Shown: one piece after another, positions 1 through 64,000 of the stretch
Numbering within the stretch: the stretch's first letter is position 1
Layout of the letters: every line of letters starts with the position of its first letter
DNA from: Escherichia phage ukendt
Sequence record: NC_052661.1
Length of the DNA: 64,000 nt
Strand: one strand, 5' to 3'
Translations under genes and position numbers: made by a program
The notes under the pieces: generated by a model
What the model was told of the DNA's origin: nothing
The model's input: the letters and a program-made list of their open reading frames with translations, nothing else
The model's database searches: none

Positions 1-30
1 CGCTTTTAACAGTAATTTCTCTATGTATGA

Positions 31-360
31 TCACTTATCCTCCTCAAAATCTAAGAAAATAAAAATATTCACCTTTCCTTCAATCTCTTGTTCTAAAACA
101 AGATCGGCAAATTCTGCATAAGCTTTCTCTTCAACTTTTTCAATATGCTCTGCGGCATCTTTAAAAGGTGTATCCCCATCCACCTTTACTAATAAGAAAA
201 GAGATCGCATTTCGACGCTTTTACTGTTACGAGGAAGGAAATCTACAGCTTCAACAATTCTCCAACCCAAATAGCCAGGAGTTTTATGAATCTCCCCTAA
301 ATGCTTTTCTAAGATTTTACGACCCTCGTCGATAAGGGCTTGTTCTGTAGTAATTTCCAT
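31..360 (-). CDS. hypothetical acidic protein (109 aa)
   Basis: ORF with SD GAGGAGG upstream of ATG at 360; co-directional with early block; no motif recognised. Confidence 0.5.
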   Translation of the reverse strand: MEITTEQALIDEGRKILEKHLGEIHKTPGYLGWRIVEAVDFLPRNSKSVEMRSLFLLVKVDGDTPFKDAAEHIEKVEEKAYAEFADLVLEQEIEGKVNIFIFLDFEEDK

Positions 361-370
361 TCCTTCCTCC

Positions 371-961
371 TCAAATTATTAACGAAACCGCATGACTAAA
401 TTTTGGTTCAGATATAACCTCTGCTACAGTCACATATGTATCGTGCAGCCAAAAAGATTCTACTCTACAAACACAAATACCGTTGATAATGAAATCTACA
501 CAGGCTTTATTATTTTCGCACACTTGTTGTCTATAAACAACCCCTAAAGAGTCATAAAGTGATCTCACTGTTGCTACCATTTCATCTGTTTCATCTTCGT
601 GCGAAACAAAGAAAACGAATACAGACAAGTTGTTAGCGAAAGTACTGCTATTCTCTACTTCAACCGACTTACAAGGTAAAAAGGAGTAATATTTACCGTT
701 AGGTATCAATTTCGCCTCAACCTGGTTAAGTATGCTTTGAGATGGTTTTGTTACATAAAAAAGATTTTCTGTTGGGTTTTCAACATTACTCCTTACTATG
801 CAACGAGTGGGGTTCGAAGGATCAAAAACATGATCGAAATCGACACACACAGGTAAGTTAACAACTTTAAACTTTTTGCTAAGAATGCTTACTGCGGTAA
901 AAATCAAACCAGCGTTTATTTTGCCAGTGAAAGTTGAACGCATAACTACTCCTCGGATCAT
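371..961 (-). CDS. hypothetical protein (196 aa)
   Basis: long ORF, tight packing with neighbours; no motif recognised. Confidence 0.5.
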   Translation of the reverse strand: MIRGVVMRSTFTGKINAGLIFTAVSILSKKFKVVNLPVCVDFDHVFDPSNPTRCIVRSNVENPTENLFYVTKPSQSILNQVEAKLIPNGKYYSFLPCKSVEVENSSTFANNLSVFVFFVSHEDETDEMVATVRSLYDSLGVVYRQQVCENNKACVDFIINGICVCRVESFWLHDTYVTVAEVISEPKFSHAVSLII

Positions 962-1152
962 TCTACCAAAGAGAATTCCGCCTCTTCCAGGTAGATTACA
1001 GACCTTGTTGCATGATATTTAACGCTCCAGAAATTACCTTCGCGCCGTAAAAGTATCTCATTCACATCAAGATTGCTTAGAAAAACCATATAACTTAAAG
1101 CTTGTTGACGCGTTGAGAATTGTTTCTCTAAAAGTTCTTCTCCGCTCTGCAT
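958..1152 (-). CDS. hypothetical protein (64 aa)
   Basis: SD TAAGGAGGG before ATG; 4-nt overlap with downstream gene. Confidence 0.45.
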   Translation of the reverse strand: MQSGEELLEKQFSTRQQALSYMVFLSNLDVNEILLRREGNFWSVKYHATRSVIYLEEAEFSLVE

Positions 1153-1198
1153 AATCCCTCCTTAAAAATACTCCCTCCGAGAAGGGAGTATAAGTATA

Positions 1199-1402
1199 TC
1201 ACGTAGTTGTTATGTTGTCTTCTTGGATACCAGAATCCACTTCTGCAAACATATCTTCTGCACTGTAATTATTTCCAGTCCAGCGTGATAGAAGGATAGC
1301 ACCAATCTCTTTTGCATGAGATTCAGACTCCGCATAAACGTTAGTCCCAGTGTCACCTTTTTTCTTTTCATGTGCATAAATGCAGTAATAATTGTAAGCC
1401 AT
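1199..1402 (-). CDS. hypothetical protein (67 aa)
   Basis: ORF in early operon; start abuts stop of upstream ORF. Confidence 0.4.
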   Translation of the reverse strand: MAYNYYCIYAHEKKKGDTGTNVYAESESHAKEIGAILLSRWTGNNYSAEDMFAEVDSGIQEDNITTT

Positions 1403-1638
1403 TAGTCTTCCCAGTCATTGTCCTCGGTAGAGTGAACCAAAGCTCGCACGATGCCGCCATAGTCTACTGCTTGGTTTGCAGCATGTTCGGCATAAACTTC
1501 AATAGCTTTTTTGAAGAAAAGAGCAGTAGCTGCTTCAATATTATCCATTTCACCCTCTACATCAGTAGAAAGTGAAAGGTTGAGGCTTTCATCTACTTCA
1601 TCAAAATCAATAGCCACTGTCATAATTAGTTTACCCAT
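1402..1638 (-). CDS. hypothetical highly acidic protein (78 aa)
   Basis: ORF; D/E-rich composition. Confidence 0.45.
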   Translation of the reverse strand: MGKLIMTVAIDFDEVDESLNLSLSTDVEGEMDNIEAATALFFKKAIEVYAEHAANQAVDYGGIVRALVHSTEDNDWED

Positions 1639-1650
1639 AGTTCACACTCC

Positions 1651-2160
1651 TTAAACAAAATAAAATGGTTGAGAGAGGCCCAAACGATTCTTTGGGTCGT
1701 ATACATACCAAGCGTATGCTGTCTTATCTGTTCCACCTGCAACAAACGAAGGCCGTTCTGAAAGAACTATAAGGTTTGTCGGTGGATTCTTTTGATGGAA
1801 CTCTCGTCGTTTCTTTGACTCCAAGAAGCCCAACCGAAGAAGATAAATACAAACATCCGCCTCTTTTAAGCTCTTTTCCAAGAACTCCATTGCTAACTTA
1901 AATGGAGGGTTTGTGATTATAATGTCGGGACGATTTTCCCACTCGTGACTAAAATAATCCTTACCTTCTTCAAGTTCACAATATTCTGAACCTTCAGGAA
2001 AATGGCGATAAATCGCTTCAGCTTCACCTCTGCAAGGTTCTGCAAAAACCCAACCTTCTTCCTTTAGATTTTTGAAATCTATAACACTAAACAAACTATT
2101 GATTGCTTTTTGCGGTGTAGGATAATAATCGCTCGTTGGGCGATCATAATCTAATGCCAT
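1651..2160 (-). CDS. putative small DNA N6-adenine methyltransferase (phage Dam-like)
   Basis: motif IIITNPPF (NPPF/DPPY class) in a 169-aa protein; no clear FxGxG motif seen. Confidence 0.45.
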   Translation of the reverse strand: MALDYDRPTSDYYPTPQKAINSLFSVIDFKNLKEEGWVFAEPCRGEAEAIYRHFPEGSEYCELEEGKDYFSHEWENRPDIIITNPPFKLAMEFLEKSLKEADVCIYLLRLGFLESKKRREFHQKNPPTNLIVLSERPSFVAGGTDKTAYAWYVYDPKNRLGLSQPFYFV

Positions 2161-2578
2161 CTAAAATCTCCTCTTTTGTAATATTATCCAACTCTTTAAA
2201 AGATGAAATCTCGTTTAATAATCCTATTTGATCAGCCTCTAGAGGATAAGTGTTTTTATCTGTTTTTCTAGACAGAATATCCTCAACAAACTTATCAATA
2301 GCCAAAGAAGAATCATAAAATTTTAAAAGTTGGTAATCCATAGGAGATATTTTGTCATCTCTTAGAAATATTTCTAACATGTTTTCAGGAGTATCGTGGT
2401 TTAGTTTATGTTCACCAAAAATATTAACTTCGTAAACATCTTTGCCAAACCAACGTTTCTTCTTTTCAACAGTATAGGTTTTTGCCACCAGACCATCTAA
2501 ACAGTTTCTTGCCCTCTTACATGTTTGACGGTAAGAGTGGATAGCGCCTTCAACAAACTTAGCAGGAACTTGTAACAT
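2144..2578 (-). CDS. hypothetical protein (144 aa)
   Basis: ORF with SD; no motif. Confidence 0.5.
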   Translation of the reverse strand: MLQVPAKFVEGAIHSYRQTCKRARNCLDGLVAKTYTVEKKKRWFGKDVYEVNIFGEHKLNHDTPENMLEIFLRDDKISPMDYQLLKFYDSSLAIDKFVEDILSRKTDKNTYPLEADQIGLLNEISSFKELDNITKEEILDGIRL

Positions 2579-2623
2579 TATTAATCTCCTATGTTTAAGA
2601 AATGCCCCCGAAGGGGCAGTTTG

Positions 2624-3316
2624 TTAAATAGCGGTTCCTTCGAAATCCGCCACATTTACGAGATTAATATTTTCAGATTTAGAAGTCAAGTTGTTTTCTG
2701 CAACAGATTTTTCTTCAGTATCCGCCTCGTTACCTGCCACGTTACGAGGTTCTTCTTCACCGTAGGGATTACCGAATTTCAAAAGATTGATCAATTCTTC
2801 TTTGGAGAAGTTTTCTAAATCATCGTCTGTTAATTCAATAATCTCGTCTTGTTCTTCAACAAATGTTTCACCACCAGAAAAAGCATCTCGCTTTTTAGCT
2901 ACTTCCATAGCTTGTTCTGGTGTTGCCCCTGCGTCAAGAGCAGCTAAAGCAAAGTCTGACCCACTTCCTACTGCATAATATTCTTCATCAATCGGATATG
3001 CACGTGTTGGGTTGTTACCTTCGTGCAGGAAAATACGCCCGTCTGGATGAACAACAAGTGCAATAAACTCTTCATCTTCTTTATCTGGATCAGAGTGAAT
3101 CATCAAACCAGGGACAGCATCACGTGCTGCTTCGCACTGTAGATTTTGTTCAAACCATTGAAAGAAAGAAAGCACGGAGGTCAGACGACCAGCACCACCT
3201 ACAAGGTAATCTCCAATTTTTCGGACCTTTTTGAAATTAATAGAATCTACACGTCCACCAAAAGTTACCTTACCGTCACTCAAAATCTTATTTTTGGTTG
3301 CAATAATTGTCGTCAC
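2624..3316 (-). CDS. HslV-like (proteasome beta-type) Ntn-hydrolase peptidase with acidic C-terminal tail
   Basis: N-terminus MTTIIA (Thr right after Met), [32 protein letters not shown] resembles HslV NVKKVRRL...[30 protein letters not shown]; extra ~60 aa D/E-rich tail. Confidence 0.7.
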   Translation of the reverse strand: [230 protein letters not shown]

Positions 3317-3819
3317 TATTCTTCCTCCTCTGTTAATGTTTTAAGAACCGCTTTCCCGCCATTCACATATTTGCAGATGTATTCTATCGCACGTAGTGTC
3401 TCTTTGTCAACAAAAATTTGATCAGACGTTGCGAGCGGGTTATTAAGAAGATCACTACAATCACGAACAAGCAGTGCTTTCTTATTAAACAAATTACTTA
3501 AGAACAGTAACTTCGCCTCTTCTTCTGTTATGTGCAGAAGGCTAGGATCGGAGCCAGCTATTCCTATTATACAATCAAACAAGCTTTCTTTACTATCAGA
3601 AAGTTCTTGAAAATGGTTTAAAAGCCAATCTTCTCCTAGACACCAACATTTAAACATTTCCAGCTTATCTCGGAGGGTCATATTCTCTAAAGTAAGAGCA
3701 ATCTCTTTTTCAATATGGTTTACACAAATTTGACGAAATTCGTTAGGTTTTACGAGTCCCGTTTGATAGCACTCATCTATACCGCTTCTTCCGATAGCTA
3801 TTGTTGCTACACCCATCAA
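3316..3819 (-). CDS. hypothetical protein (167 aa)
   Basis: ORF; stop overlaps start of HslV-like gene. Confidence 0.5.
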   Translation of the reverse strand: MMGVATIAIGRSGIDECYQTGLVKPNEFRQICVNHIEKEIALTLENMTLRDKLEMFKCWCLGEDWLLNHFQELSDSKESLFDCIIGIAGSDPSLLHITEEEAKLLFLSNLFNKKALLVRDCSDLLNNPLATSDQIFVDKETLRAIEYICKYVNGGKAVLKTLTEEEE

Positions 3820-3851
3820 TCCTCCTTATAAATGGCTTCCCTGCCACGTTA

Positions 3852-4610
3852 TTAAATAAACACTTCAGTAATCAGTTTAGACAAACGTCCACGTTTATTA
3901 TCGTCCGTTGTCAGTTCAACATATCCAATAAAATCTACAATTGGCTCACGAACACCTTCTTCATTCTCTGGATATAAAAGTTCCAAAATTTGATGCAGAC
4001 CATTGCTACGTTTTTTAATTGCATATGTCTGGCGAACATCGCCTAATACAATAACATGCGTATTAATACCTGCACGTTCAATAAGAAGTTTAAGTGTTTC
4101 TGTTGACATAAGTTGTGCTTCGTCAATAATGACGATTGTATTATCCAGGGTAGCCCCCAACAAATAGTTAGGAATATTCAATTCGATCTTACCTGATCCA
4201 ATATCGTTTTCCAATTTGTTAGCTGTCATGAATTGCTGGAAAATACGTTTTGTAGATTCATAGTGTGCTGCTAGTTTATCTGTTTTATCCCCAGACAAGA
4301 AACCAATCTGGTCATCTCCGACTTCAGTAGGGTTCTTGATAAAAAGTAGTTTACGGAAGTCTCCTGAACGAAGCATCTGCAAAGCTTTCCATAAAGCAAC
4401 AGAGGTTTTACCAGTCCCTGCCGGAGCATTTACAACAGTCAGATCATTCCAAATCATGCTTTGAACAATCTTATTTTGGTCCCCTTCAGGCATAAATTCA
4501 TCTAAACGGTAATCGTCATTACCTACCGCTTTTGCTGCATAACGGCTTTCAATCTTTGCTGAATTAGCCAGTTTCTGCCGTTGTGTTTTAGCTGCGGTTT
4601 TATTTCCCAT
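3852..4610 (-). CDS. phoH: PhoH-like ATPase
   Basis: Walker A NAPAGTGKTSVAL and PhoH-like layout; start moved to internal ATG at 4610 (SD AAGGAG 8 nt upstream); the track's longer ORF to 4661 overlaps the lysozyme gene. Confidence 0.75.
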   Translation of the reverse strand: MGNKTAAKTQRQKLANSAKIESRYAAKAVGNDDYRLDEFMPEGDQNKIVQSMIWNDLTVVNAPAGTGKTSVALWKALQMLRSGDFRKLLFIKNPTEVGDDQIGFLSGDKTDKLAAHYESTKRIFQQFMTANKLENDIGSGKIELNIPNYLLGATLDNTIVIIDEAQLMSTETLKLLIERAGINTHVIVLGDVRQTYAIKKRSNGLHQILELLYPENEEGVREPIVDFIGYVELTTDDNKRGRLSKLITEVFI

Positions 4611-4628
4611 AGTAGCACTCCTTTTAGA

Positions 4629-4644
4629 AGGGGCCGAAGCCCCT
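4629..4644 (-). repeat. GC hairpin AGGGGC-UUCG-GCCCCU (UUCG tetraloop on transcript), copy 1
   Basis: identical 16-mer also at 10797..10812; lies between lysozyme stop and PhoH start. Confidence 0.6.
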
Positions 4645-4647
4645 TTA

Positions 4648-5148
4648 TTAGTTGTAAGCATCTAAAGTTCCAGAAGTCAGAACTTTAATTACTCGTTCAG
4701 CACGGTTTGGCGTCTGGCTATACCATCGGCTTTTACGCATGTTTTTACCTGCTTGAGTATAATATGCATTGCTGATTAAAGTCAAGCTATTTTTAAACCC
4801 TTCAGCACCTTTTAACCCCAACTGGAAAACCATGTTGATTATTCCCAATTTACGAGTATCACTCACCTTATCATAGATTGGTGATAAGATAGCACTGTTT
4901 TTTATGTCTCTCTTCACTTTTGCAACATCGTCAGCAAAGATTTGACGGGCTTCTTTTTCTGTGATAACTCCATTGGTCTTACGACCAAGGAGATTATCTA
5001 AGATTTGAATAGCCTTTGCTTTATCTTTTATTTTAGTCAGAAGGTGTCCTATGCCGACTGTCCAATAACCAAGATGATCTTGGTAAACAGTAAGCTTCAG
5101 TCCTTCATCGACTCGTAGCATATCAAACTCATCTACTACTTTAGCCAT
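4648..5148 (-). CDS. endolysin, T4 lysozyme family (GH24)
   Basis: MLRVDEGLKLTVYQDHLGYWTVGIGHLL...NMVFQLG...KSRWYSQTPNRAERV is collinear with T4 lysozyme ([28 protein letters not shown]...NMVFQMG...KSRWYNQTPNRAKRV). Confidence 0.85.
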   Translation of the reverse strand: MAKVVDEFDMLRVDEGLKLTVYQDHLGYWTVGIGHLLTKIKDKAKAIQILDNLLGRKTNGVITEKEARQIFADDVAKVKRDIKNSAILSPIYDKVSDTRKLGIINMVFQLGLKGAEGFKNSLTLISNAYYTQAGKNMRKSRWYSQTPNRAERVIKVLTSGTLDAYN

Positions 5149-5155
5149 TTACTTC

Positions 5156-5305
5156 CTATTCGTCGTCTCCTACTCCGTGATCCAACTCATTAAACAACAG
5201 ATGTTCTGGAGAAGTTTCACGTTTTGGTTTCGTTTTCTTTATGTTGGACTTCAGCTCATTTGCCAAAGCACGAGAAAAGATCTTACGTTTCTGTTTACTT
5301 TTCAT
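5156..5305 (-). CDS. small basic protein (49 aa)
   Basis: ORF below the track size cutoff; SD GGAG 8 nt before ATG; K/R-rich. Confidence 0.4.
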   Translation of the reverse strand: MKSKQKRKIFSRALANELKSNIKKTKPKRETSPEHLLFNELDHGVGDDE

Positions 5306-5310
5306 AATTG

Positions 5311-5571
5311 TTACTCCGCAATTTGAGCCATGAGATCACGCAGTTCGGTAAAACCGCCTACGTATGTTACCTCCCCGTTCACTTCAGACAGAATTTGTGG
5401 AAATGTGCGTGGAGGAACTCCGGTAAGATCAACAACTGTTTTAGTCATTGATTCTAAATCGTAGTCTTGGTCAAGACTTAAATATTCAAACTGTTTATTG
5501 CGCATGGTTAATAGTTGTTTTGACATTTCGCAAAATTGACAGTTAGGTTTACCAAAAATTACAAATTCCAT
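5311..5571 (-). CDS. glutaredoxin/NrdH-like redoxin
   Basis: N-terminal CxxC active site (GKPNCQFCE), 86 aa, adjacent to RNR genes. Confidence 0.65.
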   Translation of the reverse strand: MEFVIFGKPNCQFCEMSKQLLTMRNKQFEYLSLDQDYDLESMTKTVVDLTGVPPRTFPQILSEVNGEVTYVGGFTELRDLMAQIAE

Positions 5572-6413
5572 TACCTCTCCTTATTAAGTAATACTGCTAA
5601 AGACCGTTCAATACCTTTATTTAAATCTGATTTTGTAAGATAGTGACTGGTTACTAATTGTGACTTCACCGGACGTGCTGCTGGAGCATTATAGGTTGAA
5701 GCTGATACCGCCGATATCTTAACAGGTTCTGGCATCTGTGTCAAGATCTTTTCCGCAAACTCCGCCCAAGAAATAAGATGGCTTCCTGCAAAATGGTAAG
5801 TCTTAACAGACCTTGACCAACCTGTTTTTAATACTTCAAAAATAGCTTCTGCTAAATCTGGAGCATATGTTGGACAAGAGAACTGATCAGCAACAATAAT
5901 AAAATCACGTTGTCCATCATTATAGCGAGACAACATGGTTTTTAGAAAGTTATTTCCAAATTCGCTATATACCGAGGCTGTTCGAATAATATATGCATTT
6001 GGGTTAACTCCTCGCACCATTTTTTCACCAAGTTCTTTCGTATACCCATAATTGTTTATTGGGTTAGGTGTAGTATCTTCAAAAATAGGATGAGAATAAT
6101 TAAAAATATAGTCTGTAGAAATATGCACAAAATCAATTTTAAGTTTACTGCACACTGCTGCAATGTTTGCAGGGCCGTAGGCATTAACAGCCAAAGCAGT
6201 AGCAAAATCATGTTCTGCTTTATCTACAGCCGTATAAGCAGCGCAATTAATAACACCATCTACATAATCTTCAATAATAGCGTTGCGCACGGCTTCAAAA
6301 TTTGTAATATCTACACGTTCTTTAGGATAAATTAAAGATACGTTTGAAGGAGCCACTTTACGTAAAGCTTGTCCCAGTTGTCCATTACCACCCAATACCA
6401 GATATGTTAGCAT
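5571..6413 (-). CDS. rmlD: dTDP-4-dehydrorhamnose reductase (RmlD-like)
   Basis: Rossmann start [17 protein letters not shown], ~280 aa, last gene of rml operon. Confidence 0.75.
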   Translation of the reverse strand: MLTYLVLGGNGQLGQALRKVAPSNVSLIYPKERVDITNFEAVRNAIIEDYVDGVINCAAYTAVDKAEHDFATALAVNAYGPANIAAVCSKLKIDFVHISTDYIFNYSHPIFEDTTPNPINNYGYTKELGEKMVRGVNPNAYIIRTASVYSEFGNNFLKTMLSRYNDGQRDFIIVADQFSCPTYAPDLAEAIFEVLKTGWSRSVKTYHFAGSHLISWAEFAEKILTQMPEPVKISAVSASTYNAPAARPVKSQLVTSHYLTKSDLNKGIERSLAVLLNKER

Positions 6414-6973
6414 ACACCCTCACTACGTAGCTGTTGAAAAGACTTAGCCATTGCATCTTTTGTTGATAAGATAGGTTTAAAATCTTCGTCAAAAATCATA
6501 TCGAAGCCCCAATCAATCCCTATATCAGGATCATCCCAACGTAAACTTTGCTCGCTGGAAGGGTCGTATGGAGTTGTGCATTTGTATTCGAAGATAGCAT
6601 CCATACTCAAGACTATAAAGCCATGTGCCAAACCAGGTGGAAGCCAGAACTGTGTATGGTGTCGTGCACGAAGAACAACACCGTCCCAAGCACCGTAAGT
6701 TGGACTGTCTTTACGTAAGTCTACAGCGAAATCCAATACTTCACCACTTACACAACGAACAAGCTTGCCTTGTGGATTATTTGTTTGGAAGTGCATTCCT
6801 CGCAAAACACCGAAGTTTGATTTAGACATGTTATCTTGAACGAAAGTTTGTTTACCAATAATATCTTCGTATTTTTGTTCATTGTATGTTTCTAAAAAGA
6901 AACCACGATCATCTTTATAAACGTCTGGTTTGATAATTACCGCACCTTCGATTTTTGTTTTTTCTACTTTCAT
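6407..6973 (-). CDS. rmlC: dTDP-4-dehydrorhamnose 3,5-epimerase (RmlC-like cupin)
   Basis: [10 protein letters not shown]...GMHFQ...[11 protein letters not shown]...YGAWDGVVL epimerase signature; start set at internal ATG 6973 (SD GGAGAG; ATGA overlap with rmlA stop). Confidence 0.75.
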
Positions 6974-7848
6974 TTTCTCTCCGCTAATTTGAGTAGGTAT
7001 TGCCCGTACTCTGTTTTCTTCAGTGAGTTTCCATGGTACACCAAAGTCTCTAAAGAAATCCACCCTTTTTTGAAAGCAATTTCTTCCAGGCACGCAATCT
7101 TCAATCCTTGGCAGTTCTCAATAGTCTGCACGAATTGACCAGCTTCCATCAGACTGGCGTGTGTTCCTGTGTCAAGCCAAGTAAATCCTCGTCCGAGAAC
7201 TTCTACTTGTAACTTCCTGTCTTCGAGGTAGCTGCGATTGATATCTGTGATCTCCAGTTCTCCACGCGAGGAAGGGGTTACTTCTAGTGCGCGTTGAACA
7301 ACAGAATTATCATAGAAATACAAACCTGTGACAGCATAATCTGATTTAGGATTTTCAGGTTTCTCTTCAATAGAAATAGCTTGACGATTACTCCCAAATT
7401 CAACCACGCCGAATCGTTCAGGATCTTTCACCAAATACCCAAAGATACAAGCTCCGCCCCAAACATCTACCATCTCACTGGCATTAATCAGTAGTTTACC
7501 AAAGCTTTGTCCGAAGAATAGGTTGTCACCTAAAATAAGAGCAACAGAGTCTTCTCCGATAAAATCTTTACCGATGATGAAAGCCTCCGCAAGACCTCGT
7601 GGCTCGGATTGGATTGCGTAAGTGAGTTTTATCCCAAACATAGACCCATCTCCGAGAAGATACTTAAAGTCTTCCTGATCGCCTGGTGTGGTGATGATTA
7701 AGATATCTTTAATGTCAGCCAACATCAATACCGATAAAGGGTAGTAGATCATGGGTTTGTCATACACAGGGAGCAATTGCTTGCTCACACTGCGTGTTAC
7801 CGGATGAAGGCGGGTTCCACTTCCTCCCGCCAAAATAATACCTTTCAT
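6970..7848 (-). CDS. rmlA: glucose-1-phosphate thymidylyltransferase (RmlA)
   Basis: [18 protein letters not shown] nucleotidyltransferase signature, 292 aa. Confidence 0.85.
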
Positions 7849-7856
7849 AACCCTCC

Positions 7857-8849
7857 TTAAATCTTCTCACTCCACCATTGAGGGTTGTTTAAGTACCATT
7901 CAATCGTTGAGTAGAGATCTTGTTCAAATGTAGAGTTTGCACTCCAACCCAGTTCAGACTCTATTTTAGAAGGATTGATTTCATAACGCAAGTCATGTCC
8001 TTTACGATCTTCAACAAAAGTTATCAAGTTGGAAGAAGGGTAGGTTCCTGCTTCTGGATGTACAGCATCCATGTAGTCACAAACCATATAGATGATCTCC
8101 ATATTGGTTTTGGGATTACGTGTTCCAATATTATACGTTTGACCTGGTTCTCCACCTGTTGCCACTTGAAGAATAGCTCGCGCATGATCCTCCACAAAAA
8201 GCCAGTCTCGCACCTGATCGCCTTTACCATACACTGGAATCTTTTTATTCGTCAAGATACTTGTGATGATTTTTGGGATCAGCTTTTCTGGATGTTGATA
8301 AGGTCCAAAGTTATTGGAGCAGTTGGTTATCACAACAGGTAAGTCGTAGGTACGGTGCCAAGCTTTCACAAGATGGTCAGATGCTGCCTTAGACGCACTG
8401 TACGGGCTTGAAGGGGCATAAGCTGTCTCTTCGGTAAAAGGAACGCCAGAGTCTGCCATATCGCCGTACACTTCGTCTGTGGAGACGTGTACGAACATCT
8501 TCAGTTTATTCTTTGGGAGGAGCCTTGCAGCTTCCAATAAATTGTATGTACCAATAATATTGGAGTCGATGAAAGCTCGTGGATTCTTGATAGAATTATC
8601 CACATGACTCTCTGCCGCTAAGTGAATGATGAAATCGGGATTGCACTCTACTACTAAACTTTTGACCTGGGCTTCGTTTGCCAAATCTGTTATACTTAGT
8701 TTAGCGTGAGTGATATCGCCTACATTCTTAATGTCTGCTGCATAGCTCATCTTATCAACGACAAAAACTTCGTTATTGGGATCTTGACAAAGAGAGCGCA
8801 CCACGGCGCTCCCAATAAAACCAAGACCACCTGTTACCAGATAGCGCAT
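7857..8849 (-). CDS. rmlB: dTDP-glucose 4,6-dehydratase (RmlB)
   Basis: [21 protein letters not shown]-binding motif, SDR YxxxK (YSASKAAS), 330 aa. Confidence 0.85.
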
Positions 8850-8858
8850 ACGTTCTCC

Positions 8859-9185
8859 TTACCAGACGTTTTGTGATACTAACGTTTCAGTTTCAATATT
8901 ATACTTATTAAGTAGTTCAAAATAGACCTCATTTGCTTTTTTATTTAAGCTTGTGAGGTCTATGGCACAAGCACCACAACCGCTACACAGCTTGATACCG
9001 AAGACACAATCTTCAGGATCTGCATCATACCACGGGGAAATGTTTTCCAAGCCCAAACCTTCGCAGAGAAACCAATTAAAGTCCCCATCGAACTGGTCTT
9101 CGACTTGTGGATCGTCTCCAAATATTTCTTTCCATTTATCATATGGTGCACCCTGTAACATACGCCATTCGATATCAATACCCAT
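8859..9185 (-). CDS. hypothetical Cys-rich protein (108 aa)
   Basis: ORF; CSGCGAC cluster. Confidence 0.45.
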   Translation of the reverse strand: MGIDIEWRMLQGAPYDKWKEIFGDDPQVEDQFDGDFNWFLCEGLGLENISPWYDADPEDCVFGIKLCSGCGACAIDLTSLNKKANEVYFELLNKYNIETETLVSQNVW

Positions 9186-9339
9186 TTTTCATCTCCTCCT
9201 CTTCTTGAGCAGCTTTAATAATTGCTTCATAAATATCGTAAGCAATGCCTCCACAACATCTAGCTTCGAAAGCTATTGCTTCTGCAATGTGATCTGTTAA
9301 TTCTCGTGGAATGCGAACATACTCTTTTTCACTCTCCAT
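9175..9339 (-). CDS. small hypothetical protein (54 aa)
   Basis: hand-translated ORF MESEKEYVRIPRELTDH...; overlaps neighbours; below track cutoff. Confidence 0.3.
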   Translation of the reverse strand: MESEKEYVRIPRELTDHIAEAIAFEARCCGGIAYDIYEAIIKAAQEEEEMKNGY

Positions 9340-9481
9340 CTTCTACCTCCAACCCTTCTTTTTCAAAGATTACTACTCGTCCTTCACCATGACAATTCAG
9401 GCAAGGAAATGTTACCATAATCTCCACTTCCATTTGTCCAGTCCCACCACACACAGGACAAAAAATAAGTTTTTCAGCCAT
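9329..9481 (-). CDS. small zinc-ribbon protein (50 aa)
   Basis: hand-translated MAEKLIFCPVCGGTG...FPCLNCHGEG (CxxC...CxxC); TAATG overlap with upstream stop. Confidence 0.4.
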   Translation of the reverse strand: MAEKLIFCPVCGGTGQMEVEIMVTFPCLNCHGEGRVVIFEKEGLEVEDGE

Positions 9482-9690
9482 TATTCCTCCTTAATTATTT
9501 CAAACTTGGCAACACCATTTACAATAATATGACCACAAGACATAACTCCTAACCAAGGATCGCCGTTTTTCTTCAGGCGTTTACCGAATACATCACAAAA
9601 ACCATTCTTCATTTCGGAGGCTTCATAAGAAGCCCCTTTGTCAAAAACGTCTTTGAATGTGTCGATTATACCAACACATCTCAGAATCAT
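9481..9690 (-). CDS. hypothetical protein (69 aa)
   Basis: ORF directly downstream of nrdB. Confidence 0.45.
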   Translation of the reverse strand: MILRCVGIIDTFKDVFDKGASYEASEMKNGFCDVFGKRLKKNGDPWLGVMSCGHIIVNGVAKFEIIKEE

Positions 9691-10775
9691 TAGAAGTCAA
9701 GCTCCTCATCATCAGAAAGATCTTTGTTAGCTGAATTCAACTTGTAATTAGTTAACTGAATCTCTTGGGCTGCTGACTGAATCAAATCAGGATTCAACCA
9801 TTTTTCCATCCAAGCTAAAGGACTATGTTTAGGTGCTTTAAACTTGGCTTTCATTTTCAATCGACGATAAATAGGAGCAGCATTGAAATAAACCCACTGT
9901 TTAGACAATTCGGCGTTAAGACCTACAATAAAACGACCTTCACTAAACAGGTAGTCACACCACTGTTCCTCTTGTTCAACAACAGTGTCGAGGATCAAAG
10001 TCAACTCTTCAATATTGTCTTCGTAAATTTTACGCCAAATTGGGTCATGCATCAATGCATCAATTACAGCATAATCCATCTTAACATGCAAGATTTCATC
10101 TAGCATAATTTTCTGGATCAGTTTACAAGCCCCAACAAACAGTTGTTGTTCTGCCATAGCAAAAGTAGCAGAGAAGGAAGATATGAACTGAATACCTTCT
10201 AATCCAATCAGGGCTACCATCCCTTTAAGAATCAGCAATCGAAGTTCATCGTTAGCTTCAATCAATCCTAGAGCATACTTATGACCAGCTTCTTCCAACT
10301 GACCCATGATATCAGCAATGATACCCATACGATTGAAAATTTTATCATTAATCATAATCTGATTGATGACTTCAATTGGATCTGGAGTACATTGACGGAT
10401 TATTTCAGAATATGTTAACGCATGGAGAACTTCCATTTCACTCTGCTTCATCATCATAGCACAGGCTTCATTGTTACTCAAGAATGGAGAGAACAAAGTG
10501 ATGATTGATTTTGCAAGAGAATCATTTTCCCATTGGAACGATAAGTTTTTAATCATAACATCATAGTTGTTTTTAGAACAAGCTACGAAATCTTTACGTG
10601 TCTGATCCAGATTGACTTCATTCTCATCCCAATCTTGTGCTTTTTGAAGTTTGTAGAGTTTATGCATTTCTGGATAAGTTACGTTAACAGAATCAAAAAT
10701 CCCTAATTGTTCTCCTAAAAATACTGGATATTTTCCTGTTTTGTAAACTTCATTGTGTAAATTAATTGCTGCCAT
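9690..10775 (-). CDS. nrdB: ribonucleotide reductase class Ia small subunit
   Basis: 361 aa, immediately downstream of nrdA; typical size and helical composition. Confidence 0.85.
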   Translation of the reverse strand: MAAINLHNEVYKTGKYPVFLGEQLGIFDSVNVTYPEMHKLYKLQKAQDWDENEVNLDQTRKDFVACSKNNYDVMIKNLSFQWENDSLAKSIITLFSPFLSNNEACAMMMKQSEMEVLHALTYSEIIRQCTPDPIEVINQIMINDKIFNRMGIIADIMGQLEEAGHKYALGLIEANDELRLLILKGMVALIGLEGIQFISSFSATFAMAEQQLFVGACKLIQKIMLDEILHVKMDYAVIDALMHDPIWRKIYEDNIEELTLILDTVVEQEEQWCDYLFSEGRFIVGLNAELSKQWVYFNAAPIYRRLKMKAKFKAPKHSPLAWMEKWLNPDLIQSAAQEIQLTNYKLNSANKDLSDDEELDF

Positions 10776-10792
10776 TTAAAATTCTCCTCAAT

Positions 10793-10812
10793 AAAAAGGG
10801 GCCGAAGCCCCT
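10793..10812 (-). terminator. intrinsic terminator/attenuator between nrdA and nrdB (hairpin copy 2)
   Basis: minus-strand RNA AGGGGC-UUCG-GCCCCU followed by UUUUUA, then SD and nrdB ATG. Confidence 0.5.
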
Positions 10813-10819
10813 AGTTTCA

Positions 10820-13060
10820 TCACATCTTGCAAGCTTCACAACCACCATCAGAATCTTCTTGTGCTAAAGAATCTGCTGATTTTGTTCTACTATTAAGGTA
10901 ATACAATGACTTACCACCCAGTCTAGCAAAGTTCAAAATAAATTTCATCTCTTCTTTAACTGATAAACGTCCCCCTACCAATTTAGAATAATCTAACCAA
11001 GAATCACAAGAAATTCCTTGGTCCGTAAACTTGGTAAAGATACCATACATTTCTGCAAGATCTTTAGCCGGAGTATCCCAGGCGGACTGGTAAAACATTT
11101 TCAGTTTTTCATAGTCTGGAACAATAAATAATACACTACCTTTCTGACTTTGTTTATACATAATAGTATCACGAACAGGATACAGAGAGTTAGTAGTATT
11201 GCTTACCAAACTGCTGGACTCATTAGGTGCAATAGCAGCCAAGACACTGTTACGGATACCACCTTGTTCAATGATTTCAGCACGTAAGCCTTCCCAGTCC
11301 ATTTTAAGATCAAAATTACCGATACTGTCTACTGTTTTAGCATAAGTGTCAATTGGTAGCCAACCTTGAGGCCATTTGGTTTTATCGATCCATTCCGCAT
11401 TGCCTTTTTCCTTAGCCAGACGCAGAGAGGCTTTTGCCAACCAAAAGTAATGACGTTCTGCAAGTTCATGCATTAATTTTTTAGCATAAGCATCTGAATA
11501 ATTTACAAAATTACTTGCCAAGTAATGCGCTAAGTTTGTAATGCCTACACCAATAGATCTACGTGCTTTAGCAGTTATTTCGTTATGTTTAAATGGATAA
11601 TCCATTGTTTCAATAACGTTGTCAATTGTCAATACAGTGTAGTATGCAACATCCTCATATTCTTCAGGTAAGACACGACCAGCAACAATAGAAGATAAGA
11701 AGCATAAAGCCAATTCTTGATCTTCTGTATTCTCACCAGTAAAGAGATCCGGCATACTGTGGAAAGCTTTAGTTGGTAAGAAGATCTCTTGACACAGGTT
11801 TGATTGATACACCGTATCCAGGAAAGGTGTATGGTTGTTAACGTTGTCAGCAAAGAACATGTAAATACGTCCTGTTTCTGCACGTTGAACAATAATCTCT
11901 GTCAGAAGATCACGAGCCTTAACAAATTTTTTCTTAATGCGACGACGGCTTACTTTGTCATAAACTGCATCAAACTCTTCTTCACTTTTATACAAAGCTT
12001 CATAAAGTTCAGGAGCATCATCACAACTAACTAACATCCAGTCTTCGTTTTTTGCTGCTCGACGCAAGAACGAACGGTTAACAACAATAGAATAATCTAG
12101 TTTGTCTACTCGTTTATCTATAGGTGTTGTTGGATTCTTCAGTCGAATCAGATCGTCGAAGTCTGGTTCAAGTATGGTAAAGGTAACTGTAGCACTACCT
12201 CCACGGCTTGCTTGCTTCGAAGCTCCAACACTATCTTCCATCCATTTCAGATACGGAAGAAGACCACCATGAATAATACGATTATTCTTAACACCTTGAC
12301 CTGTGGCACGAGTTTGAAGATTAACACCAATACCTGCGTTATTCAACGTATACTCATGAGCTAAGTAATTAGCAATGGCTAAAGATTCTGCCGTATCGTC
12401 TGCACGGAATAAACAACAAGACGCACTTCCTTTGATTGGAGTTCGTAGAGTTGTCAGATACGGCGATGGCAGATTAATCTTAAGATCGCTAACATAAGTA
12501 TAAAGTTTTTTAATATCTTCTATACGGCGTTCTTTTGGTTGGATCTCCATAACCTTCATTGCGATACCAATGAAAAGAAACTGTGGAGACTCATGCACCA
12601 CATCGTTTACTGCATCTCGAATAAGATATTTATCTACCATCTGACGTAAAACAGAATAACCATAAGTTAGATTTTTATTATGCTTTACAATCTTACCGAT
12701 TTCTTTGATCTCTTCATCAGTATAATCCATTTTAGCCCAATGTCCACGTTCTACCATATCATGATAAAAGGTATTCAGTGAAGGGATACTGTGGTATCCC
12801 CCATGAGCCTGTTTGTAAATCATACCCAGAAGAAGCCTTCCTGCCATATCACTGTAAGCTTGTGTTTTCTTGTCAATACACGCTGCAATCATTGCTTTAT
12901 GCAGATCACGTGTAGACACACCGTCATAACACCGCTTCACAGCTTCTAATTCAATTTCAGACCAGTTTAGTTTACCTGCTGCAAATTCAGACCACTTGCG
13001 AAGTTTTTCTGGATTAAACTCCTCTGTCTTACCGTTAGATTTAGTTACAAAACGAATCAA
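10820..13060 (-). CDS. nrdA: ribonucleotide reductase class Ia large subunit
   Basis: 746 aa; N-terminal ATP-cone-like region; active-site SNLCQEI (NxCxE); C-terminal Cys pair CEACKM. Confidence 0.9.
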   Translation of the reverse strand: MIRFVTKSNGKTEEFNPEKLRKWSEFAAGKLNWSEIELEAVKRCYDGVSTRDLHKAMIAACIDKKTQAYSDMAGRLLLGMIYKQAHGGYHSIPSLNTFYHDMVERGHWAKMDYTDEEIKEIGKIVKHNKNLTYGYSVLRQMVDKYLIRDAVNDVVHESPQFLFIGIAMKVMEIQPKERRIEDIKKLYTYVSDLKINLPSPYLTTLRTPIKGSASCCLFRADDTAESLAIANYLAHEYTLNNAGIGVNLQTRATGQGVKNNRIIHGGLLPYLKWMEDSVGASKQASRGGSATVTFTILEPDFDDLIRLKNPTTPIDKRVDKLDYSIVVNRSFLRRAAKNEDWMLVSCDDAPELYEALYKSEEEFDAVYDKVSRRRIKKKFVKARDLLTEIIVQRAETGRIYMFFADNVNNHTPFLDTVYQSNLCQEIFLPTKAFHSMPDLFTGENTEDQELALCFLSSIVAGRVLPEEYEDVAYYTVLTIDNVIETMDYPFKHNEITAKARRSIGVGITNLAHYLASNFVNYSDAYAKKLMHELAERHYFWLAKASLRLAKEKGNAEWIDKTKWPQGWLPIDTYAKTVDSIGNFDLKMDWEGLRAEIIEQGGIRNSVLAAIAPNESSSLVSNTTNSLYPVRDTIMYKQSQKGSVLFIVPDYEKLKMFYQSAWDTPAKDLAEMYGIFTKFTDQGISCDSWLDYSKLVGGRLSVKEEMKFILNFARLGGKSLYYLNSRTKSADSLAQEDSDGGCEACKM

Positions 13061-13076
13061 CTTCTCCTCCCTATTA

Positions 13077-13331
13077 TTAATGCATATTCAAAACATCTAC
13101 ATCATAACCGAACTTCATTTCATTAAAAAGTCCATTAGCATATAGAAAACCTTCAAAATGAGTTATGTCATCAAACCCTTTTGCTTTTGCTCGACGGTCT
13201 GCTTCTTGTCTTTTAGGAGATAAACGTTTTGAAGTGTCTAGAATTACAGTTACATTACAACCAACAGTTTCATCAAAATAGACTTCGATTTCACAGCCTT
13301 CATATTTATTATCAGTCATTGTCCCTCTCAT
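13077..13331 (-). CDS. hypothetical protein (84 aa)
   Basis: ORF with start/stop overlap. Confidence 0.45.
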   Translation of the reverse strand: MRGTMTDNKYEGCEIEVYFDETVGCNVTVILDTSKRLSPKRQEADRRAKAKGFDDITHFEGFLYANGLFNEMKFGYDVDVLNMH

Positions 13332-13738
13332 TGATTAGTATCATCTGCTTTCGCAGGATCATAAGAGTTACCGAAATCATCCATCTTAATATGTGACGCA
13401 CCCCAACCTGTAAATTCTTCATCACCAAAATGAAAAATATCATTTTCTTGATAGATTCGTTTAAAACCACAATTAGGTGAAACAGGGAAAGTGAAAAGCG
13501 TTGTATTTGCAAACACTACTCGCTTATCGTTATTGCTTCGGATATTCACATTACGCTCAACAGAATAGTGTGAATCTTCAGCCATACCCAGCATTACAAG
13601 CGACGCTCTAATAACAGCATTTTGTTTCTCGTGTGGGATATTACCATTGTGTTTATTTGATTCTAGTTTCCAGATAGGGGTAGACATTACAGTAGACATG
13701 CTTACGGTAGCCCAAGTTGTAGTATTTACTAATGACAT
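13328..13738 (-). CDS. hypothetical protein (~136 aa)
   Basis: start set at internal ATG (SD AAGGAG); the track's GTG start at 13771 lies inside an upstream hairpin GGGAGGAGGTGAGTCCTCCC. Confidence 0.45.
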   Translation of the reverse strand: MSLVNTTTWATVSMSTVMSTPIWKLESNKHNGNIPHEKQNAVIRASLVMLGMAEDSHYSVERNVNIRSNNDKRVVFANTTLFTFPVSPNCGFKRIYQENDIFHFGDEEFTGWGASHIKMDDFGNSYDPAKADDTNQ

Positions 13739-13836
13739 ATTTTCTCCTTCATTTTGAATGGGAGGACTCACCTCCTCCCAGTATTGTGCTATATTATACT
13801 AAAACTAATACTAAAGTCAATAACTATTTAAACAGA

Positions 13837-14835
13837 TCACCATTTAGTATGATTTGTTAAAAGTTGACGATGTTGAATCCAGCCTTTGAAATTGCCAGAC
13901 CAAAACTTACCATTACGATCTACATGGGTAATACCTGGTTCCCAAGAGTTAAAATCCCAAGGAGCATTGATAAACAAATCTTCAAAACAGTTCTCTCCAT
14001 ATTGTTCGCATGTTTCTTGAATTGGAGTGGCTTGATGTTCAAACGGAGAAGCATGAACCTTGCGCCCAGTCAGCAAGCGACCATAGATATCTAAAGCTTT
14101 ATCTTTAGTTGCATTTAAACGACGATAGCTAACCTGTGCACAACATGAAGCTGAAATAGCTTTGGCTTCTTCCAAAGTAAGCACAACAACTTCTCCAGAT
14201 TCATCTTGAACGTAGTATCCACCAAAAACAAAATGATCGTCACCTTCTGTGCCAATATTATCGTAGAAATGGTCTACATAAGGTGTGTGCCATTGCCCTG
14301 GTTTCAGAACTTCTGGTGTAGATCCTTCATACTCTTTGTGCATCTCTTTAGCCAAAGCTTCGATAGTAGGATCGGCTTCTTTGTCATCACGTAGCCACCA
14401 GAAATTTTCATATTCTGTTGCTGTCAGAACTGTTTTAATTCGTTGGAAAGGTTCCAGAAGACGGTTTGCAACTTGTTTGTGGTACCCTGCCAAAGAGAAT
14501 TCTTCTGCAAAACGTGCTGCACTAAGCGCGGCAAGATCCCACCACTCTTGAGCAGTATAACCTGCATCAATAAGAGCGTCATGATCAACACCTTTATCCT
14601 GCATACCAGGTTGGTTAGCCCCAAAACGATAAGGACGAGCAGGTTGATTTCGCACCATTTCAATCAGTGTTTTAACAGGTATAGCACGGCTAGAAGCAGC
14701 ATTACGACTGAACAGGCGGTGAGTCATCAATTCTGAATGAATAATACGTGGATATTCTAGTTCAAAAGTTACAATCTCTTTTCCGTCTTCAGTGATGGAA
14801 TGCGCAATAATACTAGCCGAAATCTGTTTTGTCAT
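13837..14835 (-). CDS. ThyX-like flavin-dependent thymidylate synthase homologue (extended)
   Basis: MTHRLFSRNAASSR matches the ThyX (R)HRxxSxxxxSxR motif; 332 aa is ~80-100 aa longer than typical ThyX. Confidence 0.55.
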   Translation of the reverse strand: MTKQISASIIAHSITEDGKEIVTFELEYPRIIHSELMTHRLFSRNAASSRAIPVKTLIEMVRNQPARPYRFGANQPGMQDKGVDHDALIDAGYTAQEWWDLAALSAARFAEEFSLAGYHKQVANRLLEPFQRIKTVLTATEYENFWWLRDDKEADPTIEALAKEMHKEYEGSTPEVLKPGQWHTPYVDHFYDNIGTEGDDHFVFGGYYVQDESGEVVVLTLEEAKAISASCCAQVSYRRLNATKDKALDIYGRLLTGRKVHASPFEHQATPIQETCEQYGENCFEDLFINAPWDFNSWEPGITHVDRNGKFWSGNFKGWIQHRQLLTNHTKW

Positions 14836-14844
14836 TTTTTCTCC

Positions 14845-15453
14845 TTAGTTTTTAAAATTGTTCAAAGTGTTAAAAACATCCAAACATGTTAGCCACTGAT
14901 CTTCTAAACCTGTGATCACAACATTTGGTTTTTTCTTTAGTTCTTCTAGATGGTTATCTTTATAAGGCGTATTAAAATATATTTTAACCACTTCATCTGG
15001 AAAATATAGTAGGTTATCAGCCCTGTCATCTATTGCTATATCACAAGGCAATAAGTATTTTTCTTTCGTAGCAAAAAAGCCGTTACCAGATCCTTTGCTA
15101 AAATCAATCGTATCTAACGTTCTTAAAACATGCTTATGTTTAGAACTTAAGTGACCACCTTTTGTCACACTTGCGATCAAAAGATTGCTACCTTTCCTTG
15201 AAACATACTTTAAGAAATCTGGCATACCTGGAACAAAACCCATTGTATCATAGAGATGAGGATTATCCAGAAATCCGTAAGGATCTATATTGAACTCCTC
15301 CCTGAAACCAGGAAAGTAGTTGGTAAGATCATAGTCTGCATTTTTTGTGAATGTGTCTATCTTAACACCAAGTCCACTAATCTTATTCAACCATTCTAAC
15401 CAAGCAATATCTAATGGAGCCACAACTAAATCCCAATCACATACTATCTGCAT
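14845..15453 (-). CDS. HAD-superfamily phosphatase, probable 5'(3')-deoxyribonucleotidase
   Basis: N-terminal DxD nucleophile (VCDWDLV) and later IAIDDRADN (motif IV-like). Confidence 0.45.
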   Translation of the reverse strand: MQIVCDWDLVVAPLDIAWLEWLNKISGLGVKIDTFTKNADYDLTNYFPGFREEFNIDPYGFLDNPHLYDTMGFVPGMPDFLKYVSRKGSNLLIASVTKGGHLSSKHKHVLRTLDTIDFSKGSGNGFFATKEKYLLPCDIAIDDRADNLLYFPDEVVKIYFNTPYKDNHLEELKKKPNVVITGLEDQWLTCLDVFNTLNNFKN

Positions 15454-15489
15454 AAAACCTCCTCTCTCTTTTAGTATAGTTATCTTATA

Positions 15490-16065
15490 CTAACTTTCAA
15501 TTTCCTGCAATAGGATTTTGACTATTTGTTTACGGCGTTTTGCTACTGTGCTTTCAGGTTCTATTTTACGCTTCTTCAGCCACGCTTTATCTTTCTTAGC
15601 TCTACACAAAGCTATCGCTTCTTTTTCAGCTTTTGCTTCTTCAAAAGATATGTCTTGCTTGTCTGCATAAGCAAGAATAGAGTTGCACAATTTACAAACC
15701 ATTCGCAAATCTTCTTCTTTCACATAGATCAAACGGAAAACAAAAAGGGGAATATCCTCAAAACATTGAAGTTGTTTTGCTGCGTGAATATGATCCACTT
15801 GGAAGTCTTTCATTCCTCCTTTATGTCCACATATTTCGCACTCACAATTCCAAACTTGTTTTGGTTTTCCAGTTTTCTTGTCTATCATTACATTGCCGTC
15901 TTTATCTACACGATCAACTTTAAAACGCCTTGCATTGATAACCTTAATTTTATTAGGGTGTCTCATCCATGCTTTTCTAAAACATCCCCTAAGATAAGTA
16001 TAAAATTCAGCTTGTGTTTTCCAGGGTGTTCCTTCACCCCACATTATTTTTGGTTCACCTGCCAA
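15490..16065 (-). CDS. HNH endonuclease (free-standing, homing-type)
   Basis: CECEICGHK...VDHIHA...CKLCN (Cys/His HNH pattern); TTG start. Confidence 0.55.
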   Translation of the reverse strand: MAGEPKIMWGEGTPWKTQAEFYTYLRGCFRKAWMRHPNKIKVINARRFKVDRVDKDGNVMIDKKTGKPKQVWNCECEICGHKGGMKDFQVDHIHAAKQLQCFEDIPLFVFRLIYVKEEDLRMVCKLCNSILAYADKQDISFEEAKAEKEAIALCRAKKDKAWLKKRKIEPESTVAKRRKQIVKILLQEIES

Positions 16066-16111
16066 TATTGCTCACCTTTTTAGCTGTATATTCCCCTGGT
16101 GGGATATTATG

Positions 16112-16144
16112 TTTAAAAAACAAAAGGCGGTCTAACCCCGCCTT
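16112..16144 (-). terminator. intrinsic terminator (minus strand)
   Basis: 7-bp stem AAGGCGG/CCGCCTT, 7-nt loop, U-tract in transcript orientation. Confidence 0.5.
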
Positions 16145-16232
16145 GCACATTGTTTCTGGAATAGTCAAAGTTAGTAAAAGTTTATCACCTTTTCGGTTGA
16201 ATATTTTATAAACTTCTCCTGCTCCATATTGT

Positions 16233-16634
16233 TTAGTATTGCTCGCCACTAATACGTTCCTTAAGTTGTTTAATAGCTTCAACTGCATCTACATAAGAAG
16301 AGTTATACATGTGTTTCAGTGCCACTCGGATTAAAGGATCTTTTGTGAAGAAATCAATAAGAAGCATAGCTTGATCATGTTTAGCTGCATTTGTCATAGA
16401 TGGATAATTTTCACGAACCATATACGTGTTATTTTGCATAAGGGTTCTTTCTAGTTCAATACAATGAATAGCTTTATCTAGGTTAATCTGACGTTCACCT
16501 TTAATACGTGTTGCATATTTTGCCAATTTGCAAAAACAAGGTGTGCCACCAACCAAATAAGCTAGTTCAATAGGTTGCATTGCCATTTTTGTGTAGTGAT
16601 CACCGTCAACCTGATTATCAAAAGCATTAGACAT
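16233..16634 (-). CDS. hypothetical protein (133 aa)
   Basis: ORF; motifs GDHY, QPIEL; function unknown. Confidence 0.5.
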   Translation of the reverse strand: MSNAFDNQVDGDHYTKMAMQPIELAYLVGGTPCFCKLAKYATRIKGERQINLDKAIHCIELERTLMQNNTYMVRENYPSMTNAAKHDQAMLLIDFFTKDPLIRVALKHMYNSSYVDAVEAIKQLKERISGEQY

Positions 16635-16854
16635 AATTTTCCTCCTGAATTCCTACTGCGCCTTCTTCTGGGTAGTCTGTATAATAAGCTACCCTACCTT
16701 GATAGATAACATCACCATCATTATTGTAGATTGCTGTATCTTCTTGAATTGTTATTTCAACATCAAGTAAATCTGGGTCTTTCTCGATGGTATAGTTCAA
16801 ACCTAACATTTCAAACAGTTCGAAAATTTCGTTACCTGTTAATGTAATGCTCAT
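16627..16854 (-). CDS. hypothetical protein (75 aa)
   Basis: start set at ATG 16854 with SD AAGGAGG; the track's GTG start 16890 lies in the promoter region. Confidence 0.45.
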   Translation of the reverse strand: MSITLTGNEIFELFEMLGLNYTIEKDPDLLDVEITIQEDTAIYNNDGDVIYQGRVAYYTDYPEEGAVGIQEENYV

Positions 16855-16881
16855 ATTTCCTCCTTTTATTGTGGTTAGCAG

Positions 16882-16910
16882 AGTATACACTAATATAAAA
16901 TTTTTGTCAA
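16882..16910 (-). promoter_or_regulatory. sigma70-like promoter TTGACA-N17-TATACT (minus strand)
   Basis: read on reverse complement: aTTGACAaaaattttatattagtgTATACT. Confidence 0.45.
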
Positions 16911-16911
16911 T

Positions 16912-16934
16912 AAAAAAGGGAGCAATAAGCTCCC
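16912..16934 (-). terminator. intrinsic terminator (minus strand)
   Basis: hairpin GGGAGC-aataa-GCTCCC followed by U6 on minus-strand transcript. Confidence 0.55.
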
Positions 16935-16940
16935 TGATTA

Positions 16941-17900
16941 TTAGATTCCAATGATAGTTGCTGCTCGTTTATCCTTGGATCTGGTGTTTGCTCTACTACG
17001 TGACAAACCTCCGCAAGATTCACAACGAATGATATCGAAAGAACTTACCGCAGTGTGGTATTGTTTACCAGTAACAACGTGAACGTGATCACTGCCACAA
17101 CGAGAACAACGGACCTTCTCATCTGGGTAATAAGCGGATAAGTTAGGATGCTGCGGAATCCACGGAAGGATTTTCATATACAAATCACGGAGTGAAACAA
17201 CATCACCATCATTGTAAATCTGCATACGTTCAAAAGCATCACGATCACCTTCACAACATGCTTTCCATAAAGGGAACCCCTCGTTATCCAGTTTTTCACT
17301 TTCTGTTTCGAAATATGCTCCCATTTCTTTAAGGGAGTTGGAAGGAAGTGCAAATTGTTTCTTAGCTGCCTTCAATGTATCAACAACTACATAATTAGAA
17401 GGAGGAGCCATATCGTGATATGCAAATCGTTGGTTAATGTATGCACGGTCAAACTTATATCCGTTGTGTGCCACAACTACATCTGCCTCATTCAGAAGGT
17501 TCCAAAGATCTTGGCAAAGCTCCCAATCATCTGTATGATCAATATCAAAAAGAGGATAAGAAGACAAGTTCTTACCTTCTACCTCACCAGTATACAGGTC
17601 AGCAGAAGAGTAAGATAACAAATAACCCCTACGAATTACTTGATCTGGAGAAATGAAGGCTTTGAATCGACGGAAAGTATATGCAATCTCTGGTGCAGTT
17701 TCAACATCAATAATTTTAATAACTGGTTGTTTCTTTTTAACTGGCTCTTGTTTACTTGCTCCAAATCGTGCAAGGAAATCGTTCACTGTGCTTTTTCTTG
17801 TTGGACTACCTAAAACAATTGCTGCAATATTGCGAGAAGACATACCCTCTGCACTCATACTAAGGATATCTGCTTTCTGCTCTTCTGTTAATCTGCTCAC
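16941..17900 (-). CDS. DEDD-family 3'-5' exonuclease with N-terminal HTH and C-terminal zinc ribbon
   Basis: Exo I IIDVETAP, Exo II VVAHNGYKFD, Exo III YNDGDVVSLRDLY; N-terminal HTH-like LSMSAEGMSSRNIAAIV; CSRCGSDH...CESCGG. Confidence 0.55.
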   Translation of the reverse strand: MSRLTEEQKADILSMSAEGMSSRNIAAIVLGSPTRKSTVNDFLARFGASKQEPVKKKQPVIKIIDVETAPEIAYTFRRFKAFISPDQVIRRGYLLSYSSADLYTGEVEGKNLSSYPLFDIDHTDDWELCQDLWNLLNEADVVVAHNGYKFDRAYINQRFAYHDMAPPSNYVVVDTLKAAKKQFALPSNSLKEMGAYFETESEKLDNEGFPLWKACCEGDRDAFERMQIYNDGDVVSLRDLYMKILPWIPQHPNLSAYYPDEKVRCSRCGSDHVHVVTGKQYHTAVSSFDIIRCESCGGLSRSRANTRSKDKRAATIIGI

Positions 17901-18586
17901 TCTGCCTCCTGTTGCGAGATGTATGACTGAAGCATACTCTCAAATGTTGTATCGTCATTATCCCAGCGTTTCATGTATACCAACTGGAAAATTGTTTCTA
18001 TCCATTCATCTGTTGTCATATGGACTTCTTCTCCATCCCAAGAAGTAAAATTAACACCATCTGGGAACCATGAGTAGTAAGTATCTTTAACTGTTTGGAA
18101 AAGTTCTGCTTGAGTTTTACAAGCTGAAAGAAGATTAAAACAAGTAATATCTCCGAACTTAATATCAAAATCTTGATAAGGTCGGATACTATCTGTTTTA
18201 TCTCCCATTAGCATCTGATATGCTAACCAGTAACTGCCCCAACCTTTAACTTCTTTCTTTTTACCTTTATCTACGATCCATATATCGCCAATAGACTCGT
18301 CAATAAGAATTATATCTGGATTTTTAAATACTCCATCCTCTTTGTAGAAATTAAAAAGGATACTAGGAGTATGTAAACTATCTTTATCTATAGACACTAC
18401 GATATAAGAAAATTTACCCGTCCTTTTATAATCTTTATAACCTTGGAAACCATACTTCTCTAACTCATCATCAGCTTCTATTACAGTAACAACATCACCA
18501 TTGTGGAACTCCACAAGATAATCTTTGGTTTCTGAAAGCTGAAGTGGTTTGATATCTAATCGTTCAGATTTATATTCTACAGGCAT
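17897..18586 (-). CDS. hypothetical nuclease-like protein (229 aa from ATG; frame stays open a further 147 codons upstream)
   Basis: ORF from track; IDKDS, ILIDESIGD, LMGDKTDSI acidic motifs; see finding on the start-less extension. Confidence 0.5.
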   Translation of the reverse strand: MPVEYKSERLDIKPLQLSETKDYLVEFHNGDVVTVIEADDELEKYGFQGYKDYKRTGKFSYIVVSIDKDSLHTPSILFNFYKEDGVFKNPDIILIDESIGDIWIVDKGKKKEVKGWGSYWLAYQMLMGDKTDSIRPYQDFDIKFGDITCFNLLSACKTQAELFQTVKDTYYSWFPDGVNFTSWDGEEVHMTTDEWIETIFQLVYMKRWDNDDTTFESMLQSYISQQEAE

Positions 18587-19027
18587 TTTGAAGGCGTGTC
18601 TGAAAGTTTTTCCTACGCCAATAACTCCGCAATATTTTTCTAAACGTAGATGTTTTAGAATACCTAAGACTTTTGTTTTAGCTGCTTGGAAGGTGTGTCC
18701 GATATCTTCTGGCGGGTATTGCTTATCAATGATTTCGAACTCTTCCTTTGTGAAGGGACGTTTGTTTTTGGAGGCTCTTTCTGCATTTGTATCTCCTAGC
18801 CAACCTCCAATTTTAGTCTTGCTTTTACCCCAAAACTCTGTCTTATTTTTAAATTCCTTTTGAGCACCTGAAGGGATGTGCTTCGCAATGATTGTTCTTT
18901 TCTCTAATGCAGACGCTGCTTGGAAAGCGATCTGATCATAATCAATTGCAGCTATTGTTTCTTCGTTGACATATAAATGAAGATCTTCAGGTTTAATTAA
19001 AATATAACCGCTAATATTTCCCCCTAA
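18587..19027 (-). other. in-frame open extension (147 codons) with no ATG/GTG/TTG
   Basis: hand translation LGGNISGYILIKPEDLHLYVNEETIAAIDYDQ...YCGVIGVGKTFRHAFK runs without a stop into the ATG at 18586; bounded upstream by the in-frame TAA of ORF 19028..19237. Confidence 0.5.
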
Positions 19028-19237
19028 TTATTCATCGTCATCCTCTGTTGAGAATGTTTTAGTATACGGACATTGACGACTTTTCGGGATTGCTATAACT
19101 TCATCTTGGTTAGCGTTAGAATAGTAACAATATTTTGTATTGCCATTAACTTCAGAATCAGACAAGATTAAAGTAATTTGACCTGCTGCTACTGTGAAAC
19201 TAAAAGCTAAAAGAATGACTGTTAGAATCTTTTTCAT
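19028..19237 (-). CDS. small secreted/lipoprotein-like protein (69 aa)
   Basis: signal-peptide-like MKKILTVILLAFSFTVAAGQ; SD GGAGG; directly downstream of a terminator. Confidence 0.55.
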   Translation of the reverse strand: MKKILTVILLAFSFTVAAGQITLILSDSEVNGNTKYCYYSNANQDEVIAIPKSRQCPYTKTFSTEDDDE

Positions 19238-19247
19238 AACGCCTCCT

Positions 19248-19276
19248 AAAAAGCCTACCTCATTAAGTAGGTAGGC
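19248..19276 (-). terminator. intrinsic terminator (minus strand)
   Basis: 8-bp stem GCCTACCT/AGGTAGGC, 8-nt loop, followed by UUUUUA on minus-strand transcript. Confidence 0.55.
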
Positions 19277-19309
19277 ATAGTATCATAACTAATCCCGCAA
19301 GTCAAGAAC

Positions 19310-20188
19310 TTATTTAAGGATTGTTGCTTTGGTTAAATCTTCCATCAGACCTCGAATCTCATTGAAGCACAGAAGGACTGAAGCTTCAATACTGCCTTCT
19401 TCGTCTGCAAAATATTTCGGAAAACGTAGTTTAGAAAGTTTAAACTCTTTATCCACTACAAAATCTACAACACCGTCATATTCAAGACCGATTGCAACAA
19501 CATCTTTACCATCTTCTTTTAGTTCGACAGCTTTAGACTCGTATAGGGATTCTTTACTCCAAACAACAACGCCCTCGCTATCCTCCATTTTGATATAATT
19601 TCCTAGAGTAATACGATCTGCTTCGTGATTCTCCAGCAATTCACCAAAACCTTTTACAATAGCTTCTTCGTGCACACTAAAACCTACCGAAGGGAAAGTC
19701 CCCAGAACGGAACGGAGGAAAGAAGTAATCTCTTCTGCAACCTTTTTACTTCCATTAAGAACATAAAGAAGATTCGTAGTTTTATCCAAGACAACATAGT
19801 TAAAGAAATCTTCAGGTTCTGTTTCAGGCAATAGTGCAAATTCAATATCTTCTTTCATTGCTTTGACTACTTCTTTATCGACATAAAACTCTTTACCCTC
19901 GCTCTCCATATCCTGACGCATTTCTTCTAGACGTTCATTCAGAATACGTTTAACTTTCTTTTTATCTACCTTCTTCACAGATTGACCTACATTAAGCAGT
20001 TCAAGATCTGAAAACTCTTTTACAAATTTGGAGTCATCTTCGAAACGAACAAGACCGATAGTGTGTGACTGGGAGCCTTCTGCTGTTACAAATTCCAGAG
20101 GAATATCTGTAATGTTGTTAAGGGATGCTACAGAAGCATTGTCACCAACAACCATAGGCAGAGCGGATTTAAAAGATTTTACAAACAT
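19310..20188 (-). CDS. hypothetical protein (292 aa), possibly RdgC-like
   Basis: ORF; weak overall resemblance to recombination-associated RdgC; not verified. Confidence 0.45.
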   Translation of the reverse strand: MFVKSFKSALPMVVGDNASVASLNNITDIPLEFVTAEGSQSHTIGLVRFEDDSKFVKEFSDLELLNVGQSVKKVDKKKVKRILNERLEEMRQDMESEGKEFYVDKEVVKAMKEDIEFALLPETEPEDFFNYVVLDKTTNLLYVLNGSKKVAEEITSFLRSVLGTFPSVGFSVHEEAIVKGFGELLENHEADRITLGNYIKMEDSEGVVVWSKESLYESKAVELKEDGKDVVAIGLEYDGVVDFVVDKEFKLSKLRFPKYFADEEGSIEASVLLCFNEIRGLMEDLTKATILK

Positions 20189-20244
20189 GTTTCCTCCTAT
20201 TTAATACATCTCACATTACCGCCCGTAAAGGGCGGCTTACAACA

Positions 20245-20970
20245 TTACTTGTTAATAATACCTGCAATATTAGGTTTGACAAAGGTCGATGGTTTCATGA
20301 TCTTACCTTTATCATCAAAGAACACATACACTTTCTGTTTTTCATTATAAACAGCATGAACACCAGTGTATGCCCCTTCTGGACGATTGGCATTTCGTTC
20401 TTCAATTGCAGCGCATTCTTGTGCAATGGCTGAATCGATATCCGAAGTTTTCCAAGTTTTCAGCAACTGTTGTTTAGTTGGATACTTGGAATCATTACTT
20501 TTCAATACCTCTTTAATAACTTTCTTTTCTGGATATTTTGAACGGATTAGAGTGTCACGAGACATACGCATAATACCAGCAGCCATTAGTGCCATTTGAA
20601 CTGGCTCTGTAAATGTTTGTTCCAAAGCATCAAAATCAGTATACACAGTTGGAGTAAAAACATCGCCTACAGCATAGTCCAAGAAATTCATCGTATGTTC
20701 TTCACCAAAGAACATGTAAGTCAGATAACTGGATACTACAAAAATATCTGCTGCTGCGTCCAAGAGTTCTACATGATCGTTTACTTTCGCGGCTGTTTCA
20801 TACTCTTTAAGTTCTTCACGAACGAATCCGATTTGGGACATAAATAGCTCTTGAGTGAATTCAGGTTGTTCACCACCTCGTGCTTTGGCATTCCAATCAA
20901 TCACGTGCTTTGCTGCATTTTTGAAAAATTCAGTATCGAATTTAATATCTTTAAAAAAATTCTCGATCAT
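20245..20970 (-). CDS. MazG-like nucleoside triphosphate pyrophosphohydrolase domain protein
   Basis: REELKEYETAAK...VELLDAAADIFVV resembles the MazG ExxE...ExxD motif. Confidence 0.45.
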   Translation of the reverse strand: MIENFFKDIKFDTEFFKNAAKHVIDWNAKARGGEQPEFTQELFMSQIGFVREELKEYETAAKVNDHVELLDAAADIFVVSSYLTYMFFGEEHTMNFLDYAVGDVFTPTVYTDFDALEQTFTEPVQMALMAAGIMRMSRDTLIRSKYPEKKVIKEVLKSNDSKYPTKQQLLKTWKTSDIDSAIAQECAAIEERNANRPEGAYTGVHAVYNEKQKVYVFFDDKGKIMKPSTFVKPNIAGIINK

Positions 20971-20979
20971 TATAACTCC

Positions 20980-21162
20980 TTATTTAAAATAGCTTTCTAG
21001 AAAGTTGCTAATATTTACTACAGTCTCACCCATGTAAATTCCTGCGAAACCGAAAACAAGCATACGTGGAATATTGAAATACCATTTATCCGCTGGAAAA
21101 GATGCCAGAATTACAATAGCAATTGCTATCAGCATCATAAGAATTGTTGCTAAAATTATCAT
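20980..21162 (-). CDS. small membrane protein (60 aa)
   Basis: start at internal ATG with SD GGAGG; ATGA overlap with upstream ORF; two hydrophobic segments. Confidence 0.4.
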   Translation of the reverse strand: MIILATILMMLIAIAIVILASFPADKWYFNIPRMLVFGFAGIYMGETVVNISNFLESYFK

Positions 21163-21353
21163 AAAAATGCCTCCAGGTATTTTGAACAATGATAAGCTAA
21201 GAAACAAGAAACTACCGCATACCCAACTCCAGACATACATGAATCAATCACAACACATACGGTTCTTTTCTTTGAATTCTTAGGAAAGTTTTCCGAAGCA
21301 TTCATACAATAAAAAGAAAGCACACTGAAAACAATTAAAATGGCTAAGAACAT
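21159..21353 (-). CDS. small membrane protein (64 aa)
   Basis: hydrophobic N-terminus MFLAILIVFSVLSFY. Confidence 0.4.
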   Translation of the reverse strand: MFLAILIVFSVLSFYCMNASENFPKNSKKRTVCVVIDSCMSGVGYAVVSCFLAYHCSKYLEAFL

Positions 21354-21362
21354 TTTTCCTCC

Positions 21363-22490
21363 TTACTCTGCTGGTTCCCAAGTGCCTGGGATCATTTCTC
21401 GAATACGAACACCAACAGGTTTTGTTGGAATACCTTCATCTGAAAATTCTTCATACTCTATTTCAACGAACTGATTAATCAAGGTAGAAGCATTCTCTGC
21501 TTTACGATAATTGATAGTCTCATGAGCATCTTTACGCATTAAGAATTCGACTACTTTACCATTTTCCATCTCACCTGTCAACACTCCATCACCATTTTTA
21601 TCACTTTTTGAATTTGTTACTTTAACTTCAAGGGTGTGGCGAGGCTTACGTTTAATAACGTCATAAGAACGTTTATCAAATTCGTAAACTCCGTTAGCAT
21701 TACGATATACTACACCTTCAGCTTTCTCAAGTAAAGCTTTTTCATAGAAAGCATCAAACTGTTCTTGGTTTTCAATATACTCTGTATGAACTACGCAAAT
21801 AAGCTCGTCAAGACCATAATCTTCAACTACTGCCTTAAGAGCAGCAAGAACATCAACACGTTTTTCAAACGGTAGATCTGGAACTGGAATATCATATACG
21901 TAATAATTCAGCAAAGGTGTATTTGCATTATGCTTCTTCCAGGCACTGTTAATTTGTTGCAGACTAAGGACACCTAACCCAGCAAACACTTCACCATCAA
22001 GAGGATGACCAACAACTTCACTAATAAAGTTTGGAATACCTTTCCAATGAGGTGGCAGGTTATACACTTCCCCAGCTTTTGATAAACACTCTCCTTTCAT
22101 GTTAATCATAGAACGTAACCCGTTCAGTTTGTATTGTGCATAACCAGGGAACACAACCCTTTCAGGATAATCTTTATAATCCTGGCATTTCATTGGTGTG
22201 GAAGGAACATGGTTTTCAGCTTCTTCTTTTGTTTTATAATAGCCATTCTTTAACTGTTTTGTCCATTTGGCAAAAGCTTCAAGTTCAGCTTGTTCTTCCG
22301 GTGTTGTTTCATTGGAACGACCAATGTTTTTTGCTTCTGCTGTATAAGATTTTTCTGTGATTTTTCCACCTACTCTTCCATGAGCTACAGTAACAACTGC
22401 ACCATCTGTATACACTGTCCACTGTTTAAGTTTTCCTTTTGAATCTTTACCATACAGCGTTTGATTTGTTTGTTGCATCAGTCCTCCCAT
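21363..22490 (-). CDS. ATP-dependent polynucleotide ligase (covalent nucleotidyltransferase; RNA- or DNA-ligase)
   Basis: motif I YKLNGLR (KxNG), motif III LDGEVF, motif IV EGVVYR, motif V DVIKRK; 375 aa. Confidence 0.6.
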   Translation of the reverse strand: MGGLMQQTNQTLYGKDSKGKLKQWTVYTDGAVVTVAHGRVGGKITEKSYTAEAKNIGRSNETTPEEQAELEAFAKWTKQLKNGYYKTKEEAENHVPSTPMKCQDYKDYPERVVFPGYAQYKLNGLRSMINMKGECLSKAGEVYNLPPHWKGIPNFISEVVGHPLDGEVFAGLGVLSLQQINSAWKKHNANTPLLNYYVYDIPVPDLPFEKRVDVLAALKAVVEDYGLDELICVVHTEYIENQEQFDAFYEKALLEKAEGVVYRNANGVYEFDKRSYDVIKRKPRHTLEVKVTNSKSDKNGDGVLTGEMENGKVVEFLMRKDAHETINYRKAENASTLINQFVEIEYEEFSDEGIPTKPVGVRIREMIPGTWEPAE

Positions 22491-22699
22491 TTAAAAACTG
22501 AAATTTTCAATCTATTACACACTTCATCCAAATCTGCGTCGAGTAACGTTGTAGATGTTGCCAATATGTAATCAATGCTTGTGAAACCTTGTCCTTTGGC
22601 ATAGTCAAGCATATCTTCATACATATCTTCAAGATCACCGTCATCAAAAGTAGCTAGAAAATCCTCGTCTCCGCTACGAACATAAAATGCAGTACTCAT
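22478..22699 (-). CDS. hypothetical highly acidic protein (73 aa)
   Basis: ORF; D/E-rich. Confidence 0.45.
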   Translation of the reverse strand: MSTAFYVRSGDEDFLATFDDGDLEDMYEDMLDYAKGQGFTSIDYILATSTTLLDADLDEVCNRLKISVFKWED

Positions 22700-22887
22700 T
22701 CTTCTTCATCCCAAGATTCAAAAGCACAACAATCATCGGTTTCTATAATACCAACACGTCCGCAGGTATTGCAAGTGATTTTATCCCCGTAGAATAAATA
22801 ATTTTTATCACCCTCTGTGTTTACAGTTATGTCATTACTACCACAAGGGCAAGTCAGCCAACCAACAACAACGATATCTTTTTTCAT
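22696..22887 (-). CDS. small zinc-ribbon protein (63 aa)
   Basis: CPCG...CNTCG Cys pairs. Confidence 0.45.
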   Translation of the reverse strand: MKKDIVVVGWLTCPCGSNDITVNTEGDKNYLFYGDKITCNTCGRVGIIETDDCCAFESWDEEE

Positions 22888-22896
22888 AATCCCTCC

Positions 22897-23223
22897 TTAA
22901 GCGTTAAGTTCGTTGTTGAGTTCGTAAATCTCTTCTTGAAGAGCATCAATCTCTTCCTCCAAACGGGAGATCTCTTCTCTTAGATATACCATTTCGGATT
23001 CTTTCTCTTCTAATTCATTTTCAAATTTTACTTTATTAGCCTCATTTTCATAATGCAGTTCAGCGTAATCATCACGCATTTGTTCAATAAGATGAATCAG
23101 AGACAAGATATAATTGTCTCCCGTTTCATCACGCCACTCTTCACCGTGACGGAGAACGGTAATTCGTCCAGTATCTTCATCTAAAATTGTCTCATATTTA
23201 CGATCATCTGTATAAATCTGCAT
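22897..23223 (-). CDS. coiled-coil protein (108 aa)
   Basis: heptad-like EEISRLEEEIDALQEEIYELNNE. Confidence 0.45.
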   Translation of the reverse strand: MQIYTDDRKYETILDEDTGRITVLRHGEEWRDETGDNYILSLIHLIEQMRDDYAELHYENEANKVKFENELEEKESEMVYLREEISRLEEEIDALQEEIYELNNELNA

Positions 23224-23232
23224 TATTTCTCC

Positions 23233-23637
23233 TTATTGAAGTTTAAGTGAACCACGAAGACGTTTCTCTTGCTGATCACGGATATATTGTGGAACCTCGT
23301 GAATTGAATCATTACCGTGCCTATTTTCAACAACTAAAGAGATAACTTGATAACCAAACTCTTCAGCAAGAGCTAGATAAGGTTTAAGTTCTTTCTCTGT
23401 GGTTGAAGTATTAGAAACAATAATCTTGTTAAGATTAGATGCCATAGCATCACGAACAATACCCTGACACCATGCGTGTGCTTTACCTACATTTTCTGGC
23501 TTCCAATCGTAAACACCACTCTCTGTGTAATGATATTGATCTGCCTCACAGATAGGCCAATAACCTTCAGAAATAATTTCTGCTACTGTAGATTTACCAG
23601 CACCTGAAACGCCACGTAAAATGATAAGTTGTTTCAT
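23233..23637 (-). CDS. polynucleotide 5'-kinase (Pnk-type P-loop kinase domain)
   Basis: P-loop GVSGAGKST; KIIVSNTSTTEKE parallels T4 Pnkp kinase VIISDTNLNPERR; TAATG overlap with ligase stop. Confidence 0.65.
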   Translation of the reverse strand: MKQLIILRGVSGAGKSTVAEIISEGYWPICEADQYHYTESGVYDWKPENVGKAHAWCQGIVRDAMASNLNKIIVSNTSTTEKELKPYLALAEEFGYQVISLVVENRHGNDSIHEVPQYIRDQQEKRLRGSLKLQ

Positions 23638-24570
23638 TTATCCTCCAAAAAAGTTTTCGATTTTTTCACGTCGCTCTTGCTGATTTAAAGCAGCCCATTG
23701 AATCTTCGTAAAATTATTTCGAATCCATTCTAACAAAGCGTAATATTCTTCGTCAACCATTTGTTTGGCATTTTTTGGATTATCCCAAATCAGATCCCAC
23801 TTTTTATCTCCACCGCGCATAAGAAACTTCTTAGTAAGATAGTGTGGTGATTTAATTTTTAAAAGTAAGTTGAACGGATAGTTTGTTTCACGAACTACAA
23901 ACCCTTCGTGTTTACAATGTTTAGACATTTCAACAACATCTGAAAACTTAACCATTGGATGAACTTCAGGACGCTTAAATTTGGTGACAGAAGCAATTCC
24001 ATCAAGAGCACCTTCAGGTAACATAAAACTTGTCCCATCAGGATTTTGAATTCTGGCACCAATTAAGTATGCACCTGGTTCTTCTTCGACAATATGCGGA
24101 TCAGAAGGATCACAGATTTCAAAAAGGAAAGTTGCTTTTGCGCTCTCTGTCCATTTGATGAAATGTTCTATGTCATCACACTCTGAAACAATATGATTCT
24201 TTGCAATACTTGCAAAATCTGATTCAAGGCTTCCTGTTGTCGATACAATAAGTTGACCTTTATATACACCTACAGAGGCCATAAAACCATTTACTTTACG
24301 AACCACATCTACAAGTTCATCCGCTGGTAGATCTGTGCCATTCTCAAAACGATTAAAAATCTTAGTGAAAGGCCAAATAACAACATTGTCATCAGCATCA
24401 ACAACGATTCCGCGACATTCTAGAAGACGAGAATCAATGCTCCATAAGTTATCCCAGAAAACTTTGTTCTTATACTTAAGAACAGATAGACCAGAATACT
24501 CTCCTTCTTTATATGTTTTCTTATGAACTAAACCTTTTTCAACCAAATCGTCGCAATTAAATTTAGTCAC
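23638..24570 (-). CDS. RNA ligase, Rnl1 family
   Basis: LLECRGIVVDADDN vs T4 Rnl1 ALECRGIMFEMDGE; motif I RKVNGFMASV vs TKEDGSLVST; PFTKIFN vs PMEKFFN; GTG start. Confidence 0.75.
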   Translation of the reverse strand: MTKFNCDDLVEKGLVHKKTYKEGEYSGLSVLKYKNKVFWDNLWSIDSRLLECRGIVVDADDNVVIWPFTKIFNRFENGTDLPADELVDVVRKVNGFMASVGVYKGQLIVSTTGSLESDFASIAKNHIVSECDDIEHFIKWTESAKATFLFEICDPSDPHIVEEEPGAYLIGARIQNPDGTSFMLPEGALDGIASVTKFKRPEVHPMVKFSDVVEMSKHCKHEGFVVRETNYPFNLLLKIKSPHYLTKKFLMRGGDKKWDLIWDNPKNAKQMVDEEYYALLEWIRNNFTKIQWAALNQQERREKIENFFGG

Positions 24571-24571
24571 A

Positions 24572-25123
24572 TTACTCTCCTTTGATTATTTTGTGATGGT
24601 CTACAGTCACGATATCTCGTTTACTCATCATAGAAATTATCTCATCAAAATGCAAGATTTTTCCGTGTGCATCCCAACCCACATCTAACATTTTACCATA
24701 AGCTTCATCAGGGAAAGATCCGTGGGAATGCCCATGTAGCATGATTGATCCACGACCTTGTTTATTCCAGGAGGCAATAGGGTAATGACTTAAGACGAAG
24801 AACAGCTTCTGGTATTTCACTTCGTCATAATACACCACTTCGCCATACTCTGCAAGCACTTCTCGGTGTTTGCTGTAGTCATGGTTCCCAACACAGTAGG
24901 TGATATCTCCTTGGAGACGGGAAGCAATTTTACGGGTATCTTCTTCAGTTCCGAAACAGAAGTCGCCCAAATGCCACATCTTAACACCAGGAGTAGTAGC
25001 ACATTTGTTCCATGCTTCGATCAAGGCTTCTGTCATGTGGTCCATATCTTCCCACGGACGATATTCAGGAGCAAACTCTCGAATACGTTTATGCATAAAA
25101 TGCAAATCGCTTGTAATAAACAT
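24572..25123 (-). CDS. calcineurin-like metallophosphoesterase (candidate RNA 2',3'-phosphoesterase)
   Basis: SDLHF (DxH), LGDF (GD), GNHDY (GNHD), LHGHSHG; 183 aa; separated from ligase stop by 1 nt. Confidence 0.7.
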   Translation of the reverse strand: MFITSDLHFMHKRIREFAPEYRPWEDMDHMTEALIEAWNKCATTPGVKMWHLGDFCFGTEEDTRKIASRLQGDITYCVGNHDYSKHREVLAEYGEVVYYDEVKYQKLFFVLSHYPIASWNKQGRGSIMLHGHSHGSFPDEAYGKMLDVGWDAHGKILHFDEIISMMSKRDIVTVDHHKIIKGE

Positions 25124-25479
25124 TAGTATAATCCCTCGCTAAATAATTCATGATCGTGACCATTACGCTCATGGTCGATCTGGTCAGCATTTTCCGCGAT
25201 GATGTAAGCATCCGCACGACTCCACCAATTGTAATACTGATCGATAAAGCCTTGATTATCTGGTGTGCACAAAGTTTTGTTGATTACACCTGCTTCTTTC
25301 AACACGTTTAACTGTGCATATAGTACAGGATTTGCATGTCGAACACAAGGAATAATTAACTCTTCACCATTATTCAAAATATACTTATTTGCAGCACAGA
25401 CGATAACACGTTGCGCATAATGACCCTCACCCATCCAGGTAAGAGGTTGGTAACAAATATTGTTTTCAATACCACTCAT
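25123..25479 (-). CDS. hypothetical protein (118 aa)
   Basis: ORF with SD GAGGAGGA. Confidence 0.5.
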   Translation of the reverse strand: MSGIENNICYQPLTWMGEGHYAQRVIVCAANKYILNNGEELIIPCVRHANPVLYAQLNVLKEAGVINKTLCTPDNQGFIDQYYNWWSRADAYIIAENADQIDHERNGHDHELFSEGLY

Positions 25480-25485
25480 TGTTTC

Positions 25486-25629
25486 CTAATCCTCCTCTCT
25501 TAAGTTATCCTCGAAAAAACTAGTGTCTGGAAGTAAAAGATCATTACTTGTGTCGGGCCAATCCTCTTCTTCTCGGTAGATAAAGTAACCTTCGTCCTCT
25601 TCTTGTTCCGACCAAACCGAATGATGCAT
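25486..25629 (-). CDS. small acidic protein (47 aa)
   Basis: hand-translated MHHSVWSEQEEDEGYF...; SD AAGGAGAG. Confidence 0.35.
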   Translation of the reverse strand: MHHSVWSEQEEDEGYFIYREEEDWPDTSNDLLLPDTSFFEDNLREED

Positions 25630-25638
25630 GTTCTCTCC

Positions 25639-25995
25639 TTAATAGTGCACACGAATCATTTTAATACCATAACGCAGCATGGATTCTTTTGCAAGCATGA
25701 ATTTATCCCCAGCGGCGGGATTAGAAGTATGCACGAAAATGGTAGGTGAACCAAAGCAAGGTTTACCAAACGCCAAAAGTTCTTCCAGGCGCAGGAAAAC
25801 ATCATACCCATCTTGGTCAGAATCTTCACCCAAATCGTTGTCAAAATGCCACTCGTCTACAAAACGATAACCCTTCTGCACCTCGTTCATGTAGCGAGAG
25901 GCAAGAAGTTCCTGTGATGTTTTAAACCAGATTGCATCTGGACAACCATAATCTTTTGGATCACGTAAATCATCAAGCCAAATAATAGTACCCAT
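25639..25995 (-). CDS. hypothetical alpha/beta-type protein (118 aa)
   Basis: N-terminus MGTIIWLDDLRDP; sits next to the RNA-repair cassette; family not confirmed. Confidence 0.5.
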   Translation of the reverse strand: MGTIIWLDDLRDPKDYGCPDAIWFKTSQELLASRYMNEVQKGYRFVDEWHFDNDLGEDSDQDGYDVFLRLEELLAFGKPCFGSPTIFVHTSNPAAGDKFMLAKESMLRYGIKMIRVHY

Positions 25996-26005
25996 ATAAC
26001 CTCCT

Positions 26006-26476
26006 CTAAGCTGGCATGATTAAAAAAGAACTCTCCACTTCAAAATGCCAATCATCTACAAGCCCTGATTCCCAATCCTTCTCTTCATGGAAAGAGCAAA
26101 TCCAACGGTACATACCTGGCGGTGTATTCTCAACATCTTCTGGCAACCCATAATCCAAAGCTGTCTTACCGTTCTCGGTAAAACCAGGATGGAGATTAGG
26201 AGCTTTCAGTACAGAAACCATACCTCCAACATCTACAGCCACGATCCACTCTGTCATGTATGGGCTGTCATATTGAGGCTCATCAGAACCTACCTCAACA
26301 GCCTCTGTGCGTAAGATGATAATAGCCTGCTCTGTGATTGGGGCTTTGACAATATACCCGTGATCCTCAAAAAGATCGATAACCTCGAACTCATCGCCGT
26401 TTTCGATACCATAGCTCTTATTCAAAGAGATAAACTTCGGGTTATCATCGTAAGCTTTAGTTACTTTAATTTTCAT
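26006..26476 (-). CDS. hypothetical protein (156 aa)
   Basis: ORF in early block. Confidence 0.5.
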   Translation of the reverse strand: MKIKVTKAYDDNPKFISLNKSYGIENGDEFEVIDLFEDHGYIVKAPITEQAIIILRTEAVEVGSDEPQYDSPYMTEWIVAVDVGGMVSVLKAPNLHPGFTENGKTALDYGLPEDVENTPPGMYRWICSFHEEKDWESGLVDDWHFEVESSFLIMPA

Positions 26477-26697
26477 TTTTCCTCCTTCACTTTAACCTCA
26501 AATTCTACAGGCTTACCCTCAATGTAAAAACACTGATACTCTGCCTTATCATCCTCATCACGAGGCCAAGTTACCAAGGAGTTATAGCAATCTTCTGGTG
26601 CTTTGAAGATGGTTTTAGTCTCCACAGTAACATTCCCATTAAGTGTTGCCAATACCACCCACCCAGCTACAGGGATCATAGTGCCTCCACTTTCCAC
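26473..26697 (-). CDS. hypothetical protein (74 aa)
   Basis: ORF; 4-nt overlap. Confidence 0.4.
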   Translation of the reverse strand: MESGGTMIPVAGWVVLATLNGNVTVETKTIFKAPEDCYNSLVTWPRDEDDKAEYQCFYIEGKPVEFEVKVKEEK

Positions 26698-26858
26698 GTT
26701 TTACCCTTATCAACCAAGGTCTTTGCTACAGCATACTCCTTCCCATTAACAATGAAATAATAAACTATAAAAGATTTTCCGATTGTTACTGTCTTAGTAA
26801 CCTCTACGCGTTTAACACCTTGCATGTATTTCGCCTTACCGGAATAAAGTAAAATCAT
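26676..26858 (-). CDS. hypothetical protein (60 aa)
   Basis: ORF; overlaps neighbours. Confidence 0.35.
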   Translation of the reverse strand: MILLYSGKAKYMQGVKRVEVTKTVTIGKSFIVYYFIVNGKEYAVAKTLVDKGKTWKVEAL

Positions 26859-27136
26859 TTTGCATTCCTCTTATTATTGATAACATCCATAGCAGTATAT
26901 GGTTTATTAGTGCCATGATACTCCAGAATCATTGGAGAGCCTTCTTGCACTACTTCAAAAATACCATAAACAGAACTTTCAGCAAATACCATTTGCTTCG
27001 TGCCTTCATCGTTTACAACGAGAGAAAACTTCTTGCCTGTCCCGTTGAGGATCTCGTATTTCTTGCCAGCAGTGAATAATCCAGAGTACCACTCGTTATC
27101 TGTTGCTTTTACACACTTCAGGAAAGTCTTGATCAT
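26855..27136 (-). CDS. hypothetical protein (93 aa)
   Basis: ORF. Confidence 0.45.
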   Translation of the reverse strand: MIKTFLKCVKATDNEWYSGLFTAGKKYEILNGTGKKFSLVVNDEGTKQMVFAESSVYGIFEVVQEGSPMILEYHGTNKPYTAMDVINNKRNAK

Positions 27137-27486
27137 TTCTTTTTGCTCCTCTTTTTAGATTTCTCATACAAACCTAACACAGCCGCCTCTTTTGCACAAG
27201 TAGGAACTGAAGTCATTCCTCTTCGTTTTGCTTCTGGTAGTTGCAAAGTCCATATTCCCCACCAATAAATTTGGTCTGCCGTGAGTGGTTCAGCCATTGG
27301 ATCTGCCTCCTGCTCCTCAAGACGTTGCAACGCTTCTTCAATCTTCTCGATTGGTGTGTCAAAGACGAATGCCTCCGTATCAAATTTATCTTTCTTAGGA
27401 ACTGATTTGGCTACTTTGAGAACCTCGTTTTTCGGTTTCTTAGTAACGTTCTTTGGCTTTGATAACTTCTTCGGTGTTTTCGCCAC
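27133..27486 (-). CDS. lysine-rich putative nucleic-acid-binding protein (117 aa)
   Basis: K-rich N- and C-termini (MAKTPKKLSKPKNVTKKPK...KKRSKKK). Confidence 0.45.
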   Translation of the reverse strand: MAKTPKKLSKPKNVTKKPKNEVLKVAKSVPKKDKFDTEAFVFDTPIEKIEEALQRLEEQEADPMAEPLTADQIYWWGIWTLQLPEAKRRGMTSVPTCAKEAAVLGLYEKSKKRSKKK

Positions 27487-27679
27487 TTACTACCTCCATA
27501 CGATCTAAAAAGTCATTCACAAATCTCCAGTAACGTTGACCTGTTCTAAGATCTTCATAGATAACCACAGGATCAAACACTTTAGATATTCCGGCAGGTT
27601 TTGGAAATTCCACTACCGTATATAAACCACCTTTTGCTACACAAGAATAGGTTACGCCTGTAATTGGATAGTTGCTCAT
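27440..27679 (-). CDS. hypothetical protein (79 aa)
   Basis: ORF. Confidence 0.4.
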   Translation of the reverse strand: MSNYPITGVTYSCVAKGGLYTVVEFPKPAGISKVFDPVVIYEDLRTGQRYWRFVNDFLDRMEVVSGENTEEVIKAKERY

Positions 27680-27870
27680 TTCTTTACGTACTCCATGATT
27701 GGGGTATGGTCGCCAGTAAGTGTAACACGGCTGTAGGACACATCTTGTGTCTTCAGTGTATCAATCCACTCTAAGAAGTGTTCTTTCGCTTCTGTGTAGT
27801 TCTGTGTGCCTTTAACAACGTGTATACCATCTAGAGTTACACGGAATACCATTTGAATAACGTCTTTCAT
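27676..27870 (-). CDS. hypothetical protein (64 aa)
   Basis: ORF. Confidence 0.4.
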   Translation of the reverse strand: MKDVIQMVFRVTLDGIHVVKGTQNYTEAKEHFLEWIDTLKTQDVSYSRVTLTGDHTPIMEYVKK

Positions 27871-27983
27871 TTCTTACCTCCTTTGTTGTCAAAATAACTT
27901 ACCAGAACATCGTGAACCACACACATGGCAAAAATCAGAACAATTGTTGTCAGGACTGGATTCTCACTAATTAGTGCTATCAT
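27867..27983 (-). CDS. small membrane protein (38 aa)
   Basis: internal ATG with SD GGAGGTGG; single hydrophobic helix; the longer track ORF would overlap the upstream gene by ~100 nt. Confidence 0.3.
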   Translation of the reverse strand: MIALISENPVLTTIVLIFAMCVVHDVLVSYFDNKGGKK

Positions 27984-28290
27984 CTTTAACCACCTCCAAT
28001 TGCCTTTCGAGTTTGACTTTGTTTGAGAACTGATAATGACACAACTTACATTGCATGTCAACAATCTGATCGTGATTTAACCCTACAATTTTAACTTCCT
28101 TTGCACCATCCCATTCCAAATACTCAAAGCCATCCAAATGATTACTCTTGTCCAACAGGAATGCTATCTGCTGCCATTCAATCTGAATATCATTTAAATG
28201 ATATGCTGCACAGAAGATATCCTCATAGTAAAAGACGACCATTGTCATTGCTTCGTCCAGTACAACTACCTCTTGTCTTGTAAATCTCAT
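27967..28290 (-). CDS. hypothetical protein (107 aa), first gene of minus-strand block
   Basis: SD GGAGG before ATG at 28290. Confidence 0.45.
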   Translation of the reverse strand: MRFTRQEVVVLDEAMTMVVFYYEDIFCAAYHLNDIQIEWQQIAFLLDKSNHLDGFEYLEWDGAKEVKIVGLNHDQIVDMQCKLCHYQFSNKVKLERQLEVVKDDSTN

Positions 28291-28334
28291 TCTAGCCTCC
28301 TAAACGCGTCTCTGACGCACTTTTTATATATAAG

Positions 28335-28363
28335 ATGATAAATCACCTTACCTAGTAAGTAAA
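28335..28363 (-). promoter_or_regulatory. candidate early promoter TTTACT-N17-TATCAT (minus strand)
   Basis: read on reverse complement upstream of the 28290 start; a small hairpin (GCGTC-TCT-GACGC, ~28306..28318) lies in the 5'UTR. Confidence 0.35.
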
Positions 28364-28542
28364 CTTGCTCTACGAGCCTCTTATGAAGCTTATGTTATAG
28401 GCTATACTATTGCTACCTGTTTAAGCAAGGTTTTTGCACACAGAAAATAATTTTTAATAAAACTCTTGACTTTTGTGTTCGAAGTATGCTACCCTAGAAA
28501 TCTATTAACGAGCGAAGCGAGTTAAGGTTTTAGGTTGTTGAT

Positions 28543-28656
28543 GTAGTACTCTGTACTCAAGTACTGTACTCCGTACTAGATTAATAATTATTAAATATTA
28601 ATAATAAATAATTATTAGATCTAACAAACAGGTACAGTGTATCAGAACTGGTACGT
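28543..28656. repeat. GTAC(T) direct-repeat cluster flanking a 40-bp A/T-only tract (candidate origin or regulatory hub)
   Basis: five GTACT copies in tagtactctgtactcaagtactgtactccgtactag, then a pure A/T tract, then further GTAC motifs (ggtacagtg...ggtacgtacag). Confidence 0.5.
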
Positions 28657-28711
28657 ACAGATCAACTTCTATCAATTAAAAAATAAAATAATAAATTATT
28701 ATAAATAATAC

Positions 28712-28740
28712 TTGATCTATAGATCAGTATGAAGTATAGT
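28712..28740 (+). promoter_or_regulatory. promoter TTGATC-N17-TATAGT overlapping the palindrome GATCTATAGATC
   Basis: ttgatctatagatcagtatgaagTATAGT; perfect 12-bp palindrome with two GATC sites at 28714..28725. Confidence 0.45.
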
Positions 28741-28772
28741 ACGGAACATCTTAACAAGAATGGAGGTGTGCA

Positions 28773-28958
28773 ATGATTAGTGAGAATCCGTGCAAATGGC
28801 ATCATGTGCCTATTAAAGATTGTATGTCTTGTAATCCACGTTCTATTTATAACATTGCATCTTATGATGATGACAATGTGTTAGACGATGATGAAGGCTG
28901 GGAGGATTTAGATTGGACTGGTTATGAAACCAAAAAGGATAAAATTATTCCTAGTTGA
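28773..28958 (+). CDS. hypothetical Cys-containing protein (61 aa)
   Basis: SD GGAGG before ATG; first plus-strand gene. Confidence 0.5.
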   Translation: MISENPCKWHHVPIKDCMSCNPRSIYNIASYDDDNVLDDDEGWEDLDWTGYETKKDKIIPS

Positions 28959-28995
28959 CTTAAGATATCCTTCGTGCTAAACTAGAAATGAGGAG

Positions 28996-29247
28996 ATGCC
29001 GATCACTCCCCATTTGGGGTTCGAAGGATATATGCAAAATAGCTTTTATTTTAGGTGCCGTGCTTGTAATAGGCATTTGACAAACCACTCCAGACGTGAT
29101 AAAAATGGAGTCATCAAGGAATCAGACCTCTGTTCTATTTGCACAGGTTTGGCTTTTGATGATAGTCCCGAAAGGGTTTATCAGCATCAATGTATAACAG
29201 ACGTTCTCGTGTCAAACTTGGTAGAGGACGAACAACTAACAGATTAG
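28996..29247 (+). CDS. small zinc-finger protein
   Basis: CRACNRH...CSIC; start ambiguous (28996 or ATG 29032 with SD AAGGA). Confidence 0.45.
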   Translation: MPITPHLGFEGYMQNSFYFRCRACNRHLTNHSRRDKNGVIKESDLCSICTGLAFDDSPERVYQHQCITDVLVSNLVEDEQLTD

Positions 29248-29255
29248 GAGGAACA

Positions 29256-29504
29256 ATGTCTCTATTAGAAAAACACGTGTTTGAAGATGGTAACGGCAAT
29301 GCAGTTTTTCTTTTCCATCCAGAAAAATACACATCTGAAAACAATGGTACAACTTCTATTGTAATCACTAAAGATGTTAAAGTTATTGATTTCTTGGCTC
29401 TGATGCGAGAGATGGATCTTGAAATTAATACTTTTAACGCAGAAGCTTTGGTTGTTGCTCTTCTGGAAAAGAAAGATAGTGAAGAAGTAGCAGAATATGC
29501 TTAA
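29256..29504 (+). CDS. hypothetical protein (82 aa)
   Basis: start at internal ATG with SD AGGAGG (track ORF begins earlier at 29190). Confidence 0.5.
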   Translation: MSLLEKHVFEDGNGNAVFLFHPEKYTSENNGTTSIVITKDVKVIDFLALMREMDLEINTFNAEALVVALLEKKDSEEVAEYA

Positions 29505-29511
29505 ATAACTA

Positions 29512-29541
29512 TTGACAAACGTATCCTTCATATGTTAGGAT
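29512..29541 (+). promoter_or_regulatory. promoter TTGACA-N18-TAGGAT with extended TG
   Basis: ctaTTGACAaacgtatccttcatatgtTAGGAT; upstream of the tRNA array leader. Confidence 0.4.
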
Positions 29542-29751
29542 ACGTTCATCAAGTGTGGTAACAGGGTCGTTGACTTTTGTTAAGAGAGGCTTGCACTGCG
29601 GATAGTGTTAGAGACTACTTCTTCAGAGGTTAGCTACCAAAGAGGAAAAGGAATAGTCTCGGCTCAAGAACTTTTACGCTGAAAGTTGGGCTTGGTCTTA
29701 GAGAATGTAGCGGTTCTCTACAATCGTCAGCGTCTCTGTTACCACATTTAT

Positions 29752-29826
29752 GGCCCTGTAGCTCAATGGGAGAGCTGTCGGCTCATAACCGATAGGTAGC
29801 TGGATCGAAACCAGCCAGGGCCACCA
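29752..29826 (+). tRNA. tRNA-Met/Ile2 (anticodon CAT)
   Basis: manual cloverleaf: acceptor GGCCCTG/CAGGGCC, D-stem GCTC/GAGC, anticodon loop CTCATAA, encoded CCA; acceptor resembles tRNA-Ile2. Confidence 0.75.
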
Positions 29827-29828
29827 AC

Positions 29829-29903
29829 GTCTTTATGGTGTAATGGATAGCACAGGAGTCTTCTAAACTCTTAGTCAAGGTTCGATTCCTTGTAAAGACA
29901 CCA
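29829..29903 (+). tRNA. tRNA-Arg (anticodon TCT)
   Basis: acceptor GTCTTTA/TAAAGAC, anticodon loop CTTCTAA, T-arm CAAGG-TTCGATT-CCTTG, CCA. Confidence 0.75.
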
Positions 29904-30099
29904 GAACATTTTAACATGAATTAGCTCAAGTGATTTGAACCCACTACTGATCATGGTGGCAGAGAATGAGGTAAGTATGTCAGACATTATAAACAAAGGC
30001 CACGGTTATATTAGAAGACATAAATGCTCGAAGAGCACCGTTCGCTGAGAACGGGGGTTGGTGGAGTCACCATTCATGGTAAAATGTTTTAAAAAACTA

Positions 30100-30128
30100 T
30101 TGACAACTAACACTATTTTATGTTAGAT
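30100..30128 (+). promoter_or_regulatory. promoter TTGACA-N18-TAGATT with extended TG
   Basis: ctaTTGACAactaacactattttatgtTAGATT; upstream of the tRNA-Ser genes. Confidence 0.45.
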
Positions 30129-30137
30129 TATAAGCAT

Positions 30138-30228
30138 GGAAGGGCAAATCGACGTGGCGACGAAAACGGTCTTGAAAACCGCCGAGCTTGAAAGAGCCTT
30201 GGGAGTTCGACTCTCCCTCCTTCCGCCA
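30138..30228 (+). tRNA. tRNA-Ser (anticodon TGA), class II
   Basis: anticodon arm ACGGT-CTTGAAA-ACCGC and long variable arm as in E. coli tRNA-Ser(UGA); 3' end TCCTTCC-G-CCA; D-region irregular. Confidence 0.6.
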
Positions 30229-30232
30229 GATT

Positions 30233-30318
30233 GGTAGATTGGTGAAATGGTAGCCACGACAGTTTGCTAAACTGTAGTCGGAAACGGCGTGTAGGTTCGA
30301 GTCCTACATCTACCGCCA
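30233..30318 (+). tRNA. tRNA-Ser (anticodon GCT), class II
   Basis: acceptor GGTAGAT/ATCTACC, anticodon arm ACAGT-TTGCTAA-ACTGT, long variable arm, G73, CCA. Confidence 0.75.
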
Positions 30319-30448
30319 AGTTCTTTTTAATGTAGCTTACTTTAGCAGAGTAAATCTTCGGCAAGTGGCGGTAACCACTTTACCGATACCTCATAGTTAG
30401 TGGTGTGAACACTGGCTATTTTAAAAAGAATTTAAATATTAGTATTTA

Positions 30449-30536
30449 GGTGAGTTAATTCCGTAGGGGTAGCGGGGCAGACTGTAAATCTGTTATCATT
30501 GCGATTCGGGTGGTTCGACTCCATCACTCACCACCA
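30449..30536 (+). tRNA. tRNA-Tyr (anticodon GTA), class II
   Basis: acceptor GGTGAGT/ACTCACC, anticodon arm GCAGA-CTGTAAA-TCTGT (as E. coli tRNA-Tyr), long variable arm, A73, CCA. Confidence 0.7.
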
Positions 30537-30542
30537 AATTAA

Positions 30543-30628
30543 GATGAGTTGGCTGAATGGTTTAAGCGGCGGACTGTTAATCCGTGTTCGAAAGAACAAT
30601 ATAGGTTCGAATCCTATACTCATCGCCA
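30543..30628 (+). tRNA. class-II (Ser-type) tRNA with anticodon GTT (Asn codons)
   Basis: acceptor GATGAGT/ACTCATC, 3-bp D-stem GCT/AGC, anticodon arm GCGGA-CTGTTAA-TCCGT, 15-nt variable hairpin GTTC-GAAA-GAAC, T-arm ATAGG-TTCGAAT-CCTAT, G73, CCA. Confidence 0.6.
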
Positions 30629-30635
30629 GAATTAT

Positions 30636-30712
30636 GGACTTGTAGAGTTAAGGTAAACCCCCAGTCGCCAATAGGCTTCTGGAATTGCAGGTATCGAATC
30701 CTGCCGAGTCCC
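30636..30712 (+). pseudogene. degenerate tRNA-like element
   Basis: acceptor-like GGACTTG/CGAGTCC and T-arm-like GCAGG-TATCGAAT-CCTGC, but no canonical anticodon arm and no CCA. Confidence 0.25.
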
Positions 30713-30718
30713 AGCATT

Positions 30719-30793
30719 GCTCCTATAGTATAATGGCTATTACAACGGTTTTGTAATCCGTGGATCTCTGTTCGATTCAGTGTGGGAGCACCA
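30719..30793 (+). tRNA. tRNA-Thr (anticodon TGT)
   Basis: acceptor GCTCCTA/TGGGAGC, anticodon loop TTTGTAA, T-loop TTCGATT, CCA; T.T mismatches in anticodon and T stems. Confidence 0.5.
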
Positions 30794-31065
30794 ACACAAC
30801 ATTAAGAGCACTGTGATTGATCGTCGTATCCTGTGCACAAGGTCTGCTCGAAAGACAGTGTTCTTAGTATTGTGTTGATCACAAAAAGAGTCACCCGAAA
30901 CTTGACCGGAGTAGGGTTGGATGGGGCAAAATGAGAAGCGGCTCTCCCATCGACAGCAACGAAGAATAATATTTGACTTTGGTTTTGTATTATTTAAGTT
31001 AGCTTACCGAACGTAGGGCTAGTCACCCAACGGGATACTCGTCACTGTCCCAATCAATAAAAGTC

Positions 31066-31095
31066 TTGACAACAAATAGTAAAATGTAGTATAGT
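31066..31095 (+). promoter_or_regulatory. promoter TTGACA-N18-TATAGT
   Basis: cTTGACAacaaatagtaaaatgtagTATAGT, ~12 nt before tRNA-Gly. Confidence 0.45.
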
Positions 31096-31106
31096 AAAGA
31101 TATAGG

Positions 31107-31180
31107 GCGTTCTTGGTGTAGCGGTAGCATTCCGTCCTTCCAAGTCGGCGGCACGAGTTCGATCCTCGTAGAACGCTCCA
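31107..31180 (+). tRNA. tRNA-Gly (anticodon TCC)
   Basis: acceptor GCGTTCT/AGAACGC, anticodon loop CTTCCAA, T-arm ACGAG-TTCGATC-CTCGT, CCA. Confidence 0.6.
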
Positions 31181-31277
31181 AATTATTTAATAAAGGGTTG
31201 CCAGAAAACTTTCTCTTTTACTCATGGTTTTCTCCTTCTCTCACACTTCTTCTGGTTGCCCTTCATTAAATGATTTT

Positions 31278-31353
31278 TGGTTTGTAGTGTAGTCCGGTAG
31301 CACACGACACTTTGACTGTCGTAGGTTTGGTTCAAATCCAGACAGACCAGCCA
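31278..31353 (+). tRNA. tRNA-Gln (anticodon TTG)
   Basis: U1-A72 acceptor TGGTTTG/CAGACCA (as in E. coli tRNA-Gln), anticodon arm CGACA-CTTTGAC-TGTCG, G73, CCA. Confidence 0.7.
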
Positions 31354-31358
31354 TATAA

Positions 31359-31435
31359 CGGAATTTAGCTCAGTTTGGTAGAGTGTACGCTTTGGGAGCG
31401 TATTGTCGCAGGTTCGAATCCTGCAATTCCGACCA
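31359..31435 (+). tRNA. tRNA-Pro (anticodon TGG)
   Basis: acceptor CGGAATT/AATTCCG, D-arm TAGCTCAGTTTGGTAGAG, anticodon arm TACGC-TTTGGGA-GCGTA, T-arm GCAGG-TTCGAAT-CCTGC, CCA. Confidence 0.8.
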
Positions 31436-31441
31436 ATTAAA

Positions 31442-31515
31442 TGTTTCGTAGTTCAATGGTAGAACCCACGACTGATAATCGTGAGACACAAGTTCGATTC
31501 TTGTCGAAACAACCA
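31442..31515 (+). tRNA. tRNA-Ile (anticodon GAT)
   Basis: acceptor TGTTTCG/CGAAACA, anticodon arm CACGA-CTGATAA-TCGTG, T-arm ACAAG-TTCGATT-CTTGT, CCA. Confidence 0.75.
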
Positions 31516-31517
31516 GT

Positions 31518-31587
31518 TTCCCGTTAGACTTACAGGATAAGAGTTCCACAGCTTATTGTGATGCTGGTTCGAATCCAGCACGGGATA
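31518..31587 (+). pseudogene. degenerate tRNA-like element
   Basis: good T-arm GCTGG-TTCGAAT-CCAGC and D-arm-like region, but short aberrant anticodon arm, 1-72 mismatch and no CCA. Confidence 0.25.
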
Positions 31588-31593
31588 CATAAT

Positions 31594-31672
31594 AGCGGGA
31601 TAGAGGAGTCTGGTCGTCCTCGCCAGTTTCATATGCTGGAGATCATTGGTTCAAATCCGATTCCCGCCTCCA
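31594..31672 (+). tRNA. tRNA-Met (anticodon CAT), 1-72 mismatched
   Basis: acceptor AGCGGGA/TCCCGCC (A1.C72), D-stem GAGG/CCTC, anticodon arm CCAGT-TTCATAT-GCTGG, T-loop TTCAAAT, CCA. Confidence 0.6.
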
Positions 31673-31787
31673 AATATCGCTTGCCAGCGGTATCTTTGAA
31701 GACCTTGCCTGGTTCCTTCTAAGATGGAGGGGTGCGACTCCTTAACGCACAATTATAATAAAGCATTTCAAATTAACAGTATTTATT

Positions 31788-31810
31788 AGCCTCCTTATTG
31801 GAGGCTTTTT
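31788..31810 (+). terminator. intrinsic terminator closing the tRNA array
   Basis: AGCCTCC-ttatt-GGAGGCT followed by TTTTT. Confidence 0.7.
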
Positions 31811-31829
31811 GCTATCTATTGAATAAAAC

Positions 31830-31858
31830 TTGACTTATTATTTTTTATATGTTAAGAT
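31830..31858 (+). promoter_or_regulatory. promoter TTGACT-N17-TAAGAT
   Basis: TTGACTtattattttttatatgtTAAGAT, ~20 nt before SD of gene 31880. Confidence 0.5.
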
Positions 31859-31879
31859 AAAGTTTAGGAGGATTTTATT

Positions 31880-32176
31880 ATGCCTAAACTAAAACGTGGT
31901 CGTGGAAGACCAACAGCCGAAATGCAACAGATCTACGCAATGGATGCGGCGCAAGCAAGTGTAAAAGAATTATTTGCAGAGCATTATTTAGAAGCTATGC
32001 GATATATTGTTGAACTTGTTAATGATAAGGATGCAGCAAAACCTCTCCGCTTCCAAGCAGCTAAAGCTATTAAAGAGCAAGTAGAAGAATGGTTAGAAGA
32101 ACATTATGAAGCTATGGAAGAAGAAACCCCTGCCGTGCAGAATACAGATGACGTTCCTAAAAAGATCGTAATCTAA
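31880..32176 (+). CDS. putative DNA-binding protein with AT-hook-like RGRGRP (small-terminase candidate)
   Basis: SD AGGAGGA; N-terminal KLKRGRGRPTAE; monocistronic between terminators. Confidence 0.5.
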   Translation: MPKLKRGRGRPTAEMQQIYAMDAAQASVKELFAEHYLEAMRYIVELVNDKDAAKPLRFQAAKAIKEQVEEWLEEHYEAMEEETPAVQNTDDVPKKIVI

Positions 32177-32225
32177 TCCCTCTCCTCTCTTGGGGCTTTG
32201 CCCCTCCTCCTTGTTATTTTTAACA

Positions 32226-32254
32226 CCCCTCTCCGAAAGGTTAGGGGCTTTTTT
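32226..32254 (+). terminator. intrinsic terminator
   Basis: CCCCT...AGGGG hairpin followed by CTTTTTTATTTTT; a smaller GGGGC-ttt-GCCCC hairpin precedes it at ~32192..32204. Confidence 0.45.
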
Positions 32255-32265
32255 ATTTTTAATGC

Positions 32266-32295
32266 TTGCAATTGTATATCATTTTGTGATAAGAT
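32266..32295 (+). promoter_or_regulatory. promoter TTGCAA-N18-TAAGAT with extended TG
   Basis: TTGCAAttgtatatcattttgtgaTAAGAT. Confidence 0.4.
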
Positions 32296-32316
32296 CAGAT
32301 ATGAGGAGGATAAAAT

Positions 32317-32487
32317 ATGCGCAATTTTGTAGTTAAAAATGATTTTAACCGTTCTTCTTATCATAAAGATAAAAAGAATGATTACACACGGGTTTGGAAC
32401 TTGGAGGAAGAACTTTATGATGACAGAGAAGACTTGGGAAGAGATCCTAGCGGAGGCTCAACCAATGGAAGTGAAGAAGATAGTTAA
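32317..32487 (+). CDS. small charged protein (56 aa), uncertain
   Basis: ATG with SD GAGGAGGA; overlaps the alternative ORF 32417..32554 in another frame. Confidence 0.3.
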   Translation: MRNFVVKNDFNRSSYHKDKKNDYTRVWNLEEELYDDREDLGRDPSGGSTNGSEEDS

Positions 32488-32554
32488 CAACGCCCCTTCT
32501 CTTCCTAAAATAAAATTTTATGAGGAAGTAGAAGATAATGAATCTAAAGACTAA
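32417..32554 (+). CDS. small protein (45 aa), uncertain
   Basis: ATG with SD GGAGGAAG; same frame as track ORF 32339..32554. Confidence 0.3.
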   Translation: MMTEKTWEEILAEAQPMEVKKIVNNAPSLPKIKFYEEVEDNESKD

Positions 32555-32930
32555 AACTGTATTAAGTTTTGTTTTAATTGTTGTTCTTATTCTTGCCGGA
32601 ATGTTTGCTTATAACAAGATACGTGAGTCTGGCTACAAAGATGGTGTTGCCTATCAAACGCAAGTATATCAAGCAGCCCAAGCAAAAGCAAAACAAGATT
32701 TCGATGTTCTTCAAAAAAGAGCGGATGAAGAAAGAGCATTATTAAATACTCAAATAAACAACTTGTCTAAAAACAATGCACAATTAAAAGCAGATTTAGA
32801 GAAGAAGAAACAAACGATCAATGAGGATACAACGAATTATGCAAAAACTAATTCTGGCAGTATGTCTTGCTTTGCCCCTAATGATGACGGGTTGTTCATC
32901 ATCAACAAAAGTTTCCCCAGTTCTTATTGA
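32538..32930 (+). CDS. i-spanin (Rz-like inner-membrane spanin)
   Basis: N-terminal TM VLSFVLIVVLILAGMFAY then coiled-coil periplasmic domain; o-spanin gene overlaps in another frame. Confidence 0.6.
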   Translation: MNLKTKTVLSFVLIVVLILAGMFAYNKIRESGYKDGVAYQTQVYQAAQAKAKQDFDVLQKRADEERALLNTQINNLSKNNAQLKADLEKKKQTINEDTTNYAKTNSGSMSCFAPNDDGLFIINKSFPSSY

Positions 32931-33165
32931 TGAGTGTAAGGCCGTAGCAATAGAAAAGGTTAAAGGTCCAGATTCGGACTTGATGGATAAAGTATCGACA
33001 CCTGTGCCATACACTAAAAATCAAATTGCAAAAGGGGTTAGTAGATCTGAAGTTGTCAACAACCAAACTCAAAACAATGCTCTTTGGGAGCAAGATAGAC
33101 GAAAGGTTTTAGGTTTACAAGCATATATTAAAACACTGCAAGAAAAAGGTATTATTGCTGAATAA
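32821..33165 (+). CDS. o-spanin (Rz1-like outer-membrane lipoprotein)
   Basis: signal peptide plus lipobox LALPLMMTGC; starts inside the i-spanin gene and extends beyond it; start may be the ATG at 32839. Confidence 0.6.
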   Translation: MRIQRIMQKLILAVCLALPLMMTGCSSSTKVSPVLIDECKAVAIEKVKGPDSDLMDKVSTPVPYTKNQIAKGVSRSEVVNNQTQNNALWEQDRRKVLGLQAYIKTLQEKGIIAE

Positions 33166-33174
33166 GGAGGGAAT

Positions 33175-35250
33175 GTGGCAAAGAAAAAGGCAGCAGGTAG
33201 TTTAGCTGGAGTAGATATTGAAGTAAAGGCTCAACCAGGTAAACAGACTCTTGCAATGGATTTAATGCCAGAAGTTATGATTTATGGTGGTGCCGCTGGA
33301 TGTGTTTCTGCTGAAACGGAATATCTTACAAAAGATGGTTGGAGACAGATTAGTGAATATTCGGGAGAAGATATTTACCAATACAACCCTAAGAATAAGC
33401 GTTTAGAATTGGTAACACCTTACTTTGTAGAATACGATTTAAATGGAGATAATCTATACAGAATAACAAATGGTGTAGGATTGTTCCAAGAACTTAGTAT
33501 GGAACACCGTTTTGTATTCTATAAGAAAAAGAAATCAAAGAAACATTTCGAGATTCTTGTAGGAGATCTTATTGCATTACAGCAAATAGGAAAACCCCTG
33601 CAAGGTTATGTAGAAAATCCATTCGGTAAACGTGTTCCTTTTAACATACCTGGTAAAAAGAGCACTTACTTAAAAATACACGAGGTTATTTCAACAGATG
33701 ATAAGAAATATTGTTTTGAGACTCCAAGCAGCTATATTGTCTTTAGACGTGGCGATCACTGCTTCGTTACTGGGAATAGCGGCAAGTCTCGTCTGCTATT
33801 GCTGAAAGCTTTAAAATACGCCTACAAAGACCCTTTGTTTGGTGGAATACTTTTCCGTAAGAACACCACTGCTCACCGTAAACCAGGTGGTCTGTTTACA
33901 GAAGCAAAACGTTTGTATCTTCCTTTACAACCGCACGTAAAAGAAAGTACAATGGATATCATTTTTGAAGCCACTGGCGGTGGAACCCTCAAATTTGACC
34001 ATTTGGAAAACGATAACGTAACCGCAGAAACAAACCATCAGGGTACACAGTATTCAATGGTAGGTTTTGACGAGTTAACCCACTTCACACAGTATGAAAT
34101 GCTCTATCTTCTGGGACGTATGCGTTCAGAATCAGAAACAAGCTTCATGTTGTGCACATGTAACCCCGATGCAGATAGTTGGGTTTTGAATTGGGTACTA
34201 CCTTATCTCGATGAGGGCGGTTATCCTAGAGAAGATATGTGTGGTAAACAAAAATATTTCATCATTGTTAACGATGAACCTGTTTTTGCTGACACACCTG
34301 AAGAACTGAAAGAAAAATATCCAGAAAACTGTTTCATGGAAAACCCTAATACAGGGGAGACAGTTATTATTGAACCACAAACTTTCGTATTTATCGGTGG
34401 GACAATATTTGATAACCCAGAATTGATTAGGCTTAACCCTAATTATTTAGCACAGCTTAAATCACAAACAGCAATCAAAAGAGCACAACTCTTGGACGGC
34501 TGTTGGTTTGCACGTATACAGAAAGAGTCTTTCTTCCAACGTGAATGGTTGCATAAGATATCTTATAAAGATGTTCCTAATAATCTTAAACTAATGCGAG
34601 CATGGGATAAAGCTGTTTCAGTTCCTACAGAAACTTATCGTTATCCAGACTATACAACATCTGTCAAAATGGGTAAAGACCAAGATGGTAATATCTACAT
34701 CTTTGGTGACTATGATTATGATGCTGTGGATGAGAAAAGTAAAATTTTCGGAAGGTTTCGAAGATTACCTGGGGAAAGGGATAACCTGATTCTAAATCAA
34801 TGTAAGATTGATGGACCAGAAGTTACAGTAGTTCTTCCTAAAGACCCATCTGGTGCTGGGACAATAGAATATACAGAGTCTGCAAAGAAACTTATTCTAG
34901 AGGGTTTTGTTGTTAAACCGGATGCTATGCCAGGTAACAAGAAAAAGCTTCAGCGTTTTATGCCTTTTAGTAGTGCGTGTCAAAACGGTTTTGTTTATAT
35001 TGTTGAAGATTCTTTCCCTAATGTGGAAACTTTAACCCACTTTTATAAAGAATTGGAATCTTTCAATGGTGAAAGATCTACAGCCACTATTAAAGATGAC
35101 ATTCCCGATGCTGCTGCTTCTTGTTTCAATACTCTGTCAAAAGAGAATACTTTCAAAGCAGTAGCTATCCCTGCAACAACAAATGCTCCTACAGGATACA
35201 GTAGAATGAACAGCGGATTTCACCAACCGTATAGTGTCCGTAAAAGATAA
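33175..35250 (+). CDS. terL: terminase large subunit (intein-containing precursor)
   Basis: GTG start with SD; N-extein ...IYGGAAG and C-extein SGKSRLL... rebuild Walker A GAAGSGKS; 691-aa precursor directly upstream of portal. Confidence 0.8.
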   Translation: MAKKKAAGSLAGVDIEVKAQPGKQTLAMDLMPEVMIYGGAAGCVSAETEYLTKDGWRQISEYSGEDIYQYNPKNKRLELVTPYFVEYDLNGDNLYRITNGVGLFQELSMEHRFVFYKKKKSKKHFEILVGDLIALQQIGKPLQGYVENPFGKRVPFNIPGKKSTYLKIHEVISTDDKKYCFETPSSYIVFRRGDHCFVTGNSGKSRLLLLKALKYAYKDPLFGGILFRKNTTAHRKPGGLFTEAKRLYLPLQPHVKESTMDIIFEATGGGTLKFDHLENDNVTAETNHQGTQYSMVGFDELTHFTQYEMLYLLGRMRSESETSFMLCTCNPDADSWVLNWVLPYLDEGGYPREDMCGKQKYFIIVNDEPVFADTPEELKEKYPENCFMENPNTGETVIIEPQTFVFIGGTIFDNPELIRLNPNYLAQLKSQTAIKRAQLLDGCWFARIQKESFFQREWLHKISYKDVPNNLKLMRAWDKAVSVPTETYRYPDYTTSVKMGKDQDGNIYIFGDYDYDAVDEKSKIFGRFRRLPGERDNLILNQCKIDGPEVTVVLPKDPSGAGTIEYTESAKKLILEGFVVKPDAMPGNKKKLQRFMPFSSACQNGFVYIVEDSFPNVETLTHFYKELESFNGERSTATIKDDIPDAAASCFNTLSKENTFKAVAIPATTNAPTGYSRMNSGFHQPYSVRKR
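33301..33777 (+). mobile_element. mini-intein (159 aa) in the terminase Walker A motif
   Basis: starts CVSAETEYLTKDGW (block A: Cys1, ...ET.YLT.DG), ends ...HCFVTGN followed by +1 Ser; removal restores the P-loop; no homing-endonuclease domain. Confidence 0.65.
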
Positions 35251-35253
35251 TTG

Positions 35254-35282
35254 TTGACAAAAGTCACTTTAAAGTGTATTAT
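35254..35282 (+). promoter_or_regulatory. promoter TTGACA-N17-TATTAT with extended TG
   Basis: gtTTGACAaaagtcactttaaagtgTATTAT after terL stop. Confidence 0.45.
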
Positions 35283-35351
35283 AACTAGATAGGTGAGGTT
35301 GTATATAATACAGCCTTGCCTTAACGATTTTATACCTGACTGGAGGAACAA

Positions 35352-36917
35352 GTGTCAACAGGAAAAAGAACGTACACTAAAAAGTCAGAATACTGGGACA
35401 AAGGTGCTGCAAATAAAGCTGCTCTCTCTCCAACAAAAGAGGCAGAGAAAGAGAAAACGTTACTCCTGTCACCTGAAATAGGAACGATCGGATTAAACTC
35501 AATCAAAGCATTTACGAATTTCATGCAACCTTATGAGACTCGTTTCCCAGAATGTATTCGCACTTTTAAAGAGATGGGTGAAGACCCTGATGTAGCTACT
35601 GCTCTTGACGCTACATATATCTTTGTAGATAGAGCATTCTTTGATTTCAAGATAAAATACAATGTAAACTCGGCAAAGTCAAGAAAAGCTGCTAAGTTTA
35701 TTGATTACATGTTACGCAATATGCAAGCCCCTCTACGTCAATATGTTAGATCACTTTTGACATATAAGCAATATGGTTTTGCATTCGCAGAGAAAGTTTA
35801 TGAGTTGGATGAAGATCCTAAAAGTCCTTACTTTGGGTATTGGCGATTGACCAAACTGGCTTTTAGACCACAAGACACTCTTCACATGGCTCAACCTTTT
35901 ACATATTCGGCAGACGGACGTTCTATTCTATCTGTTAACCAGAATATCACCAATACGATGTTAGCTCCAGGTAATACAACTTTAGAAACTGGTATTAAAG
36001 AAATTCCTTTCAGTAAAGTTTTATTTGTTGGTAGTAACATTACAGAGAATAACCCACTAGGAGTTAGTCCGCTTTTAGCTGTATATCGTAGCTGGCGTGA
36101 AAAATCTCTTATTCAGGAATTTGAGGTTATTGGGGTATCTAAAGATTTAGGTGGTATGCCAGTTCTTAAGGTTCCAAGTGACATTCTAAACAGAGCATCT
36201 TTAGATCCTGCTGGGGATGAAGCACAATCTCTTCGAGTTCTCCAAGCCAACATCGCTAACCTGCACTCTGGTGAGCAAGCCTACATGGTATTGCCTTCAG
36301 ACGTTTATGAAGGCACAGTGATGCGTCAATACGATCTTGTATTCCAAGGTGTTGATGGCACGGGTAAACAGTTTGACACTCAAGCACTAATCAAACAACG
36401 CAAGCTAGATATTTATAACCGCTTTGGTGCGGGTGTGTTGATTATGGGTGATGGTGATGCAGGAAGTTTTGCGCTTTCTGACAACAAACAAACACTATTG
36501 TCTCATTTTATTGAGCGAGATGTAGATATTGTTGTAGAAGCTATAAACTCTCAACTGATCCCTCAAACACTACGACTAAACAATATCTTCCTTTCTGATG
36601 AAGATATGCCTAAGTTTGTCAGTGGTGAAATGGGTGATCCTGATATTGAAGTAAATGCTAAAGCTATTCAGCAGTTGGTAGCCTCTGGTGCAATACCTTT
36701 AACACCAGAAGTTATTAACGAGTTCCTTGAAAAAATTGGTTTTGAATATCGTATCCCTGACGATATTGTTGCCAATAAAGAGAAATTCTTTGAATTCATG
36801 GATAACTACATGCCTGACAAAACTTCACGATCAGGAGATGGTTTAGCTACAGCGGGAACTGGAACGTCTGATACTGTTTCTGCTTTAGATCCTTCAGCAC
36901 AAAACCTGTCGAATTAA
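35352..36917 (+). CDS. portal protein (putative)
   Basis: 521 aa, GTG start with SD GGAGGA, directly after terL; assigned by position and size. Confidence 0.55.
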   Translation: MSTGKRTYTKKSEYWDKGAANKAALSPTKEAEKEKTLLLSPEIGTIGLNSIKAFTNFMQPYETRFPECIRTFKEMGEDPDVATALDATYIFVDRAFFDFKIKYNVNSAKSRKAAKFIDYMLRNMQAPLRQYVRSLLTYKQYGFAFAEKVYELDEDPKSPYFGYWRLTKLAFRPQDTLHMAQPFTYSADGRSILSVNQNITNTMLAPGNTTLETGIKEIPFSKVLFVGSNITENNPLGVSPLLAVYRSWREKSLIQEFEVIGVSKDLGGMPVLKVPSDILNRASLDPAGDEAQSLRVLQANIANLHSGEQAYMVLPSDVYEGTVMRQYDLVFQGVDGTGKQFDTQALIKQRKLDIYNRFGAGVLIMGDGDAGSFALSDNKQTLLSHFIERDVDIVVEAINSQLIPQTLRLNNIFLSDEDMPKFVSGEMGDPDIEVNAKAIQQLVASGAIPLTPEVINEFLEKIGFEYRIPDDIVANKEKFFEFMDNYMPDKTSRSGDGLATAGTGTSDTVSALDPSAQNLSN

Positions 36918-36945
36918 AAATATTTAATATTTTTTAATTTTTCTA

Positions 36946-36974
36946 TTGACAAAACAACAAATATCCTGTAGACT
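36946..36974 (+). promoter_or_regulatory. promoter TTGACA-N17-TAGACT
   Basis: ctaTTGACAaaacaacaaatatcctgTAGACT. Confidence 0.45.
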
Positions 36975-37010
36975 AAGATTTATGGGATATCTGTTTTTAA
37001 GAGGTTTCAA

Positions 37011-37490
37011 ATGGAACTCAATAAAGATACACTGTGGGAACTCTTCAAAACCTTCGCTGGTTTTAAAGAGAATTCTGAATCCCAACAAGATTCTATACCA
37101 TCTCAAAAACCTGAAACTCTAGTCAAACAAAATAAATTTGATGAAGAAAAGATGCAGGTTATTGAGGTCTTGTATTGTCCACCTGAAGAAGACGATCTCC
37201 ACGGAGAGCGCATGTCTGATTTGGAAATCAGGAAGATGGTTGACAACTTCAATGAGAATATTACCAATATTAGTGGTAATCTTGGTCACATGAAGAACAC
37301 CGATAAGTTTTCTCCAATTAAAGCTTGGGTAAATGAAGTCGATTGTTACATTGGTGACGAACTCGTTGTGGAAGGAACTCCCCTCGTTAAAATCCAATTC
37401 AACGACCCTGAATTATATCAAGCTCGTAAAGACGGCGTTCTTAAAGGTTTGAGTATAGGCGCAATGGGCGTTAAAGTCAAGAAGGACTAA
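37011..37490 (+). CDS. head morphogenesis protein (possible prohead protease)
   Basis: 159 aa between portal and scaffold; no catalytic motif confirmed. Confidence 0.35.
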   Translation: MELNKDTLWELFKTFAGFKENSESQQDSIPSQKPETLVKQNKFDEEKMQVIEVLYCPPEEDDLHGERMSDLEIRKMVDNFNENITNISGNLGHMKNTDKFSPIKAWVNEVDCYIGDELVVEGTPLVKIQFNDPELYQARKDGVLKGLSIGAMGVKVKKD

Positions 37491-37492
37491 TC

Positions 37493-38608
37493 GTGGCAAA
37501 TACATATTTAACTAACGTAGACTTTTCTGGAAAAGCTACGGAAGAGTCACTAGGTGCTCATATTGCTTACACTTTTGATTTTCAAGGTGGAGCGGCATCT
37601 GGTTATAATACCCCCCTTTTATTTAAGTCAGACGGATCTCCAGACATAACTTTTGAAAAGTTAGAAGCTCTCACTAAAATGGGAGAAGATGTTACAGAGT
37701 TACGTAAAAGCTATATTCAACAAGTGATGGATCGCATTTCTGAAAAAGTGCGTGAAAAATTTGAAGCTGGTTGGGATTGGGTTTACGTTATTGATGCTGA
37801 CTTCGATGCGAACGTTGCAATTTTCTGTTCAGATAACGGTATGTTCTCTGTTGGCTTTAAAGTTGACGGACTGAATATTGAAGTTGAAGAGGTTGCTAAA
37901 CCTGTTGTTCGTGTTACTGATTATCAAGTTGTTGATGGTGATGTAATGATCTCCATTGATTTCTTTGAGGACGTTTTAGACGATGCTTTGAGTAATCTCG
38001 TTAAGAGTTCCTTGAAACAAAGTCAAGTTAAAGATTATTTAGTGAAAGCTCACGCTAAAGCTAATACAAACTCTGTGGATGCAGAGGCTAACCCCGCAGG
38101 TGATAAATCTGCAAACACAACTGGAATCAATAAAGGAGAAACCCCTTTGGAAAATATCAACAAAGAAGAATTCCTGAAATCTGCTGAATTCCAAGAACTG
38201 ATGAAAGCACAAATCGCTGAAGCTGTAGAAAAAGCAGCCGCAGATGCACGTGCAGCCGCAGAACTTGAAGCACAGGAAAAAATCGCTAAGGCAGAACAGG
38301 AAGCAGAAGAACTTCGTAAAGCTGAACAAGCTCGTATCGAAGAAGAATATACAACTGTTGTTAAATCCTATTCTTTCGTAGAAGAAGACAAAGTTGAAGC
38401 TCTCGTTAAATATCTGGTAGACAATAAAGATATCGCTGAAACTATCGTCAAAGCATTCGAAAAAGCACGTGCAGAAGTGGACGCAGTTAAGAAAGAATTT
38501 GGAACAGAACGTGGTGTTGACGTGATCAATACTCAACCTGTAGCTAAATCTTCTTCTGAACTGATTAGTCAGAAAGCTGCTGAACTTAAAAAAGCCCAGA
38601 AACAATAA
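37493..38608 (+). CDS. scaffolding protein (putative)
   Basis: GTG start; Ala/Glu-rich coiled-coil region AAADARAAAELEAQEKIAKAEQEAEELRKAEQARIEEE; position before decoration/capsid genes. Confidence 0.5.
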   Translation: MANTYLTNVDFSGKATEESLGAHIAYTFDFQGGAASGYNTPLLFKSDGSPDITFEKLEALTKMGEDVTELRKSYIQQVMDRISEKVREKFEAGWDWVYVIDADFDANVAIFCSDNGMFSVGFKVDGLNIEVEEVAKPVVRVTDYQVVDGDVMISIDFFEDVLDDALSNLVKSSLKQSQVKDYLVKAHAKANTNSVDAEANPAGDKSANTTGINKGETPLENINKEEFLKSAEFQELMKAQIAEAVEKAAADARAAAELEAQEKIAKAEQEAEELRKAEQARIEEEYTTVVKSYSFVEEDKVEALVKYLVDNKDIAETIVKAFEKARAEVDAVKKEFGTERGVDVINTQPVAKSSSELISQKAAELKKAQKQ

Positions 38609-38627
38609 TCTTAGGAGATTAAATTAA

Positions 38628-39026
38628 ATGGCTAAAGGAATTACTTTATCTAACTCTCGCCAGGAATTCGGACACCTGGTTCTGGGTGGAGTGTTTAGCT
38701 CTGACCTTGGACACTGTGTACGTGAAGTTAACCTGGTTAAAACAGCAACCATGAAAATTGGTTCTATCCTGAAAGCTGACAACACTGAAGCTGCTAAAGC
38801 TGAAGCTGCCGATGCTGCTAAAGTTCTGATTTGGACTGATGCTCTGTTCGGTATTGACGATGTAGCAGTAGGTGACACTTTCACCGCAGTTGTTGGCGTA
38901 CGTGATCTTACTCTGAACCGCTTTGCAGTATACTACAAAGATGGCTCCCTGGTAGATGACGCTGGCGTAGCAGCACTGGAAACACATGATCTGAAACTGA
39001 CCGAAAAAGTCGTTTTCACTTCTTAA
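38628..39026 (+). CDS. head decoration protein (lambda gpD-like)
   Basis: 132 aa just upstream of capsid gene; VLIWTDALFGIDDVAVGDTFTAVV resembles gpD from memory; host-optimal codons (ctg, cgt, ggt). Confidence 0.5.
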   Translation: MAKGITLSNSRQEFGHLVLGGVFSSDLGHCVREVNLVKTATMKIGSILKADNTEAAKAEAADAAKVLIWTDALFGIDDVAVGDTFTAVVGVRDLTLNRFAVYYKDGSLVDDAGVAALETHDLKLTEKVVFTS

Positions 39027-39047
39027 TTTTAATAGGAGATTAATATA

Positions 39048-40049
39048 ATGCCAGCAGTAATTTTAGATCAGGTTGTAGATTTCAGCCCTATGATCGAACT
39101 TCAGGATTCCCCTGATACACTGATTGCCAGCCTGAATCTGTTCAGTGTTGACTATCATTCAACTACCGCTATTGAAATCGGTAAAGAAAAAGCTGAAGAT
39201 GCTCTGATCTCCGCTCGTGAGCGTGGTGGTGAGCGTAACTTCCTGACCATGAAAAATCCAGAACTGAAAGCGTTCCGCATTCCGTTCTTCCCTCTGGATA
39301 AAAACATCAAAGCTCAAGATATTCAATCTTTCCGTAGCTTTGCAATGGCAGGAATCAATGACTCTCTGCGCACAGACGCTGAAGTTGTTAACCGCTATAT
39401 GTCCCAGATTCTGCGTGATGTAGCAAAAACCAAAGAAAAAATCTTTGCAGAAGCAGTTATGGGTCGTGCCTATAACGGCGTAGGTGGTGCAGCTAACTCT
39501 GCATACAACTGGTATACCGAATGGGGTGCTACCCAGAAATCTGTTGCTGTAGACTTTGCTTCTACCACTGTTTCTCCAGCAGCCACTATCGAACAAGAAG
39601 CTCGTGCTTACATCATCGATACTAAACAAGATGGCTCTACCGCTACCCGTATCGTAGCTCTGTGCTCTCGTGAATTTTTCGCATCTCTGGTTAACTCTCC
39701 ATTTGTTCGCCAGGCGTATCAGTATTTCCAGGGAACTCCTAACCTTCTGCGTGACCGCCTTAGCGGTAACATGGATGTTCAGGTGTTCGAATGGAACGGT
39801 GTAACTTACATTGAAGATATCCACGGTAACATCCCTGCTGGTGAAGCATATGTTCTGCCTATGGGTATCGAAGGTATGTTCCAGGCGCACTACGCTCCTG
39901 CGGATACTCCAGAACTGGCTAACACCCAGGCTCGTGAACTGTATACCTTCATGATCAGCCAGCACCGCACTATTCAGCTTCAGTCTGAATTCTCGCTGCT
40001 CGCAGTTAACACCCGTCCAGAACTGGTAGTTAAACTGACTACGGCTTAA
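39048..40049 (+). CDS. major capsid protein (lambda gpE-like)
   Basis: 333 aa, host-optimal codon usage, followed by a terminator; C-terminal LANTQARELYTFMISQ resembles lambda gpE LGNTQARGLRTYGCIQ (from memory). Confidence 0.7.
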   Translation: MPAVILDQVVDFSPMIELQDSPDTLIASLNLFSVDYHSTTAIEIGKEKAEDALISARERGGERNFLTMKNPELKAFRIPFFPLDKNIKAQDIQSFRSFAMAGINDSLRTDAEVVNRYMSQILRDVAKTKEKIFAEAVMGRAYNGVGGAANSAYNWYTEWGATQKSVAVDFASTTVSPAATIEQEARAYIIDTKQDGSTATRIVALCSREFFASLVNSPFVRQAYQYFQGTPNLLRDRLSGNMDVQVFEWNGVTYIEDIHGNIPAGEAYVLPMGIEGMFQAHYAPADTPELANTQARELYTFMISQHRTIQLQSEFSLLAVNTRPELVVKLTTA

Positions 40050-40069
40050 TAGAACTCTGTTAAGATTAG

Positions 40070-40097
40070 AGGCTCGTCCGTGATGGGCGAGCCTTTT
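40070..40097 (+). terminator. intrinsic terminator after capsid gene
   Basis: AGGCTCGTCC-gtgat-GGGCGAGCCT followed by TTTTCTGTTT. Confidence 0.55.
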
Positions 40098-40133
40098 CTG
40101 TTTACAATAAGAGTTTACAACGAGGAGATTGAT

Positions 40134-40478
40134 ATGTCAAACCCAGAATTGAAACGTTACTTTAGTTATCACGAAATGATTCGTGATTTCGAATCGCTTT
40201 CACCACTGATCGATGCTGATAAAACATTAGTATCTGCGCCACCAATGTCTTTCTATCTGAAAGATGGTCGTATTGCATTAGGTGGAAACTTCATTCACTT
40301 CCTCACGCGTTTGAGAGAAGAAACAGGTATTCTTGTGCATCCTTTTGCAAGTGAAGAACACATGGGTTACTATCTTGTAAGTTACGAAGACTATGCACCT
40401 GTAAAAATCAAAGAAGAAGTTTTAAAAGTAGAAGCGGTAGACACTCCAGCTAAAAAACGTTCCCTTCGTAAAAAATAA
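40134..40478 (+). CDS. hypothetical head/neck protein (115 aa)
   Basis: start at ATG with SD GAGGAG; the track's upstream ATG lies inside the terminator hairpin. Confidence 0.45.
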   Translation: MSNPELKRYFSYHEMIRDFESLSPLIDADKTLVSAPPMSFYLKDGRIALGGNFIHFLTRLREETGILVHPFASEEHMGYYLVSYEDYAPVKIKEEVLKVEAVDTPAKKRSLRKK

Positions 40479-40487
40479 GGTGGGCTT

Positions 40488-41036
40488 ATGCTGAATGCGG
40501 TAGAGTTGGCACCACTGATCCGAATTCTTGTTTATAACCCTTCTCAAGAAGTATTGCCAGATGTGATGCTGATTCAGATCATCCAAACTTGGATTGATAT
40601 TATAGGGAATGAAGATAAGGATAAGTGTGCAGTATTGTGGAACAGCTTGATTTCTGTTTTAGAGTATTTATGGAACAACGATGTTCTTAACAACAGTACT
40701 CAAACAGGAGGAGCTATGTCCCGCAGAGAAAAGATGGGTGAAGTCGAAGTTGAAGTTAAATTTAACAACGGTCAAGTCACTTATAAATCTCCGTGGGAAG
40801 ATATCTATCATAACTATTTAAATGGTCTTATGGTGATCCCTGGGTGCACGGCAGGACGAGGAGCAACCAGCAAAGTTCTTATTGGCGGTGTGGATGCTCG
40901 TGAGATTGATCGAGTAAACAGCGATCCTAACTCTGTAAATGGTCTTGGTAATGTTGCAAGTGTTGATCGTAATACACGCAACGTTAATTATTTGCGAAAT
41001 TATGGACCTGTTTCTTTTTATCGTAGGGACAAATAA
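40488..41036 (+). CDS. putative head-tail connector/neck protein
   Basis: 182 aa, position between head and tail modules. Confidence 0.4.
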   Translation: MLNAVELAPLIRILVYNPSQEVLPDVMLIQIIQTWIDIIGNEDKDKCAVLWNSLISVLEYLWNNDVLNNSTQTGGAMSRREKMGEVEVEVKFNNGQVTYKSPWEDIYHNYLNGLMVIPGCTAGRGATSKVLIGGVDAREIDRVNSDPNSVNGLGNVASVDRNTRNVNYLRNYGPVSFYRRDK

Positions 41037-41524
41037 TGGAAAGTGAGATCTTACCAGGTGACGATACAGATTGGGAAACCATTATCAAAAAGATGATGGA
41101 CCTTGAACAAGTTCAAATCGAAGCTGGTTTTTTAACAAACAAAAGGCATCCTGAATCAGATCTCACTATTCCTGCAATAGCAGCTATTCAACAATATGGT
41201 AATGAAACAAATAACATACCTGCTCGCCCTTTTATAACAGATGGTGCTGTTATCTCACAGAACGATATCGCTAAAAAGATGAAGCAGGTTTTTTCAAATT
41301 ACCTAATGAACAATGTTGGGTTGGCTGTTTTTGAGCCTATAGCGAGAGCCTCTAGAGAAGGAATAGCTCAAGCGATTGCAATGCAACGTTATCGTCCTTT
41401 ATCTCCTGTGACAATTAAGATACGACAAGATAAAGGCAACTATTCTAATCATATCTTAATAGATACGGCATATATGATAAATGCAATCGAAACAAAAATC
41501 ACAAAAAGCAAGTCTAAAAAATAA
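41036..41524 (+). CDS. putative head completion/neck protein
   Basis: 162 aa, ATGA overlap with upstream gene. Confidence 0.4.
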   Translation: MESEILPGDDTDWETIIKKMMDLEQVQIEAGFLTNKRHPESDLTIPAIAAIQQYGNETNNIPARPFITDGAVISQNDIAKKMKQVFSNYLMNNVGLAVFEPIARASREGIAQAIAMQRYRPLSPVTIKIRQDKGNYSNHILIDTAYMINAIETKITKSKSKK

Positions 41525-41525
41525 C

Positions 41526-41554
41526 TTGCATAAACTTTGTTTTTGATGTATACT
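41526..41554 (+). promoter_or_regulatory. promoter TTGCAT-N17-TATACT
   Basis: cTTGCATaaactttgtttttgatgTATACT; overlaps the track's TTG start at 41537, favouring the GTG start at 41570. Confidence 0.5.
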
Positions 41555-41569
41555 AAAAAGGAGATACAA

Positions 41570-41986
41570 GTGTTACTAGATCAATTTACTCTCCTTGATC
41601 TAACTGAATACCAAGGTCGTAGACGAGTCTACAAAGAGGCAGTTGATTCAGTTATTGCTAACTTAGACAGTAGTGTAGAGTATGAACCATTTACTATTGA
41701 AGCAGCAAGCTTACAACCGATATCTGGTAAAACACTGAATGCACTACCTGAAGGTTACAGATCTAAGGCTCAATATAGTTTCTGGACTAAAACAGAAATG
41801 AAGGGGTTACAACAAGGAACAGAACAGTTATCAGATCAGATATTGATAGATGGTAAATGGTATTCTGTTTATTCCCTTAAGGATTGGACCAGAACATCTT
41901 TCTTAGTCCATCATCACTGTGTTGCAATATTAGACGATCAAAACAACTCCTGGTCTTATGGAACAGAAGGAGGAAACTTTGGCTAA
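41570..41986 (+). CDS. hypothetical neck/tail protein
   Basis: GTG start with SD AAGGAG downstream of promoter. Confidence 0.4.
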   Translation: MLLDQFTLLDLTEYQGRRRVYKEAVDSVIANLDSSVEYEPFTIEAASLQPISGKTLNALPEGYRSKAQYSFWTKTEMKGLQQGTEQLSDQILIDGKWYSVYSLKDWTRTSFLVHHHCVAILDDQNNSWSYGTEGGNFG

Positions 41987-42617
41987 TATTTACCAACAAA
42001 TAGAAGCATACGAAAATGCCATCTACTTAAATATAGGTGGCTTCCTTCAAGAATTAGTGGGGTTGCCAGTCTATGTTATGGATAAGCCATTCATTAAACC
42101 GGATACTCCTTACCTAGCACTACGTATTATCACTTCCAGCGATTCTGGAGGTTGGTCTTACCGAAGCTCTATTCAAAATGATATGTATTCCTACGAGATG
42201 GATAATACCTACGAGATTGAACTTGTAGCCTATCGTGGAAGACCTACTACTTTGATGAGCTATGTTCTGGCTGCTCTCCGTGGTGCAGAGGAATTAAAAT
42301 ACAAACATCTCTATTCTAAAGGTCTTGGTTTTTTAGGAGCCTCCAATATAGCTCAAGCCAATACAATTGTAGACGGAGATAAGACTGAATTAAGAGCGCG
42401 TATGGTTATGACGTTCAACACTCGTATGAGTATTGAAGATATTGCTACTACACCAATAGAAGCAATCAACATGCACATCCGTTCATTCAGAGATAGTTAC
42501 AATGATCCTATCCCTTTAGATTTAATTCTAAACAGGGTTTATGCAATTACTTTGGTTCCAGGCGAATACTCGTCAGTTAATCAAAATGGATCATTATTTA
42601 ACAACCCTACCGAATAA
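41958..42617 (+). CDS. putative tail completion/terminator protein
   Basis: position just upstream of sheath; start may be TTG 41979 (SD AAGGAGG) rather than ATG 41958. Confidence 0.4.
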   Translation: MEQKEETLANIYQQIEAYENAIYLNIGGFLQELVGLPVYVMDKPFIKPDTPYLALRIITSSDSGGWSYRSSIQNDMYSYEMDNTYEIELVAYRGRPTTLMSYVLAALRGAEELKYKHLYSKGLGFLGASNIAQANTIVDGDKTELRARMVMTFNTRMSIEDIATTPIEAINMHIRSFRDSYNDPIPLDLILNRVYAITLVPGEYSSVNQNGSLFNNPTE

Positions 42618-42651
42618 ACTCATTGGAATTAAGTTTCTAACAGGAGCATAA

Positions 42652-44025
42652 ATGGCAACTTTTCGTGAAAAGGTAGCAACCGTAACTTTACTGTATGGTG
42701 CTACATCAATTCGTGAAACCCAGTTCGATATTCCCCTGATCCTTACAGGTCAGAACGTAACTGGCGAAGCGATTCAATATTACTCTTCTTCCGATGCACT
42801 TTTGGAAGCAGGTTATGGATTAAATGATCCAGCGTATATTATGGCAGTCAAACTGTTTAACGGTTTGTTCCCACCAGATCAAGTTATGGTTGGTAAGCGT
42901 GAAGTTACAAACTTTACTCTAACTCCAATCGTAGAAGATAGTACAACTTACACAATTACCATCAAAAATGGTACCAAGAAAAAAGAATTTAAATTCATTG
43001 CTGATGACACTGCAACTGCACAAGAGATTGTAGTTGGTCTGACTGAAATGATCAATGCAGATCTTGTTTATGGCCCACTGTTTACAGTAGCTAACAACGG
43101 CGCTGCAATGACTTTCACTCCAGTAGAAGGTAAGTTTGGTTCTATTGACAGCACAGGTTTCACTCAAGAAACTGTCTATGCTAATGCTATTACGGAAGAT
43201 ATCGCTGCTCTGCATGATATTGATAGTAGCTGGTTCTGGACCCTTTCAGATTCCCATGAAACAGAAGATGTTCTAGCTTTGGCTGCATGGGTAGAAGAGA
43301 ATGATAAAGTTTACTTCTTCTCTAGCTCTGAACCTGGAATTAAAACGAAAGCAGAAGATAACGTTCTGGAACGACTGAATGACCTCGGTTATAATAACAC
43401 TTGCTTTGCTTTGTGGATGACTGATGCAGATTCTGTATTCCCAGAAGCAGCAGTTGTTGGTGCAATCTGTTCTCGTCAACCTGGTTTAACTACTCTTCAC
43501 GGTAAAACACTGGTAGGTGTAGAGATCGAGAAACTGGATCAGACTTCGGAAAACAATATTGTTCAACAGAACGGTAACATCTATCGTAAAGAGCATGGAA
43601 CTCTGTTCTATCGTGATGGATTGATGGTTAGCGGTTTCTTTGTTGACTATGTTGTTCATGCTTTGTGGTTTAAAGCTCGCACAGAAGAATCACTGTTTAC
43701 ACTGTTTAAACAACAGTCTATGCTGGGTGGTGGTGTTCGTGCTACTTCAAACGGTCTAGCTTTGATTCGACAAGCTGTTCTGGCTAACCCGATCCAAGTA
43801 GGTATCCTCAACGGTTCCATCGCTAATGAAGTTGTTACTTCTGAAGAGACTGGTTTGCGTGTCGATCTGAAACCTATTGTTTATATTCCTTCTCGTGCCG
43901 ATATGACCGATGCGCAAATCAATGCTCGTCTGGTTGATGGGATGAAGATTGAATATGTTTACGCTGGCTTCTTCCATTACGTTAAAGTTCAGGTCAACGT
44001 CCTGACTAACCGTACTGCAAACTAA
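42652..44025 (+). CDS. tail sheath protein
   Basis: 457 aa directly upstream of 159-aa tube gene; sheath-tube-chaperone-tape-measure order. Confidence 0.7.
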   Translation: MATFREKVATVTLLYGATSIRETQFDIPLILTGQNVTGEAIQYYSSSDALLEAGYGLNDPAYIMAVKLFNGLFPPDQVMVGKREVTNFTLTPIVEDSTTYTITIKNGTKKKEFKFIADDTATAQEIVVGLTEMINADLVYGPLFTVANNGAAMTFTPVEGKFGSIDSTGFTQETVYANAITEDIAALHDIDSSWFWTLSDSHETEDVLALAAWVEENDKVYFFSSSEPGIKTKAEDNVLERLNDLGYNNTCFALWMTDADSVFPEAAVVGAICSRQPGLTTLHGKTLVGVEIEKLDQTSENNIVQQNGNIYRKEHGTLFYRDGLMVSGFFVDYVVHALWFKARTEESLFTLFKQQSMLGGGVRATSNGLALIRQAVLANPIQVGILNGSIANEVVTSEETGLRVDLKPIVYIPSRADMTDAQINARLVDGMKIEYVYAGFFHYVKVQVNVLTNRTAN

Positions 44026-44071
44026 TACGGCGGGGGTTAAGCCCCCGTTATCAAAATAAAGAGGATCTATA

Positions 44072-44551
44072 ATGGATAAAATGCTTACTGGCGTAATGGC
44101 CTACGACCCATCTCAAGTTATCCTTTCATTAGGTGGTTGGGAACCGTGGGGTTTTGCGGCTGATACTAAAATCGTTATTGCTAAATCTAACGATATTATC
44201 AACCCTTATTCAGGGACTGATGGGGACGTTTCATTAGCTTTGAGTCGTAACCGTTTGGGAACACTCACAATGTCTTTGCAACGCACATCTCCAGCTAACG
44301 AAGTACTTGCAACATATGCACAAACAATGTATTCTACTCGTCAAGTAGCATTCAGTGTTTACTTGGAAGACCCACGTGGCTATTACATTAGCACGATTGG
44401 ATGGATTCAAAGTCAGCCTGAAGATACTATTGGCGAAATGATTACAGAGAACCAATGGGTTATTGGTCTTAAAGATGCAAGCCTTCTGCGTAATGAAGTT
44501 GGTGTAGGTTTGAGCACCCTTAACTCAATCTCTGCTCTGACAATTCAATAA
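44072..44551 (+). CDS. tail tube protein
   Basis: 159 aa after sheath, followed by a strong terminator. Confidence 0.6.
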   Translation: MDKMLTGVMAYDPSQVILSLGGWEPWGFAADTKIVIAKSNDIINPYSGTDGDVSLALSRNRLGTLTMSLQRTSPANEVLATYAQTMYSTRQVAFSVYLEDPRGYYISTIGWIQSQPEDTIGEMITENQWVIGLKDASLLRNEVGVGLSTLNSISALTIQ

Positions 44552-44557
44552 TAAATA

Positions 44558-44578
44558 AAGGGCAGAAATGCCCTTTTT
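44558..44578 (+). terminator. intrinsic terminator after tube gene
   Basis: AAGGGCA-gaaa-TGCCCTT followed by TTTTT. Confidence 0.65.
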
Positions 44579-44596
44579 ATCATTAGAGAGGAAAAT

Positions 44597-45079
44597 ATGT
44601 CACAAGAACAAGATAACACAATTCAAAAATATGCTCGACCAGAAGAAGTAGTTGAGATTCCATTAGATGGAAACAGATCTGTTACTTTCCGTATTATGAA
44701 ATGGAGTCCATCTAAAGTGTTCGACAGGATTCCAGAATTAGGTAGTGTTCTGGTTGTTCCTATGACTATGTATAGCACAGCAACAATGTCCGCAGACGAA
44801 GACCTTGAGTCACGTATTGCTATGGCACTGATCCAACTTTTTGCAGGTTTGGAAGAAAAGAATTTAACTGTCTTTTTGCGTAAAATTTTAGATGAGGTTT
44901 ATACCCAAGACGGTTATAACGTTGCAGAAAATTTTGATGAATTATTTATGGCTCACCCAGAACTAGTGTTAGATCTTACTGCTAAAGTTCTGGAGGTAAA
45001 CTACGGCCCTTTTTTCAAACGAGGTTTCGGAAAACTGTTCACACAGCTTCAGGCGATGACGAGTTTAGCAGCAAATTAA
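44597..45079 (+). CDS. tail assembly chaperone (putative)
   Basis: 160 aa immediately upstream of tape measure gene. Confidence 0.45.
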   Translation: MSQEQDNTIQKYARPEEVVEIPLDGNRSVTFRIMKWSPSKVFDRIPELGSVLVVPMTMYSTATMSADEDLESRIAMALIQLFAGLEEKNLTVFLRKILDEVYTQDGYNVAENFDELFMAHPELVLDLTAKVLEVNYGPFFKRGFGKLFTQLQAMTSLAAN

Positions 45080-45126
45080 CACCTGCGATTGAACATGCTA
45101 TCGACACAGCAACGAAAACCCTTACT

Positions 45127-45345
45127 TTGAAGTGGTATGAGGTTATTCTTTGCAAAGTCGTTAAAGATACCTCGGAAACACTGAAAACATTAGATAACTA
45201 CGGTGTAGATTATCTTTTAAAACTATATGAGTATTTAACATACGAAGAGTATGTTGAAGCCATGTATGTTAAAGACACTTCAATAAAGAGAAAACATCAA
45301 AACCAGACAAATAAAATGTCAGATTTGTTTAAGAAACTTGTTTAA
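45127..45345 (+). CDS. possible second chaperone ORF / frameshift extension
   Basis: -1 frame relative to 44597..45079, open from 45070; TTG start without SD; no canonical slippery heptamer found. Confidence 0.3.
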   Translation: MKWYEVILCKVVKDTSETLKTLDNYGVDYLLKLYEYLTYEEYVEAMYVKDTSIKRKHQNQTNKMSDLFKKLV

Positions 45346-45365
45346 TCCAACACGAGGAACATACT

Positions 45366-47354
45366 TTGTTAGAAATTAACGCCTCCAGAATTAGTAACGT
45401 GGTTACGTTTAAGGTGGACAAGAACAGTCTCAAGGAAGCAAAAGATGCCGTGTTGAGTGTTCAGAAGTTTGCAAATAAAATGCAACCCACTATGAACATG
45501 ACCAAGTTTAGACAACAAATGAAAGAGATTGAACGTGAACTTAAGAAAGCTCAAACTCAAAGCCAAAAACCTATGCGAGCACCTACTCCCGCTGGAGCGG
45601 GTGCTCCTGTAGGTGGTTCTGGTAGACCTAGAACTCCTAAAACCCCACAAGGTAGAGAAGAAGAAAAAGCTCGTAAAGCGGCTGAACGCGAAGCTAAAGC
45701 AGCAGCACGTAGGGAAGACTTAGGTAATCTTCGTTTACAGAACTTTAACTATCGAGCAAGAGCATTTAGTAAAGCCAGTCCTGGAGCTATGCAAGAAGCT
45801 AGAGACGTTATGGGTAAAGCTGTAGAGCAATACAAAAAAGGTGAAATAACTCTTCAACGTATGAACCAAGCTCTTGCTCACCAGTTAGATGCTTTACGCA
45901 GATCTCATCGTGAAAAGAATGCTGAAATAGAAGATGAGGTTCGCGGTCGTCGCCGTATTCGTAGAGAGCTAGAAGCAGAAGCTAAAATGCGTATACGTAT
46001 GCGAAATCGTGAACTTAGGGATATAGAACGAAATCGTAAGCGTGAATTGGCACAACAAAAACGTGATCGTGATCGTAGATATGGACAACTAAAAGAAGGT
46101 GCAGCAGGTCTTAATCCACGCATGATTGCATCCTCTTTGATTGGTGCTGGGCTGTTTGCAGGTGGTTCTGTAGTTGGTAACACGTTGATGAATACTAACG
46201 AAAGAATTAAACTTGTAAGCCGTGGTGCTGAAAACGTTCAGACAAACGCCAACGCTATTTTGGCAATGACAGCTTGGGGTGAACAGAACGGTGTAGACTC
46301 TGCAAATATTATTAAATCAATAGATAATATTAAAGACGTTCGTGAACGTCTTGGTAATACAGTTTTAGCTGCAAAGTGGAATGAGAAAGAAGGGAAGTGG
46401 AAAGGCGGTGATAATGGCATAACTGACATTATGAACTTGTTTGGATGGAATCCAGAACAGCTTAAACCTTTACAGAACGATCCTTTAGCTTTTATTCAGG
46501 CTACTGTTAATGAAGGTGAGCGTCGAGGTATGAACTCTGCTCAAATAGGGCGACTTCTTGAAAACCTTGGTGATGACCTTATGCACTACCAACGTATGTT
46601 TAGTAAAAACGGCGAAGGGTATAATGAAGTATTGAAAATGCTTCAAAGAACAGGTGCAACATTAACTCAAGAACAAATAGATGCTTCTAAAGAGTTTACT
46701 CGTTTTGCTGCAACAGTTCAGCTTGTAGGTCAAGGTATGCAGAACCACTTCTTAGAGGGTTTTGTGAAAGCCTTACCTAAAGATGATTCTTGGTTGGATA
46801 ACGTTAAAGTGCTAGATCAGTTTGCCAAAGATTTAGGTGAAGAACTCGGTAAGACAACAGTTCAATTAGGAGGTTTTGCTAAAGAATTGGGAGATGGTTT
46901 CGGATCTTTTACCAATTGGCTTAAAGAAACATTCCCAGATACATTCGGAGACAACACAGATCCTAATAAATCTATGGCACAAAAAGCATACGAGGCAACG
47001 CAAAGTGGAGACAGCAATCCTGTAGCAGATTGGTTGTACAATTTAACAGGTATTGATACACAAGACATTGGTCGTATGTGGAGAGGAGAACAAACAAGGA
47101 CACGTGCTTTTGGATTTGGTAATCCTCTTGAAGATTTACGTGAATCAGCCTACACACCTAACGTAAGTTTGGCTCGTAATCAACCTGTTGTTGAGAATAC
47201 GGTAGCAATACCAAGTGATCTTATCAAAGTTACGATCAGCCCTTCTTCAGAGTTTGGAAATATTCTTGATGCAAGAATTCAAAATAGCGGAAATAGCATT
47301 TTCCAACGTTTGTCTCTTTCAACTCTAAGTGGACAATCTAACACTGGTGGTTAA
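45366..47354 (+). CDS. tail tape measure protein
   Basis: 662 aa, TTG start; highly charged helical region (RRRIRRELEAEAKMRIRMRNRELRDIERNRKRELAQQKRDRDRR), Gly-rich segments; position after chaperones. Confidence 0.65.
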   Translation: MLEINASRISNVVTFKVDKNSLKEAKDAVLSVQKFANKMQPTMNMTKFRQQMKEIERELKKAQTQSQKPMRAPTPAGAGAPVGGSGRPRTPKTPQGREEEKARKAAEREAKAAARREDLGNLRLQNFNYRARAFSKASPGAMQEARDVMGKAVEQYKKGEITLQRMNQALAHQLDALRRSHREKNAEIEDEVRGRRRIRRELEAEAKMRIRMRNRELRDIERNRKRELAQQKRDRDRRYGQLKEGAAGLNPRMIASSLIGAGLFAGGSVVGNTLMNTNERIKLVSRGAENVQTNANAILAMTAWGEQNGVDSANIIKSIDNIKDVRERLGNTVLAAKWNEKEGKWKGGDNGITDIMNLFGWNPEQLKPLQNDPLAFIQATVNEGERRGMNSAQIGRLLENLGDDLMHYQRMFSKNGEGYNEVLKMLQRTGATLTQEQIDASKEFTRFAATVQLVGQGMQNHFLEGFVKALPKDDSWLDNVKVLDQFAKDLGEELGKTTVQLGGFAKELGDGFGSFTNWLKETFPDTFGDNTDPNKSMAQKAYEATQSGDSNPVADWLYNLTGIDTQDIGRMWRGEQTRTRAFGFGNPLEDLRESAYTPNVSLARNQPVVENTVAIPSDLIKVTISPSSEFGNILDARIQNSGNSIFQRLSLSTLSGQSNTGG

Positions 47355-47361
47355 TAAAATA

Positions 47362-47383
47362 CCTCGCTTCGGCGGGGTTTTTT
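47362..47383 (+). terminator. intrinsic terminator after tape measure gene
   Basis: CCTCGC-ttcg-GCGGGG (UUCG tetraloop) followed by TTTTTT. Confidence 0.7.
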
Positions 47384-47391
47384 CGTTTCCC

Positions 47392-47421
47392 TTGACACGA
47401 AGTTTCTATATGTGTTACAAT
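47392..47421 (+). promoter_or_regulatory. promoter TTGACA-N18-TACAAT
   Basis: cTTGACAcgaagtttctatatgtgtTACAAT before baseplate genes. Confidence 0.5.
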
Positions 47422-47480
47422 AATCAATATGGGAAGATCTTGCATCTTCCTTTTGGCATTATCATTACTACGAGGTTATC

Positions 47481-48182
47481 ATGGCAGCAATGACTCCACA
47501 ACAGTCGGTGAGAGCCGTCTATAAGGCAGAACAGGAAATCAACTCTACCGAGAATAAAAATACCTCGGCATCTACTGTAAAGGGTGATAATGGTTTCTGC
47601 ATTTTAGCAAGTGTTTATAATAGTTCAAGTGATCAATACATTCAAAACTTTAAAGCAATTACTTTCGATTCAGTCCCTGAAATAGGTGTAACTCGTGAGG
47701 CAGATGTTACAAGTTTTCCAGTAGAATCAGGATCGGATGTAAGTGACCACGTTCAAATAAAAAACAACAGATTTAAACTTTCAGGTATAATTACCGAAAC
47801 ACCAATTCGGCTTATGCGAGATCAATTATACAGTGCAGGTGTAAATGGTGCAAGGATTTCTCAAGCAATAGAATATCTAGATCAAATATTTGAGTCAAGA
47901 CAACCAATAGTTCTTTTGACAGAACACAGAACTTTTGAAAATGTTATTCTCAAAGGTTATTCGTATGATTATAAATCTGAATTTGCTATGCAATTTGATT
48001 TAGAGTTTGAACAAATCCGTCTCGTTTCTAAGGCCACTACTAATGCTATTGCTGTAAAAACAGCACCAAATAAATCGACGGGTGGTGATGTGAAAGGTCA
48101 AGTTGCTTCGAATGGTCCTAAGTCAGATATTACAGTAAGAACGGCTGAAGCTACTAATACCCCAACAAACAACGGAGGTTAA
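47481..48182 (+). CDS. putative tail/baseplate assembly protein
   Basis: 233 aa, first gene of baseplate operon. Confidence 0.4.
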   Translation: MAAMTPQQSVRAVYKAEQEINSTENKNTSASTVKGDNGFCILASVYNSSSDQYIQNFKAITFDSVPEIGVTREADVTSFPVESGSDVSDHVQIKNNRFKLSGIITETPIRLMRDQLYSAGVNGARISQAIEYLDQIFESRQPIVLLTEHRTFENVILKGYSYDYKSEFAMQFDLEFEQIRLVSKATTNAIAVKTAPNKSTGGDVKGQVASNGPKSDITVRTAEATNTPTNNGG

Positions 48183-48184
48183 TA

Positions 48185-48598
48185 GTGACAACTTATTCTA
48201 AAACAACAAGGTCTACAAGTAATACAGGCTACAGTGCAGTTTATCTAGAGGACCATTCTACTTATTTTGCATGGTACCTGAAAACTGAAGAGTATCCTGA
48301 TCAAACATATACAGTTACATTGGATGGAGTTGATTATGACATTCGTTTAAGGTGGAACACTAGGGACGAGTCTTGGCAATGTCAGATTGGATTATCTGGA
48401 GATGATCCAAGTATAAGTTTCAAAGTTACAAATGGTTTAGATCTTCTTAAACCTTATAAATATCTTGAAAGTGTGCCAGATGGTCAATTGTATATAGTAG
48501 ATACAGTTAAGATTAATGGTCGTCCTGGGTATACAACTACAGGTCGAGATAAACGTTTTGTATTGGTTTATATTGATAACAAACCTAATCAGGCGTAA
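48185..48598 (+). CDS. putative baseplate protein
   Basis: 137 aa, GTG start. Confidence 0.4.
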   Translation: MTTYSKTTRSTSNTGYSAVYLEDHSTYFAWYLKTEEYPDQTYTVTLDGVDYDIRLRWNTRDESWQCQIGLSGDDPSISFKVTNGLDLLKPYKYLESVPDGQLYIVDTVKINGRPGYTTTGRDKRFVLVYIDNKPNQA

Positions 48599-48607
48599 GG
48601 AGATAAT

Positions 48608-49618
48608 ATGGCAGAAAGAGAGTATACAAAAGCTCCTGCCCCTAATTTAAACAGGGCATACAAATTATTAATTGGTTCTGCCACAAACACAATACAGAAG
48701 AGAACTAAGAACTCGGCATTTAAATCTACAGTAGATTTGGATACCAAGTTAGGAACAACAGAAAAATCCTCTTCTAATTTGTATTTGTTGCAAGACCATC
48801 AAATAACCTTCAGTATTAAGAAAGATAATAACAAAGATCCTAACCAAGCAGAGATTGTAGTTTATAACCTTTCGGATGATACTGTTAACTATATAAACCG
48901 TGGTATCCGAAATAACTTGGCTGTTGCTTTAGCGGTAGGATACGAAGGTGAAGAGTTGGTTATGGTCTTCAAAGGAACTATCCAGTGGGTTAGTGATACT
49001 TTTGACTCGGTAGACAGGAAAACCACTTTACACTGTTTGGATGGCGGTATTAACATTGCAGAAGCAAGAACAAGCCGCAGTTATCCAAAAGGAACTAAAA
49101 TCAAACGTGTTGTGACAGATTTGGTAAAGGATTTAGGAACTACAGAAGGTAATATACACGTAGATAATGATCAAACCTTATCCTCAGCAACAGCTATGTG
49201 TGGAAACACTTCACATTACCTAGAACATATTTGTAAAAGTATTGATCACAATGTGTCAATACAAGATGGATCTGTTTATGTCACTCCTCGTTCACAAATG
49301 TCTAGTGCACGTAGCGCCTACATTAGCCCTGAAACTGGTCTGATAGGAAGTCCAGAACCATTCCACAACGATATAAAACCTACTAAAAAAGTTACCAAGT
49401 CATCTAAGAAGGCAAAGAAACCTACAGATGGTGTTAAATTCAAATGCCAAATGAATGGTGCAATATTACCAGAAAAAACAATCTGGTTAAAAAGCCGAGA
49501 TTATGATGGTCCATTTAAAGTTGTTTCTGTTTCTCACAATGGTGATAAAGAGGGTAAAGAGTGGGTTACTGAGGTGGAGTGTGTATCCGTGTCTGAAATA
49601 ATGACTAAGGAGAAATAA
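48608..49618 (+). CDS. putative baseplate hub protein
   Basis: 336 aa directly upstream of spike gene. Confidence 0.45.
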   Translation: MAEREYTKAPAPNLNRAYKLLIGSATNTIQKRTKNSAFKSTVDLDTKLGTTEKSSSNLYLLQDHQITFSIKKDNNKDPNQAEIVVYNLSDDTVNYINRGIRNNLAVALAVGYEGEELVMVFKGTIQWVSDTFDSVDRKTTLHCLDGGINIAEARTSRSYPKGTKIKRVVTDLVKDLGTTEGNIHVDNDQTLSSATAMCGNTSHYLEHICKSIDHNVSIQDGSVYVTPRSQMSSARSAYISPETGLIGSPEPFHNDIKPTKKVTKSSKKAKKPTDGVKFKCQMNGAILPEKTIWLKSRDYDGPFKVVSVSHNGDKEGKEWVTEVECVSVSEIMTKEK

Positions 49619-50352
49619 TGGATGCATTGAATTTTGTCACAGCAATGCGTGGCTTAATGACAGAACAATTAGCAGAAGTCCATACAGCCTTGCCAGTCCG
49701 TGTGACTGGCGTTAATTATGGTGCTAAAACTGTCACTTTAGAATCTATTGTTAAAAACACACGATCTAGTGAAGATGAAATAGATTATCCTACTTTTGAA
49801 GATGTTCCTTTTATGGTTAATGGTGGGGGGACAGGAAGAATCTCATTCCCTATTAAAGCTGGTGATTTAGGAACTGTTATATTTTCTGAAAGAGATCCTT
49901 CTAATGCACTGCAAACTAGTGGAGAAACCTCTTCATCATCCACTTTTATGCAGCCTTGTGGATTATACCCTATTTGTTTTATTCCCAAAATAGCTACAGG
50001 AACAGATTCAACAGAAGCTGTAGATTCTGAAAAGGTAGTTATTTCTAATAACAAAAACACGTACGCTTCTTTCGACCCTACAGGTAATATTTCAATATGG
50101 AATAGTCAAGGGATGAAAATAGATATTACTACCTCTGGTATTACTATTACAGATGGCACAGGGACTTTGGATCTAAAAGGTGGTAATTTAACTTTCAAAG
50201 GCGGCGTAGCAGATATTAATGGTCTTAAAATAGATCAGAACGGTTTGATGACAGATGGTAATGGCATCGGATTCCATACTCACACACACACGGTTCGTAA
50301 CATTCAGAGCGGTAGCTCAAGTGCCGAGTCCTTAAAACCAACAGGAGCCTAA
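49618..50352 (+). CDS. baseplate central spike (gpV-like) with C-terminal HxHxHxH apex
   Basis: 244 aa; C-terminal GIGFHTHTHTVRNIQSG (metal-binding His repeat typical of spike tips). Confidence 0.6.
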   Translation: MDALNFVTAMRGLMTEQLAEVHTALPVRVTGVNYGAKTVTLESIVKNTRSSEDEIDYPTFEDVPFMVNGGGTGRISFPIKAGDLGTVIFSERDPSNALQTSGETSSSSTFMQPCGLYPICFIPKIATGTDSTEAVDSEKVVISNNKNTYASFDPTGNISIWNSQGMKIDITTSGITITDGTGTLDLKGGNLTFKGGVADINGLKIDQNGLMTDGNGIGFHTHTHTVRNIQSGSSSAESLKPTGA

Positions 50353-50353
50353 C

Positions 50354-50980
50354 ATGGGAATCCCTTTTGACTTAAAGCTTGGACCAAACAACGACCTCAT
50401 CATGGACGATGGGGATTTGGTCCTCACCACAACCAGAACAGAAATTGCAGCACAAACTCTTGGGATAACTCTGAACACGTATCGTGGAGAGTGGTTTTTA
50501 AATACTAACTTCGGTGTTCCTTACTTACAAGAGATTATTGGTGTTGCTAGAAAGAAAGATATTGTAGACAGAATATTTTTAGCGGAGATTGCCAAAAACG
50601 TTTACATAGATACAATAAACAGTTATAAATCTGCTTATGACATGGATCAACGTTATTACTCAATGACAGTTATGGTGACAGTTGGAGCAGATACAGTAAC
50701 ATCCGTATTCAATACTCAACCTTCTGAAGAGTTTATTTACCCTGAAGCTGGTGAAGACAATGCAGCGATCATTTGTGAAGCTTACAGTATTGTTGAGAAT
50801 TCGAATAGACTTTATCGCTTTATCAACTTTGTTGGTTTGCCACGTGATACCTACTCTACTTGGTGGAATGAATGGTCTACAGAGTCAGCAGGGGAAAGAA
50901 TCATGGTTAACGAAAAAGGTGATGCATTAGCTACAAACAATAATTTCGGTATAACAGCTATGACAGGAGTAGAAGAATAA
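50354..50980 (+). CDS. baseplate wedge protein (gp25/GpW-like domain, extended)
   Basis: N-terminal GDLVLTTTRTEIAAQTLGITLNTYRGEWFLNTNFGVP resembles gp25/W family. Confidence 0.55.
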   Translation: MGIPFDLKLGPNNDLIMDDGDLVLTTTRTEIAAQTLGITLNTYRGEWFLNTNFGVPYLQEIIGVARKKDIVDRIFLAEIAKNVYIDTINSYKSAYDMDQRYYSMTVMVTVGADTVTSVFNTQPSEEFIYPEAGEDNAAIICEAYSIVENSNRLYRFINFVGLPRDTYSTWWNEWSTESAGERIMVNEKGDALATNNNFGITAMTGVEE

Positions 50981-51453
50981 TGGCAGATTTAACTACGATC
51001 AAAGTTTCTGATCTTACACAAACAACCTCTGTATCTGATACAGATTTCTTTGTAACAGATCAGGCTGGAATAACAAAGAAGACTTCTTTGAAAGTGCTGT
51101 TGAGTGGTGCAGGGGTAACTAGAAACCGTTTAAATGCACGGGGAACAGTAACTAGCACCTTGGCATTAGATATTAGTTCAGCAGAATATTTTTCGGCAAC
51201 CTTATCTTCTGCAACGTGCACAATTAGTTTTACTAATATTCCAGTAGCAACGAATGCAGTTTTAAACTTTACTTTATCTTTGCGTCAAGGAAGTGGCGCA
51301 AATAAAGTCGTATGGCCTTCTTCTGTAAAATGGAGTTTTGGTCGTTCCCCAGTTTTGAGTTATCGTCAAGGTGCAACAGACACTTTTGAATTTATCAGTT
51401 ATGATAATGGTGCAACTTGGACAGGTAGCTTAGTTTTAGCAGGAGTTATTTAA
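50980..51453 (+). CDS. hypothetical tail protein (157 aa)
   Basis: ATGA overlap; Ser/Thr-rich beta-type composition. Confidence 0.4.
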   Translation: MADLTTIKVSDLTQTTSVSDTDFFVTDQAGITKKTSLKVLLSGAGVTRNRLNARGTVTSTLALDISSAEYFSATLSSATCTISFTNIPVATNAVLNFTLSLRQGSGANKVVWPSSVKWSFGRSPVLSYRQGATDTFEFISYDNGATWTGSLVLAGVI

Positions 51454-54329
51454 TGTCAAGAGTTAAGCACAATATTGACAACACGTTTCAGTTGATTGAA
51501 GGGTTGGTTCAGTTTTTGGAAAGAAATACTGGGCTTACCATAGATCCTACGGTTCAGCATTACATTATCAACCCACAAAACGTATTGGCGAACAACAGAC
51601 ACTTTATTAACTGGACAGCGCAGGAAGGGCAACCAAACGGTGACGCTACTACCGAAGGTCAATCTGTGCTTATCACTGGTTTTGCTTATGCATATTTGGC
51701 TACAGGGGATAAAAAATATCTTGAATCTGCCGAGAAGTATTGGCAAGCCTATATAGATCACTTCTTCGGGGGCCAACCTATTCCTGATCCTCCGGCTAAG
51801 TATCGTCCCAACTGGATCATCAATGGTAAAGAACCACGTTTAGCACATTACCCTCTCACAGATGATGGGTATCCTACGCACGGTGGGTTCAAAGGTAGCA
51901 TGATGACTTGGATTAACGGAAGGACTGTTATTCCTAAAGGTGCACCGCATTGGGGGGAATACTTAGATAAAGCTTGGTTTGCTTTCAATGGCAATCTTGG
52001 TTGGAACTCCGTTAACGCAACAGTTTATGCAACTAATCCAGATGGTTCAACCAACTGGAAAGAATATGGAGATCAGTGGGACGTTGAATGGATTATAGAT
52101 CGTCTAGGACGTAAAGTTGATTGGGATGGTAACATTTTATCTACAGGTCACAGCTTCGCAGAATATGGAACAGTGCAACTTAAAAATGCTTCTGTGAACG
52201 GTGATTATAAATTCAACTACGCTACATGCAACCCTGTAGAACACGGTGGATATCTGCTTAAGCGTAATGAGATGTGGCATAACCGTCCTGTAAACGTTCC
52301 GGTAGAGTTAGGTTATCAAGATAATGCTTCCGATGCTGAAACGTGGTGGTGTGATGCAAACTACTTGATGTATCAGATCACAGGAGAGAGAAAATACTGG
52401 CTTTGCTGGCAATCTTCTTTATTGTTGTGTCAAGACTACTCAAACATCGATATGTTTGATAAATTCTTCCGTAGATCTACGACAGCAATAATTCCTTTTA
52501 CAGATGGTATCTCTTATGATTACTCATACCCATCTACAGCAATACCTAAATATTCTCGTGACGAATTAGGATACACAGTAATTCGCCAAGATGTTGCAGC
52601 ACAAACAACTCTAGAACAACAGGCAGTTTGGTTCAGAGTGGATCAGAATTCAAAACTGCGTATTGAGTTTCAAGGTGTAGATGATGCAGGGGAAGGTGTT
52701 CTTTTCCGTCCAGAGTTAGAATTAAGCAAGACTAAGAGTGAAACAGACACAGTGACATATCGTTGTGGCTTACCTCTTGGTGCAGCTAATATGACTAAGA
52801 TGGATATACCTTTATCTAGTTTTATGCGCACTGAACCTCCTGGAGGTGGTGTATATATTATTGCTGAACCTAGAATAATTGTTGACTGGGGAAGCAATAC
52901 TGTGGTACAATATAAATATGCAACTGGTATTGCTGGGACAAATAGTGATCAGATAGTTTCTGCTAATATGGATTCAGATGGTGGTTTTACTATTGGATTT
53001 TGGTTAACACCAACTAAAACAGCTAATTTAAAATCTATTACGTATCGTTCATATGCAGATGATTTTAACATCACTATTACGGATTCCGCAGGTTGGAGAT
53101 GGTGGGCCATGTTAGAAAAAACAAATTCTGCATGGGTTACTAAAGCTTTAAGTCCTGCTGATTTCAAATTAAGCACTTGGCAACCTAATCACAATGACAC
53201 AGAGACAAAACCTTCGTCAATAAACCTGACTACTGTTGATCAGATCAACATTGCATTGGATTCTGAACCTGCAAATGGCTTGACAGGGGCAATCGACTTT
53301 TATTGCGTTAACGATATCCCATCTTTGTATTCTTCAGCCGCTGGCGATGATTACACAATGTATTTCAGGGTTACAGTTTCATCTGAAAATCCTTATACAG
53401 CAAAACTTGGAGATTGTACAATACTGGACTACAAACTTGACAGTTTGAATTATACTCCAGGAATCATTCCATTTTCCAATATTAGTGATCCTAACACAGC
53501 ATTATATGACGGTTGGCGTGGTATTCCTTACCCAGGTTATCAATACCCATCCTTATATTGTTTTAAAGGGAGAGATATTGACTGGGTTCGTATGAACAAC
53601 AGTATAGACTTTTTATATGATTCCCAAATGTGGTTTTATAATAAGTTTGCCCCTGTGATGCCTGGGCCAATGGCACAAGCTTATGTTTGGGATCGTTGGG
53701 ATGCTCATAAATACGGAAACAAGAATGAGTTCACAATGTATCATTGGAACGATAAAGCTTGGGATGGTTATGAAGCACGAGCATTCTTCTGTGCGTGTCA
53801 TACAGTATACGAACTGAAGCAACGAGGAGCAGAAGTTCCTGAAAAACTTTTAACAGTTTGTAAAAACTGGATCAATTATCTGAAGTGGTTCCAAGATAAC
53901 AACGAAGGAAGAACACCAACAATATTTTATCCCAACGGAGAAGTGGCTGCGCCTGTAGATGACTTTACAAGTCACATGTCTGCGCTCTTTATGGCGGGAT
54001 GTGCTATAATGGGGATGGCTGGATATGATTCAGAAATTCCTAACATTAAAATAGTAGCAGATCGCTGTTTTGAACTTATTCAGGAAAATTATATTGTTCT
54101 TGGTCCTAATCACGTTATGAATGGTTGTTGGAGTGCTGCTCCTAGACCAGACAGTGATAACGGAGTCTTCTTTGGCTTCCACGCCGGAGAGTTGTTACGT
54201 GGTTTTGGGTTGTATGCCTTATACAAAAAACTTAATCCCCAAAATGCATTACCTGTTTTGGATTCGAGCAATATTCCTGCACTTACTGTTTTGACAATGG
54301 CAAACATTAGTGTGGACGTTACCGAGTAA
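51453..54329 (+). CDS. large tail-associated protein (958 aa), possible glycoside-hydrolase-like
   Basis: Trp/Tyr-rich; QSVLITGFAYAYLATGDKKYLESAEKYWQ resembles alpha/alpha-toroid enzymes; unverified. Confidence 0.45.
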   Translation: MSRVKHNIDNTFQLIEGLVQFLERNTGLTIDPTVQHYIINPQNVLANNRHFINWTAQEGQPNGDATTEGQSVLITGFAYAYLATGDKKYLESAEKYWQAYIDHFFGGQPIPDPPAKYRPNWIINGKEPRLAHYPLTDDGYPTHGGFKGSMMTWINGRTVIPKGAPHWGEYLDKAWFAFNGNLGWNSVNATVYATNPDGSTNWKEYGDQWDVEWIIDRLGRKVDWDGNILSTGHSFAEYGTVQLKNASVNGDYKFNYATCNPVEHGGYLLKRNEMWHNRPVNVPVELGYQDNASDAETWWCDANYLMYQITGERKYWLCWQSSLLLCQDYSNIDMFDKFFRRSTTAIIPFTDGISYDYSYPSTAIPKYSRDELGYTVIRQDVAAQTTLEQQAVWFRVDQNSKLRIEFQGVDDAGEGVLFRPELELSKTKSETDTVTYRCGLPLGAANMTKMDIPLSSFMRTEPPGGGVYIIAEPRIIVDWGSNTVVQYKYATGIAGTNSDQIVSANMDSDGGFTIGFWLTPTKTANLKSITYRSYADDFNITITDSAGWRWWAMLEKTNSAWVTKALSPADFKLSTWQPNHNDTETKPSSINLTTVDQINIALDSEPANGLTGAIDFYCVNDIPSLYSSAAGDDYTMYFRVTVSSENPYTAKLGDCTILDYKLDSLNYTPGIIPFSNISDPNTALYDGWRGIPYPGYQYPSLYCFKGRDIDWVRMNNSIDFLYDSQMWFYNKFAPVMPGPMAQAYVWDRWDAHKYGNKNEFTMYHWNDKAWDGYEARAFFCACHTVYELKQRGAEVPEKLLTVCKNWINYLKWFQDNNEGRTPTIFYPNGEVAAPVDDFTSHMSALFMAGCAIMGMAGYDSEIPNIKIVADRCFELIQENYIVLGPNHVMNGCWSAAPRPDSDNGVFFGFHAGELLRGFGLYALYKKLNPQNALPVLDSSNIPALTVLTMANISVDVTE

Positions 54330-54337
54330 GGGGTAAA

Positions 54338-56491
54338 ATGAAACAAGCTATATTTACTGTCACGCGAGACAAGAGAGTAAATGCGAGTTCATTTAACTAC
54401 ACGACTGTTGACGGAACAGCAGTCGCTGGTAGAGATTATATTGCAAAATCGGGAACACTTGTGTTCCCTGATGATGCTGATTCTGCTACCATTGTGGTTG
54501 AAGTATTTGAACGACCAAAGAACTCAATAGATCTTAACTTCTCCCTCCAAGTTTCAGGGATTAGTCAAAATAATATGATGGTTGAAACAATCATCAATTG
54601 TATTATAACTACTATCCAAGAAAATACCACTCCAATAACTTGGACTACAAAAGACGTTAAAATGTTCTCTCCTATGTATTGGACAATAGATTCTCAAGCA
54701 ACGGAAAGTTGTTCTATTGTATCTCATGGAGACTCTTTTACTGCAAGATTTGTAAACAGAACAACAGCAGGTTTGGCAGGGGTTATCTGGAGCACAGTTG
54801 ACAAATATGACCATAAAGGTGTTGGGTATTTACCCCACACAGATTTAAGTTCAGAGAAACTTTGGTTTAAAATGGAAATTAGTCAAAACATGCCAGGTTT
54901 TAAAGAAGAACCTTTGGTGCCGACTTTGACTGTAACTCTCCTGGATAAAAGTGTTCATTATGTCAGTTTAGGATTCTACGCTTCAGATATTTCAGAAGAT
55001 GGTAAAACAGCTACAATCAAGTTAGATTTTGGTAATATCTTTTCTGGCCCTAATAATGATATTCCTTTGGATATGAGTGCTGTAGATAATATTTTCTTCT
55101 CTTTGATTACAGCAAGGTATGAAGAAATAGAAGAGATTGTACCTATTGCCAGTCTAGAGGCTTGGTTTACTTTCACTCTTCTTGAACCTACTTCTGGTTA
55201 CAGTATGATGAAAGTCAGCAACCTTGTCCAGCCTGAACATGATATTCGCATGTGCACATCTTATGATGATATGTATAACCTGACTCCAGAGAGAGTTATT
55301 TATAATACATATGCACTAGGTTATCGTGGAATGATTAACCATTATAACGGAATGTCTCACTATTATGAGTTCTCATGGAACGGAACATCTTGGGCTTTAA
55401 ATAGATCTGTTTTCCTGAATCCGGCTACAGAAGCTTGGCTTAACAGTTTCCATTCTATAGCTAATGAAAATGGCTACACAATAATGAACTCTTTGAGTTT
55501 TGAGTTGATGAGCACAGTTTGTCCTGTTGAATGGGTCCAGCATGATTGGAACGATGCTCTTGCAGCAACAGGGTATAAGCCTCCTAGTTACGTGTTGTCT
55601 CCAACTATTGACGAAGGCATGGAATATTTGCAAAATGTTATTAACAAAATAGCATCTATTTCTCAAGCTAATAACATTCCAGTCGTCATTCAAATTGGTG
55701 AACCTTGGTGGTGGTATAATACAGCAAGTAAAATGCCTTGTATATATGATTACACTACCAAACTGGCATTCAATACAGAAACAGGCTTATTTGCACAAGA
55801 TGCAGGAACAATAGATAATTATAAAACAGGAACGCCATTTGACGAATACTATGCATTTCTGTCTCGTAAACTAGGGTTAAGAGTTACAAAGTTTGCAACA
55901 GACACCAGAGCAACTTATCCTGGAGCTAAAGTAACATTGCTTCCGTTCTTACCATCAATTATCGGCAACGGTTTGATGGAGAAAGTTAACTTTCCGTCTG
56001 ATTACTACATTCCTGAAGCTTTTGATTTTTATTGTTCAGAATGTTACGACTGGCTTCTGGAAGGTAAAATGATGAAAGCATTCGATGCAATTACCATACC
56101 ACATGAAAAATTAGGTTTTGAATATTCTGATATTCACTATCTTTCGGGTTTTGTTCCAGATGCTACTCTTGCACCTTTGTATGGCTTCGATCCTGAATCA
56201 AACTACCGCACGTATCTTTGGAAAATGATTATAGGTAATATAGTGTTGAACGCCAATAAGTTTGACGGACTTACACAATATATATGGGCCTATCCTCAAA
56301 TAATGCATGATTCTATCACGGTAGTTAATTCTCAATCCCAAGTTTTCTATATGGGTAACGTGCCTTTGAACGTCTATTTACAGGATATCACTCTTAAACA
56401 GGCAAATGTTGAGATTGCCACCATAAGTGGAATTACATTAGCCACTAAATCTGGAGAAGATTTAGTAACAACACAAAAATTTTATATATAG
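54338..56491 (+). CDS. large tail-associated protein with N-terminal Calx-beta-like domain (717 aa)
   Basis: FTVTRD...SSFNYTTVDGTAVAGRDYIAKSGTLVFPDDADSATIVVEV matches Calx-beta pattern (T.DGTA.AG.DY....GTL.F). Confidence 0.5.
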   Translation: MKQAIFTVTRDKRVNASSFNYTTVDGTAVAGRDYIAKSGTLVFPDDADSATIVVEVFERPKNSIDLNFSLQVSGISQNNMMVETIINCIITTIQENTTPITWTTKDVKMFSPMYWTIDSQATESCSIVSHGDSFTARFVNRTTAGLAGVIWSTVDKYDHKGVGYLPHTDLSSEKLWFKMEISQNMPGFKEEPLVPTLTVTLLDKSVHYVSLGFYASDISEDGKTATIKLDFGNIFSGPNNDIPLDMSAVDNIFFSLITARYEEIEEIVPIASLEAWFTFTLLEPTSGYSMMKVSNLVQPEHDIRMCTSYDDMYNLTPERVIYNTYALGYRGMINHYNGMSHYYEFSWNGTSWALNRSVFLNPATEAWLNSFHSIANENGYTIMNSLSFELMSTVCPVEWVQHDWNDALAATGYKPPSYVLSPTIDEGMEYLQNVINKIASISQANNIPVVIQIGEPWWWYNTASKMPCIYDYTTKLAFNTETGLFAQDAGTIDNYKTGTPFDEYYAFLSRKLGLRVTKFATDTRATYPGAKVTLLPFLPSIIGNGLMEKVNFPSDYYIPEAFDFYCSECYDWLLEGKMMKAFDAITIPHEKLGFEYSDIHYLSGFVPDATLAPLYGFDPESNYRTYLWKMIIGNIVLNANKFDGLTQYIWAYPQIMHDSITVVNSQSQVFYMGNVPLNVYLQDITLKQANVEIATISGITLATKSGEDLVTTQKFYI

Positions 56492-56499
56492 GAGTAAAA

Positions 56500-58914
56500 A
56501 TGTCAACTACAATTACTAATTTACCCGAAACATCAAAAGTTAATGGTTCAGATTACCTGGTTTTAGATCAACCTGATAAAACTGTTAAAAGCACAGTTTC
56601 CAACTTTCTTGCTGACACTGGGGTGGTTTTAGCCACCCAGTTGAAAGATACAGATGGAGCAGATTTAATACAATCCTCAAATGGTAATACTGTTCAGGAA
56701 GAGTTGAATAACAATCTTCTTAATGATCGTGAACAGTGGCGTCGTAGTCTTGCTGAAGCAGGGCTAACACTGGTAAGCGGTAGCTTTGAGGAAGGCGCTA
56801 CAGTAAATAGTAAAACGGATGCTGTTTGGCACATTTCTGTTGGACAGTGTTATACATGGCATGGCGCTTTCCCTAAAACTGTTCCTGCTGACTCAACCCC
56901 TACATCAACCGGTGGTGTTGGTCCTAGTGCGTGGGTTAGTGTTGGTGATGCGAGTTTGCGGTCAATAGCTCAATATAGAGCCAATAACATCGAAGCGTTA
57001 AAATCATTGCCGCTTGCAGTTGGAGACATTGTTAATATTGCTGGATATTATGATGTTTTTGATGGAGCGCAGCATTACCGAGTGATTAGTGATGCAGATG
57101 ATGGAACAGGAGTTCAGCTCAATAATGGTTTATGGGCAAATATTATCATTAATGGCGATGCTTGTGTTGATTGGTTCGGGGCTAAAGGTGACGGTGTAGC
57201 TGATGATTGGTGGGCTATCAATAAAGCCATTAATGCTTCAATTTCTACCGCTTATCAGGGCGGTTGGTGGGAAACGTCAAGTAGAAACCCTAAATTTAAG
57301 GTGCATCTCAGTCGCCGCTCTTATCGTATTACTCGGCAAATACTACTACCTCCTTACATAGAGTTTTATGGTATGGGTTCGCGCTGGTATTTTTCTGGTG
57401 ATAATAATTCTCGCTTAATCCCTGATTTTGATAATCCGTTGCAATTCGCTGTGAAATCTGCTAGCTATATTGTTGAAACCGGTGAACTAGCACCTGAGGG
57501 GTGGTATTCTGGGGTGGTTTGGGTTGACCCAAAAAAACTAACGACTTGTCATGGTATTAAAACTTATGGATATAGCATCGAACCAACAAAACAAATTTTA
57601 GGCGGTATAAGACTGATAGCGAGCCCAATTTCTCATGTATATGATATATTCATAACAAATGTTGATTTTGGAGTTTTACTGAATTGTTCATGGGTGAGTA
57701 AGGTTGACGTTAAAACTCATCATAATAAATGTGGGGTTATGTCTAGTCATGATGGTAATAACACTCACGTGGATGGTTATTTTACAGGGACAGAAATCAA
57801 ACCGCTTGATGGTAATCCTTACCTCAACCCAATAGAGTCTTTAGACCCTACAACAGGGCTCCAAGACAAATCTATATCTGACCCAGACAGTAAAATAGGT
57901 GTGATTTTTTATTGGTCACAGGGGTCAACAAGTACGAATATGACGTGTGAGGGTAACACTATTTCGTTGGCTGTGGCTAAGGGTGGTGCTGATGTAAGGT
58001 GTTTATACTCAGAACGTAATTCAGATTGTACATTTACTGGGTACAGTTCACTAGTTACAATTGGTGAAATAACTGGCATTGGTGACGGTGGAACTTTTGA
58101 GCTTGGTGTAAATAATACTATTTCGTTAGACAAAGACACTCAGTATGGTGTCGCTAAACGATTTAAGTACGTGAGCGAGTGGGGTAATAAGATGTTTATG
58201 CCCTCTAGCTGGAAAGAATACACCAAAGGTTGTTTAGTTAAAGGATTTGATTATAGCGAAATTTTTGTAGATGCGATAAATGGAGATGACACTAATGTTG
58301 GTTCCAGTCTTTACCCTGTGAAAACTTTGGAGAGAGCTCTAACGCTTGTGAATTCAGTGTATACTACATCTAACTTGCTAAGCTCAGTGCCGAGGGATAG
58401 AGTAATAAAGTTAGTAGGCTCAGCAACATACTATCCAGACGGACAGCATAGGTTCATAGGTGGATCGTTGACAATTACAAAAGCTGATAACTCACGACCG
58501 ATTGTTAATTTATCAAAACCAATCCGAATTAACGACACATCTCTAGTATTTGAGGAAGTAAATTTAGTGCGACCAACAGATGACCACGGGAATGGTGAGA
58601 ATGGCGCAATTTTCCTTGAGGATGGGAGTAATGAAGTCAGATTGAAAAACTGTGATCTAAGTCTACAAAAATTCAGCTTCTTATATCCTACTTGGGGTTT
58701 TGCTGGAATATGTACCTTGGTGTTACACGGGGTTAGTGTTACTGGTGATTCAACAACAAGAATGATACAAACAGCTGATGGATATCATGATTTGCACTTG
58801 TTTAATGTAATTAGCTACGAGACAACTTACACTGGAGGAATAGAGTCAAGACTAGATAAAGGCTATGATATACCAGCAGATAGACGTGGTCATATATTGG
58901 GTGTATCAATATAA
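56500..58914 (+). CDS. tailspike/depolymerase with pectate-lyase-like beta-helix
   Basis: DACVDWFGAKGDGVADDWWAINKAINAS (FGAKGDG.TDD hallmark); N-terminal anchor-like MSTTITNLPETSKVNGSDYLVL; 804 aa. Confidence 0.6.
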   Translation: MSTTITNLPETSKVNGSDYLVLDQPDKTVKSTVSNFLADTGVVLATQLKDTDGADLIQSSNGNTVQEELNNNLLNDREQWRRSLAEAGLTLVSGSFEEGATVNSKTDAVWHISVGQCYTWHGAFPKTVPADSTPTSTGGVGPSAWVSVGDASLRSIAQYRANNIEALKSLPLAVGDIVNIAGYYDVFDGAQHYRVISDADDGTGVQLNNGLWANIIINGDACVDWFGAKGDGVADDWWAINKAINASISTAYQGGWWETSSRNPKFKVHLSRRSYRITRQILLPPYIEFYGMGSRWYFSGDNNSRLIPDFDNPLQFAVKSASYIVETGELAPEGWYSGVVWVDPKKLTTCHGIKTYGYSIEPTKQILGGIRLIASPISHVYDIFITNVDFGVLLNCSWVSKVDVKTHHNKCGVMSSHDGNNTHVDGYFTGTEIKPLDGNPYLNPIESLDPTTGLQDKSISDPDSKIGVIFYWSQGSTSTNMTCEGNTISLAVAKGGADVRCLYSERNSDCTFTGYSSLVTIGEITGIGDGGTFELGVNNTISLDKDTQYGVAKRFKYVSEWGNKMFMPSSWKEYTKGCLVKGFDYSEIFVDAINGDDTNVGSSLYPVKTLERALTLVNSVYTTSNLLSSVPRDRVIKLVGSATYYPDGQHRFIGGSLTITKADNSRPIVNLSKPIRINDTSLVFEEVNLVRPTDDHGNGENGAIFLEDGSNEVRLKNCDLSLQKFSFLYPTWGFAGICTLVLHGVSVTGDSTTRMIQTADGYHDLHLFNVISYETTYTGGIESRLDKGYDIPADRRGHILGVSI

Positions 58915-58936
58915 ATAATTGATATTATGCTTCATG

Positions 58937-58969
58937 GTAATTGTGGGTGAATCACTCACAATTACTTTT
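58937..58969 (+). terminator. intrinsic terminator after tailspike gene
   Basis: 9-bp stem GTAATTGTG/CACAATTAC, 11-nt loop, followed by TTTT. Confidence 0.55.
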
Positions 58970-59494
58970 AGGTACTACAGTTGATAATTCAGATTGATAC
59001 ATTGGATTAGCAGGTGCGTGTACTACTAGCACTTGAATTTTGATACATAAATCCGGCACCCTCCCTCACCCTCAACGCGCCCAATTGCCTCCATAGGAGG
59101 CTCATTACCTCCTTGTGGGCTTTGTTGTAGGCATGATTGCTGTTCAATATTTTAGGCACTAACCAGCCGACATTGTTGATGGAAATATAAACGTAAACAA
59201 CAATGCATATAACTCAGTTGTTGTGGCACTAAATTCTTACGTAGGTTATAGGTTGTTGTAAAACAAAACCCCGACTCGGCGGAGAATTATAAAGGTACTA
59301 TCATGGACTTCATTACGATTCAAACAAACTATGTCCTGCAAGCGCATGTCATCGCCATGTGATAAAATGATGAAAACATATCGTAGCAGGGTTAATCTTG
59401 TCTTTAGTTACTATCGTACTAACTCAAAGTGTTGTCACTACCACTGCAAGCCCCCTCCAAAGAGGGGCTTACTTAGAAAAACAAAGAGGTTTAT

Positions 59495-59803
59495 ATGAAC
59501 GAATTATTCTCACAAGGTGGTAAGGGTTCAACAGGAATCCTAACCAACAAGCAAGCAGTAGCCCGTCACTTTGGGGTTAAACAATCTGAGGTTGTTTACT
59601 TCTCAGTAGGTGCTCTGCTTACAGGTTACAAAGTCATCTATGACAAAGTGTCACAGAGGGCTTACTCATTACCTGCTGATATTGCCCCAGGTACTACTGC
59701 CATTAGTCTTAGTGCTGCTGTACTTGTGCATTCAGCGGGTTCTGTAGACCTTGGGGAATTAGCTATATCTCGTGATTTAAAAAGTAATGAGAACGCACTA
59801 TGA
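59495..59803 (+). CDS. hypothetical protein (102 aa)
   Basis: SD AAGAGG; preceded by GC hairpin at ~59450..59468. Confidence 0.45.
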   Translation: MNELFSQGGKGSTGILTNKQAVARHFGVKQSEVVYFSVGALLTGYKVIYDKVSQRAYSLPADIAPGTTAISLSAAVLVHSAGSVDLGELAISRDLKSNENAL

Positions 59804-60042
59804 GAAAATTTTTAATAGGTATGTTCTGTACATATCCTGATAATAAAGTCAGTTCTACTAAAGTCTGGAACGCTGTAGGCATGTCGGTTATGACAGGCAT
59901 GTTTATCTTTTTAGGAATAGAAAAAGAAATTCCTGAATGGATGGGTTGGGCTTTTGTTTTCATGATAACTCCTTCTCGCCTCATGAAAAATCTTATTGAT
60001 TTACGCTGGGGCAGATCACAATCTACCAAAGAGGATGACTAA
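59800..60042 (+). CDS. small membrane protein (80 aa)
   Basis: two hydrophobic segments and a charged C-terminus; ATGA overlaps on both sides. Confidence 0.4.
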   Translation: MRKFLIGMFCTYPDNKVSSTKVWNAVGMSVMTGMFIFLGIEKEIPEWMGWAFVFMITPSRLMKNLIDLRWGRSQSTKEDD

Positions 60043-61529
60043 TGGACGAATATGGTTTGACAGATGCGGGATTTGTAATCCCGACTTTTGACGATGTTTT
60101 AAACAACTACATGACAGCAGTAAAAAACACATTTGGTGCAGATGCAGCCACTTCGGAAGATACTGTGATCGGACAACTGTTTAGAATAATTGCATACACA
60201 GATTACACATTGTGGGAAGGTATGCAAGGGGTTTATAATACTCAAACACTGGATGGTGCAGAAGGTATTTATCTTGACGAAATCTTTTCTAAACGTGGTT
60301 TCTATCGAGCAGGGGCAGCAGCAAGTACAGGTTATGCCTATGTTAAGAGTAATAACAAAGCAGCTTGGACTTATGAGTTAGGCACAGATATTTACTTCAA
60401 CTCTGATAGTGATATGAACTACTATGTTAGCACACCAACTATGTTGAATGCTAAGATTGCAGCTTATCAAATTTCTCGTGCTAATGCAACTGCTACAGGT
60501 GTTCCAAATATTACTTTTTATGCACAAAGTGCGATAGATGGAGGACTAAACAGTAAAACACTTGCACCTGGTTCTTCTACATTTATAACCGATCTTGAAA
60601 CTTTTATCAAGGCGAATTTAACAGAAGCTGATCGTAGTCTTGTATTTTCTGATTCAGGTAACTTATCAATTGGTTTTACTTCTTTAACCAGTGATACTCC
60701 AGTGGGGCTGGTAACTCCTATTAAATTTTATGCTAGTGTTCCGGTTGGAACCAAGTGGAGTGAGATTCCGGTAGTTGCAGCAGAGAAAGGATACAATCCT
60801 GTTGGTGTGGAGTCTATTACAGGGATATCTTCTACCTTTACAGGTTATCTTGACAGTGGTAACTTTTATTCATTTTCTCCTGGTCGGGATGTTGAGACAG
60901 ACGCAGAATTCCGCTCTCGTTTCAATGACAACGTTGATGAAGCTAACGCAGGGACACGAGCAGCTATTGTGAAAGCTCTGTTACTTACAGATGGTGTTAC
61001 TAAGGTGAAGATTTATGATAACCCTACATTACATGATCAAGAACACGCTCCAGCTATGACTTTCCAGACTATAGTTTATGGTGGCAGTGCAGAAGAAATT
61101 GCAAATGTTATCTATAAAACCAAACCAATCAACACTTTGACACACGGAACAACAAACATAACTGTTACAACGGAAGACGGAGGACAAGAAATTATTCGTT
61201 TTTCTCCTGGTGCTTCTGCTACATATTCCGTAAAACTTGTTTATCAAACTGTCAACGGAACAACTTTAAGTGGAACAGAAAAACAAAACATTGTAGAAGC
61301 TTTACAAAACCTGCAAGCTTACTTTGAATTAGGTTCTTCAGTAACGAACGATCAAATCAAAGGTGTTATTTATGCAGCACTTGCTTTTGGACGCTTGACT
61401 TCTCTTCGTGTTTATGTTAAACTTAATACTGAGGATGACAGTAAATATACAGAGAATAATATAGTTCCTGCTTATAATGTTGTCCCTTCTTTTGACCTTG
61501 ATAACATTTCTTACGAGTATGGAGTGTAA
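60042..61529 (+). CDS. baseplate protein J-like
   Basis: 495 aa; N-terminal region DEIFSKRGFYRAGAAASTGYAY is J-like; followed by I-like, fibre and Tfa genes. Confidence 0.6.
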   Translation: MDEYGLTDAGFVIPTFDDVLNNYMTAVKNTFGADAATSEDTVIGQLFRIIAYTDYTLWEGMQGVYNTQTLDGAEGIYLDEIFSKRGFYRAGAAASTGYAYVKSNNKAAWTYELGTDIYFNSDSDMNYYVSTPTMLNAKIAAYQISRANATATGVPNITFYAQSAIDGGLNSKTLAPGSSTFITDLETFIKANLTEADRSLVFSDSGNLSIGFTSLTSDTPVGLVTPIKFYASVPVGTKWSEIPVVAAEKGYNPVGVESITGISSTFTGYLDSGNFYSFSPGRDVETDAEFRSRFNDNVDEANAGTRAAIVKALLLTDGVTKVKIYDNPTLHDQEHAPAMTFQTIVYGGSAEEIANVIYKTKPINTLTHGTTNITVTTEDGGQEIIRFSPGASATYSVKLVYQTVNGTTLSGTEKQNIVEALQNLQAYFELGSSVTNDQIKGVIYAALAFGRLTSLRVYVKLNTEDDSKYTENNIVPAYNVVPSFDLDNISYEYGV

Positions 61530-61531
61530 AA

Positions 61532-62161
61532 ATGGCAGTGAGTGTTGACCATGTAACAACTTGGGCCAGTATCAATGAAGACGTTAAAAACCTTCTGATT
61601 GAAGATTTTAAATCTTCTCCTAACATTGTCAAGCTCCTCTACATCGTATCCAGTGAAAAGCAAAAGATAGATCAGGCAATGATCTATCTTGCTAAACACC
61701 GCTTGATCTCCACAGCCACAGGCAAATACCTAGATATTTTAGGAGAAGAAATGGGGATTGAACGTAATGGCTCTGATGATGAAGAGTATAGAACAATATT
61801 AAAAATCAGGGCTTACCGCGTAGCCTCATCGGGGACTCGTGGTGACATAATTGATATCTTCGCCCGTTTCACAGGGACAGAGCGTGAAACGCTTAATACT
61901 TATGTAGGTTTGAATAAAACCTTTGACGTGTTTTTCTACAACCTGTGTCTTCAATCTGATCAAGCTTTAGAGCAGTTACTAAGTGTTTTCCCTATTATTA
62001 GTAGCTACCGTCTTGGAGCAAAAGCAGGATCAGCTTTTGGTTTTAGTTCTTATTATGCTACCAAACCGCCTCATGGTATTGGTGGTTTAGGTTCCCTGTA
62101 CATGGAATCTACTGGGGATGAAACAGGACGCATGTGTACGCTTCTCAAGCAAATAGATTAA
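61532..62161 (+). CDS. baseplate/tail protein I-like
   Basis: 209 aa downstream of J-like gene. Confidence 0.45.
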   Translation: MAVSVDHVTTWASINEDVKNLLIEDFKSSPNIVKLLYIVSSEKQKIDQAMIYLAKHRLISTATGKYLDILGEEMGIERNGSDDEEYRTILKIRAYRVASSGTRGDIIDIFARFTGTERETLNTYVGLNKTFDVFFYNLCLQSDQALEQLLSVFPIISSYRLGAKAGSAFGFSSYYATKPPHGIGGLGSLYMESTGDETGRMCTLLKQID

Positions 62162-62170
62162 GGAGTTTAA

Positions 62171-63202
62171 ATGGCGAAGCCAATATATTATCCTGACTGG
62201 GCTACACAAACTGTAACGCTCCCAGGAACTTTAAACACAAACAAAATTAGACCTAAAGAAACTATCCGCACAGTCGGTATGGACTATGGTCAGATCATGA
62301 CTTGCGAAGAAATGAACTGGATTCTTAATAATATCGGTTTGTGGATTCGTTATTTGGTTGATGATTTTATTCCTACTTTGCCTGATACTTACTTGCCTTT
62401 AGTGGGAACTAAGATTACAATGGCTGGTGATGCTACTGGTGAGGCTACTTGGAATGGTAATAAAGAAGTTATTTTATCTATACAAGTTCAAGATAACAGC
62501 CATAATCACTTATCGGCAAACATTACAGACGCTACTAGTTCAATAGTAAAACCAAATGTATTGGTAAAACGTGATGCAGGTGGTGCTATTTACGGTGGTG
62601 ATATTTATGTTAATGGCACTTCCACAACAGATCCTGCAACCCTGTTCTTCAAAAACTTTGCAGGACAAACAAATGGTGAGATTTCTGCCGAGTATCAAAC
62701 CGGAGGCCAGCTTTACATCTATCGTAGAAATCCTAGCACAGGTGGCGTTGCGGCTGGCGTTCGTTTATATGATGCTGGTTATGTTCTAATTGACAATCCA
62801 AGATCGAATAGTGGACAAGATACTTCAAACGGAAACGCTTTGGTCCGCTTAGATTATTTGAACTCTCGTTTAAGCTCTCTTCAAAATACATTACAAACAA
62901 ACATTAACAGTGTTCAAAATAATTTGAATAATGTTAATAGCAATTTAAATTCTCGTATTGATAATTTGCAAAACAGCTTACAAAGTCAGATAAACTCGCT
63001 TCAAAGTCAAGTGAATGCACGTGTAACGGCAGTTCGTATTAATGGACGTATTCAGTTAGGTGTATCAGAATCCCCTTACTATGCTGGTCACGTTATGACT
63101 GGTTGGGCTTTCGGTGATAAGAAAGAACTTCGTGGTGCTTCTTATTGGTCTGGTCCATTGCAGTACTATGTAAATGGTAGATGGGTAACAGTAAGCTACT
63201 AA
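62171..63202 (+). CDS. tail fibre protein
   Basis: 343 aa; repetitive N/S/Q-rich coiled coil NSVQNNLNNVNSNLNSRIDNLQNSLQSQINSLQSQVNAR. Confidence 0.55.
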   Translation: MAKPIYYPDWATQTVTLPGTLNTNKIRPKETIRTVGMDYGQIMTCEEMNWILNNIGLWIRYLVDDFIPTLPDTYLPLVGTKITMAGDATGEATWNGNKEVILSIQVQDNSHNHLSANITDATSSIVKPNVLVKRDAGGAIYGGDIYVNGTSTTDPATLFFKNFAGQTNGEISAEYQTGGQLYIYRRNPSTGGVAAGVRLYDAGYVLIDNPRSNSGQDTSNGNALVRLDYLNSRLSSLQNTLQTNINSVQNNLNNVNSNLNSRIDNLQNSLQSQINSLQSQVNARVTAVRINGRIQLGVSESPYYAGHVMTGWAFGDKKELRGASYWSGPLQYYVNGRWVTVSY

Positions 63203-63217
63203 GTAGGAGAATAAATA

Positions 63218-63757
63218 ATGAATATTGTTTACGATGGTTTTGAACTATATACTCCAGAACCTAATGAAGAGACGCTCTTTTTAATTGGTTTAGGGGTAGG
63301 ATTTTTAAGAGATTCCTCTGGCAGGGATTGGTATGATTTATCGAAAGAGTTAGATGCTAAGTATCCTGATGCATATTTTGTTAGTTTAAATACTGATAAC
63401 TTAGTCTTAGGTGTAGGGGAAGATGCAGTAGGATTATTCCCCCACAATATGCGTGTTGTTGTTACAGATAACGTTCCAAAAGGTATGGCTGAATACCCAA
63501 GACAATGGAGATATAATGGAACAACTTTTGAAAAACATAACACTTGGACGCAAGAAGATGTGGATACTACACTAGAGACAGAATTGACGTGGGCTGGAAA
63601 CCAAATAGGTGCTTTGACAGATTTGCAAGAGTTACAAGGTTTGTCAGAGGAACAAGAAAAATGGTTAAAAGCTGTTAAGTTATATCGAGCATCTTTAGTT
63701 TTGTTAGATCTGAAAGACTTGAACAACATTCAATGGCCCGATAGACCTACTCAGTAA
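63218..63757 (+). CDS. tail fibre assembly chaperone (Tfa-like)
   Basis: 179 aa immediately after fibre gene. Confidence 0.55.
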   Translation: MNIVYDGFELYTPEPNEETLFLIGLGVGFLRDSSGRDWYDLSKELDAKYPDAYFVSLNTDNLVLGVGEDAVGLFPHNMRVVVTDNVPKGMAEYPRQWRYNGTTFEKHNTWTQEDVDTTLETELTWAGNQIGALTDLQELQGLSEEQEKWLKAVKLYRASLVLLDLKDLNNIQWPDRPTQ

Positions 63758-63767
63758 GGGATACAGT

Positions 63768-64000
63768 ATGGAATTTCAAGAAGCATGGGGACTTGCCAAG
63801 GATGCAATCATCCCTTTAATCGGAGTCATCTGGTTCTTTTTCAAACAAAAAATGGATAAATTCGGCTCTGATCTTGAGGAAATGGAGGAGAAAAGTCGAG
63901 AGCTAGAGAAGAAGTTGGTCTTTGTTGAATCAACTTATGCAACTAAAGCCGAACTTACCCAGATGCTAAATCAAATTAACTCTACATTAATGGCAAATAA
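63768..64000 (+). CDS. membrane-anchored coiled-coil protein (partial, runs off window)
   Basis: SD AAGGGA; N-terminal TM AIIPLIGVIWFFF then coiled coil; no stop before window end. Confidence 0.4.
   Translation, partial: MEFQEAWGLAKDAIIPLIGVIWFFFKQKMDKFGSDLEEMEEKSRELEKKLVFVESTYATKAELTQMLNQINSTLMAN

What the first reader, a model, noticed from the sequence alone, without database searches (positions are those of the whole stretch)
30543..30628. Class-II (seryl-type) tRNA carrying an Asn anticodon GUU
The gene folds cleanly as a long-variable-arm tRNA: 7-bp acceptor stem, 3-bp D-stem GCT/AGC, anticodon stem GCGGA/TCCGT with loop CUGUUAA, 15-nt variable hairpin, canonical T-arm, G73 and encoded CCA. 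In bacteria only Ser, Leu, Tyr and Sec tRNAs have this shape, and SerRS recognises the variable arm rather than the anticodon, yet the anticodon reads AAY (Asn) codons. The loop differs by one base from the Ser(GCU) loop CUGCUAA. It is either an anticodon-mutated Ser tRNA, a decoy, or a deliberate Asn-to-Ser mistranslating tRNA.
Basis: seen in the sequence. Interest (0 to 1): 0.65.

Follow-up and report, generated by a model that had tools for sequence, protein, structure and literature searches.

The report
Long-armed asparagine tRNA of phages
This phage gene is a real asparagine tRNA with an extra hairpin arm that cellular asparagine tRNAs never have; the same odd shape recurs in hundreds of unrelated phages, so it is a conserved viral tRNA design and not a mutated serine tRNA.

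Summary
Window 30543-30628 (+) is an 86-nt tRNA with anticodon GUU, G73, encoded CCA and a 15-nt variable region (4-bp stem, GAAA loop, 3 unpaired nt), as called by ARAGORN, Rfam (62 bits) and RNAfold. The window is a Phapecoctavirus (E. coli myophage).

The "seryl-type / mutated Ser tRNA / Asn-to-Ser mistranslator" reading is not supported:
- The same long-armed tRNA-Asn(GUU) occurs in T5-like, T4-like, Vequintavirinae, Stephanstirmvirinae and jumbo phages, in 113 IMG/VR contigs, and in mobile tRNA arrays of bacteria. No relative examined carries GCU.
- Positions 26-43 are identical to E. coli tRNA-Asn.
- The AsnRS identity set (G34 U35 U36 + G73) is conserved.
- The serine acceptor marks G2:C71 and A3:U70, near-invariant in co-resident phage tRNA-Ser, are absent.
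- The arm is short with a 3-4 nt 3' linker, closest to the tRNA-Tyr pattern among the class-II tRNAs compared, not the tRNA-Ser pattern.
- The hairpin covaries strongly.

Most likely it is an Asn-charged tRNA that supplies an Asn-rich phage proteome. Its reshaped body may help it escape host tRNA nucleases such as PARIS AriB; that step is inferred, not shown. I found no paper describing this class. Charging by SerRS cannot be excluded without biochemistry.

The parts
30543..30628 (+). tRNA-Asn(GUU), 86 nt, class-II shape, CCA encoded
   Evidence: ARAGORN; Rfam tRNA 62.1 bits; RNAfold MFE cloverleaf; 100% identical in phages ESCO13 and iGC_PHA_EC001
30543..30549 (+). acceptor stem 5' strand GAUGAGU (G1:C72, A2:U71, U3:A70); pairs with 30618-30624
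   Evidence: all 7 pairs show compensatory changes among 10 phage homologs
30552..30567 (+). D arm: 3-bp stem GCU/AGC (C11:G24) with a 10-nt loop GAAUGGUUUA
30568..30585 (+). G26 plus anticodon stem-loop GCGGA-CUGUUAA-UCCGU; identical over all 18 nt to E. coli tRNA-Asn; anticodon GUU at 30576-30578
   Evidence: one search compared with the E. coli tRNA-Asn sequence verified in 5425 genomes
30586..30597 (+). variable-arm hairpin GUUC-GAAA-GAAC (4 bp, GNRA tetraloop)
   Evidence: Covariation: 4/4 pairs with changes on both sides, 0/500 shuffles reach the observed score; RNAalifold predicts the hairpin independently; 51 distinct stem sequences in the family
30598..30600 (+). 3-nt unpaired linker AAU between the variable hairpin and the T stem (3-4 nt in 67/90 family members; 0-1 nt in most tRNA-Ser)
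30601..30617 (+). T arm AUAGG-UUCGAAU-CCUAU
30618..30628 (+). acceptor 3' strand ACUCAUC, discriminator G73 (30625), CCA (30626-30628)
   Evidence: G73 in 84/90 family members
30100..30129 (+). promoter-like site TTGACA-18-TAGATT (TG-extended) heading the sub-array Ser(UGA)-like / Ser(GCU) / Tyr / Asn / tRNA-like / Thr
   Evidence: consensus match only; the number of such sites is not above the shuffle expectation
30449..30533 (+). adjacent upstream tRNA-Tyr(GUA), class II; acceptor GGUGAGU differs from the Asn tRNA only at pair 2:71; anticodon arm differs at pair 29:41 and at nt 36
   Evidence: Rfam tRNA 39 bits; sequence; annotated tRNA-Tyr in phAPEC8
30719..30793 (+). downstream tRNA-Thr(UGU), same transcription direction (context)

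Best explanation
It is a functional asparagine tRNA. It belongs to a widespread lineage, or convergent set, of tRNA-Asn(GUU) genes carried by phages and mobile elements that have an extra hairpin in the variable region.

Proposed mechanism, with status of each step:
1. The gene is transcribed as part of the phage tRNA array (inferred).
2. It is processed to an 86-nt tRNA with a genome-encoded CCA (the CCA is shown by sequence).
3. Its anticodon stem-loop is identical to the host's, so the host enzymes that act on that part should treat it like host tRNA-Asn: Tgt for Q34, the t6A37 machinery, and the anticodon-binding domain of AsnRS (inferred).
4. AsnRS charges it with Asn through the known identity set G34-U35-U36 + G73 (inferred from sequence; not shown).
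5. It decodes AAC/AAU, which make up 5.7% of codons in this AT-rich phage (codon count shown).
6. The extra arm and the non-host body (acceptor stem, D arm) change the molecule's shape and surface away from the anticodon. This plausibly lets it escape host proteins that recognise host tRNA-Asn as a whole, above all defence nucleases such as PARIS AriB, which cleaves E. coli tRNA-Asn at 40|41 and also needs contacts outside the anticodon arm. This step is the least certain and is inference only.
For: Shape and conservation:
- The same architecture with GUU occurs in phages of Demerecviridae, Straboviridae, Vequintavirinae, Stephanstirmvirinae and Alcyoneusvirus and in a Pseudomonas jumbo phage.
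- 232 phage records hold a near-full-length homolog of the window gene, and 546 hold one of the CC31 version.
- 113 IMG/VR contigs yield 90 unique sequences.
- Between the window and phAPEC8 only two unpaired positions differ.

The hairpin is selected as a structure:
- 4/4 pairs show double changes, 0/500 shuffles reach the observed score, and slid controls collapse.
- RNAalifold finds the hairpin de novo.

Asn identity:
- GUU is present in 90/90 and G73 in 84/90.
- Positions 26-43 are identical to E. coli tRNA-Asn.
- E. coli Asn identity is the anticodon plus G73 and can be transplanted into another tRNA body (review PMC9976931).
- 61/90 members have U1:A72, as bacterial tRNA-Asn does.
- Family bodies classify as class-I Asn in 45/92 cases and as Ser in 2/92.

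Demand: Asn codons are 56.8 per 1000 in 55 window ORFs, against roughly 39 per 1000 in E. coli (own knowledge).

Defence context:
- PARIS AriB depletes and cleaves E. coli tRNA-Asn(GUU). T5 tRNA variants rescue. Putting the E. coli anticodon stem-loop into T5 tRNA-Lys did not restore cleavage, so the body matters (PMC12409363).
- Bas33, which carries an intact long tRNA-Asn, needed only added tRNA-Lys to escape PARIS.
- The window also encodes an Rnl1-type RNA ligase with an adjacent kinase and phosphatase, which looks like a tRNA-repair module.

Enrichment in viruses:
- About 9% of viral tRNA-Asn genes with this stem-loop are long-armed, and 18% of those in arrays.
- About 2% of other isotypes have long arms.
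- The form is essentially absent from bacterial chromosomes.
Against: No charging, expression or cleavage data exist for this tRNA or any long-armed homolog.

AsnRS is a class IIb synthetase. That group approaches tRNA from the variable-loop side (own knowledge, from AspRS complexes), so a long arm could hinder it.

The window tRNA has several features shared with tRNA-Ser: G73, G1:C72, C11:G24 and a 3-bp D stem with G13/A22. This phage's own tRNA-Ser(GCU) also has only a 4-bp arm in a 15-nt variable region. From memory, Himeno et al. 1990 found that small changes to the tRNA-Tyr arm together with G73 give serine acceptance. SerRS cross-charging is therefore conceivable.

The body-only score of the window tRNA is ambiguous: Cys 24.5, Phe 23.4, Ser 23.2, class-I Asn 17.3 bits.

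The nuclease-evasion role is untested. The AriB cleavage-site sequence U36-A-A-U-C|C41 is retained unchanged, whereas T5's own tRNA-Asn instead carries an altered anticodon stem. The main AriB targets, Lys and Thr, rarely carry long arms.
Confidence: 0.6

Rival explanations
1. Neutral or historical arm. The tRNA is an ordinary Asn-charged supplement. The extra hairpin is a tolerated insertion, or a relic of descent from a class-II tRNA such as tRNA-Tyr by anticodon shift. It spread by horizontal transfer of tRNA arrays. Covariation then reflects only the need to keep an inserted segment folded.
For: The arm geometry is closest to tRNA-Tyr among the class-II tRNAs compared: 3-4 bp stem, about 3 nt 3' linker. 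In the window the neighbouring tRNA-Tyr shares 6/7 acceptor pairs and a near-identical anticodon arm. Tyr and Asn are adjacent in several arrays. Sporadic long arms also occur in Trp, Thr, Lys, Glu and other phage tRNAs. Covariation alone does not prove that having the arm is adaptive.
Against: Across loci the long-Asn acceptor stems are no closer to co-resident tRNA-Tyr than to other tRNAs (0.33 against a 0.24-0.34 background). Long arms occur on very different bodies: U1:A72 Asn-like bodies with 4-bp D stems, and G1:C72 bodies with 3-bp D stems. That suggests either repeated gain or very long retention. The frequency in Asn (9-18%) is far above that in other isotypes (about 1-2% once Ile-UAU is set aside).
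Confidence: 0.2
2. Serine-charged mistranslator. SerRS recognises the long arm and G73 and charges it with Ser, so AAY codons are partly read as Ser.
For: Class-II shape, G73, G1:C72 and C11:G24 in the window tRNA. SerRS ignores the anticodon and relies on arm and shape (PMC9976931). Ser is the third-best body score for the window tRNA. Precedents for long-armed tRNAs with non-serine anticodons exist: allo-tRNAs (PMC5389517) and nematode nev-tRNAs (own knowledge).
Against: G2:C71 (75/75) and A3:U70 (68/75) of co-resident phage tRNA-Ser are absent here and are not conserved in the family. 61/90 members have U1:A72. The arm is shorter and has a 3-4 nt 3' linker instead of 0-1 nt. GUU and G73, the AsnRS identity set, are strictly kept and the anticodon arm equals the host tRNA-Asn arm; a tRNA read only by SerRS would not be expected to keep this. 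5.7% of phage codons are Asn, so appreciable Asn-to-Ser substitution would damage every phage protein. Yet the design is kept in hundreds of phages.
Confidence: 0.08
3. Decoy or sponge. The molecule mainly acts as a non-productive substrate or competitor for a host tRNA nuclease, for example PtuAB of Septu/retron-Eco7, which cuts the variable arm of tRNA-Tyr, or AriB. It would protect host or phage tRNAs rather than serve in translation.
For: It has a Tyr-like arm, and its anticodon loop is one base from that of tRNA-Tyr. [quoted passage not shown] The authors of the AriB study raise competitive inhibition by viral tRNAs as a possibility. GUC/GAC, the E. coli tRNA-Tyr arm stem, is the commonest stem in the family (8/90).
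Against: The arm sequences are highly diverse (51 distinct stems), so there is no consistent mimicry of the host tRNA-Tyr arm. Full conservation of the acceptor stem, T arm, G73, CCA and the Asn identity set points to a translating tRNA. No experimental link exists.
Confidence: 0.08
4. Pseudogene or annotation artefact with no function.
For: Some homologs are degenerate. The Bas34 copy has acceptor- and T-stem mismatches.
Against: All stems are perfect in the window copy. Compensatory changes occur in every helix among homologs. Variation within the genus is limited to unpaired positions.
Confidence: 0.02

Closest known systems
E. coli (host) tRNA-Asn(GUU), class I, substrate of AsnRS
   Same: Anticodon GUU, G73, and an identical 18-nt stretch covering position 26 and the whole anticodon stem-loop. 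It presumably has the same codons, the same synthetase and the same Q34/t6A37 modification context.
   Different: The host tRNA is 76 nt with a 5-nt variable loop, a 4-bp D stem and acceptor UCCUCUG (U1:A72). The phage tRNA is 86 nt with a 15-nt variable region containing a hairpin, a 3-bp D stem and acceptor GAUGAGU (G1:C72).
Bacterial and phage tRNA-Ser (class II, SerRS substrate)
   Same: Long variable arm, G73, 3-bp D stem with C11:G24, and U8-G9. Total length equals that of this phage's own tRNA-Ser(GCU), 86 nt.
   Different: It lacks G2:C71 and A3:U70. The arm register and linker differ: 0 nt / 4 bp / 3 nt here, against typically 1 nt / 5-7 bp / 0-1 nt in tRNA-Ser. The anticodon arm is Asn-type. 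Relatives never carry a Ser anticodon.
Bacterial tRNA-Tyr(GUA) (class II)
   Same: The variable arm has the same geometry (3-4 bp stem, about 3 nt 3' linker). The anticodon loop differs only at nt 36. Both belong to the Q34 family. The tRNA-Tyr gene is adjacent in this array and has a near-identical acceptor stem.
   Different: G73 instead of the A73 required by TyrRS, and U36 instead of A36. Across loci the family is not specifically similar to co-resident tRNA-Tyr.
Phage T5 tRNA-Lys/Thr/Asn variants that neutralise PARIS (AriB) (PMC12409363); more generally, phage tRNAs that evade anticodon nucleases
   Same: A phage-encoded copy of a tRNA that a host defence nuclease targets. It differs from the host tRNA outside the anticodon itself and sits next to tRNA-Thr(UGU) in an array.
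   Different: T5 tRNA-Asn is class I (78 nt) with substitutions and mismatches in the anticodon stem at the cleavage site. Here the anticodon arm is unchanged and the difference lies in an added arm and a different body. Resistance has not been tested.
Allo-tRNAs (Mukai et al. 2017, PMC5389517) and nematode nev-tRNAs (Hamashima et al.)
   Same: tRNAs with a long variable arm carrying anticodons of amino acids that normally use class-I tRNAs.
   Different: Allo-tRNAs have 8/4 or 9/3 acceptor/T helices and Sec-like D arms, and are read by SerRS or AlaRS. This tRNA is 7/5 and keeps the full identity set of the amino acid its anticodon specifies.

Membership tests
tRNA (general) | Cloverleaf with 7-bp acceptor, D, anticodon and T arms, a 7-nt anticodon loop with U33, and a GTTCRA T loop | tested here: met
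   ARAGORN; Rfam RF00005 62.1 bits against gathering score 29; RNAfold; RNAalifold with 18/24 covarying pairs
Class-II (long-variable-arm) tRNA shape | Variable region longer than 10 nt that forms a stem-loop | tested here: met
   15-nt region with a 4-bp stem and GAAA loop; covariation in 4/4 pairs
tRNA-Asn (AsnRS substrate, E. coli rules) | Anticodon G34 U35 U36 | tested here: met
   30576-30578 GTT; 90/90 in the family
tRNA-Asn (AsnRS substrate, E. coli rules) | Discriminator G73 | tested here: met
   G at 30625; 84/90 in the family; identity rule from PMC9976931
tRNA-Asn (AsnRS substrate, E. coli rules) | Class-I body with a 4-5 nt variable loop (true of all cellular tRNA-Asn) | tested here: not met
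   15-nt variable region
tRNA-Asn (AsnRS substrate, E. coli rules) | Actual aminoacylation with Asn | not testable with these tools
   Requires in vitro charging or charged-tRNA sequencing
Bacterial tRNA-Ser (SerRS substrate) | G1:C72 and G2:C71, conserved in bacterial tRNA-Ser (PMC9976931) | tested here: not met
   G1:C72 is present but 2:71 is A:U. G2:C71 is 75/75 in phage tRNA-Ser and 35/90 in the long-Asn family
Bacterial tRNA-Ser (SerRS substrate) | A3:U70 (E. coli and phage tRNA-Ser) | tested here: not met
   U3:A70 here; A3:U70 is 68/75 in phage tRNA-Ser and 11/90 in long Asn
Bacterial tRNA-Ser (SerRS substrate) | Long arm with Ser-type geometry (mostly >=5 bp, 0-1 unpaired nt before the T stem) | tested here: not met
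   4 bp and 3 unpaired nt here. In the family 3-4 bp in 76/90 and a 3-4 nt linker in 67/90. In tRNA-Ser >=5 bp in 56/75 and 0-1 nt in 61/75. Caveat: this phage's own tRNA-Ser(GCU) has a 4-bp arm with a 2-nt linker
Bacterial tRNA-Ser (SerRS substrate) | G73 and C11:G24 | tested here: met
   G73 is shared with the Asn identity set, so it does not discriminate
Bacterial tRNA-Ser (SerRS substrate) | Orthologs carry serine anticodons | tested here: not met
   All homologs carry GUU
Bacterial tRNA-Tyr | A73 and anticodon GUA | tested here: not met
   G73 and GUU; phage tRNA-Tyr has A73 in 43/44
Allo-tRNA (Mukai 2017) | 8/4 or 9/3 acceptor/T-stem configuration | tested here: not met
   7/5 configuration
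Nuclease-evading phage tRNA (T5 anti-PARIS type) | Substitutions at or around the nuclease cleavage site (AriB: 39-41) | tested here: not met
   U36-A-A-U-C-C41 is identical to E. coli tRNA-Asn
Nuclease-evading phage tRNA (T5 anti-PARIS type) | Resistance to cleavage and rescue of infection | not testable with these tools
   Indirect only: Bas33 carries an intact long tRNA-Asn and needed only tRNA-Lys for rescue

The most novel reading that the evidence does not exclude
Long-armed tRNA-Asn(GUU) is an unrecognised additional class-II tRNA family, specific to phages and mobile tRNA arrays. Its extra arm is a purpose-built handle. One version is that the arm makes the tRNA invisible to shape-reading defence nucleases, or makes it a bait for them, while AsnRS still charges it. 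The more radical version is that it gives the tRNA dual AsnRS/SerRS identity, so that phages deliberately blur AAY decoding during infection.
Probability: 0.3. Interest if true: 0.85.

Novelty: new variant of a known kind. Interest (0 to 1): 0.62.

Why it matters
Textbook rules say that in bacteria only the Leu, Ser, Tyr and Sec tRNAs carry a long variable arm. Here a conserved, covarying long arm sits on tRNA-Asn in hundreds of cultured phages and in many metagenomic viruses and mobile tRNA arrays. These include T5-like and T4-like phages that are widely used in laboratories. Bacterial chromosomes essentially lack it.

If AsnRS charges this tRNA, it shows that a class IIb synthetase tolerates a class-II tRNA shape. 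It would also give a ready-made natural scaffold for engineering orthogonal tRNAs.

If the arm serves evasion of tRNA-directed immunity (PARIS, Septu/retron PtuAB and others), it would be a second route of escape, by changing shape rather than by mutating the anticodon loop or stem. That idea can be tested directly with existing phage collections and defence-system collections.

In practice, annotators should not flag such genes as pseudogenes or as isotype mismatches.

Tried and rejected
(1) Recent anticodon mutation of tRNA-Ser. Rejected: all relatives carry GUU and the stem-loop equals host tRNA-Asn.

(2) Equivalence with the experimentally studied T5 tRNA-Asn. Rejected: T5's gene is a 78-nt class-I tRNA with a mismatched anticodon stem. 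Most other T5-like phages do carry the long form.

(3) Recent duplication of the neighbouring tRNA-Tyr. The window pair looks similar, but across loci acceptor identity to co-resident tRNA-Tyr is at background level.

(4) A link to a phage YqeY/GatB-like 'tRNA amidotransferase' (T5.081). No homolog in the window; only one hit among all fetched loci.

(5) General tendency of phage tRNAs to have long arms. Only partly true: other isotypes have long arms in 14/601 cases, half of them Ile(UAU), against 9-18% for Asn.

(6) Literature. Ten full-text searches found no description of a long-armed tRNA-Asn. The classic identity papers (Himeno 1990, Normanly 1992) are not held and are cited from memory only. 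The supplement of the AriB paper is not held.

The long/short ratio therefore comes from an 80-contig sample, not a full census.

(8) My scan pattern fixed the stem-loop as CGGACTGTTAATCCG, so homologs with other anticodon stems were not counted (for example Proteus phage RP7 and Bas34).

(9) ARAGORN's own bracket strings for variable arms were inconsistent. I replaced them with an explicit hairpin search.
Full report
**What is there**

The window is about 98% identical to Phapecoctavirus genomes (Stephanstirmvirinae; ESCO13 and phAPEC8-like E. coli myophages of about 150 kb). Positions 29752-31672 hold a + strand tRNA array. ARAGORN finds ten tRNAs in it. One is tRNA-Asn (gtt), 86 nt, at 30543..30628. 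Rfam's tRNA model matches at 62.1 bits (gathering score 29) with a 12-nt insertion in the variable region.

ARAGORN's drawing and the RNAfold minimum-energy structure agree on the fold:
- 7-bp acceptor stem GAUGAGU/ACUCAUC
- U8 G9
- 3-bp D stem GCU/AGC
- anticodon arm GCGGA-CUGUUAA-UCCGU
- variable hairpin GUUC-GAAA-GAAC followed by the unpaired nucleotides AAU
- T arm AUAGG-UUCGAAU-CCUAU
- G73 and a genome-encoded CCA

**The key new fact: the shape is conserved across phages**

BLAST of the 86-nt gene against 50,697 phage records finds 232 near-full-length matches. Regions fetched from unrelated phages all contain an 84-87-nt tRNA-Asn(GUU) with a variable hairpin:

| Phage | Group |
|---|---|
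| SB9, Bas33 | T5-like (SB9 Epseptimavirus, Bas33 Tequintavirus) |
| RP7 | Novosibvirus |
| CBH8 | T4-like Winklervirus |
| CC31 | T4-like Karamvirus |
| KPP-1, pEp_SNUABM_01 | Vequintavirinae |
| SD2 | Justusliebigvirus |
| Muenster | jumbo Alcyoneusvirus |
| 2PS | Pseudomonas jumbo phage |

.

The CC31 version alone has 546 full-length homologs among cultured phages. A pattern scan of IMG/VR, using the Asn stem-loop plus a long spacer before the T loop, returns 113 contigs and 90 unique sequences of 82-91 nt.

In 185,579 bacterial and archaeal species genomes the same pattern gives 48 hits. Many are class-I false positives. The true long-armed genes (17 called at >=83 nt) mostly sit in large tRNA arrays: Micromonospora/Verrucosispora with more than 30 tRNAs, Methyloprofundus, Bacteriovoracales, Agromyces and a Bacilli MAG.

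In an unselected sample of 80 viral contigs carrying the stem-loop, 7 tRNA-Asn genes are long and 63 are short. Among those lying in arrays of at least 4 tRNAs the split is 6 long to 28 short. Long variable arms in isotypes other than Ser, Leu, Tyr and Asn occur in 14/601 tRNAs, and half of those are Ile(UAU).

**The hairpin is under structural selection**

Among 90 unique family members, 92% have a stem of at least 3 bp, against 58% of shuffled sequences. There are 51 different stem sequences.

I aligned 32 members that have a 15-nt variable region. All four hairpin pairs show changes on both sides. Overall 96% of cells are paired, against 74% in shuffles. 0/500 shuffles reach the observed covariation score, and sliding the 3' partners by 1-3 columns collapses pairing to 31-43%. 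RNAalifold on ten full-length genes from cultured phages predicts the cloverleaf plus the variable hairpin by itself, with 18/24 pairs covarying.

Within the genus, the phAPEC8 copy differs from the window copy at two positions. Both are unpaired: one in the linker and one in the T loop.

**Which amino acid?**

The evidence favours Asn.

1. GUU is present in 90/90 and G73 in 84/90 family members. These four nucleotides are the E. coli AsnRS identity set, and they can be transplanted into another tRNA body (PMC9976931).
2. Window nucleotides 26-43 (GGCGGACUGUUAAUCCGU) are identical to E. coli tRNA-Asn. I verified that sequence at 100% identity in 5425 of 5426 E. coli genomes.
3. 61/90 members have U1:A72, and many have the UCC...GGA acceptor end of bacterial tRNA-Asn.
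4. I built position-specific scoring from about 2,300 phage tRNAs, excluding the anticodon arm, D loop and variable region. It assigns the long-Asn bodies to class-I tRNA-Asn in 45/92 cases, to Ser in 2/92, and to Tyr and Leu in 1/92 each.
5. The serine marks are missing. In the 75 tRNA-Ser genes of the same loci G2:C71 is 75/75, A3:U70 is 68/75 and G1:C72 is 70/75. The window tRNA has A2:U71 and U3:A70. Across the family the figures are 35/90 and 11/90.
6. The arm geometry differs from tRNA-Ser. Long-Asn arms have 3-4 bp stems (76/90), tetraloops (68/90, of which GAAA 45) and 3-4 unpaired nt before the T stem (67/90). tRNA-Ser has stems of at least 5 bp in 56/75 and 0-1 unpaired nt in 61/75. 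The long-Asn geometry is closest to tRNA-Tyr (3-4 bp in 36/44, 3-nt linker in 25/44).
7. Asn codons make up 56.8 per 1000 in 55 window ORFs. Substantial Asn-to-Ser substitution would hit every phage protein.

Caveats remain. The window tRNA, like other enterobacterial-phage versions, has G1:C72, C11:G24 and a class-II-type 3-bp D stem. Its body-only score is ambiguous: Cys 24.5, Phe 23.4, Ser 23.2 and class-I Asn 17.3 bits. With the anticodon stem included, class-I Asn is top at 34.2 bits. This phage's own tRNA-Ser(GCU) has only a 4-bp arm. From memory, Himeno et al. 1990 reported that small changes to the tRNA-Tyr arm together with G73 create serine acceptance. Some SerRS charging therefore cannot be excluded without biochemistry.

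**Why an extra arm?**

This part is inference. Host tRNA-Asn(GUU) is a documented target of antiphage immunity:
- T5 tRNA-Lys, Thr and Asn together neutralise PARIS.
- The AlphaFold3 model places one AriB monomer on the anticodon stem and the other on the D loop.

T5's own tRNA-Asn is class I with a disrupted anticodon stem. It represents a different solution from the long-armed form. The long-armed form keeps the host stem-loop, which AsnRS, Tgt and the t6A enzymes would be expected to need (own knowledge, not tested here). It changes the D arm, the acceptor stem and the variable region instead.

Bas33 carries an intact long tRNA-Asn and needed only added tRNA-Lys to escape PARIS. Bas34, whose copy has acceptor- and T-stem mismatches, needed all three T5 tRNAs. 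This fits the evasion idea but does not prove it.

Variable arms are themselves targets of immunity. Septu and retron-Eco7 PtuAB cut the variable arm of tRNA-Tyr (PMC13096335). That keeps a decoy role formally open.

The window also encodes, about 6 kb upstream, an Rnl1-type RNA ligase flanked by a P-loop kinase and a metallophosphatase. This looks like a tRNA-repair set and suggests that this phage lineage meets tRNA-cutting defences.

Evidence against a simple anti-AriB story:
- The cleavage-site sequence is unchanged.
- Lys and Thr tRNAs rarely carry long arms.
- The family extends to phages of Actinobacteria, Bacteroidota and others.

**Comparison with what is known**

The tRNA works, most probably, like host tRNA-Asn. 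It fails the one structural rule of cellular tRNA-Asn, the class-I shape. It resembles tRNA-Ser only in general class-II features and fails the tRNA-Ser acceptor and arm tests. It shares arm geometry with tRNA-Tyr but not A73 or the GUA anticodon. It is not an allo-tRNA, because its acceptor/T configuration is 7/5, not 8/4 or 9/3 (PMC5389517).

Ten full-text searches found no paper that describes a long-armed tRNA-Asn. GenBank records simply label it tRNA-Asn; one record labels it tRNA-Cys. A study of phage Sf14 notes only that its tRNA-Asn scores highest with the Lys isotype model. Older subscription-journal literature could not be searched.

**Verdict**

The 'seryl-type mistranslator' interpretation is unlikely. 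The gene belongs to a conserved class-II-shaped variant of tRNA-Asn, enriched in phages and mobile elements, that has apparently not been described. The most likely function is Asn decoding, with a body reshaped for reasons probably connected to host tRNA-directed defence. Interest is moderate to high because the class is broad, contradicts a textbook rule, and is immediately testable.

Noticed in passing
window 23233-25123 (-): Three adjacent ORFs: a P-loop kinase (AAA_33, 41 bits), a T4 Rnl1-type RNA ligase (PF09511, 56.8 bits) and a calcineurin-like metallophosphatase (24.3 bits, just under the cut-off). They look like a split Pnkp + Rnl1 tRNA-repair module, about 6 kb upstream of the tRNA array. 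An ATP-dependent DNA ligase lies at 21363-22490.
   Followed up: partly
window 30138-30224 (+): tRNA-like gene missed by ARAGORN. Rfam matches tRNA-Sec at 37.4 bits, below the gathering score of 47. By eye it reads as tRNA-Ser(UGA) with G1:C72, G2:C71, A3:U70, G73, CCA and an unusual D arm. Some related records annotate two tRNA-Ser genes.
   Followed up: partly
window 30449-30533 (+): tRNA-Tyr(GUA), class II, missed by ARAGORN but found by Rfam at 39 bits. Its D stem contains two G-U pairs. One related record annotates it as 'tRNA-Pseudo-GTA' and phAPEC8 annotates it as tRNA-Tyr.
   Followed up: partly
window 30636-30712 and 31517-31590 (+): Two further tRNA-sized elements inside the array. 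Each has an acceptor-like and a T-arm-like helix (the first has an 8-nt T loop, UAUCGAAU), but neither has a recognisable anticodon arm. Neither ARAGORN nor Rfam calls them. They recall the 'tRNA-like stable RNAs' annotated in T5. The first is conserved directly downstream of tRNA-Asn in Justusliebigvirus SD2.
   Followed up: no
viral loci, e.g. L009, L019, L022, L040, L094, L095 and several of L121-L240: tRNA-Ile(UAU) genes of 91-97 nt with 21-27-nt variable regions that share a CAGAUUAG/CAGAUAA-like motif, all with A73. They account for 10 of 16 Ile(UAU) calls in one locus set and 7 of the 14 long-arm cases in the other. This is a second recurrent long-armed non-canonical phage tRNA, and it recalls the nematode nev-tRNA-Ile(UAU).
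   Followed up: no
viral loci listed: Sporadic GNRA-capped variable hairpins in phage tRNA-Trp (5/39), Thr-UGU (5/50), Glu, Gly, Lys-UUU (2/69), His and others. Long arms on class-I isotypes are therefore not unique to Asn in phage arrays, only far more frequent there.
   Followed up: partly
L289 112-188 (Escherichia phage SelmaRatti = Bas34): Bas34's tRNA-Asn has the variable hairpin (GUC-GAAA-GAC). It also has U32, a mismatched T stem and a poorly paired acceptor stem, so it is probably degenerate. This may explain why Bas34 needed T5 tRNA-Asn for rescue from PARIS (PMC12409363).
   Followed up: partly
L243, L244, L251, L281 (Micromonospora/Verrucosispora); L283 (Methyloprofundus): Chromosomal arrays of 23-35 tRNA genes contain an 86-90-nt tRNA-Asn(GUU). 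The Methyloprofundus array has both a 76-nt and an 86-nt tRNA-Asn. The long-armed form thus travels with mobile tRNA array units as well as with phages.
   Followed up: partly
H109, Klebsiella phage KpnM6E1 (MT580897.1 61169-61253): A 97.6% identical copy of the CC31-type long tRNA-Asn is annotated as tRNA-Cys in GenBank. This is probably an isotype-model miscall caused by the unusual body. In my scoring Cys is also the best body-only match for the window tRNA.
   Followed up: no
window 29512-29541, 30100-30129, 31066-31095, 31830-31858 (+); terminator-like 31788-31806: Repeated promoter-like sites (TTGACA, 17-18 nt spacer, TG-extended -10) split the tRNA array into several units. A strong terminator-like hairpin closes it.
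   Followed up: no

What the first reader, a model, noticed from the sequence alone, without database searches (positions are those of the whole stretch)
51453..59494. ~8.5-kb block of three large carbohydrate-enzyme-like tail proteins, followed by ~480 bp without ORFs
Between the gp25/W-like wedge gene and the J-like gene, where P2/Mu-type baseplates are usually contiguous, sit three large ORFs: 958 aa (Trp/Tyr-rich, toroid-hydrolase-like), 717 aa (N-terminal Calx-beta-like T.DGTA.AG.DY....GTL.F) and 804 aa (FGAKGDG..DD pectate-lyase-type beta-helix with tailspike-like N-terminal anchor). A terminator follows (58937..58969), then ~480 nt with no ORF of 60 aa or more on either strand and GC-rich palindromes, before the baseplate operon resumes. 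This looks like an acquired host-range/depolymerase cassette; the ORF-free stretch may be a recombination scar or hold a small RNA.
Basis: partly seen in the sequence, partly recalled or inferred. Interest (0 to 1): 0.6.

Follow-up and report, generated by a model that had tools for sequence, protein, structure and literature searches.

The report
Phage receptor-binding genes with swap scar
This is the known sugar-targeting host-recognition gene cluster of a phi92/phAPEC8-like E. coli phage; only the tip of its third gene is newly imported, and the empty stretch after it is mostly DNA carried along with that import.

Summary
Three ORFs of 958, 717 and 804 aa are followed by a strong terminator hairpin and a 580-nt gap with no ORF of 60 aa or more. 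The window is a Phapecoctavirus (Stephanstirmvirinae), about 97% identical to published phages.

The block as a whole is not an acquired cassette.
- ORF1 and ORF2 are the conserved homologues of phi92 gp141 and gp142, in the same position.
- ORF2 carries Calx-beta plus N4 gp65/gp64-type domains. The literature calls this the tailspike that targets the N4 glycan receptor.
- Only ORF3, in the known variable gp143 slot, is foreign.

ORF3's receptor-binding part plus 254 nt downstream (56857-59168) is 95% identical and collinear with a Gamaleyavirus-like (N4-like podovirus) contig. Inside that flank lies a fragment of a T7-like phage's right genome end, including the first ~37 nt of its terminal repeat.

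The import may extend into the 102-aa ORF at 59495, which is a lone tailspike N-terminal domain, not a baseplate gene.

I found no small RNA and no conserved small gene. One 165-nt stretch (59330-59494) is nearly invariant in about 13 phages of two families and remains unexplained.

The biology is ordinary, but the recombination record is unusually legible.

The parts
50354..50980 (+). 208-aa gene at the position of phi92 gp139 (sheath initiator, the gp25/W-type protein). It marks the left border of the receptor-binding cluster.
   Evidence: Gene order matches phi92. gp139 is named the sheath initiator in PMC13450770. There is no Pfam hit, so the assignment rests on synteny only.
50980..51453 (+). 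157-aa small fibre-like protein, the homologue by position of phi92 gp140. It is not gp25-like.
   Evidence: It matches phrog_9017 'tail fiber protein' (E 1.4e-68) and lies at the position of phi92 gene 140.
51453..54329 (+). ORF1, 958 aa, homologue of phi92 gp141. It is an (alpha/alpha)6-barrel, glycosidase-like tail protein with beta-sandwich inserts, and is conserved in the backbone.
54338..56491 (+). ORF2, 717 aa, homologue of phi92 gp142. Its domains are Calx-beta, NCTSP_N and a TIM barrel of the N4 gp64 type. The literature identifies this as the tailspike that targets the N4 glycan receptor.
   Evidence: Pfam matches: PF03160, PF23844, PF23845 (E 6e-79). PDB 9lc0 chains for gp64 and gp65 match. 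It is 76.5% identical to phi92 gp142. Function comes from the literature.
56500..58914 (+). ORF3, 804 aa, a chimeric tailspike in the variable gp143 slot. 56500-56856 is the backbone-type anchor, 56857-56951 is the crossover zone inside the Tail_spike_N coding sequence, and 56952-58914 is the imported receptor-binding/enzyme part.
   Evidence: Pfam matches are. Relatives share only residues 1 to about 155. Similarity to backbone phages ends at 56951, and similarity to the Gamaleyavirus-like contig L008 begins at 56857.
58937..58969 (+). Intrinsic-terminator-like hairpin with a TTTT tail, imported together with the tailspike body.
   Evidence: -17.9 kcal/mol, z -5.6. It is present in L008 with small stem differences.
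58967..59100 (+). Fragment of the right genome end of a T7-like (Autographiviridae) phage. It comprises the flank downstream of that phage's last gene (a tailspike) plus the first ~37 nt of its direct terminal repeat. The repeat start corresponds to window 59064/59065.
   Evidence: It is 88.8% identical to Providencia phage PS3 40777-40910. 59059-59100 is 95% identical to the start of the annotated right repeat in Klebsiella phages F19 and KpV475.
59091..59168 (+). 78 nt of Gamaleyavirus backbone that normally lies downstream of that genus's tailspike slot. This piece indicates the direction of transfer.
   Evidence: It is 86% identical to SP5M, about 160 nt downstream of that phage's unrelated tailspike. 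L008 continues collinear with SP5M for 1 kb beyond this point. The junction with the PS3-like piece falls at the shared motif CCATNGGNGG.
59169..59257 (.). 89 AT-rich nt with no match anywhere searched.
59269..59284 (.). Decayed copy of a hairpin that is perfect in relatives (CCCCGCTTCGGCGGGG). On the minus strand it reads as a terminator.
59330..59494 (+). 165-nt non-coding element that is 95-99.4% identical in about 13 phages: Phapecoctavirus, Justusliebigvirus and one Gamaleyavirus. It contains TGATAAAAT at 59360-59368, a hairpin at 59450-59468 and the ribosome-binding site of the next gene. Its function is not established.
59495..59803 (+). 102-aa ORF, a stand-alone copy of the N-terminal anchor domain of Gamaleyavirus/CBA120-type tailspikes. 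It is itself mosaic: 59605-59669 is Gamaleyavirus-like and 59670 onward is backbone. It is the probable 3' crossover site.
   Evidence: It matches phrog_7992 positions 327-420 and phrog_18484 positions 1-95. It is absent from phi92. pN/pS is about 0.17.
59800..60042 (+). 80-aa protein annotated 'membrane protein', the homologue by position of phi92 gp144.
   Evidence: It matches phrog_1322 and lies at the position of phi92 gene 144.
60042..61529 (+). J-like baseplate wedge subunit, homologue of phi92 gp145. It marks the right border of the cluster.
   Evidence: Pfam Baseplate_J, phrog_6, and PMC13450770.

Best explanation
The region is the multivalent glycan-targeting adsorption cluster of a phi92/phAPEC8-like myovirus. 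It is encoded between the sheath-initiator and wedge genes.

**The three proteins.**
- ORF1 (gp141-like) is an (alpha/alpha)6-barrel, glycosidase-like tail protein.
- ORF2 (gp142-like) is the tailspike that shares N4 gp65/gp64 domains and is reported to target the N4 glycan receptor.
- These two are fixed backbone genes and probably act as one physical unit.
- ORF3 is the exchangeable tailspike. Its N-terminal ~120 residues dock it to the virion, and the rest recognises and presumably cleaves a host surface polysaccharide.

**The exchange.** In this phage the ORF3 body was replaced by recombination with a Gamaleyavirus-like (N4-like) podovirus.
- The left crossover lies in the conserved Tail_spike_N coding sequence (56857-56951).
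- The imported tract carries the donor's terminator and 3' flank (to 59168).
- It may continue to a right crossover inside the 102-aa anchor-domain ORF (about 59669).

**The older layer.** The imported flank itself contains an earlier scar. This is the end of a T7-like phage genome in which the tailspike is the last gene before the terminal repeat.

**The gap.** The 580-nt ORF-free stretch is therefore carried-along non-coding DNA plus a short, highly conserved leader upstream of the 102-aa gene. That leader most plausibly serves as promoter and 5' leader.

**Shown versus inferred.** Shown: the homologies, the breakpoints and the folds. Inferred: enzymatic activities, the ORF1-ORF2 association, the direction and number of transfer events, and any regulatory role of the leader.
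For: **Identity of the phage and conservation of the cluster.**

**Roles of the phi92 homologues.** PMC13450770, PMC5380687, bioRxiv 10.64898/2026.04.02.716166, PMC8669472. The variable gp143 slot is described in PMC10269720.

**ORF1 fold.**

**ORF2 domains.**

**ORF1 and ORF2 as one unit.** P0121 is a single polypeptide. Its residues 13-960 match ORF1 at 44% identity, and residues 968-1538 match ORF2 residues 108-675 at 51%.

**The import.**
- Window 56857-59168 is 95.2% identical over 2312 nt to L008.
- L008 is Gamaleyavirus-like: 93.6% identical over 1 kb to SP5M.
- SP5M has an unrelated tailspike body but shares both flanks.

**T7-like end fragment.**

**Mosaic 102-aa ORF.**

**Slot contents in relatives.** The gap is 48 nt in phi92. 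It is 231-655 nt in other relatives, sometimes with small annotated ORFs.
Against: - No donor with the full arrangement was found. L008 diverges from the window at 59168. The segment 59169-59257 matches nothing. A single 2.8-kb tract is therefore not proven, and two separate events are equally possible.
- No T7-like phage carrying this receptor-binding domain was found. The closest other relatives are in a small myovirus contig (84%) and in Proteus and other enterobacterial prophages (56-59%).
- The ORF3 structure model was poor (pLDDT 51). Its beta-helix fold and activity rest on a Pfam match that is short and only 3.6 bits above its cut-off, and on 26% identity to Acinetobacter phage tailspikes.
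- ORF1 shares only about 10% identity with known glycosidases, and its catalytic residues are not identified.
- The sigma-70 scan found no plus-strand promoter in the gap.
Confidence: 0.8

Rival explanations
1. The whole block of about 8 kb (all three ORFs) is a recently acquired host-range/depolymerase cassette inserted into a once-contiguous baseplate operon.
For: The genes do interrupt the order from W-like to J-like baseplate genes. Homologues of ORF1 occur in many unrelated phage groups, which suggests the module is portable on long time scales.
Against: ORF1 and ORF2 are 95-99% identical to those of dozens of Phapecoctavirus genomes, and 76-83% identical to Justusliebigvirus, always in the same place. 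GC content does not differ from the rest of the window. Sequence breakpoints exist only within ORF3 and downstream of it.
Confidence: 0.03
2. The gap, specifically the 165-nt invariant element at 59330-59494, encodes a functional small RNA or a structured cis-regulatory RNA that moves between phage families.
For: - The element is 95-99.4% identical in about 13 phages of two families, while the adjacent 102-aa ORF is only 80-89% identical.
- On the minus strand a promoter-like site at 59438-59410 faces a terminator-like hairpin at 59284-59269. That hairpin is perfect in relatives.
- A hairpin at 59450-59468 shows loop changes but a retained stem in phage EcG1.
Against: - There is no Rfam match.
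- Predicted folding is no better than shuffled sequence on either strand (z -0.77 and -0.66).
- Variation is too low to test covariation.
- The upstream hairpin is missing in ZCKP1, EcG1 and EF1-1 and has decayed in this window.
- The patchy, near-identical distribution fits recent co-transfer equally well.
Confidence: 0.15
3. The gap contains a conserved small protein gene, the 55-aa ORF at 59331-59498.
For: An ATG-started ORF of 55 aa is present. Its first 41 codons are shared with relatives.
Against: - No Shine-Dalgarno sequence precedes it (sequence).
- One-base indels in this window and in EcG1 shift the C-terminal frame, and EF1-1 lacks the first ATG.
- All four amino-acid-level differences seen in this frame, in U1G and Ro121c4, are non-synonymous.
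Confidence: 0.04
4. The transfer ran the other way, from a Phapecoctavirus to the Gamaleyavirus-like phage. Alternatively, both received the cassette independently from a third phage.
For: Only one Gamaleyavirus-like contig (L008) carries this domain. The window's copy of the PS3-like piece is closer to PS3 (88.8%) than L008's copy (83.6%, with a 10-nt deletion).
Against: The window carries 78 nt (59091-59168) that in Gamaleyaviruses with an unrelated tailspike is backbone sequence, continuing for 1 kb. Other Stephanstirmvirinae lack it.
Confidence: 0.15

Closest known systems
Multivalent adsorption apparatus of Escherichia phage phi92 (gp140-gp147; Justusliebigvirus, Stephanstirmvirinae)
   Same: - The gene order is the same: spike, sheath initiator, gp140, gp141, gp142, exchangeable tailspike, gp144, wedge gp145/gp146, fibre gp147.
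- ORF1 is 83% identical to the gp141 homologue of Justusliebigvirus PD06. phi92's own gp141 was matched by position and length only.
- ORF2 is 76.5% identical to phi92 gp142.
- The third position is a known variable slot.
   Different: phi92 carries an endosialidase in the slot, followed by only 48 nt before gp144. This phage carries a pectate-lyase-type tailspike. Its closest relatives are a Gamaleyavirus-like contig and, more distantly, Proteus prophages. It also has a 580-nt non-coding stretch and an extra 102-aa anchor-domain ORF.
Bacteriophage N4 non-contractile sheath heterodimer gp65/gp64 (PDB 9lc0, 9yf4)
   Same: ORF2 residues 361-606 match gp64 (E 8e-30) and residues 275-344 match gp65 (E 1.6e-12). 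Pfam NCTSP_N and TIM-barrel_NCTSP score far above their cut-offs. N4, Vequintavirinae and phi92-like phages are all reported to depend on the N4 glycan receptor.
   Different: ORF2 is a single 717-aa protein with an added Calx-beta domain, on a contractile-tailed phage. It cannot form a sheath around a podovirus tail. The name 'non-contractile tail sheath' in some annotations is inherited from N4 and misleading here.
Branched tailspike systems of Gamaleyavirus G7C (gp63.1/gp66) and Kuttervirus CBA120 (TSP1-4)
   Same: ORF3 shares the Tail_spike_N domain (PF18668; PDB 4oj5, 5w6h, 8x8m). The 102-aa ORF equals the domain that precedes Tail_spike_N in those tailspikes (phrog_7992 positions 327-420, phrog_18484 positions 1-95).
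   Different: Here the anchor domain stands alone as a 102-aa protein without a tailspike body. ORF3 uses a different N-terminal anchor, specific to Stephanstirmvirinae.
(alpha/alpha)6-barrel glycoside hydrolases (GH8, GH76, GH105/GH88, GH48) and N-acylglucosamine 2-epimerase-type (AGE-type) epimerases
   Different: Sequence identity is about 10%. No Pfam glycoside hydrolase family matches. The barrel is split by about 570 residues of beta-sandwich inserts. Neither activity nor catalytic residues are established.
Drulisvirus/Kakivirus (Autographiviridae) genome right end: last-gene tailspike followed by the direct terminal repeat
   Same: Window 58967-59100 is collinear with the stretch from downstream of the tailspike gene into the first ~37 nt of the terminal repeat.
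   Different: The fragment sits in the middle of a roughly 150-kb myovirus genome and has no repeat partner in the window. It is presumably inert there.

Membership tests
Stephanstirmvirinae (phi92/phAPEC8-like) receptor-binding gene cluster | Nucleotide identity to members of the genus across the flanking tail genes | tested here: met
   Identity is 96.6-98.1% to about 30 listed Phapecoctavirus genomes outside the variable part.
Stephanstirmvirinae (phi92/phAPEC8-like) receptor-binding gene cluster | Same gene order as phi92 gp134-gp148 | tested here: met
   Shown. The one difference is an added 102-aa ORF and gap.
Stephanstirmvirinae (phi92/phAPEC8-like) receptor-binding gene cluster | The proteins are present in the virion as fibres or spikes | not testable with these tools
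   This needs virion proteomics or cryo-EM. In the 2026 phi92 structure paper gp141 and gp142 are not mentioned and fibre II is unassigned.
N4 gp65/gp64-type (NCTSP) glycan-receptor tailspike | Pfam NCTSP_N and TIM-barrel_NCTSP above their gathering scores | tested here: met
   Scores are 59.2 and 266 bits against cut-offs of 27. PDB chains 9lc0_M and 9lc0_I match.
N4 gp65/gp64-type (NCTSP) glycan-receptor tailspike | Dependence of infection on the N4 glycan receptor pathway (nfrB, wecB), or deacetylase activity | not testable with these tools
   This is reported for phi92-like phages in PMC8669472 and the 2026 preprint. It was not tested for this phage.
Tailspike depolymerase with pectate-lyase-type beta-helix | Tail_spike_N adaptor domain | tested here: met
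   PF18668 scores 72.1 bits against a cut-off of 25.
Tailspike depolymerase with pectate-lyase-type beta-helix | Right-handed beta-helix catalytic body | tested here: inconclusive
   PF12708 matches only residues 223-293, at 30.6 bits against a cut-off of 27. Identity to Acinetobacter phage tailspikes is 26% over residues 224-802. The AF2 model was too poor to use (pLDDT 51).
Tailspike depolymerase with pectate-lyase-type beta-helix | Polysaccharide cleavage (halo formation, oligosaccharide products) | not testable with these tools
   This is an experimental test.
(alpha/alpha)6-barrel glycoside hydrolase | Six-hairpin barrel fold | tested here: met
(alpha/alpha)6-barrel glycoside hydrolase | Sequence membership in a described glycoside hydrolase family | tested here: not met
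   There is no Pfam family at E<=0.01 and no PDB sequence match.
(alpha/alpha)6-barrel glycoside hydrolase | Catalytic acid/base pair in the barrel centre | not tested
   Invariant acidic residues exist (D64, D294, E296, D336, E388, D750, E913). Their positions in the model could not be inspected.
Small RNA or structured RNA element in the gap | Match to a described RNA family | tested here: not met
   The only Rfam hit is a plant microRNA at 18.6 bits against a gathering score of 75.
Small RNA or structured RNA element in the gap | Folding energy better than shuffled sequence, or covariation | tested here: not met
   z-scores are -0.77 and -0.66. The alignment has too little variation for a covariation test.
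Intrinsic terminator after ORF3 | Stable hairpin followed by a T run directly after the stop codon | tested here: met
   The consensus scan missed it because the loop is shorter than 3 nt by its rule.

The most novel reading that the evidence does not exclude
The lone 102-aa anchor-domain ORF and the nearly invariant 165-nt leader before it may form a maintained 'landing pad'. Together with the conserved Tail_spike_N coding sequence upstream, it would give the phage two homology arms. With these arms it could capture whole tailspike cassettes from unrelated podoviruses (N4-like, and through them T7-like).

On this reading the 165-nt element is a portable promoter/leader or RNA element under its own selection, not merely carried-along DNA.

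A linked reading comes from the natural fusion of ORF1-like and ORF2-like proteins. It suggests that gp141 and gp142 form one heteromeric fibre, which could be the unassigned fibre II or the arm of fibre I in the phi92 baseplate.
Probability: 0.2. Interest if true: 0.55.

Novelty: new member of a known kind. Interest (0 to 1): 0.3.

Why it matters
The gene cluster itself is textbook for phi92-like phages, so the finding does not change what is known about them. Four things are useful.

1. **A dated, base-resolved exchange.** This is a tailspike exchange that crosses three phage families: T7-like, then N4-like, then phi92-like. Both homology zones and the carried-along flanks are still readable. 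That is direct evidence for how broad-host-range phages refresh their receptor specificity, and it bears on engineering tailspike swaps.

2. **A new tailspike allele.** Its closest relatives outside the donor lineage are in a small myovirus contig and in Proteus and other enterobacterial prophages. This hints at a host polysaccharide shared across genera.

3. **A large uncurated protein family.** The ORF1 family has a clear (alpha/alpha)6-barrel fold and no Pfam family, so it is a candidate for a new carbohydrate-active family.

4. **A clue for the phi92 baseplate.** The natural fusion of ORF1-like and ORF2-like proteins is a lead for assigning the fibre densities that remain unresolved in the phi92 baseplate.

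Tried and rejected
- **Rfam search of 58800-59600 at permissive threshold:** only a chance-level plant microRNA hit.
- **Folding of the conserved element on both strands:** not better than shuffled sequence.
- **Covariance model:** not built, because the nine aligned copies are nearly identical.
- **Small-protein reading of the 55-aa ORF:** rejected on frame shifts and substitution pattern.
- **Repeated copies of gap sequences elsewhere in the window (mobile regulatory cassette idea):** none beyond chance 10-13-mers.
- **Sigma-70 consensus scan:** no plus-strand promoter. It gave only weak minus-strand sites, 5 found against 2.6 expected. The extended -10 motif TGATAAAAT at 59360 is my own reading and occurs 7 times in the window by a loose pattern.
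- **Exact-match scans of IMG/VR and the metagenome collection.** Neither the orphan 89 nt nor the junction between the T7-like and Gamaleyavirus pieces was found. The 165-nt core gave one IMG/VR hit, a 149,506-bp contig of the same length as phage PD06.
- **Exact look-up of the ORF3 protein:** not on record.
- **AF2 model of ORF3 with 14 sequences:** pLDDT 51, so no fold search was run on it.
- **Schwarzer et al. 2012 (the phi92 genome paper):** not available in the library. The 'glycosidase' label for gp141 and gp142 is second-hand, from a review table.
- **pN/pS comparisons with anhysbys and SP5M:** invalid, because indels break the ungapped comparison. I disregarded them.

Full report
**1. 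What is there**

A 14-bp-arm hairpin at 58937-58965 with a TTTT tail follows the last stop codon. It folds at -17.9 kcal/mol with z = -5.6 against shuffles.

The next coding sequence starts at 59495, leaving 580 nt whose longest ORFs are 50, 55 and 41 aa. The median spacing between ORFs in this window is 9 nt. This gap is the third largest of 92, and the two larger ones are the tRNA cluster. The gap is therefore a real oddity for this genome.

**2. Whose genome**

The region is 96.6-98.1% identical to about thirty listed Phapecoctavirus genomes (subfamily Stephanstirmvirinae; phAPEC8/phi92-like myoviruses of about 150 kb). The exception is a central quarter that does not align.

Annotated relatives and phi92 itself show the same gene order:
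- tape measure
- Dit-like tube initiator
- plug
- hub
- spike (Pfam)
- gp139-position gene
- gp140-like 157-aa protein
- ORF1 (gp141)
- ORF2 (gp142)
- a tailspike (gp143 slot)
- gp144-like 80-aa protein
- J-like wedge gp145, then gp146, then fibre gp147

According to the 2026 cryo-EM paper on phi92 (PMC13450770):
- gp139 is the sheath initiator, the gp25/W-type protein.
- gp145 and gp146 form the wedge.
- gp143 is inferred to be fibre I.
- gp147 is fibre III.

The gene immediately before the block (50980-51453) is therefore not gp25-like. It matches a 'tail fiber' PHROG.

**3. The three proteins**

*ORF1.*
- It has no Pfam family and no PDB sequence relative. It belongs to a very large family of about 940 aa (phrog_2871).
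- The family is found in Stephanstirmvirinae, Vequintavirinae, about 85-kb and about 240-kb Salmonella and Erwinia phages, small phages of 41-54 kb, and Enterobacter and E. coli chromosomal contigs.
- An AlphaFold2 model from 36 sequences is confident (pLDDT 85.5, pTM 0.82).
- Foldseek picks up CBM11/CBM22-like beta-sandwiches.
Activity remains unproven, since identity is about 10% and no glycoside hydrolase family matches.

*ORF2.*
- It has Calx-beta (residues 4-81), NCTSP_N (107-292) and TIM-barrel_NCTSP (299-658, E 6e-79).
- It matches the solved N4 proteins gp64 (E 8e-30) and gp65 (E 1.6e-12).
- In N4 those two proteins form the non-contractile sheath and receptor-binding unit (PMC13434306).
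- The literature identifies phi92 gp142 and its relatives as the tailspike that targets the N4 glycan receptor. These are described as homologous 'glycan deacetylase tailspikes' shared by N4, Vequintavirinae and phi92-like phages.
- ORF2 is 76.5% identical to phi92 gp142 and at least 95% identical in 63 records.

*ORF1 and ORF2 together.* A natural single protein, P0121 (1557 aa), joins an ORF1-like part (residues 13-960, 44% identity) to an ORF2-like part (residues 968-1538, matching ORF2 108-675 at 51% identity). I take this as evidence that the two act as one physical unit. That is an inference.

*ORF3.*
- It has the Tail_spike_N adaptor (residues 93-150) and a short pectate-lyase-type match that includes WFGAKGDGVADD.
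- It matches the N-terminal parts of solved tailspikes (CBA120 TSPs and others).
- Relatives share only its first roughly 155 residues.
- This is the known variable slot. In other members it holds an endosialidase, a different spike, a truncated gene or nothing (PMC10269720).

**4. The block is not a cassette; the tip of ORF3 is**

ORF1 and ORF2 are backbone genes. The foreign part begins inside ORF3.
- Similarity to backbone phages ends at 56951.
- From 56857 to 59168 the window is 95.2% identical over 2312 collinear nt to L008.
- L008 is a 3954-bp assembled contig whose remainder is 93.6% identical over 1 kb to Gamaleyavirus SP5M, an N4-like podovirus.
- The overlap 56857-56951 encodes the conserved Tail_spike_N domain. 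It is also shared at 93% with SP5M and at 72-75% with PS3 and U1G. This is the left homology zone.

The receptor-binding part has few relatives:
- 96% protein identity in L008
- 84% in a small-myovirus contig
- 56-59% in Proteus mirabilis and Proteus vulgaris prophage spikes, a prophage in an enterobacterial contig, and an IMG/VR contig
- nothing above about 27% in the phage genome collection

**5. Anatomy of the ORF-free stretch**

From left to right:
- **(a) 58915-58969:** the stop codon context and the terminator, shared with L008.
- **(b) 58967-59100:** 88.8% identical to the right end of Providencia phage PS3 (Kakivirus, Autographiviridae). There it lies just downstream of the last gene, a tail fibre/spike, and runs into the annotated short terminal repeat.
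  - The sub-piece 59059-59100 is 95% identical to the start of the annotated right repeat of the Klebsiella Drulisvirus phages F19 and KpV475, which also end with a tailspike gene.
  - The repeat start maps to window 59064/59065, so about 37 nt of a podovirus terminal repeat are embedded here.
- **(c) 59091-59168:** 86% identical to SP5M sequence about 160 nt downstream of that phage's unrelated tailspike. L008 continues collinear with SP5M beyond this point, but the window does not. The joint between (b) and (c) falls at a shared CCATNGGNGG motif.
- **(d) 59169-59257:** 89 AT-rich nt that match nothing.
- **(e) 59258-59494:** shared with a subset of relatives (section 7).

Piece (c) is Gamaleyavirus backbone, and other Stephanstirmvirinae lack it. 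The simplest history is therefore nested:
1. A T7-like phage's last-gene tailspike, with its flank and the first bases of the terminal repeat, entered a Gamaleyavirus-like lineage.
2. From there the cassette, with a further piece of flank, entered this Phapecoctavirus.

The direction is inferred, not proven. No T7-like phage with this domain was found.

**6. The ORF after the gap**

The 102-aa ORF at 59495-59803 is not a baseplate gene.
- It matches the N-terminal anchor domain that precedes Tail_spike_N in Gamaleyavirus- and CBA120-type tailspikes (phrog_7992 positions 327-420; phrog_18484 positions 1-95).
- It aligns with the 5' end of the L008 and SP5M tailspike genes.
- phi92 lacks it altogether: gp143 is followed after 48 nt by gp144.
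- In phage W22 only a 49-aa ORF is annotated at this position.
- Against other Stephanstirmvirinae its pN/pS is about 0.17, so it has been under protein-level constraint.

In this window it is mosaic:

| Segment | Identity to other Stephanstirmvirinae | Identity to Gamaleyavirus tailspike 5' ends |
|---|---|---|
| 59605-59669 | 40/65 (62%) | 53-55/65 (82-85%) |
| 59670-59801 | 99-100% (to Ro121c4) | 48-68% |

- No phage in the collection matches the whole ORF better than 89%.
- The right-hand boundary of foreign sequence may therefore lie at about 59669.
- That would make a single tract of about 2.8 kb (56857-59669), exchanged by two homologous crossovers in conserved domain-coding sequence.
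- Two separate events cannot be excluded, because no donor with the full arrangement was found.

**7. The conserved 165 nt**

Window 59330-59494 is nearly invariant (95-99.4%) in 20 records, about 13 distinct phages. These are Phapecoctavirus, Justusliebigvirus and the Gamaleyavirus U1G, and the element always lies directly upstream of the anchor-domain ORF. Most other members of the subfamily have different contents there, such as small ORFs and 73-nt spacers.

It contains:
- TGATAAAAT at 59360-59368, which is my reading as an extended -10 motif and was not found by the scan
- a hairpin at 59450-59468
- the ribosome-binding site

It is not a described RNA family. It does not fold better than shuffled sequence and is not repeated elsewhere in the window. 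Its 55-aa ORF is broken by frame shifts among copies.

I favour a promoter/leader carried with the anchor-domain gene. Its conservation above that of the neighbouring coding sequence remains unexplained.

**8. Verdict**

The enzyme-like nature of all three proteins and the 'recombination scar' idea stand. The idea of an 8-kb acquired cassette and the small-RNA idea do not.

The cluster is the already described multivalent adsorption apparatus of phi92-like phages. What is new is one tailspike allele and an unusually legible, nested record of its passage between three phage families.

Interest is modest (0.3). The unexplained 165-nt element and the gp141-gp142 fusion clue are the parts worth a follow-up.

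Noticed in passing
window 59495-59803: The 102-aa ORF is a stand-alone tailspike N-terminal anchor domain. It is present in Phapecoctavirus and some Justusliebigvirus but absent from phi92, and in phage W22 only a 49-aa ORF is annotated at this position. In this window its 5' two-thirds carry a Gamaleyavirus-like patch (59605-59669).
   Followed up: yes
window 59330-59494; L004 (U1G) 5001-5227: A 165-nt non-coding element is 95-99.4% identical across about 13 phages of two unrelated families. It is more conserved than the coding sequence next to it, and its function is unknown.
   Followed up: partly
protein P0121 (1557 aa, metagenomic): This is a natural fusion of an ORF1-like and an ORF2-like protein without the Calx-beta domain. 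Other ORF1-family members are fused to Tail_P2_I (PF09684) or Gly_rich_2 (PF21722) domains. This suggests ORF1 is a common platform for different distal modules.
   Followed up: partly
window 51453-54329 (ORF1 family): This is a very large family of about 940 aa with constant length and many invariant Trp/Asp/Glu/His/Arg positions. It has a confident (alpha/alpha)6-barrel model but no Pfam family, and it also occurs in Enterobacter and E. coli chromosomal contigs.
   Followed up: partly
window 29752-31672: A cluster of 10 tRNA genes (Met x2, Arg, Ser, Asn, Thr, Gly, Gln, Pro, Ile). It accounts for the two largest ORF-free stretches in the window.
   Followed up: no
window 28291-28772: A 482-nt stretch without an ORF of 60 aa or more lies just upstream of the tRNA cluster. 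I did not examine it.
   Followed up: no
window 59269-59284: This hairpin is perfect in relatives (CCCCGCTTCGGCGGGG with a TTCG loop, reading as a minus-strand terminator). It has decayed here to -4.2 kcal/mol.
   Followed up: partly
L010 (ZCKP1), L014 (EcG1), L015 (tuntematon), L016 (anhysbys): The stretch between the tailspike stop and the 102-aa ORF varies between relatives, from 231 to 655 nt. Depending on the phage it contains 0-2 small annotated ORFs of 42-147 aa, so the whole slot downstream of the tailspike varies among relatives.
   Followed up: partly
window 50980-51453 and 56500-56620: By eye, the N-termini of the 157-aa gp140-like protein and of ORF3 share a motif (L..........D...V.DQ....T.K.S). 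One PHROG (phrog_7760) matches the N-terminal region of ORF3 and the C-terminal region of the 157-aa protein. They may share a docking site.
   Followed up: no
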